Shown in pieces: positions 1-38,767 of a DNA stretch of 38,767 bases. Under the pieces are notes generated by a model. It was given only the letters and a program-made list of their open reading frames with translations. It was not told where the DNA came from and made no database searches. Each line of letters begins with the position of its first letter. Within the stretch, counting starts at the first letter, position 1. The stretch comes from a virus (Duplodnaviria; Caudoviricetes). A program made the position numbers and the translations under genes. The DNA lies in the IMG/VR virus record IMGVR_UViG_3300033067_002224, positions 1 through 38,767 of that record. The stretch is one strand, 5' to 3'.

Positions 1-3000
1 ATTATTTCATCTCCAACTGCTGGGGTAAATATATAATCTACATCACCATATGTTGAATAAAGTGAATTTGAACCTGTAGAAGGTAAATATAAATATCCAT
101 ATAGATTAGTTAAACCTGATGAAAGTATTATAGTATCTCCATTTATTGAACCTGAAATAAAAGGCTCAGTTGAACTTGTCACATATGGATTAGCACCTTG
201 TTGATTACTTTGAAGAGAATTTCTTAATCCATCATATCCTGTTTGTATAAAGGAAGCTGTGAAATTAGACGTAGAACTACTATTTACTCTAAATTGAAAC
301 GAAACTACGTCACCTGTTGTATAAGTATCGTAAGCAGTTGAAGCACTAAAATGTAAAGTAGTAGATAAATTTTGCTCTAAATTAGTTGAATTAAAACCAG
401 ATCCATTATCTCTTGCCCATATCCAAGCGTTAGCCATGTATTTAGCAGTAAATAATCCTGCTCCACAGTTAACAGGTGTACTAGATTTAGTTATTCCTGG
501 TAAATTTGGAGAGTCCCCCACTGTAGAATTAGTGCTAGAGGTAGCATACAATATTTGATAATCTCGATCTAATACGAATGATGGGTATATTCCTCCACAT
601 GGGTTAACACTTCCTGTGTAAATATGTAAATATGAACCACTATTTATTGTAGTAACATATGTTGTTCCTCTGTACAAATCAATAGAGTTAGAAATAGGAC
701 CATATACTAATTCTTGGAAACTATCAGGTCTAGTTGTTTCATAAAACACATTTGATGAAGCATAAACATTAACTTGATAACTTGATGTAAATCCTAAACT
801 TTGTGTTACTTGAGTTGAACCATTTTTTACTATTGAAAATGTAAAAGATCCACTTTGTTTAGGAACACTATATTCTATATTTAAACCAAAATCCGATGTA
901 AATTTATAATTACCTGCTTGAGGTACACTATATGAAGGAAAATAGTGATTAACAGTATCTCCTTGAACATAATATTGATTTCCATCACTATATGCACTAT
1001 CTAAAGTGTCAAATATATTATATATGCTTCCACTAATGATTGGATAAGTTATTACAGCTGAACCTGAAGCATATTTTCCATCTTGAAATAAAGTATGAAA
1101 TAGTACAGATAATGAATCCCCCGTATACTGGAAGTATAATTTATCGTCTGAACTGCTGTAATACAACATAGGCCAGTATGAGTAACCACTGTTATATATT
1201 AGTTTATTACCATCTGTAGAACGTTGATTGCTATATTTTTGATTATCAAATTGAGATACTACTAAATATTGTCCTGCTATAAATGTTCTTTGAACTTCTT
1301 CCCAATGAGTATTTCTTTGGTTTAACTCGGTTAAACTACCTGATTCGTCTACTAAGTATTTTAGAGAAGTATTATTTCTACCTGGTAAAAATGAACTAGT
1401 AACTATTTGAGTAAATAATCCTAATTTACGTACATTTTGATTTATCACAGAATTTTTTCCATATGAATTATCTCCTAAACTCCAAGTATTATATGTTGTA
1501 CTATTTATTTTAACTCCTTCATATCTTGAATATTGATATGATTTTAGTGATTCATATGAATCTTGAAGTTCTGCTGAGCTAGTAATACTTGATGTTGTAC
1601 CGTAAATATATTCTATTTTCTTTCTTGTGCGTGATAATCTGCTTGACGATACATTATTTCTTAATACATTATAATCTGAGTGATTAAATATATTTAAATC
1701 ACTGTTGGTTAAACTTGATGTAGGGTGTAAATAATAGTTAGTATTATTTGCTTCAAAAAAATGATGTACATCTATTTCACTTCCACTTAATTCACCTGTA
1801 TAAAATGCTCTTTTATCTCCACTTAAATTATCGTAAAAATGACCATATTGTGCACTCATAGATGGTGCGTTATAGTTAGCTTCCTGTACGCTTTGGGTGG
1901 CAGTACTAGAAGGATTACTATACACCATTTTATTTCTTTCAAGAATAGGTGAAGTTATTGTAACTCCTGTAGACAAATTAGATTTAGCGGGTACATACTC
2001 TTTCAACATTTTGAATAAAGAATTATCAAAATATTGTATCAATCTAATAAATCCAGCATAATCTAAATATGAAGCAGTAAAAGCTGAGTAATAATGTGCT
2101 TTTTGTGTATTTAAAGTTTCATATGACGAACTGTATAAATATCCTGGATCCCCAAGGTAATCATCTAGAGAAAAAGTTGATGGTAGCGAAGCGGAAATAT
2201 AAGTATCAATTTGATTTTGAGGTGAAAATGATACATCCACATAGTGTTCATCTTGTGTTCTTGATGATGTAGGAGGGTATTGTATACTAGTAAAAGGTGA
2301 TAATACACTACCTGTTGTATTATTAGAAATTATCCTAACTTTATCATTATTATATCCTTGTAATATTTCTTCTTTTGAATATCCTCCATATTCTTTTACA
2401 TTTAAAATACTACTTGATATTCCGAATGTACTTATAAATGTTTGTAATCCATATGCTGTACCTTTAGTTTTTAATAGAAAAGGTAAATTATGATATATTC
2501 TTTTATATAATTCAGATAATAAATCTTTTCTAGGTATATTATTTAGATAACTTCCTGTTGAAGAAAAATTATTATCAAACGTAGTAGAACCACTATTATT
2601 ACCAATTAAATATTGATTTAAATTTGAATTTCCGTATTTGCTGTATAGATTAATTCCTAAAGATTGTAAAACATGTTGTACCAAATCTTTAGATATGCCT
2701 TCGTCTAAATTATTATTTGATAAATTTATATCTGTTATTGATTTTAAGTACACCCAAATACCATCAAAATATTGTCCAACAGCATTTAAAAATGTAAGAT
2801 ATGGTTGATTACTACTATCTTCCTTAATAAAGGAAGGGATAGCATATTCTAAATTATCGTAGTTATTTAAATCATAGTCCTCAGCAGATGAAGTCATATT
2901 ATTATACCATATTTGAACTTCTGCTGAACTTGTAGACTGTAAAGAATATGGTTTAGTTGAGTTAGTTTTAGGCCATGCATATGAACCTGACTCATAATAA

Positions 3001-4058
3001 AGATAATGCTCATAACTATCAAACCCAGTAATAGTACTGTCTATTGATGAAGAGTATAAGTTTATTTGTTGCTGTAAACCTGTAATGCTAGGTATTAGAT
3101 AAGTATTATCATTTATGAAAGATTGAGCATCCTCTATTTGTTTAACCTTTGTCCAAAAATTAACTAAGCGTTGTTTAGCAGATCCAAAAAACACAAAATT
3201 ATCAAAGGTAGTATAATCTACATTAATATCTACACTTTGAGTTGTTGTTAAATTTAATAATTGTTGATATGAAGAACCTGTTAAACTTCCTATCAAATCA
3301 TTATACGTTTGATATTGAGTAGTTGTATTATTTTGATTCTTTATCTTAATGTCAAAATTGGGTCCTCTTAATTGGGGTAGGGGATCAGGAATTATTAATT
3401 TGTCTAAATTAATATCAAATAAATAGGGGTCAACTTTTTCATTTACTATCCAAAGTTCATCTTTTTCTTCAATTTGGCCTGGAAGAGTATCATATAATTT
3501 AACTAATATCTCAGTTCCACTTCCACTTATTGGGTTTAATAATTGGTTTACAATTAAAACTTGATTATTATTTCCAAAATTTAGTAAATAGTTATTAAAA
3601 TATAAAGTATTACTTCCACTCAAAATGTTGTTAAAACCTTGCTCAATTTCACTATTACTTAAAATAGTTGATGCTAATCTTAATTCAGTTCTATCTGAAG
3701 ATATTTCTTTTATGTAAAGAGAAGATAGTTCAGTTTTGAAAAAATTATATTGAACTTTGAATTCTCCAGAAGAATAGTTATTATCTTGTAAATCTTTAAT
3801 AGGATCTATTTCTATTATAGGATAACTTCCTGTTGTAGGATTAAGATATGATGTTGAAGGTAATTTAAAATTAGAATAATTATAGTCTAAATTTAATAAA
3901 CTTCCTCCAATATCATATACAAAATATTCTATATGATCTGTTGATAAATTAAAATCTCCAGGTAGTATTGATGATGATAATAACTTTATATCATTTTCAC
4001 TATAGTGTGAAAGTGTTAAAGTACTTAAAATATCTCCTACTATTTTTATTTGAGCCAT
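1..4058 (-). CDS. Large virion/baseplate structural protein (>1350 aa, 3' end outside window; possibly T4 gp7-like wedge)
   Basis: Not in ORF track because it is truncated. ATG at 4058 overlaps the upstream stop (TAATG). Translates MAQIKIVGDILSTL...IYHNLPFLLKTKGTAYGLQ..., and the same frame is still open at the window edge (YSTYGDVDYIFTPAVGDEI). Ser/Thr/Asn-rich and inside the baseplate cluster. Confidence 0.8.
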   Translation of the reverse strand, partial: MAQIKIVGDILSTLTLSHYSENDIKLLSSSILPGDFNLSTDHIEYFVYDIGGSLLNLDYNYSNFKLPSTSYLNPTTGSYPIIEIDPIKDLQDNNYSSGEFKVQYNFFKTELSSLYIKEISSDRTELRLASTILSNSEIEQGFNNILSGSNTLYFNNYLLNFGNNNQVLIVNQLLNPISGSGTEILVKLYDTLPGQIEEKDELWIVNEKVDPYLFDINLDKLIIPDPLPQLRGPNFDIKIKNQNNTTTQYQTYNDLIGSLTGSSYQQLLNLTTTQSVDINVDYTTFDNFVFFGSAKQRLVNFWTKVKQIEDAQSFINDNTYLIPSITGLQQQINLYSSSIDSTITGFDSYEHYLYYESGSYAWPKTNSTKPYSLQSTSSAEVQIWYNNMTSSAEDYDLNNYDNLEYAIPSFIKEDSSNQPYLTFLNAVGQYFDGIWVYLKSITDINLSNNNLDEGISKDLVQHVLQSLGINLYSKYGNSNLNQYLIGNNSGSTTFDNNFSSTGSYLNNIPRKDLLSELYKRIYHNLPFLLKTKGTAYGLQTFISTFGISSSILNVKEYGGYSKEEILQGYNNDKVRIISNNTTGSVLSPFTSIQYPPTSSRTQDEHYVDVSFSPQNQIDTYISASLPSTFSLDDYLGDPGYLYSSSYETLNTQKAHYYSAFTASYLDYAGFIRLIQYFDNSLFKMLKEYVPAKSNLSTGVTITSPILERNKMVYSNPSSTATQSVQEANYNAPSMSAQYGHFYDNLSGDKRAFYTGELSGSEIDVHHFFEANNTNYYLHPTSSLTNSDLNIFNHSDYNVLRNNVSSSRLSRTRKKIEYIYGTTSSITSSAELQDSYESLKSYQYSRYEGVKINSTTYNTWSLGDNSYGKNSVINQNVRKLGLFTQIVTSSFLPGRNNTSLKYLVDESGSLTELNQRNTHWEEVQRTFIAGQYLVVSQFDNQKYSNQRSTDGNKLIYNSGYSYWPMLYYSSSDDKLYFQYTGDSLSVLFHTLFQDGKYASGSAVITYPIISGSIYNIFDTLDSAYSDGNQYYVQGDTVNHYFPSYSVPQAGNYKFTSDFGLNIEYSVPKQSGSFTFSIVKNGSTQVTQSLGFTSSYQVNVYASSNVFYETTRPDSFQELVYGPISNSIDLYRGTTYVTTINSGSYLHIYTGSVNPCGGIYPSFVLDRDYQILYATSSTNSTVGDSPNLPGITKSSTPVNCGAGLFTAKYMANAWIWARDNGSGFNSTNLEQNLSTTLHFSASTAYDTYTTGDVVSFQFRVNSSSTSNFTASFIQTGYDGLRNSLQSNQQGANPYVTSSTEPFISGSINGDTIILSSGLTNLYGYLYLPSTGSNSLYSTYGDVDYIFTPAVGDEI

Positions 4059-4393
4059 TATTTATTTAATAAAGTATTTATTGTTTCTTGTGCATCCGTT
4101 ACTTCTTGTCTAAGTGAAGTAATTTCATCCAATAATGCTTGAACGTTATCAGAATTTATTTGAACCCCCAAATATGCTGCTTCCTTATTTAAAATATAAG
4201 TATGTGAGTTTATGTCACCTTCTTTTGGAATAGTATAAAATAGTTGTTCGTATAATTGAAAAAAATCATCTAAAGTAAAAACAGGTAATGTTGGATTTAA
4301 TTGAGTAATTGACAATTGACTAAATGAAGTATCAATTAGAGAATTAAATTTATTTCTATCAAGAACTGTTTTTTGTATAGGAATCTGTGACAT
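4058..4393 (-). CDS. Hypothetical structural-module protein with C-terminal coiled coil
   Basis: 111-aa ORF coupled to the large gene; ends ALLDEITSLRQEV (heptad-like). Confidence 0.6.
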   Translation of the reverse strand: MSQIPIQKTVLDRNKFNSLIDTSFSQLSITQLNPTLPVFTLDDFFQLYEQLFYTIPKEGDINSHTYILNKEAAYLGVQINSDNVQALLDEITSLRQEVTDAQETINTLLNK

Positions 4394-4883
4394 TTTTTAT
4401 TTCGTTATATATTTTATTACGAGTAATTTGATTAATACTTGATAACCATAAAGGGATAGCAGTATGAAGGGCGTATCCATTTTTTTTTAAAATATCTATA
4501 ATATTATTGTAACATACATAGTATAATTTTGAATAAGCAAAGTGTATTAATTCTAATATATCTTCTGCTGATTTATTTGGCTTATTTATACCAATTTCTT
4601 TTAATTTATTTTTTTTCACAACAACTTGTGATTTGGGGATACCATAAAATGTAGATGCTATATGTTTCCCCAATATTCTACATAATTTAAAGTAACGCCA
4701 TTTGGAAAATTTTTCAATATCATCATTATCAATAAATGTGAAATAATAATCAGGAAACATATTTCTTCCTATCCAAAAACCAAAATTATCTATTTTAAAA
4801 TAATCATTACTTATCTGCTTAGCATACACTAATCCTGGTTTATTTACACCAATTTCTGCTAATATTTTGCTAAATTTTATCAT
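4359..4883 (-). CDS. EIGxNxP modular family protein, architecture leader-A-B
   Basis: MIKFSKILAE|IGVNKP...YGIPKSQV...LKE|IGINKP...; paralogous to five other ORFs in the window. Confidence 0.8.
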   Translation of the reverse strand: MIKFSKILAEIGVNKPGLVYAKQISNDYFKIDNFGFWIGRNMFPDYYFTFIDNDDIEKFSKWRYFKLCRILGKHIASTFYGIPKSQVVVKKNKLKEIGINKPNKSAEDILELIHFAYSKLYYVCYNNIIDILKKNGYALHTAIPLWLSSINQITRNKIYNEIKNVTDSYTKNSS

Positions 4884-5974
4884 CTAATTACCTTAAAAAT
4901 ATTATTGTCTTCAAATACCAAAGTTTCACCATTAGATAATACAGTTTTTATTAAAAGTTTATAGCTTCTTTCTGGTTCTAATCCGTTCATATATATTGTA
5001 AAATAATTCCCTTCAGAATCTGCAGATATTTTTGTATAATTAGTATCAAAATCATTTACAATTTCTTCGGTGTCATAATCTTTTATAGCCCAATATGATG
5101 TTGAAGGTAATACCTTATTTGTAGTATACAAAGAAGATGTTTGAAATGTTCGTGTGGGGTATTTATCTCTTACATTTATTCTAAATTGTTGTACGGAATC
5201 TTGTTGATATTCTCCTCTATTATTACCTAAAGTAACTACTATTTTATCATTATTAGCTAAAGATAGTGAACCTGTATTATATACGGAGTTATCCCATCTT
5301 ATTTCTAGGCATGGTGGATATATAGTATGGGTATTTCCTGTAAAATATTTTAGTTCAAATTTAGGATTATCTGTAAACTCCAAATTTGGTGAATGTTTTA
5401 TTATGAACCCTTCATTATTTATTGTACCACTTACCCAAGCATTTATAATATTTGTATTTTTAATTTCAATATCTTTAGAATCATTTGACAGAAATGATTG
5501 AGTATATTCATATATTGAACCCGAATACCATAATCCCCCTCCAACATTTGTTGAATATGAAGCAGTTGTATCTGCAGGTATACTACTTGTTAAAAACCAA
5601 GGACTACCGCTATCTTGATTTCTATAATACCACGATGCTCCTGTAGTAGTTATGGGTGAGTTAGATAACCGGCCTATTCCTAAATCCCACGAACCAGATA
5701 TTGGATGAATGTATAATGAGTAATCTAAAGGAAGTTCAGACGCATCCGCTAAATATAATTTAAGATATGAATCAAAGCTAGATGTTCCAACTTTTTGCAT
5801 AACATCTAAAATGTCAGATTGAGAAAATTTTATTAATCCCCTAGACACTTCTGATGTGCTTTCTAGTGATTCAAAAGTTGAAATTTCCATAATTTCATCT
5901 ATACCTGTATTCATTGTTGGATAATATGAATATAAGGTGGATGATTTCTCAGGGAAAATTTTAATTATCGCCAT
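4880..5974 (-). CDS. Putative virion structural protein
   Basis: 364 aa, beta-rich S/T/G composition, located among baseplate genes; no specific family recognised. Confidence 0.55.
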   Translation of the reverse strand: MAIIKIFPEKSSTLYSYYPTMNTGIDEIMEISTFESLESTSEVSRGLIKFSQSDILDVMQKVGTSSFDSYLKLYLADASELPLDYSLYIHPISGSWDLGIGRLSNSPITTTGASWYYRNQDSGSPWFLTSSIPADTTASYSTNVGGGLWYSGSIYEYTQSFLSNDSKDIEIKNTNIINAWVSGTINNEGFIIKHSPNLEFTDNPKFELKYFTGNTHTIYPPCLEIRWDNSVYNTGSLSLANNDKIVVTLGNNRGEYQQDSVQQFRINVRDKYPTRTFQTSSLYTTNKVLPSTSYWAIKDYDTEEIVNDFDTNYTKISADSEGNYFTIYMNGLEPERSYKLLIKTVLSNGETLVFEDNNIFKVIR

Positions 5975-6527
5975 TTAATTCTATTTCTTGTTTTAATTTT
6001 AAAAAACGTTTATATAAATCATTTAGTGTTTTTTGATTTAAAGTATCTAACCATGTTTCAATTGTGGGAGCAGAGCTTCGAGTATACCCATAATCTACTA
6101 ATGTTTCCCATCTTTTATCTCTATACCTTTTATTAAGTATATTTAATTTATTATTTAAGTCTAATATTTGATCCTTTATAGATTTAGGTTTATTAATACC
6201 AATTTCATTTATATTACCTACAATGTCAACTTGAGATTTGGGTATACCATATGTAATATTCAAATCCGTTTCTCTTACTATTTTAAAATATTTAAAATAT
6301 TTCCATTGTTTAAAAGTATCTAAACTTGGGTATTCTTTAGCATCTGGGTTATTTATGGAAAATGTCCAACCCCAGTACGGATAAGATATTCCTGTGTATT
6401 TGGTCATATCCCAAAATACATAATTATCTATTTTGATATAATTTACATCTCCATCCAAATATACACCTTTTAATATATGAGGACTATTTACACCAATTTC
6501 TTGTAGTATGTTTGAAAATTTAATCAC
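5961..6527 (-). CDS. EIGxNxP modular family protein, architecture leader-A-B
   Basis: MIKFSNILQE|IGVNSP...KQWKYFK...YGIPKSQV...INE|IGINKP...WLDTLNQKTLNDLY. Confidence 0.8.
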   Translation of the reverse strand: MIKFSNILQEIGVNSPHILKGVYLDGDVNYIKIDNYVFWDMTKYTGISYPYWGWTFSINNPDAKEYPSLDTFKQWKYFKYFKIVRETDLNITYGIPKSQVDIVGNINEIGINKPKSIKDQILDLNNKLNILNKRYRDKRWETLVDYGYTRSSAPTIETWLDTLNQKTLNDLYKRFLKLKQEIELNGDN

Positions 6528-7050
6528 TATATTTAAGACTATTTGTTCTGTTCATCCATCCTTTTAAAAATTTATTTTGACTAGGATTGGCTTTAACGAT
6601 ATCTAAGTATCTATTTTTTCTTACTTCTTGAATTTTTTCAAATAATTCTCGTTGATTAGGATAGTTATTTATTTTAGAAATGGTTATAGGTCCAAATGCA
6701 CCATCAGGATTAGCTCCTATTATAGTTTGAATTTTTTTACCCATCCCTCTTCCACAATTATAAGCAAAATCTACAATAGCATTAGCTACAGATTGATTTT
6801 TTATAGTATCTGCTCTAAATATATCCCAATATTCTTCTTTACAAAGTTTTAAAGCATCGTCATATGATATCAATGATACATCAGTAGCATTTATAAGGCC
6901 GTCATGATTTATATCATATCCATATTGCTGCCAGTCTTTTAAAGTTATACCATATTTAGTAGGACCACCTGCATCTCCGGGAACATTTTCATACTTATCC
7001 CCTTCCCATGGGATTAAAAAATTATCAAAATAAGGTTTAAAGTTTGCCAT
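6520..7050 (-). CDS. Glycoside hydrolase family 108 lysozyme with C-terminal peptidoglycan-binding region (endolysin or tail-associated)
   Basis: EG...GDAGGPTKYGIT catalytic motif, DFAYNCG, and C-terminal QNKFLKGWMNR, typical of GH108/PG_binding_3 proteins. Confidence 0.88.
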   Translation of the reverse strand: MANFKPYFDNFLIPWEGDKYENVPGDAGGPTKYGITLKDWQQYGYDINHDGLINATDVSLISYDDALKLCKEEYWDIFRADTIKNQSVANAIVDFAYNCGRGMGKKIQTIIGANPDGAFGPITISKINNYPNQRELFEKIQEVRKNRYLDIVKANPSQNKFLKGWMNRTNSLKYSD

Positions 7051-7054
7051 TTAA

Positions 7055-7483
7055 TTACATTTTTATTATTATATCTTCGGGTATTATTTTAATTGTTGCT
7101 TCTTTAAAATCAGCGGAACCCCAATCTAATTTTCCAAAATCTATATCAATAATATGAGAACGCATTATCCACATTTCACTTATTACTTCTCCTAAGCGGT
7201 CTAGTTCTTGTATAGATATTTTTTTAATTTCTTTAAAATTTTTCTTAACAATGTTAAATAATATTTGGTCTACTGATGGAGCTATTGGGGAATATAGCGA
7301 AAATGTCATTCTCTCCCACTTTTGATGTCCCCATCTATGTTTACCCCCATTACATAAATATTTTACAGGGCTAATTTTTTTTACTAAATATGATGGAATG
7401 CAAAATTCATCTGGGAAATCACATATAAACATGTTTTCATGTTTAGGTTCAAATATGTTACTTGGATTGAGGTTAAATGCCAT
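7055..7483 (-). CDS. Tail tube-like protein (T4 gp19-like, diverged)
   Basis: FEPK...IPSYLVKK...WERMTFSLYSPIAPS...DFGKLDW pattern resembles myovirus tube proteins. Confidence 0.65.
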   Translation of the reverse strand: MAFNLNPSNIFEPKHENMFICDFPDEFCIPSYLVKKISPVKYLCNGGKHRWGHQKWERMTFSLYSPIAPSVDQILFNIVKKNFKEIKKISIQELDRLGEVISEMWIMRSHIIDIDFGKLDWGSADFKEATIKIIPEDIIIKM

Positions 7484-7485
7484 TG

Positions 7486-7752
7486 TTAAATAAATTTAAT
7501 ATTTTGTTTTGAAATTACATACACGTTTTCATTATTTGGGGGAATTTTTAAGTATTGATAAAAATCATAATCTTCCAATCCCCCAAGTCTAAGCATATAA
7601 TAACAGCCAGGAAATTTATTTTCAAAATCCCCATCCCATAGATAATATCCACCCTCTTCAAGTTTAATAGTAGACCAGGATATTTTATAAGCATCAACTT
7701 TTTTCGGTATATTTACACCTATTTCAGATAATATATTTTTAAATTTTATCAT
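7486..7752 (-). CDS. EIGxNxP modular family protein, leader plus diverged module A
   Basis: MIKFKNILSE|IGVNIP...YLWDG...FPGCYY...YVISKQNI. Confidence 0.75.
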   Translation of the reverse strand: MIKFKNILSEIGVNIPKKVDAYKISWSTIKLEEGGYYLWDGDFENKFPGCYYMLRLGGLEDYDFYQYLKIPPNNENVYVISKQNIKFI

Positions 7753-9536
7753 ATTATAATTCTTCCTATTATATCTTCTTGAGGATATCTTACTTCAAAA
7801 ATGGCAGGATCCAATGAAGGATATACGTTACCATTGCGAGTTGCCCCTGCTATATCATATCCATATAAAGAATATGTTCCATTATCTGATTGTTTATTTA
7901 CTATTTCTACTTTTACAACGGATTTTACTCCTTTTTGTTGCAATAAAACAGTGTATATATCTGATATAGCTATAGGTTGGTTAATTTGCCATTTTGAAAT
8001 ATCAAAATAATTTTGTAAAGCTAAATTACAAGCCATTAAAATATCTTTATTATTGTATCCCGCTAATATTGTTATATCGAAGTTAATACCTATATTTATG
8101 TAAAAAGCATCTCTAATATTAATAGCATCGGTAACCATCCTAAATTGATTTAGGTATGTTACTAAGTTTTGTTTTAAAGTTGTTGATGCTTGGGTAAGTT
8201 TATTATTACTATTAAAAGCTAAAACATACATGTCTAAAGATAAAGGATTTGATTCTTGAGTATTTATATAAACTTTTGCCATATTTCCAAAATCTGATGG
8301 CATGCTTAGTGCTCTTACAATATAATCCTCTTTAGTTACCGCTCTTAGTTGAGATGAATAAGTATATAATGTATTATTTCTAATTTCTTCAACCGTATCT
8401 CCATTGCGACCTCCTATAGATGAACTAGGATTTGTTGACAAAATACTTTGAAACACCTGATCAGCTGTTGGATTACTAGGATTCCCATATTTAAATGATA
8501 TCCCAGACGTATCTATAATTGTTAAATCGTTTGATGGAACGTTAGAAGTTACTCCTCCTCCTACTAAATACTTTACTTGCATTCCAATATTTGATGGAGC
8601 TAATCCATACTCTTGTGTATAAAATATAGAAGCTTCATTATAGTTATCTTGTAAATTAGATATTCCTGGTACTAATCCTAGTTGAATATTATCAGGTGTT
8701 GGGATAATTTGATCATCATTATTATTAGATATTCCTGCTCCAAATTCTATTTGTAACGTATCATCTGATAAAAATCTAGATACAAATCGTCTTGGTACAC
8801 GTTGTAGTTCAAGTAAATATGGAACACCATCAGAACCTGATGTTGAATTATTTCCTTTTAAAAATATAGTAGATTGGGCTAAATATGGAACTTCATACCA
8901 CTTATTTGAATCACTACCTGTTACTTCCAGTATTTGTAATATGTTTGAATCTGTAATAGTTACAGTTGAAAATTTTTGAGGAGCCCCAAACGTAAATGAT
9001 GTTGATTTAATTTCGGCAGATATAGCTTTAGTTGTTTTTTTCATCAGGTAAAAATTACTATCTATATAGGATATTTCTGATGAACCTGTATCTGAAAAGT
9101 CAACTTGTTTTAAAGTAAGAAATTTCACACCTGTTGTAGCTGACGTTACAACAGTATTTTCGGGAACTAATAAAGAATATGACAAATCAGGATATGTAAT
9201 ACCTGCTGATTGTGTTGTTGGTATTAATTGATATATGTCTAAATCAGTATATGATGCATATGATACTTTAGGACGGTATCCTCTTGTATATGCTTCTGCT
9301 AATAAATTTTCTTTTTCTTTAGCATATAGTAGGAAATTTTCTTGTACTTGGGTATCAATATAAAATGAACTAACATCTCCCAAATATGCTGCTAAGTCTA
9401 TAAAAATACCACCTGGGTTAGCATCTGAAAAGTCATTGTAACTATTTGGAAAGTATGTTTTTATATAGTTTTGTAAGTTGGCTTTAAAGTCTGAAAATTG
9501 TTTATTTAGGTAACTTATATTTTTATTATTGTTCAT
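7749..9536 (-). CDS. Baseplate wedge protein (T4 gp6-like / baseplate J-like)
   Basis: YNDFSDANPGGIFIDLAAYLGDV, GYRPK, IEFGAG, GGRNGDTVEEIR and RAVTKEDY motifs of gp6-type wedge proteins. Confidence 0.88.
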   Translation of the reverse strand: MNNNKNISYLNKQFSDFKANLQNYIKTYFPNSYNDFSDANPGGIFIDLAAYLGDVSSFYIDTQVQENFLLYAKEKENLLAEAYTRGYRPKVSYASYTDLDIYQLIPTTQSAGITYPDLSYSLLVPENTVVTSATTGVKFLTLKQVDFSDTGSSEISYIDSNFYLMKKTTKAISAEIKSTSFTFGAPQKFSTVTITDSNILQILEVTGSDSNKWYEVPYLAQSTIFLKGNNSTSGSDGVPYLLELQRVPRRFVSRFLSDDTLQIEFGAGISNNNDDQIIPTPDNIQLGLVPGISNLQDNYNEASIFYTQEYGLAPSNIGMQVKYLVGGGVTSNVPSNDLTIIDTSGISFKYGNPSNPTADQVFQSILSTNPSSSIGGRNGDTVEEIRNNTLYTYSSQLRAVTKEDYIVRALSMPSDFGNMAKVYINTQESNPLSLDMYVLAFNSNNKLTQASTTLKQNLVTYLNQFRMVTDAINIRDAFYINIGINFDITILAGYNNKDILMACNLALQNYFDISKWQINQPIAISDIYTVLLQQKGVKSVVKVEIVNKQSDNGTYSLYGYDIAGATRNGNVYPSLDPAIFEVRYPQEDIIGRIII

Positions 9537-9560
9537 TTTCGAATTTTTCTTTTAATTTTA

Positions 9561-10043
9561 TTAATATCTTCTAAAGTATTCTAATATTTGAAAGTATAAA
9601 TCTTTTTTAGATTTAATAGGATATATAGCTTTTTTTAAAGGAAAATACACAGTTTCATCATAATATATATTATATAAATTATATGGATATTTTTCAGTTT
9701 CATCACCATTTTCTAATCCACACCATTCTACACCTATTTGCAAGTCTAAAAGAGAATCAGTACATAATTTATAATTTTTTTTAAAATTTTCCTCTCCTAC
9801 TACTTTTAATATACATTGATTTTTGACATCTTGATATCTATTTAACGGAAATACCAATTCGTTAACCATAATATATTCATCATTACTAATTAAGGGTACT
9901 TCTCTATCAAATTCTAACCATATTGAAAATCTACATAAATTTGAAACAATATCATTAAATTCTTTTTCATTTGATATTCCTAATGGACCATATATTGGGT
10001 TATTTATTCCAATTTCTGCTAATATTTTACGAAATTTAATCAT
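9561..10043 (-). CDS. EIGxNxP modular family protein, leader plus unrelated module C
   Basis: MIKFRKILAE|IGINNP followed by a ~145-aa domain unlike modules A and B. Confidence 0.75.
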   Translation of the reverse strand: MIKFRKILAEIGINNPIYGPLGISNEKEFNDIVSNLCRFSIWLEFDREVPLISNDEYIMVNELVFPLNRYQDVKNQCILKVVGEENFKKNYKLCTDSLLDLQIGVEWCGLENGDETEKYPYNLYNIYYDETVYFPLKKAIYPIKSKKDLYFQILEYFRRY

Positions 10044-10453
10044 TATACTAACTGTATTAAAATTTGGTCTTGTGTACCTGATAATTTTATTTGGTATTTA
10101 ACCAATATAGATATTGTGTTGTTGTCTTCATCAGGATTAACAATAATATCTTTTATAGATACTTCAGGAATATACATAGTAACACTACTTAAAATTAGTT
10201 CCCTAACAATTTCTGCAGTTGTCTCTGTTATTCCTTCAAATAATACTCTTCTTAGATCTGTTCCAAATTCTTGATTTAATATACGTTCTCCTTTATTTGT
10301 TAATAATAAATTAATTAGATTGGATTTAATTTGATCTTGAGTAGAAAATGTAGGTTTAAACACAGCGGGTGTATTAAAAGGCAGAGATACTCCAATTGCT
10401 ATATTTTTTTGTAAATCTAAGGTTGATATTTTAGTTATTTGGGGTAAAGGCAT
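10043..10453 (-). CDS. Baseplate protein, GPW/gp25 family
   Basis: QIKSNLINLLLTNKGERILNQEFGTDLRRVLFE is the gp25 signature. Confidence 0.9.
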   Translation of the reverse strand: MPLPQITKISTLDLQKNIAIGVSLPFNTPAVFKPTFSTQDQIKSNLINLLLTNKGERILNQEFGTDLRRVLFEGITETTAEIVRELILSSVTMYIPEVSIKDIIVNPDEDNNTISILVKYQIKLSGTQDQILIQLV

Positions 10454-10464
10454 TTTGTTTTATT

Positions 10465-11049
10465 TTAATATTTATCTATAATTTCAACTTGAGATTTAGG
10501 GATGCCATATAAAATAATATCACCCTCACCTTTGTCATCTTCTTTTAATTTGGTAAAAAGTTTAAAATATTTCCATTTTTGAAACTTTCCTAAATTTTCA
10601 TTACCCGTACCTACTTCATAAAAAAACCAACACCAATAACCTGGGATAGGGTCAAAATGATTGTCATCTCCATTCCAAAATGTCCAAAGACCATCTATTT
10701 GAATTCTATCAGGATTTGAATTATACAATTCGGCTTTTAACCTAATAGGGCTATTTATTCCAATTTCATCTAATTTATCAACAATTTCAACTTGAAATTT
10801 GGGAATACCATATAAATTAACACCATCATTTTCTCTCTGTAAACGCTTTAAATATTTAAAAAAGGTACAATCTTTATAAGCGTTTACATCAAAAATATAC
10901 CTTACATAATACCCAGGATAATAATAATGTTTACCATTAGCGAAGGTGTAATTATCAATAATTATATCACCTAGGGTATACTCTCTCGCTATAATTTTTC
11001 CTGGTTTATTAACACCAATCTCTTGTAATATATGTTTAAACGTTATCAT
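10465..11049 (-). CDS. EIGxNxP modular family protein, architecture leader-A-A
   Basis: MITFKHILQE|IGVNKP...YGIPKFQVEIVDKLDE|IGINSP...YGIPKSQVEII. Confidence 0.8.
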   Translation of the reverse strand: MITFKHILQEIGVNKPGKIIAREYTLGDIIIDNYTFANGKHYYYPGYYVRYIFDVNAYKDCTFFKYLKRLQRENDGVNLYGIPKFQVEIVDKLDEIGINSPIRLKAELYNSNPDRIQIDGLWTFWNGDDNHFDPIPGYWCWFFYEVGTGNENLGKFQKWKYFKLFTKLKEDDKGEGDIILYGIPKSQVEIIDKY

Positions 11050-11384
11050 AAATTTCTTAACCCAGATCTATCTTGTGGTGTCATATTTTCACCTGCATCC
11101 AAAATGAAATCCATAAATGGGTTTTCAGATTCAGGTTTAACTTCTAGTTGTTTATATTGTTGTGCCGCAGCTTGTAATCCAAATGCTGAATTCATTTTTG
11201 AACGTAATTGGTTACGAACGGTGTTAGGGTCAACTCCTTGCTTTTTTATAAAATCACCAGATGTAAATGAAAATTCTTGATTTTCTTTTAATAATTTACC
11301 TTCTGTTAATAATTGAGGTAATTCTTCTTTTAGTACCTCTCTTACACATTCTTTGATAAGATGTTTAAATTGTTTTGTATTCAT
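11046..11384 (-). CDS. Hypothetical protein with repeated (L/I/V)xE motifs (possible head-associated protein)
   Basis: FKHLIKECVREVLKEELPQLLTEGKLLKE. Confidence 0.55.
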   Translation of the reverse strand: MNTKQFKHLIKECVREVLKEELPQLLTEGKLLKENQEFSFTSGDFIKKQGVDPNTVRNQLRSKMNSAFGLQAAAQQYKQLEVKPESENPFMDFILDAGENMTPQDRSGLRNL

Positions 11385-11396
11385 ATAAATAAATAT

Positions 11397-12332
11397 TTAA
11401 GCTACTAAATCGAGCGCATCAATTTGTATTTTTAATTGTTCTATTAATATATTTGGGTCTTGTGTGAACGAATATTCACTTTTTAGCACTTCACGTCCAA
11501 TACTATTTATTGCTACTGCGTAATGACGTTTATAGCCTTTTACTACAAATTCTGGGTTTTGTTCTTCTTTTAGGGCAAATGTGAATCCTTTATATGGTTC
11601 GAATTGAGTTACACGTAAACTACTTAAAAAATTATTTAATTCATCATTAGTTAGTGTAGATGTAGTTTTATCTTCTAAAATATCATTAATTTGTAATAAT
11701 TTCTTTTTTAATTCTTCCAAATCATTAACAAGGCGGGTTAAAACTGATACTACAATAGCTAGTATAGCGGCTAATCCTGATACTATTTTAGTAGCTTTTT
11801 CCATTTGTTTAGATATTCCTGTAATAATATTTAGAGGAATACCCACACCTGGTGGAACAGCTGTAGGGATGGCTATTAGAGACAATGCATTAATTAACAA
11901 ACTAAATATTTGAATAAACCCACTTAGTTTTCCCAAAACATCTTTCATTTGTAGTATTTTCTTTTCATTATCGTTTATGATGTTTATAGCAGTATCTCTT
12001 AAAACTTTGGCTTGATTTATTTGATCTTGTGTTTTAGCATTTTTTATAAATTCATTAGTTTTATTTACTAAATCATTTAATTTTGAATTTTGAGTATAAA
12101 TTTGAGATAATTGATTTGAAGCTTGTAATCCAATCACTGGGATTAGTGATTTAACTGAGTTACCTGATATTTTTGAAGTTCGTTCGCTTTGTGCTTTTTG
12201 TCTTTTAACCTTGTTACTGTTTAATTGAGTATCAATGTTGCTCTTGACATTTTTTTGTTGATCAAAAATAGATTTATATTCGTTAGAATTTTGTGAAGAT
12301 GATGGTATAGATATAAGAGAATTAACATTCAT
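11397..12332 (-). CDS. Coiled-coil protein with hydrophobic hairpin (IPTAVPPGVGIP), putative virion protein
   Basis: 311 aa; two hydrophobic helices around a Pro/Gly turn; located in the structural cluster. Confidence 0.55.
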   Translation of the reverse strand: MNVNSLISIPSSSQNSNEYKSIFDQQKNVKSNIDTQLNSNKVKRQKAQSERTSKISGNSVKSLIPVIGLQASNQLSQIYTQNSKLNDLVNKTNEFIKNAKTQDQINQAKVLRDTAINIINDNEKKILQMKDVLGKLSGFIQIFSLLINALSLIAIPTAVPPGVGIPLNIITGISKQMEKATKIVSGLAAILAIVVSVLTRLVNDLEELKKKLLQINDILEDKTTSTLTNDELNNFLSSLRVTQFEPYKGFTFALKEEQNPEFVVKGYKRHYAVAINSIGREVLKSEYSFTQDPNILIEQLKIQIDALDLVA

Positions 12333-13498
12333 TATGTTAAAAAGTTTTGAGTTGAAACAATATTTTTTAGATCTGAAATATCATTTTCTAAATTATTCAT
12401 TAATCCTTCTGCAGCTGTATTTATGTCAATAATTGGAGATCCTTCAGGAGTTGACACAGCTGCTGACAATAATGAACAGAATTCATATAAATGTGATAAA
12501 GTATTAGATAATAAGGTAATAGTTTTATTACCTAACATCATGGGTTCATCTGGTAACGTTCCATTAGGTTTAGTACCTAAAAATGTTTTAGGTGAGTTTA
12601 TATGTACTCTATTTCCTGCATTTAAGTTTATTATATTATCAGTACCAAATTCAATATTAGTTTTGGCTAAAATTAAAATATCATCTTTTTTTGAATTTAA
12701 AACTACTCTATCTGCGTTTAAAAAAATTTGAGAATTAAAATATTTGGAGACATCAGTAGGATTAGTTAAAACATTTAAAGGGCTTTTTTTAACTGAATTT
12801 AATAAAATTTTTTGATTAGTTGTAAGCCAAATAGAAGAAGCTTCTTTATTAATATCTTCAACATAAGGAATATTTGAACCAGAAATGTATTTATGACCGT
12901 TTGATAATATGGTTATAGGTTCTCCATTACCATAAGATGACCATGTGTTTTTGTTTGATATGCTTGTACCAAAACGTAATGAATTTCCTTTTCTACCTTG
13001 TAAAATATAATCTCCTTCAAAAGGTTGTATATTAGATATATTCCCTGATTCTAAAAAGGTTTGTCCTAATACTTCATTATCGTCAGATGGTTGAGCATTA
13101 TGTTGGATATTATTCCATAAATTTATTATACTTGAATAATATTTTTGAGAACTAGTGTTAACTACTTGAGAAGCGGCTGACGGTAGGTCTTCTATTACAA
13201 TTAATTCTCCTATTAAAGGATGATATAATTCATTGGGTTTTAGAGGATACGCTATTTTACAAGCATCCCAAAAATCATCACTATTTATTGTAATAATATT
13301 TTTAGCTTGCTCATAGTCTAAGTATAATACTGCTCCTAAACCACTAAATTTTCCTACACGTTCAAATTGTTTCTTAGAGGGAACATTTTCATCCATTACA
13401 ACAGCGTATACTTTACCTATTTGGTTTTGATTAATAATAGGTACAACATTCTTTCCTGACAGCGAAACTATTGGGGATAAATTCTCTCTAATTCTCAC
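12332..13498 (-). CDS. Putative baseplate hub/spike (gp5-like) protein
   Basis: PLIGELIVI N-terminal OB-like segment, FEGDYILQGRKGNSLRFG, and short beta-repeat C-terminus; adjacent to gp25/gp6-like genes. Confidence 0.55.
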   Translation of the reverse strand: MRIRENLSPIVSLSGKNVVPIINQNQIGKVYAVVMDENVPSKKQFERVGKFSGLGAVLYLDYEQAKNIITINSDDFWDACKIAYPLKPNELYHPLIGELIVIEDLPSAASQVVNTSSQKYYSSIINLWNNIQHNAQPSDDNEVLGQTFLESGNISNIQPFEGDYILQGRKGNSLRFGTSISNKNTWSSYGNGEPITILSNGHKYISGSNIPYVEDINKEASSIWLTTNQKILLNSVKKSPLNVLTNPTDVSKYFNSQIFLNADRVVLNSKKDDILILAKTNIEFGTDNIINLNAGNRVHINSPKTFLGTKPNGTLPDEPMMLGNKTITLLSNTLSHLYEFCSLLSAAVSTPEGSPIIDINTAAEGLMNNLENDISDLKNIVSTQNFLT

Positions 13499-13884
13499 TT
13501 TTTAAATTTTTTTACAAGTTCTTGTTTTTGTTCTAGTAACTTATTGCTTTCAAATTCTAACACTTTTTGTTCATTTAGTATTTGAGCAATTTCGTCTTGG
13601 TCTATGAATGATTCACTTTCTTTAGAAACGCTATTGGCTGCTCGTTGAGCTATAGCTGCCATTCTTACCAACTGATCATTATTTTTTACATTGACATCTA
13701 TTAAATCTTTAACTATAGGCATTAACATTACAGCAGAACCCGCGTTATTTACAAAGGGTTGCATTGTAAGTATTAAGCCATTTATTTGGCTATCAATATC
13801 TTTATTATTTTTATGTATTTGTTTAAACAAATCTGACAATGATGTTTTGCCAAAAATTTGTACATCTTGAAAATTATTGCTCAT
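13495..13884 (-). CDS. Hypothetical helical protein
   Basis: 129-aa ORF translationally coupled within the late cluster. Confidence 0.6.
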   Translation of the reverse strand: MSNNFQDVQIFGKTSLSDLFKQIHKNNKDIDSQINGLILTMQPFVNNAGSAVMLMPIVKDLIDVNVKNNDQLVRMAAIAQRAANSVSKESESFIDQDEIAQILNEQKVLEFESNKLLEQKQELVKKFKK

Positions 13885-14644
13885 TTTCTAATTCTTGTTT
13901 TAATTTTAATAGGTCATAGTATACTTTAGATAAGGTACCCATATCTAACATTTTCATCCATACTATGATATTGGATTTAGCATTCCACCCATGGTTATAA
14001 CATATACCTGATATACTACGATCTCTATTTGTTGAATAATTTGGGATATGTAATATATCTACAACTAAATTTTGAATTGTACTGGGAGTTATTTTTGGTT
14101 TATTTACACCAATTTCCTGAAGTTTATCTTTATATGTTTTTCTTAGGTAATGATATAGTTTATTTATAGTGGTTTGATCTAATGATTGAAGCCAATCACC
14201 AAGTGCTCCATTACCTGCTCCATATTGTTTTAATACATCAAACATTTTAGAGTATTCTTTATCTCCAATTTTATAATATAAATCATACAATAGACTATCA
14301 AATTTATCTGGGGTAATATTGGGGTTATTAACACCAATTTCTTTTAAGTCATCAACTATTTGAACTTGGTCTTTAGGAATACCGTATACACTAGTAGTAT
14401 TCCATCTATCTACTTTTAGAGGTTTTAGAAATTTGAAAAATTTTTTATTTTCACATTTGCGAATATCTCTAGGGGGAATATATCTTGCGTAATATTCTGA
14501 AAAACTTGGATCATAAATTTTTCCATCATAAAATTCCCATCTTTCAATTATAATTCTCCCCAACATATCCCTATTAACTTTTTTAGCTTTTAATTTATTA
14601 GGGTTAATTATACCAATTTCTTTTAAGATTTCCATGAACTTCAT
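13874..14644 (-). CDS. EIGxNxP modular family protein, architecture leader-A-B-B
   Basis: MKFMEILKE|IGIINP...YGIPKDQVQIVDDLKE|IGVNNP...LQE|IGVNKP... Confidence 0.8.
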   Translation of the reverse strand: MKFMEILKEIGIINPNKLKAKKVNRDMLGRIIIERWEFYDGKIYDPSFSEYYARYIPPRDIRKCENKKFFKFLKPLKVDRWNTTSVYGIPKDQVQIVDDLKEIGVNNPNITPDKFDSLLYDLYYKIGDKEYSKMFDVLKQYGAGNGALGDWLQSLDQTTINKLYHYLRKTYKDKLQEIGVNKPKITPSTIQNLVVDILHIPNYSTNRDRSISGICYNHGWNAKSNIIVWMKMLDMGTLSKVYYDLLKLKQELENEQ

Positions 14645-14661
14645 AGCAATAAATATGTACT

Positions 14662-15387
14662 TTATATAGTTATTGTGTCTGTTTCATAGTATTCATTAAA
14701 TAAGCGTAATCTAATGGTATCTAATTTTTTAATAATTTTAGTTATGTGAGGTGTAGAAGAATCCGTCATTTCGCGTATGTAAATGTAGAGAGCTTTTTTA
14801 TTAAAGATAGTTAGTGAATCTCTTTTACGAAATAATTCTAGGATAGTATTTGCTATGTGGGCGTCTTGTTTCTTGGGGAATAATTTAACCAAATAAATAT
14901 CCATATACTGTATAAATAATCCTATAAATCGAGATAAGTCTGGTGAGATGTCTGGGATATCTTGTAGAGCTTCATTTTCTTCATCATTAACTTCTTCTAG
15001 ATCTGCTTTGTTTTGAAGTTTTTGATAATTTTTTTCATTATATAGAATAAGATATCTTTTAGCTATTGTACCAAAATAGCTATATGCTTTACCTTTTTCA
15101 ACATTGTAAAGATGCATTTTCTCTAGTAAGAAAGTGATAACTTCATGTTTCAATTCTTCAATAGAGTCGTTGTCAGTGTAGTAAAATTTAAAGGTGTGAA
15201 TAATATTTTCTGCTAATTTATAGAAAGCATATTCTATTTCATTCTTATATAGAGCGTCTCTTTCAGACTGATCTGTTAGCAGAACATATTTTATTATTGC
15301 TTTTTCCGTTTGGTCGGAAAAATATACGCGAGGTTCTTTTGGTTTACGTTTTCTTGGGGTTCCTTTTTTAGTTAAGCCTGTATTCAT
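14662..15387 (-). CDS. Sigma factor-like protein (T4 gp55-like late sigma)
   Basis: YFS...AFYKLAENII...YNVEKGKAYSYFGTIAKRYLI resembles sigma region 2 of gp55-type proteins; sits at the head of the structural cluster. Confidence 0.65.
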   Translation of the reverse strand: MNTGLTKKGTPRKRKPKEPRVYFSDQTEKAIIKYVLLTDQSERDALYKNEIEYAFYKLAENIIHTFKFYYTDNDSIEELKHEVITFLLEKMHLYNVEKGKAYSYFGTIAKRYLILYNEKNYQKLQNKADLEEVNDEENEALQDIPDISPDLSRFIGLFIQYMDIYLVKLFPKKQDAHIANTILELFRKRDSLTIFNKKALYIYIREMTDSSTPHITKIIKKLDTIRLRLFNEYYETDTITI

Positions 15388-15442
15388 ACATATTTTGATT
15401 TTTTACGTCAAAATAAGTATAAATTTAGGCCCAACCAAATTT

Positions 15443-15712
15443 TTATATGGAATTTCTCATTCCATTAATGTTTTCTTGTATTTCTTTTAAATTTTCAAAG
15501 AAAATACCAACTTCATCATCTGAACGGAATGCACCATTAATATCTAATTCTTTGAGTTTTTCATTAGAATTATTGATGTAAATATCCATAGCATTAATAT
15601 ATTGATATTGTTTTCTAACAGTATCTTCTAATTTATTATTTTTCCTTATAAGGAGATAAATAGCTATTCCCATTAGTTCAAATGTGTGGATAAGTATAAG
15701 TGTTAAAATCAT
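15443..15712 (-). CDS. Small membrane-anchored coiled-coil protein
   Basis: N-terminal hydrophobic helix; GAFRSDDEVGIFF. Confidence 0.6.
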   Translation of the reverse strand: MILTLILIHTFELMGIAIYLLIRKNNKLEDTVRKQYQYINAMDIYINNSNEKLKELDINGAFRSDDEVGIFFENLKEIQENINGMRNSI

Positions 15713-15915
15713 TATATAATTCTCCCTTTAAATTGTTCTTCGAATTCATCATATTCAATAGAAACCATTTCTTTAATACCTTCAAGCTGTTCTTTAATTA
15801 ATTCTAAATTAGAACTAACCTCCGCTTCCATATTTCTATTTATTGCTAGTTGTAAACGGCTAACTGTTCCGTTTAGTTGATCTAACTTTTGTAATACATT
15901 TTCTTTATATCTCAT
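15712..15915 (-). CDS. Hypothetical protein
   Basis: 67-aa ORF with TAATG coupling to the next gene. Confidence 0.6.
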   Translation of the reverse strand: MRYKENVLQKLDQLNGTVSRLQLAINRNMEAEVSSNLELIKEQLEGIKEMVSIEYDEFEEQFKGRII

Positions 15916-15953
15916 AATGTTTATTATTTTTATATAAATATATAAATATAGTT

Positions 15954-15985
15954 TAAAGATATTAAATTTCTTTCATACTTCCAAA
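15954..15985 (-). promoter_or_regulatory. Bacteroidota-type promoter candidate TTTG-N20-TATCTTTA
   Basis: Matches the -33 TTTG / -7 TAnnTTTG consensus with one mismatch; lies just after a terminator and upstream of 15915. Confidence 0.5.
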
Positions 15986-16004
15986 TTTATTTTTTTCTTG
16001 AGCA

Positions 16005-16035
16005 GAAAAAAAGTGACCAATAATTTGGTCACTTT
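16005..16035 (-). terminator. Intrinsic terminator separating accessory and late regions
   Basis: AAAGTGACCAA-taat-TTGGTCACTTT stem with a U-tract on the minus strand. Confidence 0.8.
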
Positions 16036-16056
16036 ATGTTTTAACTTTGAGTTATG

Positions 16057-16227
16057 TTAAAACGGAATAGGCCAAGGTGCATTCCCTCTTTTAGGGCGTG
16101 CATCTACTTGGAGATCATGACGGGCTTCTATTTTGGGGTCTCGAGGCAATGTAGGTCTATTTTTAGATGTACCCGCATACGTTTGAACTGCTACAAACAT
16201 TAACAAAATAATCATTACTTTTTTCAT
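16057..16227 (-). CDS. Small secreted peptide (56 aa)
   Basis: Hand-translated MKKVMIILLMFVAVQTYA|GTSKNRP...PWPIPF; signal-peptide-like N-terminus. Confidence 0.55.
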   Translation of the reverse strand: MKKVMIILLMFVAVQTYAGTSKNRPTLPRDPKIEARHDLQVDARPKRGNAPWPIPF

Positions 16228-16231
16228 ATTA

Positions 16232-16495
16232 TTACCATTTATATTTTTTAATTGCTTTTTTAAGCTGTTTTGTTTTTTGCTGGATGTCTTTTATATTTTC
16301 AAATTTTCCAAGAGATTCATAAATGTCGCTCTCTTCTATGCCTAACTTTTGCATATAGCTAAAGTATTCATTTATAACTTGTTTTAGGCGTTCTCTTTTT
16401 TGTTTGGGAGTGTGAAAATGTTGATAGAATATATAACCTAACAGGATGCAATATCCTGCAAAGCATGCTAACATTCCTACAAATATACTTTCCAC
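16232..16495 (-). CDS. Small membrane protein
   Basis: N-terminal TM segment. Confidence 0.55.
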   Translation of the reverse strand: MESIFVGMLACFAGYCILLGYIFYQHFHTPKQKRERLKQVINEYFSYMQKLGIEESDIYESLGKFENIKDIQQKTKQLKKAIKKYKW

Positions 16496-16510
16496 ATAAA
16501 TAAATATAAT

Positions 16511-17263
16511 TTAAATTTGTCCTAAAAACATATTAAATAGAGCTTGGTGCCCAGATCCATAAGTAGACATATATTTAGGTTGTTTTTCGTCTCCTATTGT
16601 AACAAAGAAATCACATTTTTCCAGGTCTACTTCAAAAGTACGAAGATCATCTTTTACATCATATGACTCTTTAAATGTTTTTAAAATATTATCTGGAATG
16701 TTTTTTGGTAATTTATGTATTAAACCTTCTAAGTACATAACGTCGTATAACTTAAAATCATTTAAAAGTTTTATCATTAACGCGTCATGATTACCATCTA
16801 TATTATATACTTTTCTTAGTTTTAAGTACATTTGGATTGCGTTAAATGTACGCATTGGGGCAGACATAAAAGTAGCAGGTGGGGCTGCAGTTATTTCTTC
16901 TAGGCCTGAATAAACTACAGAATGTATCTTTCCGCCTAATAAAGTTACTCTAAGAAAAGCACCTGATACCCAGTCAGCTCCTACTATTCCGTCAATATTT
17001 TGATTATCAAATGATTTATCAAAAGTAAATTGAGCCAATTCATTTAATTGAGGACCTTTTAACTTAGCGTGAACAATAGCTGACATAATGTATGATAATA
17101 CAAATACATTTACAAGTACAAATGTTTTACCTGTGCCATTTTTCCCAGTATATAAATTTAAACTGTTCATTTCTATGTGGTCAAAGTTCATACTTAGTGG
17201 TTCTGTAATATTAATTACAAGATGACTTATGTGTCCTATTGACTTTGCTGCTACTTTTTCCAT
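16511..17263 (-). CDS. P-loop ATPase-like protein (ABC/AAA_21-type, apparently lacking Walker B)
   Basis: LNLYTGKNGTGKT Walker A; ends right after a signature-like YGSGHQ. Confidence 0.6.
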   Translation of the reverse strand: MEKVAAKSIGHISHLVINITEPLSMNFDHIEMNSLNLYTGKNGTGKTFVLVNVFVLSYIMSAIVHAKLKGPQLNELAQFTFDKSFDNQNIDGIVGADWVSGAFLRVTLLGGKIHSVVYSGLEEITAAPPATFMSAPMRTFNAIQMYLKLRKVYNIDGNHDALMIKLLNDFKLYDVMYLEGLIHKLPKNIPDNILKTFKESYDVKDDLRTFEVDLEKCDFFVTIGDEKQPKYMSTYGSGHQALFNMFLGQI

Positions 17264-17475
17264 TTGTCTTTAAAATATTGATTAATAAATGAGTATTTAA
17301 AACCTTGTTCAAGTAATCTTTTTGTACCTATTTTTTTTAGGATTCTTTGTTTTTCCTTTGAAAGAATTGGCCCTGGTGCAAGGTCGCAACTTCTATATCT
17401 ATTACAGTATGGATTTTGTCCGCAATCGTGGATTCCCAATTCGTAATCTATTTCATCTTTGCTTAGCTTAACCAT
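17251..17475 (-). CDS. Hypothetical protein
   Basis: ORF tiling with neighbours. Confidence 0.5.
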   Translation of the reverse strand: MVKLSKDEIDYELGIHDCGQNPYCNRYRSCDLAPGPILSKEKQRILKKIGTKRLLEQGFKYSFINQYFKDKWKK

Positions 17476-17728
17476 CTATTATGGTTATATAGTCAACTTC
17501 TTCTTGTTTGCAAAAACCGTCAATAATTTGTTTTAGTAAAGGATTACTACTTGATGCCTCATTCGGATCATCAGACCCTGATGCATATATTTCTTTGTGA
17601 GATGCTTCATAAAATGGTATATAGCCATCCTCTCTAAGCAATTCAATGGCTTCATTCCACGAACAAATATCATTTGTTGAGGCAAATGATAACAAATCTG
17701 TGTATGGGTAAACGTTATCTATTTTCAT
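17468..17728 (-). CDS. Hypothetical protein (likely start MKIDNVY)
   Basis: ATGA overlap with the upstream stop at 17725-17728. Confidence 0.55.
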   Translation of the reverse strand: MKIDNVYPYTDLLSFASTNDICSWNEAIELLREDGYIPFYEASHKEIYASGSDDPNEASSSNPLLKQIIDGFCKQEEVDYITIIDG

Positions 17729-18078
17729 TTTATTAAATTTTGTAGAGTGTATAATAAAGCTGCTTCTGTTGCTTCTTCTGATGAAGAAAAATCCCATTCA
17801 TCACTATCATTTTTATAAACGTAATTCTTTTCATTTTTATCATCCCATATCTCCCAACTATATTTTTTAGTTGTAATTGAAAATTGACTCCCAAAAATAT
17901 GTATTCCAAAATTCTCTCTTATCCATTTAATAGCAAGAGAGTGAGTAGGTTTTCTTACCGACATTTCTCCAACTTTTTCAAAGTCCCAATAAGGAGAACT
18001 AACGTCAAATCCCTTCTCCTTTAAAAGTTTTGAAACTTCAAATGAGCAATAATCTTCTTGTGTGTTATTATTTATCAT
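17725..18078 (-). CDS. Phage hypothetical protein (SFEVSKLLKEKGF type)
   Basis: Likely start MINNNTQ; motifs PTHSLAIKWIRE and EEATEAAL. Confidence 0.6.
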   Translation of the reverse strand: MINNNTQEDYCSFEVSKLLKEKGFDVSSPYWDFEKVGEMSVRKPTHSLAIKWIRENFGIHIFGSQFSITTKKYSWEIWDDKNEKNYVYKNDSDEWDFSSSEEATEAALLYTLQNLIK

Positions 18079-18424
18079 TTTTAATAATTTGGTAGCCATT
18101 ATCTTCTAATGATTTTTTAAGCATTTTAAATAACTCTCTACCTTCAACACAATGTTGTAGAATATTATCTAAATACCTTGAGTATACTGATTTTAAATGC
18201 ATAAGTACCCCTGCATGATCTTGAATATGAATTTCAGTTAGTTCTTTTATTTCATATGATTTACCAAACCAAGGTTTCTTGGTACGAGTCTCTATTTTCC
18301 ACCCAGAAACCCAACACACATCAACAGATGTGACCCTATTAGGGTATTCTTCAATTGTTGATGTTAAAACAAATTTACCTTTAAGATTTTCCAAGGTAGC
18401 AATTACCTTATCTGTGGCTCTCAT
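18068..18424 (-). CDS. Hypothetical protein
   Basis: ORF tiling. Confidence 0.55.
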   Translation of the reverse strand: MRATDKVIATLENLKGKFVLTSTIEEYPNRVTSVDVCWVSGWKIETRTKKPWFGKSYEIKELTEIHIQDHAGVLMHLKSVYSRYLDNILQHCVEGRELFKMLKKSLEDNGYQIIKNDK

Positions 18425-18429
18425 TTATA

Positions 18430-18642
18430 TTAATTTTTAATTTTAGCGTATTGTTTTGTAGGTTGTAAAGGATGAGAATATATTTCATATTCTACTTCTT
18501 GTCCCAAAATACATTTAGACCAATCTGAAGGATATACAGGTATAGTATCACCTACTACTGGTTGGCCTAAAAAATCTTTATGTCCTGGAATTTCTATTTC
18601 CCAATGATTGTGGGAATCGAGTTTAACTTTTCCTATTTTCAT
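18430..18642 (-). CDS. Hypothetical protein
   Basis: ORF tiling; PVYPSDW...GQEVEYE resembles PLHPNDW...GKEIEFE of 22013..22501. Confidence 0.55.
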   Translation of the reverse strand: MKIGKVKLDSHNHWEIEIPGHKDFLGQPVVGDTIPVYPSDWSKCILGQEVEYEIYSHPLQPTKQYAKIKN

Positions 18643-19024
18643 AACGTTTTAAGTGTTTTTGTATGTTTTCTCTACCAACTGGATTCATAGAATGAATGAA
18701 GTAGATAGGTAAAGGTAAACTTTTTGCTAAACAATAAGCTGTTAACCATTGAGCACAATCGTACCCAGATAGTTCTTCTCCTTTAAAATAATTTTCCTCC
18801 CAATCTTCTTGGGTAGAAATAGAATAATGTTCTTCTGCCAAGTCATGGTCAAAAGATATATGAGTAGGTAATCCTTTTTCTTGAATAGTTTCAACAAAAT
18901 CTTTATAGTTTCTAACTATAACCCATTCATGTAATCTAAATTCAGGACGAAGTTCGACAGGATTGATGTAATTTCCAACCATCCATGGTTCTCTTACATC
19001 GTCTAAAAATAGCCTATAACTCAT
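18623..19024 (-). CDS. Cyclic-phosphate-processing receiver-like domain protein
   Basis: LFLDDVR...ISFDHDL...SGYDCAQWL...HSMNPVG motifs; start MSYRLF by ATGA overlap. Confidence 0.8.
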   Translation of the reverse strand: MSYRLFLDDVREPWMVGNYINPVELRPEFRLHEWVIVRNYKDFVETIQEKGLPTHISFDHDLAEEHYSISTQEDWEENYFKGEELSGYDCAQWLTAYCLAKSLPLPIYFIHSMNPVGRENIQKHLKRYENRKS

Positions 19025-19227
19025 AATGAATTTAATAATTCTTGTTTTGATGAAAAAAGTAGACATTCATCAATTGTTGAAGATATTCCCTGAAAAACGT
19101 AGGATATTTTTATTCTAAAACTTGAGTCTACTTCAGTTTTAATAGACCAAATCCCTTGGGAATAAGGTTTATTATCTTTCATAAACCATACTTCAGCTCC
19201 GATTTCGAATTTTGTTGTTATCGTCAT
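19021..19227 (-). CDS. Hypothetical protein
   Basis: TKFEIGAEVWF...LFSSKQELL, a common small phage protein pattern. Confidence 0.6.
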   Translation of the reverse strand: MTITTKFEIGAEVWFMKDNKPYSQGIWSIKTEVDSSFRIKISYVFQGISSTIDECLLFSSKQELLNSL

Positions 19228-19228
19228 T

Positions 19229-19519
19229 TTATTTTATATTTAAAAAAAGATTTACCAAATCATCCATTTGATAAATAGTTTGCTTTTCAAAATTTTTTGC
19301 CTTTAAAACATCCCAATATATACTTTTAGGTTTAGGATAGTATCCTTTTGGGGATCTGTTAAAATTTTCATCTTTCCACTCAGTAAAGTGAGTTAAGGAA
19401 AGTCTCATCATCAATTCGTGATCTTCCTTCCATACGAACCACTTTTTGTGGAAAAGCATACATATATTTGGAGATAAGAAAAATAATAAAACAGCAACTA
19501 CTATTAGGACATATATCAT
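19229..19519 (-). CDS. Membrane-anchored hypothetical protein
   Basis: N-terminal TM helix. Confidence 0.5.
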   Translation of the reverse strand: MIYVLIVVAVLLFFLSPNICMLFHKKWFVWKEDHELMMRLSLTHFTEWKDENFNRSPKGYYPKPKSIYWDVLKAKNFEKQTIYQMDDLVNLFLNIK

Positions 19520-20037
19520 ATGAATAAATTTATTAAATATTTTTCCATTTCTGGATATTGATTAGCCCCAACTTTGAGAAGAAATTCTTCATTTTCTTTT
19601 CGATACACGTCAAACATACGGCTTTTAGTCATTTTAGAATATTGAACGTTAGCTATACGATCACATAATTTTACAAATTGAGCTCCCTCTGTTAAACGAA
19701 TTCCTTCATAATATTTGTCGTTAGCTCGTTCTTTTCTAGAGCGTCCTTTTTCATTTGATAAAGCAAATACAATGTCAGCTACTTTTTCACCCAAAACTTC
19801 TTTAACATCATTATATGATGTGCGTGTATCTTCTATTAAGTCATGTCCATAGCATGCCAACTTAATTATATCAAATGCAGTTAACATTATATCTTTAAAC
19901 CGAATAAGGTGTTTAAAGTCTTCTGCTACCTGAGCAACCATTCTAAGGTGAAATTCATATGGTAAATATTCATCATAGTAATGATTAGTTTGTTTGTGCC
20001 TGTCAATGCACCATTGTATTTGTTCCGATGTGGTCAT
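19516..20037 (-). CDS. HD-domain hydrolase, SpoT/Mesh1-like (small alarmone hydrolase family)
   Basis: PYEFHL...GHDLIEDT...VKLCDRIAN motifs. Confidence 0.82.
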   Translation of the reverse strand: MTTSEQIQWCIDRHKQTNHYYDEYLPYEFHLRMVAQVAEDFKHLIRFKDIMLTAFDIIKLACYGHDLIEDTRTSYNDVKEVLGEKVADIVFALSNEKGRSRKERANDKYYEGIRLTEGAQFVKLCDRIANVQYSKMTKSRMFDVYRKENEEFLLKVGANQYPEMEKYLINLFI

Positions 20038-20039
20038 AA

Positions 20040-20332
20040 TTATACTATTGTTATATTTTGATCTAGTTCAATGGGTTTTATATCGTAATTAACTATTTTA
20101 TTTGCTTCCCGAACAGTTGCATAAGTGTTCCAAAATTTTTTGTCCTTCAAAATTTTCATGTTATGTGCCTCTTTCGCCATTTCTGGCAAAAGTTTGGATA
20201 TTTCTTCTCTTTCTAGTCTTTTTAAGTCAATAGCTTGTTGGGCAAGCTCGGGAGATGAATATATATACCACCAACATCATTCCATGATGAATCATATTCT
20301 CCTCCCGAGACTTCTACTAAATAAACAATCAT
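20040..20332 (-). pseudogene. Frameshifted hypothetical gene (+2 in an AT dinucleotide tract)
   Basis: MIVYLVEVSGGEYDSSWNDVGGIY then ATATATATA at 20259-20267; removing 2 nt restores a 96-aa ORF filling the gap exactly. Confidence 0.65.
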
Positions 20333-20334
20333 TT

Positions 20335-20841
20335 TTAGTTGATTTTAAACGAATTTCCTGCCTGTGGTAAACCCCCCACTAAAACGTTTAATCGATTAGA
20401 ATCAACAAAGTATGCGTTAGTTAACGCGATTGAAAATTGGCTTTGGTGACCGTAAACACTTCCTTGTAAAATATAAGTTGTTACTGACGTTAGGGGAACT
20501 GCTTTCTTAAAAGCAACAGTTATGGTATCTCCTGATGCTGATATTGTGGTAGGTATTTGGGAACCATTTAGGTAAAATTTAAAACTTTTTCCAAGGCGAG
20601 ATGTGTTATCCTTTAACACAAATTGTAGTTTGACAGGATAAACTGTGGTCTGGACATAAAAACTATCACTTTGTAAAGTGTTTACACCTGGTGATAGAAA
20701 CACATTTGTTGGTGTGTGGTTATAAAATGTAACGACATCCGTCGTTAATTCATCACTTTGTTGTGATGTAACACTTGATACTTGCTTCTGACACGAGGTT
20801 AATGCTAACAGTAATGTTAGACTTACGAGGATTTTTTTCAT
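20335..20841 (-). CDS. Lipoprotein
   Basis: MKKILVSLTLLLALTS|C lipobox; beta-rich body. Confidence 0.7.
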   Translation of the reverse strand: MKKILVSLTLLLALTSCQKQVSSVTSQQSDELTTDVVTFYNHTPTNVFLSPGVNTLQSDSFYVQTTVYPVKLQFVLKDNTSRLGKSFKFYLNGSQIPTTISASGDTITVAFKKAVPLTSVTTYILQGSVYGHQSQFSIALTNAYFVDSNRLNVLVGGLPQAGNSFKIN

Positions 20842-21239
20842 TGTTTTTTATTTTTTAAATGCTGACTAAATTGATATAGAGCTTCAAATACTGCTTCTTT
20901 TTTATCTTTTCCCGTTGTATTTATATTGCAGAAATATTCCCATCCTTTATCAGTTGCATTTCTATATTTATCTATAGTTGTCTCTATAGAATGAATTCCT
21001 GCATAACATCTATTCATTTGGAAATAATAAAGTTTATCTTTTTTATCTTTAAACTTTAAATTTTCTATCCATTCTATGGCTTCATATTGCCAATTAGCAT
21101 CTGAATCAAAAGGAATAATTTTTATATATTCTGGACTGTTTGGTAGTCTTAAATGGTTATAGAAAGATTTTTCTTTATCATCTTGATATGAATATCCAAG
21201 CATTTTAGCTATTGCTATATTTTTTTCTTGTCTTGTCAT
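20838..21239 (-). CDS. Hypothetical protein
   Basis: ORF tiling. Confidence 0.55.
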   Translation of the reverse strand: MTRQEKNIAIAKMLGYSYQDDKEKSFYNHLRLPNSPEYIKIIPFDSDANWQYEAIEWIENLKFKDKKDKLYYFQMNRCYAGIHSIETTIDKYRNATDKGWEYFCNINTTGKDKKEAVFEALYQFSQHLKNKKQ

Positions 21240-21580
21240 AATAAAGGTATCTCAGGTGCATTAATAATACTATCCTCGTCTACAATAGCTCCTACCAATT
21301 CATCGGGATTAGAAATACTTCCACATGTTACACAAGCTCCCCAATAAGGAGTGTGGTCTGAACATCTTGGCTCATAAAGATTTTTAGTGGTGGCATGTTT
21401 AGCTACATTCTCCCTATCAGCTTTAATAGCTTCTCTTGTTCTATCATCTGATAGTTTTAATATTTCTGTAGCGGCATTTTCTAACTCTTCAAGAGTAAGT
21501 ATGTATTTACCATCTTCTTTTCCGCCATTCATATAGATGGAATCCATTACATCATCCTTAAATTGCTCTGCTGTTTTCAT
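21236..21580 (-). CDS. Hypothetical protein with CxxH...CxxC
   Basis: CSDH...CVTC, a possible zinc ribbon. Confidence 0.55.
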   Translation of the reverse strand: MKTAEQFKDDVMDSIYMNGGKEDGKYILTLEELENAATEILKLSDDRTREAIKADRENVAKHATTKNLYEPRCSDHTPYWGACVTCGSISNPDELVGAIVDEDSIINAPEIPLL

Positions 21581-21873
21581 GGTTGTTTATAAGAGGATAT
21601 TCTTGCCTGATATAAAGCTTCTGTTATATTAAATTCATTTAATTCTTCTGAATGTTCTATCGCTTTAGTAATTATATCCTTTTCATCAAAAGATATTTGT
21701 TTACCTTTCGTCATTAGTAATTCTGTCGATATTGCCGATTTAGCTCCATACCTAGCAAAATTAAATGTACCATTTTCTGTTTTATCTTCAGCATTTTCTT
21801 TTAAAAGAGTATTATAATGTTGAATTAACCCCATAATATCCTCTATAGGAATTAGTATGTGTGTTGATTTCAT
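21577..21873 (-). CDS. Hypothetical protein (likely start MKSTHIL)
   Basis: ATGA overlap with a small upstream ORF. Confidence 0.5.
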   Translation of the reverse strand: MKSTHILIPIEDIMGLIQHYNTLLKENAEDKTENGTFNFARYGAKSAISTELLMTKGKQISFDEKDIITKAIEHSEELNEFNITEALYQARISSYKQP

Positions 21874-22016
21874 GACTTCCTCCATTTAAATTCACATTCA
21901 AATTCTTGTACCTTCTTGGGACCTTTAGTGTAGGTAGAAGGATATTTCTTAGCCATTTCAGCATATTCTTTATCAGTGAGTAGAGATTCTACCCATATTG
22001 GTTTACCTTCTTTCAT
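21870..22016 (-). CDS. Small hypothetical protein (48 aa)
   Basis: Hand-translated MKEGKPIWVES...FKWRKS; ATGA overlaps on both sides. Confidence 0.5.
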   Translation of the reverse strand: MKEGKPIWVESLLTDKEYAEMAKKYPSTYTKGPKKVQEFECEFKWRKS

Positions 22017-22501
22017 TTCTTTTTATTTTGATCCCACCAATCACTATGCATTTTATCATTTGAATGAAATGCTTTTCTCGTTAGTTTTTCTACTTCCTCT
22101 TCTGTATATATAATAGGAGTATTAATTATCAAATGAGCTATTTCAAATGGGTATGGTGTTTCGAATTCTATTTCTTTTCCTATTAAGGTTATTCCTTTTT
22201 CCCAATCATTGGGATGTAGAGGAAGTATTGAAACTCCTTTGGAAGGTTTTATTCCACTTGCATAAAATTGAGCTGGGGGTGGAGAATTATCATATTCTAC
22301 AACTAATTGTTGTAGTTCTGATATGGAAAATGGGAGAAGAAACATTCTCTTTAATGAGACTAAATTTTTAAAGCCATTATGCTCTACCCCTATTTTTAAT
22401 ATTTCATCTATAGTTAGATGATTAAGTTGTCCGTCTCCCCATATCACCTTCATTCCTTCTTTAGGATTTTCTATTGGTACTAATTTAATTGTTCCTTTCA
22501 T
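22013..22501 (-). CDS. Hypothetical protein
   Basis: ORF tiling; YTEEEV...WWDQNKKK tail. Confidence 0.55.
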   Translation of the reverse strand: MKGTIKLVPIENPKEGMKVIWGDGQLNHLTIDEILKIGVEHNGFKNLVSLKRMFLLPFSISELQQLVVEYDNSPPPAQFYASGIKPSKGVSILPLHPNDWEKGITLIGKEIEFETPYPFEIAHLIINTPIIYTEEEVEKLTRKAFHSNDKMHSDWWDQNKKK

Positions 22502-22740
22502 TTTAATCGGTATAGTGGTTCCTCAACTCGTTGATATTCAGGGCATTTATTATTTTGAGTAGGGTTTTCTAATGTTAGAAGTAACACTGTTATTAGCATT
22601 ATAAATGCAAAACATACTATAGCTAGTAAATAACCAATACTTGCATAATTTCCATTTGTTTTATCTTTGGAAATAATAATTAGTCCTAATGTAAATAGGA
22701 GGGTAAATCCACTTAGGATTATAATTTGTGCTGTTGTCAT
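22498..22740 (-). CDS. Two-TM membrane protein
   Basis: Two hydrophobic helices. Confidence 0.55.
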   Translation of the reverse strand: MTTAQIIILSGFTLLFTLGLIIISKDKTNGNYASIGYLLAIVCFAFIMLITVLLLTLENPTQNNKCPEYQRVEEPLYRLK

Positions 22741-22741
22741 T

Positions 22742-22945
22742 TTAACGAAGTTTATTAATTTGTTTGCCTATATACCATAGGAGAGCGATTATTAACATAA
22801 TTAACCACCAGGGAAATGTTATGAATAATATTGTTATCAACGTAAAAATGATAAAGGGTAATACTACTCCTAGTAATACCCCTAGTATCCCCAATAAACA
22901 TAGCAATATTGCTAGTACCGTAAGGCCAGTTATAAAATGTCTCAT
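22742..22945 (-). CDS. Highly hydrophobic membrane protein
   Basis: About 55 consecutive apolar residues. Confidence 0.55.
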   Translation of the reverse strand: MRHFITGLTVLAILLCLLGILGVLLGVVLPFIIFTLITILFITFPWWLIMLIIALLWYIGKQINKLR

Positions 22946-23115
22946 TATTTAGGTTTAAAATTCCATTCTGAATGATAAAAGGTATCTATTGTTTTAACCC
23001 ATTCTCCTCTTTCCGCTCTTCCCTCACTTTTACCAATGGTTTCTCCTAAAATAAGGAGACAATATGTATATCCTGCAAATAGGAGGCAAATTGCAATTGT
23101 TGATATTATTTTCAT
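22945..23115 (-). CDS. Small membrane-anchored protein (56 aa)
   Basis: Hand-translated MKIISTIAICLLFAGYTYCLLILG...; overlaps neighbours by ATGA/TAATG. Confidence 0.5.
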   Translation of the reverse strand: MKIISTIAICLLFAGYTYCLLILGETIGKSEGRAERGEWVKTIDTFYHSEWNFKPK

Positions 23116-23477
23116 TTTCGTAAAAAGTTTATATATAGCGTATCACGACTAACATACCCTGTTAAGGTATCTTTATGACCGGCATCAGCTGATATTAGAT
23201 TATAGTTTGGTGGTAAATCCAACACATACTTATATTGATTATTATCTTTAAAGTAGTGTATTGGATTACGGCAATTACCCTTGTGTGTAAGGGAATATGT
23301 GCGCGTATCACCAACACCTCGTTCAACTTCAATATATTCACATCCATCTATGGTGCGAATAGTATATGCGCTATCAGGAATTTCTTCCTGGGGTTGTTGC
23401 ATAGTACATGCGATTGCCATGTATGAAATAAATGCTGCAACCCACAGCATTAGTGGTATGTATTCTTTTTTTGTCAT
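23112..23477 (-). CDS. Lipoprotein-like protein
   Basis: Signal-like N-terminus ending AIAC; IDGCEYI...LTHKGNCRNPIH. Confidence 0.55.
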   Translation of the reverse strand: MTKKEYIPLMLWVAAFISYMAIACTMQQPQEEIPDSAYTIRTIDGCEYIEVERGVGDTRTYSLTHKGNCRNPIHYFKDNNQYKYVLDLPPNYNLISADAGHKDTLTGYVSRDTLYINFLRK

Positions 23478-23488
23478 ATTACCAAATT

Positions 23489-24100
23489 GATGTTGATGAG
23501 ATAGACTATATGGATATTTTGTTTATTAGTTATTACCCACATCATTACGTCCACACTGTGCATCATTTCAAGTGTGAATTAGTCACTTCCAGATTATAGT
23601 CAATTAGCACCCTTTCTTACAGCTAGTAAGAGTAGGGTCGTGCTGAGAACTCATTTGTGCTGTAGTGACTTCCAAATAAAAGGAGATTTAACTTGTACCT
23701 TAGTATTTGGTCCTATTTTCCACTCTTAGTTTTCGTATTCCATATCTCAATTTGGAACAACACATTCCATATTACTATGGAAATTTTAGAATTGTAAATG
23801 CAGAGTTATACATATCTGCTACCACCATATATAACCTATTGGTTGCCCATAGGATTTTCATGTATTTTTAATTACAATTCAAGGAATGTGATAACCTTTT
23901 TGGTAATTTCGATAAAGGGACTAGGCACCCTAAATATTAGCGACAAAAAACTAGTCCTAAGAGCTATTCCATGCCCAGATAATCACCTAGGATTACCAGA
24001 TGTTAACCTTTCCTTCTCGCTTTTTACAGCAGATTTCGGAGCACTATGCTTATCGACCGCTTAGTCATAACGGCTGCCACTAATACGCCTGCTTGACATC
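23489..24100 (-). ncRNA. Candidate large structured ncRNA / RNA-based insertion element
   Basis: No minus-strand ORF in an otherwise tightly packed genome; many 7-9 bp stems, GNRA loops, a pseudoknot, and a flanking 9-bp direct repeat. Confidence 0.6.
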
Positions 24101-24112
24101 TACCAAATTATT

Positions 24113-24208
24113 TTATTCATCACGTAATAATTTTACTGAAACAGCAGCTACAATAACGGCACAAACTGTAATAATTGTTATTGACGCGCTTAAGAATTGA
24201 TCTGACAT
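24113..24208 (-). CDS. Small hydrophobic peptide (31 aa)
   Basis: MSDQFLSASITIITVCAVIVAAVSVKLLRDE, directly downstream of a promoter motif. Confidence 0.45.
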   Translation of the reverse strand: MSDQFLSASITIITVCAVIVAAVSVKLLRDE

Positions 24209-24237
24209 TTTGCGTAACCTTTTGAATTATTTTTGAG

Positions 24238-24264
24238 TAAATGTAAGAAAAGAATTTTGACAAA
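24238..24264 (-). promoter_or_regulatory. Phage promoter motif TTTGTCA-N12-TAnnTTTA, copy 1
   Basis: TTTGTCAAAATTCTTTTCT-TACATTTA; five copies with fixed spacing, all upstream of starts. Confidence 0.65.
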
Positions 24265-24536
24265 AAACAAAAAATATATATAAAACTTTCGCCGAGATCT
24301 TTTTTTTTCTGATGCGCAAGGGTATGAAAAGTGTGCCAAAATGGAAAATGTGGTATCGTATATAAGTATATAGCATCGATGGTGAAAAGATAGTGTCGCG
24401 CTGCGAATACGTGGAAGTTTTATTGCGCCATGCACCACCCGTCGATGGACCGCAACGCGCGGTCATCTACTCACCAACTATATGACAGTGCTATAATTTT
24501 ATTTTGGGTAGCATTAAGTGCCCGTAAATTAATTGC

Positions 24537-24566
24537 AAAAAAATAGGGTACCATTGGTACCCTATT
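24537..24566 (-). terminator. Intrinsic terminator
   Basis: AATAGGGTACCA-T-TGGTACCCTATT with U-tract, after the stop at 24585. Confidence 0.8.
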
Positions 24567-24584
24567 GCTTGTTGTTTTCTACTA

Positions 24585-25202
24585 TTATTCTTCTTCTGTC
24601 CCTATCATTTCACCTATTGGTTCTTCGATTGGTTCTGTTTTAGGTGCTTCAATTACCACTTTAACTGAGGCAGGATTGGTAATTCCCATCTGTGCAAGGT
24701 ATGCTTTGGTCCTGTTTTCCATTTGCTTAGCAAGTTTCTTTTGACGCTCTGAAGTGGGGTTTAACGGGCGGCCTTGTTTACCTGTGCCTGATGTTCCTTT
24801 CTCAGCGAGGCGTTGTTGACGAGCTGAACCTGGAACGACCGGTCTGCCTTGTTGTAACTTGAAATCTTCAGGTAGTTCAGTAATCTTATCTACGTCTTCC
24901 TGAGACATGCCGGCATCAAGCTGTTTTTGCTTGTAAATTGCTAAACGGTGTTCGTGCTTGGCTTGCTCATCTGCCTGACGTTTTGATGTTGGATCAACTG
25001 GTCTGCCTGGCTTCATCTTGAAATCAGCAGGTATAACAATAACATCATCTTTCGCAGCTTCCTTGTCTGCAATGTGTTTAATTGCTTCATTACCTGATTT
25101 CTTAGCGATGTGCTGTACTAACTCTTCAACGCTGTGCTTCGTTGTGTCAAGACCCATTTCTTTTGCTGTCTTTTGCACTTGCTTGATTTGACTCTTTGTC
25201 AT
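24585..25202 (-). CDS. GRP-repeat (AT-hook-like) putative DNA-binding protein, paralog 1
   Basis: Three GRPxxPxSxRQ repeats; core strongly similar to 25568..26104. Confidence 0.7.
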   Translation of the reverse strand: MTKSQIKQVQKTAKEMGLDTTKHSVEELVQHIAKKSGNEAIKHIADKEAAKDDVIVIPADFKMKPGRPVDPTSKRQADEQAKHEHRLAIYKQKQLDAGMSQEDVDKITELPEDFKLQQGRPVVPGSARQQRLAEKGTSGTGKQGRPLNPTSERQKKLAKQMENRTKAYLAQMGITNPASVKVVIEAPKTEPIEEPIGEMIGTEEE

Positions 25203-25306
25203 TTTGCTTGTATTTAAATGGTGATTAAATGATTACTTATTTGCTCTATTTTTACATTGCTCATTTGTTTGTTGTTTAATTAGTTATAAAATATAAATAT
25301 AATATA

Positions 25307-25333
25307 TAAATATAATTAAAAAACTTTGACAAA
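25307..25333 (-). promoter_or_regulatory. Promoter motif copy 2
   Basis: TTTGTCAAAGTTTTTTAAT-TATATTTA. Confidence 0.6.
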
Positions 25334-25516
25334 AAAATATGCATTATAATTAGTTCACCCATTTGTTTATGGCGCTGCACTGTGTTTTAGGTATGATTAA
25401 TATCATATTATGATGATTCACCCCAAAATGCAACTTCACCCTGCAATGCAGTTTTCCTTTTTTCTAAGAAGCAGCATTAACTCCCTGCCTAGATGTGTTA
25501 TGTAATTCTTAAGCAT

Positions 25517-25543
25517 AAAAAAAGGACGCATTGCTGCGTCCTT
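25517..25543 (-). terminator. Intrinsic terminator
   Basis: AAGGACGCA-GCAA-TGCGTCCTT plus U-tract on the minus strand. Confidence 0.82.
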
Positions 25544-25567
25544 AACCAACCACATATAACCTGCACT

Positions 25568-26104
25568 TTATGCTTCTGCCATTTCTTCCATTTCTTCACT
25601 AAACACCTTTTCATCAGGTGTTTCAAGGCGCACCACAACCTTTGATGGATCAGTAATACCAAGTTGAGCTAAATAAGCTCTGGTCCTGTTTTCCATTTGC
25701 TGGGCAAGCTTTTTCTGACGTTCTGAATTAAGGTTTGTTGGGCGTCCCTGTTTACCATTACCAACTGAACCCTTGGCCAATTTTTGTTGACGTTCTGAAC
25801 CCGGTACTACTGGGCGGCCTTGTTTTAATTTGAAATCTTCAGGTAGCTCTTTTACAGCATCAATTTCTTCTTGCGTCGCACCTTCAGCTTTTAATTTCGC
25901 TTTATAAATCGCTAAACGATGTTCCTGTTTAGCAGCCTCATCAGCCTGACGCTTTGAGGTAGGATCAACCGGACGACCTGGCCTCATCTTAAAATCTGCA
26001 GGTATAACAATAACTTCAGGTGTAGTTTCTACTGCTTCACCTGTTGTCGGTGTAACTTCTGTTGTCTCAACAGCTGCTGTTACATTTTTTTCTGTCTTTT
26101 TCAT
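25568..26104 (-). CDS. GRP-repeat (AT-hook-like) putative DNA-binding protein, paralog 2
   Basis: VIVIPADFKMRPGRPVDPTSKRQADE...; three GRP repeats. Confidence 0.7.
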   Translation of the reverse strand: MKKTEKNVTAAVETTEVTPTTGEAVETTPEVIVIPADFKMRPGRPVDPTSKRQADEAAKQEHRLAIYKAKLKAEGATQEEIDAVKELPEDFKLKQGRPVVPGSERQQKLAKGSVGNGKQGRPTNLNSERQKKLAQQMENRTRAYLAQLGITDPSKVVVRLETPDEKVFSEEMEEMAEA

Positions 26105-26143
26105 AACTTGTAATTGTTTTGTTTTAATTTTTAAACTTGTAAT

Positions 26144-26170
26144 TAAAATTAAAAAAAAGATTGTGACAAA
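26144..26170 (-). promoter_or_regulatory. Promoter motif copy 3
   Basis: TTTGTCACAATCTTTTTTT-TAATTTTA. Confidence 0.6.
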
Positions 26171-26376
26171 AAAAGAAAATACTAAAATAATTAATCATGA
26201 ATGATATTAGTGCTCGACTATAAAAAGGGCGGGACGGGGCGGGAATGGGTTCCGTCCTGCGCTCTCTACCATTACACCCGCTATTTAGATATTCCACATA
26301 CATTCGTCCACTATTTAACTTATTATATGGTTACCACACCCCTATTTAGGTATCCATTATTATTGTTTGACACACG

Positions 26377-27000
26377 TTAGTCCTTTAACGAAGGCACTAA
26401 TACTAGCGAACCTACGCTATCTGTTTTAATTTCCCACGCATAATCTTTATTTAACCAAAAACCCTTTTCCGCATATTCACCCCTATTTCTTACATCTAGT
26501 AGGTATCTGTGTGTACTATCCTTTTTTATTTCTACACTTCGATCACCTAATCCTGGGTATCTTTTCCTTAGCTCACCTCCCCATTTCTTACACCCTTTGT
26601 ATTTTTCCATCATTTCTTCAACAAACATCTCCGTCGTCGTAGCAGCAAACATATTAACATTTGCTTCAATGAGTCGCTTGGTTTCATTAGGTGCTACTTC
26701 CCATGCTTTTTTCACAAATTCAATATCAACCGCTATTGTTTTTGCTTTTAATGGTGTATCCATCATTAGTATGCCTGTTGTTGTAGATGGTAAATCTGGT
26801 TTATTATGTTTATCACCTGTATACATGTATAAAGTATTATTATGTTTCTTGATCCAAAAATATCTATCTGGATTTATAAATGTTAACTTTACATCACAGG
26901 ATGTAATATATTCTTTCCACGTTGGCCAATCTGAATCATGTAACGCTACACATTCACCCTTTAGGAATTCATCTATTGTGAAACGATTCTTGGTATTCAT
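26377..27000 (-). CDS. EANVNMF family hypothetical protein, paralog 1
   Basis: Shares KRLIEANVNMF..TTT and a C-terminal WEIK...LVP with two nearby ORFs. Confidence 0.7.
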   Translation of the reverse strand: MNTKNRFTIDEFLKGECVALHDSDWPTWKEYITSCDVKLTFINPDRYFWIKKHNNTLYMYTGDKHNKPDLPSTTTGILMMDTPLKAKTIAVDIEFVKKAWEVAPNETKRLIEANVNMFAATTTEMFVEEMMEKYKGCKKWGGELRKRYPGLGDRSVEIKKDSTHRYLLDVRNRGEYAEKGFWLNKDYAWEIKTDSVGSLVLVPSLKD

Positions 27001-27158
27001 TTTGTTTTTGATTTTTTCAATTCAACAATATCGGCTGCATAGCCGCCAGCTAGCCATCCTCCTACCATACACACCAGCCAGTCGCCAGGGAACCGATTTA
27101 CTATTGCAAATAGTGCTAATCCCAAAGATAACACTAACATTATTATTTTCTTAATCAT
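26997..27158 (-). CDS. Small two-TM protein (53 aa)
   Basis: Hand-translated MIKKIIMLVLSLGLALFAIV...GGWLAGGYAA. Confidence 0.5.
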   Translation of the reverse strand: MIKKIIMLVLSLGLALFAIVNRFPGDWLVCMVGGWLAGGYAADIVELKKSKTK

Positions 27159-27354
27159 ATGGTGATTTTATTTGTTCGTGCCACCATGCTACTTCATAAC
27201 CAGCATGTTCAAATGTTCTACCTGAATCTTGTACCCAAGTGCCACCCAATAAAAATCCAACTTTGGTAGCTCCAGATGTTGTGTAGCATAATACTCTTTT
27301 ACCCTCAGGTGGTAATTTATCTTTTTCTTCTACTTTAATCCATCCGTTATTCAT
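27151..27354 (-). CDS. DUF551-like small phage protein
   Basis: WIKVE..KLPPEGKRVLC...VAWW pattern. Confidence 0.6.
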   Translation of the reverse strand: MNNGWIKVEEKDKLPPEGKRVLCYTTSGATKVGFLLGGTWVQDSGRTFEHAGYEVAWWHEQIKSPYD

Positions 27355-27553
27355 GTTCTTTGATTTTATCCAATTTAGCTTTTATCTCAGGAGTCATTTC
27401 TTCGGGTGGCATATCTTCTATTGTTTCCTTAGCTAATGCTAGTAGTTCTTTTCTTATGTTGTCATTAATATTAGGACCACTAGTCACTAACCGATTTAAT
27501 AATTCCAATTTTTCATTGATAATTATTCGCTTAATAAGATTATCTGCTGCCAT
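27347..27553 (-). CDS. Hypothetical protein
   Basis: ORF tiling. Confidence 0.5.
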   Translation of the reverse strand: MAADNLIKRIIINEKLELLNRLVTSGPNINDNIRKELLALAKETIEDMPPEEMTPEIKAKLDKIKEHE

Positions 27554-27554
27554 T

Positions 27555-28154
27555 TTATTTATATTTAGGTATTAAAATATAGTTATCTTTGCCCTCTTCT
27601 TTTTTTATCTCCCACTCATATGCGGGTGAAAGATAAAATGCCTTATGTTTATAATCACCTGATGCTCTTACTTGTATATATAGTGATAATGCTGAGGTTA
27701 GAGAAGCTTCTGATATATGTAATAAATTTACTGACTTATCATTCACAAAGGGAAATTCTCTTCTTATTGTTGATGCCCATTCACAGCAATATTTAAATCG
27801 TTCATACATTTGACACACAAATGTTCTTGTAGTTGTACCTTCAAACATATTAACATTTGCTTCCAACAACATTTTCACATCAGCTGGCGCTACGGCGTAT
27901 GCAGCCTTAACAAAATCAATATTTACCTTAATAACATCTATTGCTCCCAATAGAATAGATGCATTTACTACAGGTAAAGCTAAATTTATTCCCTCTATGG
28001 CTTGGTATCGACATATAGTTCCATTCCTAACAGTATAATAATTACTTTGTTCCGCCCTACGCCACTCAGGCGATATTAGTTTAGCCATATCCGTTGGGGA
28101 TACATCACGGCGTACTATTATTTTGCCGTTTTTGAAGTCGTCTCTTGTATACAT
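27555..28154 (-). CDS. EANVNMF family hypothetical protein, paralog 2
   Basis: VKMLLEANVNMFEGTTT. Confidence 0.7.
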   Translation of the reverse strand: MYTRDDFKNGKIIVRRDVSPTDMAKLISPEWRRAEQSNYYTVRNGTICRYQAIEGINLALPVVNASILLGAIDVIKVNIDFVKAAYAVAPADVKMLLEANVNMFEGTTTRTFVCQMYERFKYCCEWASTIRREFPFVNDKSVNLLHISEASLTSALSLYIQVRASGDYKHKAFYLSPAYEWEIKKEEGKDNYILIPKYK

Positions 28155-28160
28155 GGTTAT

Positions 28161-28532
28161 TTATTTTTTCTTTAGAGGTACTAAAAGTAATCCACCAGAT
28201 GCAGCGTGTACAATGCTCCAGTCACACAAATTATTTAATTTATATGCTTGGCGAGCAAATTCACCACTAGTTTGAGGCTCAATCATCTGGGTTATATTTA
28301 CATTTAACACATTGATACTATTATCTCTAATAAAGTCCAATTCGGGAAATGCCTCTCTTAAAATATCATACCAACGGCAATGTTGAAATTCTTTCATCAT
28401 ATCTACAACAAATTGTTCTGTAGTTGTGCCTTCAAACATATTAACATTTGCTTCAATGAGGCGCTTGGTTTCATCATTAGCATCTTTGTATGCTTTTTGC
28501 ACTAAAGCTGGATTAATTTTAATTTTACTCAT
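28161..28532 (-). CDS. EANVNMF family hypothetical protein, paralog 3 (lacks N-terminal domain)
   Basis: TKRLIEANVNMFEGTTT. Confidence 0.7.
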   Translation of the reverse strand: MSKIKINPALVQKAYKDANDETKRLIEANVNMFEGTTTEQFVVDMMKEFQHCRWYDILREAFPELDFIRDNSINVLNVNITQMIEPQTSGEFARQAYKLNNLCDWSIVHAASGGLLLVPLKKK

Positions 28533-28535
28533 GGC

Positions 28536-28700
28536 TTATTCATTCATGTATGTGTCAATATATTCATTGCTTTCATCCCAACTTTTTAACCCAGCTATAA
28601 ATGCACTATAGCATAATGCTACAATATACCCCAATATGTAAGGAATACAACATGCAATGATTTGTAAAATCATTATAATTGTGAAAAATGTTTTTTTCAT
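28536..28700 (-). CDS. Small membrane protein (54 aa)
   Basis: Hand-translated MKKTFFTIIMILQIIACCIPYILG... Confidence 0.5.
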   Translation of the reverse strand: MKKTFFTIIMILQIIACCIPYILGYIVALCYSAFIAGLKSWDESNEYIDTYMNE

Positions 28701-28951
28701 ATTTTTGCTCTTTTTATTTTTAATGCAACTCTACAATCAAATTGTAGTGATTTAAATGATTTTGATGTTCCAAATAAGCAGTTCCAATAAGCAACATACT
28801 CTTTTTTAGAACCTAAATGCTTTTCATCCATCGATAGTGTGTGTAGTGATGTGTACGTTTTTAACAATACTCCTTTTGATTTGTGTTTATACATTTCAAT
28901 TACATCACCTTCTTTTAAAGTCCAACATGGCTCGGTCATCGTTTCTCTCAT
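28697..28951 (-). CDS. Hypothetical protein
   Basis: ORF tiling. Confidence 0.5.
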   Translation of the reverse strand: MRETMTEPCWTLKEGDVIEMYKHKSKGVLLKTYTSLHTLSMDEKHLGSKKEYVAYWNCLFGTSKSFKSLQFDCRVALKIKRAKI

Positions 28952-29204
28952 AGTCGTTTCGTTTATATGGATTGTTAGTTTCGATAAGCAAAACCTTAGT
29001 ATTATCTATAACATTATACAGATAACATTTATTACCAACTCTTAAAAGTTCATCATGAACCACAATTTCCTTTTCATCACATATAAACATCTCAGATGCT
29101 GCTTTTTTAATAACATCATTAATGTAATCGCCTTTTTCAGGCTTTATTTTCAGCGTTATCATTTTTCTTTTGTTTTGTAACTCGTTTAAGAGGAATACAT
29201 TCAT
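28905..29204 (-). CDS. Hypothetical protein (start uncertain)
   Basis: ORF tiling with overlaps. Confidence 0.45.
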   Translation of the reverse strand: MNVFLLNELQNKRKMITLKIKPEKGDYINDVIKKAASEMFICDEKEIVVHDELLRVGNKCYLYNVIDNTKVLLIETNNPYKRNDYERNDDRAMLDFKRR

Positions 29205-29463
29205 AATTAGGTGTAGGAGTTAACGTATTTCTACGTGGAAGTCCAAAAAACCTAACTAGGCGATATATGCTACGCTCAGATATTCCCAAAGCAAATTGGA
29301 TAGATGCTGAGTTTGGGTATTTACCTCGATCTGTCCAACATTTGGTTAAAATTCTCTGAACATTTCGTTGTAAATTTAAATCTTCACCTTCCACAGGGTT
29401 GATGTGTGGAAATTTTTTATTTAAATGTTCCACATATTCCTGTTCTTGTTTTTCTGATACCAT
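29137..29463 (-). CDS. Helix-turn-helix protein (Fis-like HTH)
   Basis: ASIQFALGISERSIYRLVRFFGL. Confidence 0.6.
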   Translation of the reverse strand: MVSEKQEQEYVEHLNKKFPHINPVEGEDLNLQRNVQRILTKCWTDRGKYPNSASIQFALGISERSIYRLVRFFGLPRRNTLTPTPNYECIPLKRVTKQKKNDNAENKA

Positions 29464-29482
29464 AGTTAGTTAAAGTTTAAAG

Positions 29483-30163
29483 TTAAATAAACAATTGTTT
29501 AAGGTCAGCCCATTTATTTACAAAAAATTCAGGGACTTGATGAAATTCAAATCGCATTGGGAAACGTTCAACAGTAACTGTTAATATTTGTTTTTTAAAT
29601 GTTCTGTGGATAGGTGCTATACCTATGTATTCAATTTGTTTTTGTACCCAATTTCCATCAGTGTTGGTAAATGGAACATATAAATCACGTCTTACAAGTG
29701 GTAATTGTTTACGTCCAACCATATCATCTAACGTAACAAACATTTCTATGTCTGCTAAGTGTTTAGCTCCTTTCACTATTTCATCCTTACAAGCCATATG
29801 CCATTTACACAATTCAGCTACTATGTTATAATCGGCTTTGAAATTTCTAATCCAATACTTGACATCATCATTATTATGGATAAATTCATAAGCTTGTTTT
29901 GGATGGTCTGGGTTAGAGATATATTTACCCTCTGGTGTTTCTTTTAGCTGTGTTCCTTGTGGTTTAAATAAATCATGTATTATAGCAGTCATAACCAAAT
30001 TAGGATTATCTGTTATAAGCACAGCTCTTAACGTTACAATTAATATATGATTAATTAAATAACGTTCAGGATGATACACAGGATGATCCTCAAATGAGTG
30101 ACACTGCCTTAGTAATGATTTAATTTGGTTCATATTATGATGGTTTTGGTACCACTGCATCAA
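29483..30163 (-). CDS. HD-domain phosphohydrolase
   Basis: YHPE...NHILIV...AIIHDLFKP...DHP...WHM...DD; start probably at MNQIK. Confidence 0.7.
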   Translation of the reverse strand: MMQWYQNHHNMNQIKSLLRQCHSFEDHPVYHPERYLINHILIVTLRAVLITDNPNLVMTAIIHDLFKPQGTQLKETPEGKYISNPDHPKQAYEFIHNNDDVKYWIRNFKADYNIVAELCKWHMACKDEIVKGAKHLADIEMFVTLDDMVGRKQLPLVRRDLYVPFTNTDGNWVQKQIEYIGIAPIHRTFKKQILTVTVERFPMRFEFHQVPEFFVNKWADLKQLFI

Positions 30164-30401
30164 ATCTGAATCTGACTCTTTGAAAGTTATGTGATTCAGA
30201 TATTATTGACACATGCTGTCCTTGAATTTGAATTAAAATATAATGTTTTATACATAATTCAATAAACTTTACTTGTTCGGGACCTAACAGAAAGCGTAGA
30301 GTCATTCTCATATCTTTTTCGAACATACTCATATGTGATATTTCTACTGAACCCAATTCATCACATTTTTCATCAGTTGAAAACAGTGTTACTTTAATCA
30401 T
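30135..30401 (-). CDS. Hypothetical protein
   Basis: ORF tiling. Confidence 0.5.
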   Translation of the reverse strand: MIKVTLFSTDEKCDELGSVEISHMSMFEKDMRMTLRFLLGPEQVKFIELCIKHYILIQIQGQHVSIISESHNFQRVRFRFDAVVPKPS

Positions 30402-30409
30402 AACTTATT

Positions 30410-30739
30410 TTATAGTGAAGCGTTACGTACAATTTTTCTAATTTCAAGAAGCATTTTTACTGTAGTTTCAAATTCATCTTCATCTGAATTTACAATCCAG
30501 CTCCATGCTTCTTCACACATGCTGTTAATAGGGTTTTCACCATTAGGAAATGGTTTAGGTCCTTTAACAGTAGCATTATAAACGTCATTGTCTTCGGGTT
30601 CAAACTCTAACAACAATGTTGTTTTAGGATTAAGATTAATTTCAATTTTTGATAATTTTCTTATCACTTCTTTAACTGTCGGGGTAATCATATTATTTGT
30701 TTTTTGGTTTACGTCCGCGTTTACCTCCTGTTGGTACAT
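30410..30739 (-). CDS. Hypothetical protein (likely start MITPTV)
   Basis: ORF tiling. Confidence 0.5.
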   Translation of the reverse strand: MYQQEVNADVNQKTNNMITPTVKEVIRKLSKIEINLNPKTTLLLEFEPEDNDVYNATVKGPKPFPNGENPINSMCEEAWSWIVNSDEDEFETTVKMLLEIRKIVRNASL

Positions 30740-31310
30740 AAGGTTTTGTTTTTCTTAGTTCAGGTGCCAGTGTTGGACGACCTCGTTTACCTTTAGGTTT
30801 ATTTTCAACTGCGGGTTGAAGTGCCGCTCTTTTTGCTTTTTCTTCATCTGATAATGGTTTACGTCCACGTTTACCACCTGTTGGAACATATGGCTTTGAT
30901 ATTCTCTTTTCAGGATCAATTGAGGGACGACCCCGTTTACGTTTTGGAGCATTTGGGTCTTTTTCAACTAGGGGTTTTATTCGTTTTCTACCTCGACGTT
31001 TAACGGATTCATTAATTATTTCCGTTTTAATTTTTAACTCATTAGGGTGAACAATTAATGCATCTAAATAAAATGCTCTAGCCCCACCTGTAGAGTCTCT
31101 ACATTCATAACCACCACCAGCCCAACCTTTTTCTCCATGTTCGTGACGTGCTATAAAAAAGAATTGTACTCCAAACTCCGTATCGAAATACGGTGCTGGG
31201 AGTACTCTTATACCTGGTTTAAATGAGGTATACTTATTCTTTTCATCTTCTGATTCAAACTTAAATGCTTTCCTTGAAGTACAAGGGGCGGGTATGTCAA
31301 TTATTTTCAT
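30693..31310 (-). CDS. Multi-AT-hook basic DNA-binding protein
   Basis: KRRGRKR, KRKRGRP, GKRGRP and a twice-repeated KPYVPTGGKRGRKP. Confidence 0.7.
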   Translation of the reverse strand: MKIIDIPAPCTSRKAFKFESEDEKNKYTSFKPGIRVLPAPYFDTEFGVQFFFIARHEHGEKGWAGGGYECRDSTGGARAFYLDALIVHPNELKIKTEIINESVKRRGRKRIKPLVEKDPNAPKRKRGRPSIDPEKRISKPYVPTGGKRGRKPLSDEEKAKRAALQPAVENKPKGKRGRPTLAPELRKTKPYVPTGGKRGRKPKNK

Positions 31311-31989
31311 TGCCTGATTTCAAAATGTCATTAATAATATCATTAACGTTCAATTTTAAACCAATAACATTACTAAATAGTTCTTTTGTTTTTGTTTCGG
31401 CTATTTCTCTTATATCATCCATTAAGCAATTAATAGGAGCATTACTCATATTTTCAGCCTCTATTTGGGCTATTCTTTCAGCTATTTCAGGAGTAGCTTC
31501 AATTTTTGCCTTACTTTCCAACTGTTTTTTGTTGAAAATATGAAAATCAAAACCTGATTCACGTACCACATTTACAAACCCTAAAAAACCTAAATATTTT
31601 TCACCAATAAGCTTATTTTTTAACTGAAATGAAAGGCTGTCTTTTTCTTTTTGAGATAATCCCTTTGAATAAGATTCCCATTCTTTTTGAACAGCTCTCA
31701 TTTCGTAATATTCTATAAGTGTATCTTTGTATAGATCTTTAAATTCCAACATGGCCATTACTACCTGGTTGTCATCTTTACAAAGAGAACATACTTTTTG
31801 AATACACGATGACATACTTTTCATTTCTATGGGGGCATCTTTATAATCGTACAAATCTTCTACTTTCAAAATAGAAGCTAATGATTCAAATGCAATCATT
31901 GATCTTATGAACTGAGCATCTTCGTTTGGTGATAAATTCAATGACTCATAAAAATCATTTGAGGTGTGGTTAAATGTTAGTATATTCAT
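31297..31989 (-). CDS. Hypothetical protein
   Basis: 230-aa ORF downstream of a promoter motif. Confidence 0.6.
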   Translation of the reverse strand: MNILTFNHTSNDFYESLNLSPNEDAQFIRSMIAFESLASILKVEDLYDYKDAPIEMKSMSSCIQKVCSLCKDDNQVVMAMLEFKDLYKDTLIEYYEMRAVQKEWESYSKGLSQKEKDSLSFQLKNKLIGEKYLGFLGFVNVVRESGFDFHIFNKKQLESKAKIEATPEIAERIAQIEAENMSNAPINCLMDDIREIAETKTKELFSNVIGLKLNVNDIINDILKSGNENN

Positions 31990-32005
31990 AACTTATTTAT
32001 TTTAA

Positions 32006-32032
32006 TGAATTTAAGAAAAGAATTTTGACAAA
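32006..32032 (-). promoter_or_regulatory. Promoter motif copy 4
   Basis: TTTGTCAAAATTCTTTTCT-TAAATTCA. Confidence 0.6.
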
Positions 32033-32050
32033 GGAAAAATTAACTTTTTT

Positions 32051-32323
32051 TTAATGTTTAGGGGTTGTTAATATTTTAATCAACTTTGATGAGTATTTTC
32101 GGTTGGGTAAAATTTTATTGATATGAGAATCATTAAAATCATTTATGGTTAAAGGGCGATGTAATCTTTTTTCTAAGCAGTTTAGGCATAACATACCATT
32201 TTTTGAGGGATGGATTGAGAACCAAATATCATCCTTCAACATATAATGTTCACCAATTTTACCTGTATCAATTTTACAATCAATGCATTTGAACCGTAAT
32301 CTAGTCCCTTTCATCCCATCCAA
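32051..32323 (-). CDS. CxxC...CxxC zinc-binding phage protein
   Basis: CIDC...YMLKDDIW...GMLCLNCLEKRLHRPL. Confidence 0.65.
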   Translation of the reverse strand: MDGMKGTRLRFKCIDCKIDTGKIGEHYMLKDDIWFSIHPSKNGMLCLNCLEKRLHRPLTINDFNDSHINKILPNRKYSSKLIKILTTPKH

Positions 32324-32492
32324 CTTTTTTACTTATTTCAGTTGTAAACCCGCCTCCTTCCTTATATCTAAGGATTATTTGATCTAAGATCATTTTTTCA
32401 TCACTAGATGATGGTGATGGTAAAAATCTATACCATCGACATATTTGTTCATAATCAGCAGTTTCGATTTCGGACAAAGTAGGATATTTCAT
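32301..32492 (-). CDS. Hypothetical protein
   Basis: ICRWYRFLPSP...GGFTTEISKKVGW. Confidence 0.55.
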   Translation of the reverse strand: MKYPTLSEIETADYEQICRWYRFLPSPSSSDEKMILDQIILRYKEGGGFTTEISKKVGWDERD

Positions 32493-32493
32493 C

Positions 32494-33627
32494 TTATTGT
32501 TGTTTGAAGTCTTTTGAATCAGCGGAATAACTAAAGTATATTCTATTAAATTCTGTAGATTTAATCATTGCGTAATCGAATTCAAACCCCGGTCTTTGGT
32601 CTACACAAGTTACAACCAGATTTTTATTACAATTTCCAGAATATGCACTATCAACTTTAATTGAGAAATCAAGTAGAGGGTAATTCAATCGATACTTTTT
32701 AAATTCTCCCTGCCACTTATTAGTAACATTTATTTCCTCCTCAGTATTAACAAGTTCAAGATCTTCTGGGTCACAGGGCATATAGCCGTTGCCATGACGG
32801 GTTAAGTAACTTCTAGTTACATAGTAAATATTAATCTTTGAAATAAATAATTTACTACATATTTCCATGGCGTTTTTACTTGTAGTGTTTGAATATGTTA
32901 CATAAGGAAAATAACCATGATCCATATCTAACATTATACCTTGTGATCCTTCAAAAATCAAGTCATCATATTCATTTTCTATTATAGAATAATCCTGGAT
33001 TGTTGGGTAAATTACTTTTAGCAAGTAATTTATAGCTGCTTGTTCTTCAAATTGTTCTTTTTCAAGAAATTCGAAATATATCTTTGATTCTTCACCAGAT
33101 AATTGTTGTAAATAATAATCTGATATTAGGTTGTACTTATAATTAAATAAGTCTTCATTTTGAAGATCAATAGCATGAAGTTTATAAGGGGTTGTTAAAC
33201 TTCTTTTCATAGTTGAACCAATACCCTTTCCACATGAACCATGTTGGTTATGCAACTCTTTAGTACGATTAAATGCAATGTCAGGGGCTATTGATACTTT
33301 AGCTAAAGGATGAATTATTATCTTTATTAGAGAAGTATTTATTTCTCTTATAAGAGATATATATTCATACACCATAGCTCTAGGATTAATAACACAATGT
33401 TCACTAATGTATGTAGGGACACCTCTTAGCGTACCCGACCCAAAACTAGAGAAAACATGTTTAATTTTGTCTCTTTTAACAGCGTGGCCTGCTTGGTGAC
33501 CACCTGAGAATCTTACTACTAATGGGTTTAGACCGTTTTTTAAAGACTGAGAGCAAAGGAAATCTGTTGTGATTCCTTTACCCTCATCTCCAAATGCTAG
33601 GCCTAATACTACTTCGGCTTGCGGCAT
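32494..33627 (-). CDS. purA: Adenylosuccinate synthetase-like protein (divergent PurA family)
   Basis: FGDEGKG, RFSGGHQAGH, FEGSQGIMLDMDHGYFPYVT and YLTRHGNG motifs. Confidence 0.85.
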   Translation of the reverse strand: MPQAEVVLGLAFGDEGKGITTDFLCSQSLKNGLNPLVVRFSGGHQAGHAVKRDKIKHVFSSFGSGTLRGVPTYISEHCVINPRAMVYEYISLIREINTSLIKIIIHPLAKVSIAPDIAFNRTKELHNQHGSCGKGIGSTMKRSLTTPYKLHAIDLQNEDLFNYKYNLISDYYLQQLSGEESKIYFEFLEKEQFEEQAAINYLLKVIYPTIQDYSIIENEYDDLIFEGSQGIMLDMDHGYFPYVTYSNTTSKNAMEICSKLFISKINIYYVTRSYLTRHGNGYMPCDPEDLELVNTEEEINVTNKWQGEFKKYRLNYPLLDFSIKVDSAYSGNCNKNLVVTCVDQRPGFEFDYAMIKSTEFNRIYFSYSADSKDFKQQ

Positions 33628-34508
33628 TAAAGTGAAATTTTAGTTGGTTTAGTTTTAGATGTTTCGGTCACCGGCGTTGTTTCGGGTTCAGTCACGGAAT
33701 AATCTTTAAATTGGGTAACAATATCTGAAATTGCTCCGCTTACCTCAGTGTGATCTTTGATCACAATGCAATTTTGTCCCAAAATATTCTGCCAATATCC
33801 TAAAGATCTTTCACCTGCTGTTCCTTCCATAACATGGATGTGATACACATGATATTTGGCTTGAGCTGCCTTCAATAAATCTTCGGCAGTCCATGTTTTT
33901 GATTCTTCGTCAGCCATAATTTCTTTAATGGCTGATTTAGGTAATACCGGTAAACATGGTTCATCACCAACTGTGAATAAGAAACCTTTTTTCCCACGCT
34001 TTTCAAACGCATCAGTTACAGTATGGAAGGCGGCGAAATCCCAGGCCAAGTGATATGATTCACCTCCATTTCCACCACCACCTCCTTCCAGTAGTGTTCT
34101 TTCGAGCCACATATCAAGCTCAGCGTCTCCTGATTCAAACTGAGCAACCTGTAGTGGGAATCGATCACACTCATGGTCTCCAATTGCCAGGAATAAAATT
34201 TGAGGATCAGGTGTTCCTTTTTCAATAATTGTTGACATGATTTTAGGTAAACCTTCCCTAATTAAATACGCAGGTACTCCCAGCATTGAACCAGTAACAT
34301 CCAATGCTAATATAATTGGTACAGAATTAGGATGATTTTCAGAATCTCTGGCTTCTCTGATTTTTACTCCCTGTGGCCTCATTGAATCGTGAATTACATC
34401 CAATTTTGATTGGCCAAAATTCTTTATTGTAGCTGTTGTTATTTTATCGTAGCCTTTTGAAGCAGCTCTTACATATCTACTTTCAGAGCTATATAATGTT
34501 GAACCCAT
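33627..34508 (-). CDS. von Willebrand factor A (vWA) domain protein
   Basis: IILALDVTGSM MIDAS motif, LEGGGGGNGGESY, FTVGDEP. Confidence 0.85.
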   Translation of the reverse strand: MGSTLYSSESRYVRAASKGYDKITTATIKNFGQSKLDVIHDSMRPQGVKIREARDSENHPNSVPIILALDVTGSMLGVPAYLIREGLPKIMSTIIEKGTPDPQILFLAIGDHECDRFPLQVAQFESGDAELDMWLERTLLEGGGGGNGGESYHLAWDFAAFHTVTDAFEKRGKKGFLFTVGDEPCLPVLPKSAIKEIMADEESKTWTAEDLLKAAQAKYHVYHIHVMEGTAGERSLGYWQNILGQNCIVIKDHTEVSGAISDIVTQFKDYSVTEPETTPVTETSKTKPTKISL

Positions 34509-34540
34509 AATTTTTTTGTGTTGTTTTTAAAGAACCGTTA

Positions 34541-34900
34541 TTAAATGATTTTTTCACCAAAAAGCTCTTCATAGCGCTTTCCAGCTATATCGAGCTTAAT
34601 ATCAAGTTCTCTTAACTGGATGCCAATTGCTAAATCCTTAGCAACAAAATCGTCAGCACTAAAATCACTAGCTAATACCAGTGAAGTAGCGGTTGTTGGT
34701 GAAAGATCTAACATATTGTCCCGCTCACGGAGTAATTTTTTCTTTTCATGTACCATATCTTCAATGGTACGTTTAAACCGTAACTGGGCATCTTCAGATA
34801 TTGAAGCTGCTCTGTCCGCTCTGATTTTAGAATTGTTTCTGGTAAGTGAACTGAAAAATGAACCTTTCATTTCATCAGTTTTTGTTGTTTCTGTTGTCAT
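34541..34900 (-). CDS. Coiled-coil protein upstream of vWA-PurA
   Basis: Helical heptads; DLSPTTATSL turn. Confidence 0.6.
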   Translation of the reverse strand: MTTETTKTDEMKGSFFSSLTRNNSKIRADRAASISEDAQLRFKRTIEDMVHEKKKLLRERDNMLDLSPTTATSLVLASDFSADDFVAKDLAIGIQLRELDIKLDIAGKRYEELFGEKII

Positions 34901-34975
34901 CTTTTTTGATTTTTATTATGAAATGTATACAAAGCATTGCTAGGATAAAGAATATTATTCCTAAATATTTTAAGA

Positions 34976-35251
34976 TCATTTTTTAGGTTTTATATTATCA
35001 CCAACGGAATAATGTTTCATTTTTACACCTGCAGATACACCTGTACCTGCTCTTCGGGCTTTAGCTTCCAATTCAGCAGCTTGAGCTGGGGTGCATACTT
35101 GTATTTCTCTTTCGGTTTTTCCGCTAACTACTTGGAATCCAACTACTTTTTGTGTAGATGAGCAGTTAATACAGGTAAGTGGTAAATTGTTTTTTTTAAG
35201 GAATTCAACTCTTTTTGGGTGAATTTCAGCATTACATTTACAAAAAGCCAT
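34976..35251 (-). CDS. DksA/TraR-like C4 zinc-finger protein
   Basis: CKCNAEIHPKRVEFL...TCINCS. Confidence 0.6.
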   Translation of the reverse strand: MAFCKCNAEIHPKRVEFLKKNNLPLTCINCSSTQKVVGFQVVSGKTEREIQVCTPAQAAELEAKARRAGTGVSAGVKMKHYSVGDNIKPKK

Positions 35252-35260
35252 AACTATGTT

Positions 35261-35740
35261 TTAGTCGTTATATAAATTAAATCCCAATCCTATCCAGGAC
35301 ATTTTAGATGAATATGATAAAAGCATATAGTAATCACTACATGATTCTTTACCATCTATCTTTAGGGAATAAACGGATACCCATCCGTTATTTTTCTTTT
35401 TATCTGAGTCTTGGGACCAAATATAAAATTGGTAACCATACATTGGTGTTAAATCTACCCATAACCAATCTTTGGATATCACATATCCTACTGTTGGACC
35501 TACCATCGCGTGACCACCTTCACCCCACCCCAATTTAGGGTTGGGGGATAATATAATATCCTTTATGTAAACGTTATTTATATTGAAATCTCCTACATGA
35601 AGCGTAGGATTCAATTCAATCCCTAAAGTACTTAGATGATTGATATGACAATATGCTGCACCAATATTAGCTTTCACTTTAAATTGTTGCGCTTCACTTC
35701 TAATACTTAGAACAAGTAATAACATTGCTATGTATTTCAT
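35261..35740 (-). CDS. Secreted outer-membrane beta-barrel-like protein
   Basis: Start MKYIAMLLLVLSIRSEA|QQ; amphipathic strands; C-terminal WIGLGFNL. Confidence 0.55.
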   Translation of the reverse strand: MKYIAMLLLVLSIRSEAQQFKVKANIGAAYCHINHLSTLGIELNPTLHVGDFNINNVYIKDIILSPNPKLGWGEGGHAMVGPTVGYVISKDWLWVDLTPMYGYQFYIWSQDSDKKKNNGWVSVYSLKIDGKESCSDYYMLLSYSSKMSWIGLGFNLYND

Positions 35741-35754
35741 AAACTTATTTTGAG

Positions 35755-35781
35755 TAAATTTAAAAAAAGAATTTTGACAAA
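35755..35781 (-). promoter_or_regulatory. Promoter motif copy 5
   Basis: TTTGTCAAAATTCTTTTTT-TAAATTTA-CTCAAAA, nearly identical to copy 1. Confidence 0.65.
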
Positions 35782-35786
35782 TCAAT

Positions 35787-36485
35787 TTAAAAATTTATAT
35801 CTTTATTTTCATCCATTTCAAATATGTGGGGTTTATTTACAACATTATATTGTAAATTACAAGCACATCCATTACAATAAATTGCATTTTCATCATATGA
35901 TTTTTCACCCCCACATTCGTGGATATGACCAAATAAATGAATTTTGGGTTTTACTCGTTTAATATGCCATAATAAATCTTCACAACCAACATATGCTTGT
36001 TGATGATTATAATCATGCTTACAATAAGCCGGCCCATGAGTTAATAATATGTCTGTACCAAAAGGTATTTGTTCCCAAACTTGGCGAATTTCATCACCTC
36101 TATCTCTATTCCACGCCCATCCATAATTTCTATGGAATGAAGGTGTAATAGGTGATCCCCATATTTTTATTCCTTCTATTTCACATCCTGAATTTTCAAG
36201 ATAGAAATTAGATTGCCCGTCTCCTTGGAATTCTGCTAATTCTTTTATGAGCCACTCAGGTTTAACTCCATCAGGTTGGATAGCATCTTCAAAAGTTCGA
36301 TCATGATTTCCACAAATCAAAATTTTATAGCGTATGGGTAATGATTTAAACCATTTAAAAAACTTTTTAACTTCTTCTTCATATCCCTTAGATGATATAT
36401 CACCAGTATGGATAATCATATCTAAATCGGGTAATATTACTTGATTATGTTTATTATGGGTATCGGATATATGTCCTATCTTCAT
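35787..36485 (-). CDS. Calcineurin-like metallophosphoesterase
   Basis: HISDTH, HTGD, GNHD, THGP and GHIHE motifs. Confidence 0.92.
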   Translation of the reverse strand: MKIGHISDTHNKHNQVILPDLDMIIHTGDISSKGYEEEVKKFFKWFKSLPIRYKILICGNHDRTFEDAIQPDGVKPEWLIKELAEFQGDGQSNFYLENSGCEIEGIKIWGSPITPSFHRNYGWAWNRDRGDEIRQVWEQIPFGTDILLTHGPAYCKHDYNHQQAYVGCEDLLWHIKRVKPKIHLFGHIHECGGEKSYDENAIYCNGCACNLQYNVVNKPHIFEMDENKDINF

Positions 36486-36823
36486 CTTTTTAGGGCTTTT
36501 ATTGCTTGTTGATATAATTTTTCTGTTTCTTCTTCTACTTTATGTTTTGGAAATTTTTTATAATCACCAGAATGACATGTGTCAAATCCTACAACATAAT
36601 ATCCTTTATATCGGGACCATGGTAATTTAATACCATTTTTGGTAATAAGTTCACCAAATGTTAATCCACCATGAATTATTATGTTATAACTTATTTCACC
36701 ATAATCTTTTCCAAACCATGGATGATTTTTGGTTACACCGACATATCCATTACCCCAACCTATTAATTTTTGTCTTTTAATATTTGGGACAGTAAATTTA
36801 ATTATTTTTGGTTTTCGGGCCAT
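36482..36823 (-). CDS. Phage hypothetical protein
   Basis: WGNGYV...HPW...HGGLTF...GFDTCH. Confidence 0.6.
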   Translation of the reverse strand: MARKPKIIKFTVPNIKRQKLIGWGNGYVGVTKNHPWFGKDYGEISYNIIIHGGLTFGELITKNGIKLPWSRYKGYYVVGFDTCHSGDYKKFPKHKVEEETEKLYQQAIKALKR

Positions 36824-37035
36824 ATAATTTCAACGTTTTCATCATTAATTTTATGAATCCATCTTATGTCATGTCTAAAAGTAGTATCTTTTTTTGCTGA
36901 ATAGAGTAATAACCATGGTCCTTTCTCTTGGGAAAACCCAACTTTATCTTGCTCTTTTTGAATCTCCCACTCATCTCCCCAGTTATTAATAATATCCTTT
37001 CCACGCTTTGATTTTGCTATAACTTTAATTTTCAT
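36802..37035 (-). CDS. Hypothetical protein
   Basis: ORF tiling. Confidence 0.55.
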   Translation of the reverse strand: MKIKVIAKSKRGKDIINNWGDEWEIQKEQDKVGFSQEKGPWLLLYSAKKDTTFRHDIRWIHKINDENVEIIWPENQK

Positions 37036-37231
37036 TTATGAAATAAATTTTAATTTGTTCAGGCTGTTTTGTTGAAATATTTTTTAGTTGAAAAAAGTAT
37101 ATTGGTAATTGAATACTCATATTAATGATAAGCATCAATATGAATGGTAATGTGTTAAACCAATCATATACTATATGTATAAATGCTATATTTAGCAAAA
37201 TTCCTGGAGCATAACATGTTATTGTTTTCAT
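37025..37231 (-). CDS. Small membrane protein
   Basis: Two hydrophobic segments. Confidence 0.5.
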   Translation of the reverse strand: MKTITCYAPGILLNIAFIHIVYDWFNTLPFILMLIINMSIQLPIYFFQLKNISTKQPEQIKIYFINEN

Positions 37232-37512
37232 TTGTTTGGTTTTAAAAGTATTAATAAATTTTCAATCCATTCACAAGTAAGAGGACCTTGAATATCACTA
37301 TTATATACGGTAATAATATCGTCATCTATTCTATTTTCATGTAATTTGCCTTCTCTAAGATAGACATATTGATTACCATATTGGATAGTACATGATATTG
37401 TTTTATAATTTTGCAAAAAAGCAGATATACTTATTTCATAAGTAATAATTATTGGTCCTATTTGCTCTTTAAATCCAAGTGATATTAGAAAATCCTTATT
37501 AATAGGTGTCAT
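37228..37512 (-). CDS. Hypothetical protein
   Basis: ORF tiling. Confidence 0.5.
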   Translation of the reverse strand: MTPINKDFLISLGFKEQIGPIIITYEISISAFLQNYKTISCTIQYGNQYVYLREGKLHENRIDDDIITVYNSDIQGPLTCEWIENLLILLKPNK

Positions 37513-38309
37513 ATTATAGAAGATTTAACTTCTTGAAGTAATTCTCTAAAACGAGGATCATCTTTAATTTCAGGTTGATAAGCTAAATTACGTTCTATTA
37601 AATCAATAGTATTAACTATTGTAGCCCCTTGAGCAAGATTAGGTTCTGTATTTAATATAAACGCTGTATCAGCAATTGCCAATGTATTTGATAAATCGTG
37701 TGATACAATTATTAATGTTTTTAACTCATCATTAGTTGATATTTTTATTAATGTATTGATAACTTTATCAATCATTACAATATCTAAACCTGAGAATGGT
37801 TCATCCATTAAAATAAAATTACCACCATTTAATAATTGTTCAGCGATAGCAACACGTTGTTTTTGACCACCAGATAACTGATTGGGAAATTTATCAAGAT
37901 GTTCTAAAATATTAAACTGATCAGCAATTTCAGCAATATAATGTACACGATCATTTATTGCTATTTGTGGGTTTTTAGCTACTGCAAATTCCAAAATAGT
38001 TTTTACTTTACGCCATTCGTAAATGTAATAATCCTGGAATATTACTCCCATATCTCCCATTTTAACAGGTTTTTGTTCTTTATCTATCAAAACTGTTCCT
38101 GTATTGGGTTTATTTAGTCCTGAAAGGATGTTAAATAATTGTGTTTTACCAATACCTGAGCGTCCTAATAAGGCTACTACTTGGCCTTGTTTAACATCAT
38201 CTCTATGAACATCTCTTATATCAAAATTGATATTTCTCAATATAGGTTTATTACCTAATGTAAGATTTACATCTTTAACCGACAATAGAACATCTGTTTT
38301 AGTTATCAT
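37509..38309 (-). CDS. ABC transporter ATP-binding protein (NitT/TauT-like)
   Basis: GRSGIGKT, Q-loop VIFQ, LSGGQKQR, ILMDEPF, VSHD. Confidence 0.9.
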   Translation of the reverse strand: MITKTDVLLSVKDVNLTLGNKPILRNINFDIRDVHRDDVKQGQVVALLGRSGIGKTQLFNILSGLNKPNTGTVLIDKEQKPVKMGDMGVIFQDYYIYEWRKVKTILEFAVAKNPQIAINDRVHYIAEIADQFNILEHLDKFPNQLSGGQKQRVAIAEQLLNGGNFILMDEPFSGLDIVMIDKVINTLIKISTNDELKTLIIVSHDLSNTLAIADTAFILNTEPNLAQGATIVNTIDLIERNLAYQPEIKDDPRFRELLQEVKSSII

Positions 38310-38505
38310 TTATAAGTGATTTTAAATTTCCATCTACAATTTCATTAGCGTGTTTTTCAAAAAATTCAGCATTTGTTTTTAGCAAACGAGATGTTTTTTG
38401 ATATACGGCAGCTAATAGAAAATTATCCTTATTTTTTACGGCTTTATCTTGGATTTTACTTAGTTGATCAAGATTTTTTTTAATATATTCAAAATCTATA
38501 GTCAT
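38299..38505 (-). CDS. Hypothetical protein
   Basis: ORF tiling. Confidence 0.5.
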   Translation of the reverse strand: MTIDFEYIKKNLDQLSKIQDKAVKNKDNFLLAAVYQKTSRLLKTNAEFFEKHANEIVDGNLKSLINDN

Positions 38506-38507
38506 AA

Positions 38508-38729
38508 TTAATAAATTTGTTTATCATTAAAAACTACTATTTTCTCCCCAAATTCAGTATGATATGATCCCCAATAATGGGTATTTGTAGCATCATATAT
38601 ATAAACTCTAACAGAATCTGGTTTAATATAAACCATATCTCCTACTTTATGTTGAAGAATATGTTTTGGACATTTGCTACTACATGAAAATAATGTTAGT
38701 AGAGTTATTATCAAAGTAAATTTTTTCAT
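38508..38729 (-). CDS. Small lipoprotein
   Basis: Likely start MKKFTLIITLLTLFS|C. Confidence 0.55.
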   Translation of the reverse strand: MKKFTLIITLLTLFSCSSKCPKHILQHKVGDMVYIKPDSVRVYIYDATNTHYWGSYHTEFGEKIVVFNDKQIY

Positions 38730-38767
38730 ATTATTTATTTTAAAATCTATACATTCTGAATGCATCA

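Follow-up and report, generated by a model that had tools for sequence, protein, structure and literature searches.

The window, by which we mean the whole 38,767-nt stretch of DNA analyzed, is a 38.8-kb fragment (~23% complete) of a large tailed phage and carries on its minus strand a structured RNA gene of ~295 nt (23604..23898). This gene is almost certainly a genuine member of a structured RNA family, of which about 90 distinct copies were found. The family is a new fold among the orphan structured RNAs of phages, and one member, the g004–g005 RNA of Cellulophaga phage phi14:2, is already on record as an unexplained transcript. An initial annotation had proposed a structured non-coding RNA of ~610 nt at this place and had named a stand-alone group I-like ribozyme, a GOLLD/ROOL-type RNA or a new class as candidates. 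Its structured nature and strand were borne out, as was the new class; the conserved unit spans ~295 nt rather than 610, and the results speak against group I, GOLLD and ROOL.

Genes of the window, nearly all on the minus strand, include those for baseplate, endolysin and adenylosuccinate-synthetase-like proteins. The phage is a large myophage, and its host is presumably a member of the Bacteroidota, to judge from the phages in culture that have this RNA. The product of 32494-33627 is assigned by PHROG to 2-aminooxy adenylosuccinate synthetase, and its best solved relatives (E ≤ 1e-20) are ordinary PurA. In the structural region, a short N-terminal coding repeat is common to at least nine genes (4572-14651).

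Structure of the RNA unit and its surroundings

The gap at 23478-24189 is indeed the longest between listed minus-strand ORFs of at least 70 aa, and its ORF-free part is 23478-24112 once an unlisted 31-aa hydrophobic ORF (24113..24208, minus strand) is counted. It sits between this small ORF (end 24113) and ORF 23477-23112, and a plus-strand ORF of 88 aa overlaps it at 23798-24064. A recurrent, putative promoter motif (24231..24282, minus strand; five copies in the window) is located upstream of both the small ORF and the RNA, in agreement with the promoter motif noted previously; the small ORF lies between this motif and the RNA. The transcript of the RNA could end at a terminator-like hairpin (23431-23451), which lies 26 nt within ORF 23477-23112. 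A 9-nt direct repeat (24109-24101 and 23488-23480) brackets the gap, with both copies complementary to 23907-23899, an arrangement that may be due to chance. In the core-constrained fold only, 23486-23478 may pair with 23907-23899 on the minus strand as a closing stem of 9 bp (p 0.87).

The minus strand of the gap folded better than shuffled controls (z -2.5; 0/20 shuffles), and the plus strand gave z -1.8 (1/20 shuffles). Perfect 7-bp helices numbered 27 in the whole gap vs. 12.9 expected, a count reached in 1 of 2000 shuffles. The excess of folding was located in the central ~300 nt (z -2.2). The 5′ flank (23899..24112, ~210 nt, minus strand; z -0.4) has no homologue beyond a near strain: blastn and nhmmer gave no matches to it beyond the unit's own start, and one low-depth contig of run X5 spans 23957-24114 with 10 differences. 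The 3′ flank (23478..23603, ~125 nt, minus strand; z +0.24) is without homologue and contains the GACUAUA/UAUAGUC helix. Most of the gap is without coverage by the contigs aligned to this region. Among the sequencing runs listed for this phage there is no RNA run, an absence that has no bearing on expression.

Members of the family share a block order of E1 hairpin, P0, GNRA hairpin, P1, P2 with a UGAGA loop, P3, linker, UUCUCA, P4, an optional P5, P6 and GGGUGCUAA, and the window copy follows this order without P5. Its limits were set from the match to the CM R1 (see below), from abutting tandem copies and from the conserved end blocks; the ends of the unit are fixed by locus L179, in which two units abut. 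Unit length ranges from 201 to 503 nt (median 326; 54 measured); the core is constant and is interrupted at about five places by inserts of free length.

The unit opens with hairpin E1 (23881..23898, minus strand), which carries a subtype variant loop and forms four of four stem pairs in the window and in its relatives L087, L151 and L175. E1 is present in 74 of 80 members, with stems longer than those with shuffled partners (5.15 vs. 4.25; maximum 4.64). The P0 helix (23789..23880; 23880-23872 with 23797-23789) corresponds to the pairing GAAUUGUAA/UUACAAUUC first pointed out in the initial annotation; it is supported by pairing probabilities of 0.6-1.0, and the equivalent helix of the family was recognized by eye. 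P0 encloses a variable insert, predicted from pairing probabilities, with a second hairpin (23819-23800) and the GCAA hairpin (23853-23835) reported earlier, which is predicted (p 0.95) but is specific to the window copy. The GUAA hairpin (23765..23782), also recognized earlier, is the GNRA hairpin of the family, with a GNRA loop in 40 of 40 aligned members and two-sided changes in six of six stem pairs.

A three-way junction of P1, P2 and P3 follows (23656..23764), for which the covariation of P1 (23764-23758 with 23662-23656; 7/7 pairs) and P2 (23757-23738, loop UGAGA at 23749-23745; 4/4 pairs) provides the evidence. The variable P3 (23724-23720 with 23668-23664; inner stem 23710-23704 with 23678-23672) is less firmly supported: P3 stems were above shuffles in 57 of 80 members, and that of the window equaled the control. 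The conserved linker AAUGAG and the strand UUCUCA, with which the P2 loop is predicted to form a pseudoknot, occupy 23644..23655. The 3′ domain (23604..23643) contains P4 (23643-23641 with 23609-23607), P6 (23637-23610) and the last block GGGUGCUAA. All these elements are on the minus strand. A conserved peptide starting at the linker AUG was considered and rejected; the last stop was in frame in 24 of 79 members, an ORF ended there in 1 of 79 (the window), and lengths varied from 5 to 39 aa.

Covariation was evaluated in 40 members aligned by sequence alone, with the window left out. Both sides changed in 30 of 42 pairs, which none of 500 shuffles reached, although misaligned rows without P5 inflate part of the count for P5 and P6. 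In this alignment 90.7% of cells pair, and slid controls gave 0.04-0.085 vs. 0.342 for the real pairing. In P1 and P2 both sides changed on the same tree branches, 3-17 per pair and about as often as a single side did, which argues for repeated compensations. GU/UG pairs outnumbered AC/CA pairs (76 vs. 28), and this excess, together with GNRA tetraloops in 40/40 members, fixes the minus strand as the RNA strand.

The predicted pseudoknot between the P2 loop and UUCUCA is likely real. Its two strands are complementary and nearly invariant (97.9% paired; no two-sided change in 40 rows), one of the five central pairs being broken in 3 of 40 rows, and one strand was set by the search patterns. The UGAGA loop varies at its second base in L131 and L189 without change in UUCUCA. 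Locus L050, which only the model detected, keeps both strands even though two hairpins interrupt its linker. Mini-modules of 90-100 nt, likewise found by the model alone, lie between tRNA genes (L049:1180-1262, with L045; L237:1510-1607) and end a few bases before a tRNA, one of them ~3 nt before tRNA-Gln. They lack E1, linker and 3′ domain but retain the P2 loop, with UUCUC(A) placed in the loop of a new hairpin; because L049/L045 and L237 share this hairpin, they were counted as one event. The joint retention of P2 loop and UUCUCA in three architectures favors their pairing over a T-loop.

The other helices of the initial annotation fared differently, although its five complementary pairs and two GNRA hairpins were without exception found where it had placed them. 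GGACUAG/CUAGUCC has a pairing probability of 0.02 and no homologue. CACAUUCC/GGAAUGUG (p 0.02; four to five of eight pairs in the three closest relatives) is unsupported because its formation would undo the conserved E1, GNRA stem and P1. AGUCACU, the strand proposed for an interleaved P3/P7 pseudoknot, overlaps the 3′ strand of the family P3. In the unconstrained fold, which lacks P1 in the window unit, AGUCACU/AGUGACU forms (p 0.9-0.97) and is a stronger helix than P3; given the weak P3 of this copy, a copy-specific long-range pairing is possible.

Family members, distribution and the phi14:2 transcript

A first lead to relatives came from a contig comparison, in which three records matched only 23625-23665 and then diverged. 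Patterns from this block returned one viral locus, eight metagenome loci and nine viral loci, and a further pattern search yielded 120 viral loci from half of the viral collection. Ninety of the 120 distinct motif contexts passed a parse of helix P1, and 80 complete units were kept after removal of a false positive (L155), with nine lacking a parsed 3′ end. The 30 contexts failing the parse were mostly chance matches in genes; they also include the true truncated or odd members L091, L120, L134, L148 and L192. The CM R1 was built from the 5′ core of 58 members, leaving out the window and its two closest relatives, L087 and L151. It scored 23781-23641 of the window at 45.4 bits on the minus strand (E 1.5e-8, a rough value), and the next match had 16.9 bits. 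A match in G038 (E 0.007) was set aside as noise, the DNA around it being coding-like.

Rfam 15 models found nothing above chance in the window at gathering and E-value thresholds, and in 29 family loci they found tRNA and tmRNA only, plus one below-cut-off DUF805b match outside the unit. No match to the gap was obtained by blastn against cultured phages (L087 gave chance matches only) or by an exact 19-mer search (0 matches), and scans with single proteins found no close relatives. No host homologue was found in 151 genomes of one Bacteroidota-centered sample, in which only 26 candidates per genome were scored, without a positive control. A pattern search of the genome collection gave two matches; one was due to chance, and the other, in a MAG, corresponds to phage locus L084. 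The contig L102 of an archaeal MAG shares both RNA and flanks with L084, a phage-like locus, and is probably a mis-binned phage contig. A description of the RNA family was not found in the literature searched; six motif strings were absent from seven of the supplementary files of PMC10690425.

The variant E1 is common to five loci (the window, L087, L151, L161 and L175), which form a subtype, and a variant P2 is common to the window, L087 and L151. L151 lies in a complete 93-kb phage without the baseplate protein of the window, and G022, a true relative of the window phage (48% identity), has the canonical RNA subtype ~2.3 kb behind the same repeat-protein gene as in the window. Credible RNA matches occur in 4 of 42 related myophage records, including two of eight near-complete ones. 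Carriers of the family include records of 270 and 373 kb, and phages phi4:1 and phi17:2 retain a 3′ remnant only. This distribution is most readily explained by a cassette that passes from phage to phage.

The 102 flanking ORFs of 54 units fell into 91 clusters with scattered Pfam matches, and no cognate protein gene was identified among them. A unit may be followed by a gene, a tRNA or tmRNA, a terminator-like hairpin or a second copy. At L050:12487-12535 and L175:1030-1065, tRNA-like knobs without a full cloverleaf were observed directly before or inside the RNA unit. In the window, at 24585-25202, 25568-26104 and 30693-31310, two paralogues contain repeated GRP-x-x-P-x-S-x-R-Q motifs, and similarly basic coding repeats occur in a third protein. 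The motifs of the paralogues are AT-hook-like, and the proteins are possibly nucleic-acid-binding; the paralogues had no Pfam or PHROG match, gave 23 database matches and have relatives at 72 viral loci.

Locus L088 matches phi14:2, and positions 2905-3370 of the phi14:2 record contain every conserved block of the family. In RefSeq, the gene ending at 2904 is g004 and the gene at 4602 is g006, from which g005 appears to be a removed feature between them. Transcription of the g004–g005 and g005–g006 junctions is reported to be rightward and above that of most genes, to begin early and to be undiminished late, with its function given as unknown (10.1101/2020.03.07.982082); the text of that study describes the long non-coding RNA without structure, ends or family. 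The g004–g005 junction (2905-3589) is homologous to the window RNA, with the same order of blocks and an R1 score of 85.7 bits, though it contributed to R1. The phi14:2 copy lies on the strand of the early genes, the same agreement of unit and flanks as in the window. It differs from the window copy in that its unit of 449 nt has a canonical E1 and P5, whereas the ~295-nt unit of the window, in a large myophage, has variant E1 and P2 and no P5. The second abundant region, at the g005–g006 junction (L103:3514-3983), holds a tmRNA gene.

Candidate functions of the RNA

We tentatively favor, at somewhat below even confidence, a free-standing RNA gene of ~295 nt that acts in trans as an abundant and stable decoy of a conserved host factor. 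The invariant core, the free outer stems, the lack of a partner gene and the varied 3′ contexts make action in trans most likely, and the abundance of the phi14:2 region together with the constant core suggests a stoichiometric binder. For the window copy, transcription would start from the motif at 24231-24282, and the RNA would then be cut out of a longer transcript. Pairing of the P2 loop with UUCUCA would knot the three-way junction onto P4/P6 to give a compact, nuclease-resistant core, on which the invariant unpaired bases of the E1 loop, the linker and the P4/P6 junction may form the binding surface for a host protein, one that serves in translation, RNA turnover or anti-phage defense. 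A precedent for phage RNA decoys is pseudo-ToxI of the type III toxin–antitoxin systems, as outlined in PMC3594212. The likeness is confined to the proposed action, an abundant knotted phage RNA binding a host factor; the present family has no repeat array and no match to the Rfam antitoxin RNA families. Abundance and conservation would be equally compatible with a ribozyme, an RNA linked to tRNA or one that forms cages.

It is less probable that the RNA binds tRNA or aids the maturation of tRNA or tmRNA, with the P2 and E1 loops as a T-loop platform for the tRNA elbow and the linker AUGAG pairing with the Met anticodon loop to shield or sequester the tRNA. Members are found within 1.2 kb of a tRNA or tmRNA in 12 of 49 loci, a T-arm motif lies near the unit in 8 of 54, and the mini-modules lie between tRNA genes; no tRNA, however, is present in the window or at most loci. 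T-loops are closed by a U1-A5 pair according to PMC4810234, and tRNA-elbow binders with interdigitated T-loops (T-box, RNase P, L1 stalk) would have two such loops. UGAGA fits this rule, and its second base varies in L131 and L189 while UUCUCA is constant. The E1 loop fits the rule less well and differs in the window subtype, and the P2 loop is kept along with UUCUCA in three architectures. AUGAG could pair with the complementary CUCAU in the loop of tRNA-Met, but L086, L091 and the mini-modules lack it, and the search pattern included it.

We consider it unlikely that the RNA works in cis, as a leader or stabilizer whose knot blocks nucleases or helps to translate the next early gene. A three-way junction followed by the predicted downstream pseudoknot would resemble exonuclease-blocking RNAs, the unit always lies on the strand of its flanking genes, and in 28 of 80 members an ATG follows no more than 46 nt downstream. 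The downstream genes nevertheless share nothing, several units stop at a terminator-like hairpin, at a tRNA or at another copy, and in the window the next ATG is 126 nt from the unit.

A new class of self-cleaving or processing ribozyme, cutting itself or its neighbors from the early transcript, appears slightly more doubtful. Catalytic RNAs typically combine invariant junction bases with interchangeable peripheral stems; both are seen in this family, and its tandem and tRNA-adjacent copies need precise ends. Neither the window nor the 29 family loci matched a ribozyme model, no gene is interrupted, and the phi14:2 region is reported to accumulate among the most abundant transcripts (10.1101/2020.03.07.982082).

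Assembly into a cage or scaffold, in the manner of GOLLD (RF02032) and ROOL (RF03087), is improbable. Those RNAs are described in PMC12286853 as phage-encoded, abundant, pseudoknotted, often near tRNA genes and of unknown function; the setting is the same in our family, with abundance taken from the phi14:2 region, and the loop–UUCUCA pairing could be intermolecular. GOLLD often exceeds 800 nt and forms a 14-mer cage. The units described here, of 201-503 nt, are about half the size of the GOLLD and ROOL RNAs, have a different fold and place free-length inserts in outer loops, unlike conserved bridges. Neither the GOLLD model of the conserved 3′ domain nor the 574-position ROOL model matched the window or the 29 family loci. 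A dedicated search with each model was likewise blank; the control for GOLLD matched below the cut-off only, and the ROOL search had no positive control.

It is very unlikely that the window holds a decaying, non-functional passenger copy. The family can decay, as the remnants in phi4:1 and phi17:2 indicate, and the window scores lower with the CM (45 bits) than L087 (68) and L151 (76), but this lower score is due to its longer P3 insert. No conserved block is missing, and pairing is complete in E1, P0, the GNRA stem and P1.

Hardly any credence is left for the originally suggested stand-alone ribozyme of 610 nt and group I-like type, whose P3/P7 core would span 23670-23504 and thus fall partly outside the conserved unit. 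The order of the two helices is as it should be, each is a perfect 7-mer, and AGUCACU/AGUGACU is stable in the free fold, but a crossing 7-bp pair arose in 309 of 2000 shuffles of 23680-23490, so the P3/P7 pseudoknot is not beyond chance, and among 80 members (76 with at least 120 nt downstream) the window alone has such a tail. The short GACUA/UAGUC complementarity of the 3′ flank is similar to group I P7, but it belongs to a chance-level helix unique to the window copy. The group I model (RF00028) gave no matches at E ≤ 10, with two control genomes above the cut-off; the segment between the proposed helices, where P4-P6 would lie, is the linker and 3′ domain of the family, and, as first noted, no gene is split, the flanking ORFs having their own stop and start. 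A pattern made from the proposed P7/P3 strands found eight loci, none of them homologous.

Implications for Bacteroidota phages

Two abundant RNAs of phi14:2, a model crAss-like phage, had lacked an explanation; one can now be given a fold, unit ends and some 90 relatives, and the junction of the other is found to hold a tmRNA. New here are the five-member subtype common to unrelated phages and the mini-modules in tRNA arrays, which back the pseudoknot of the P2 loop and UUCUCA. Because one member resides in a cultured phage–host pair, the function is directly testable. There is some chance, though a modest one, that the family is a new functional class swapped among unrelated Bacteroidota phages, either capturing tRNA in trans (T-box-like, through the Met anticodon loop) or acting as an undescribed ribozyme, with a knotted 90-nt mini-form between tRNA genes. 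If the RNA does bind tRNA or is catalytic, it would constitute a new RNA class. The movement of a conserved core among crAss-like phages, jumbo phages and myophages suggests a common target in their Bacteroidota hosts.
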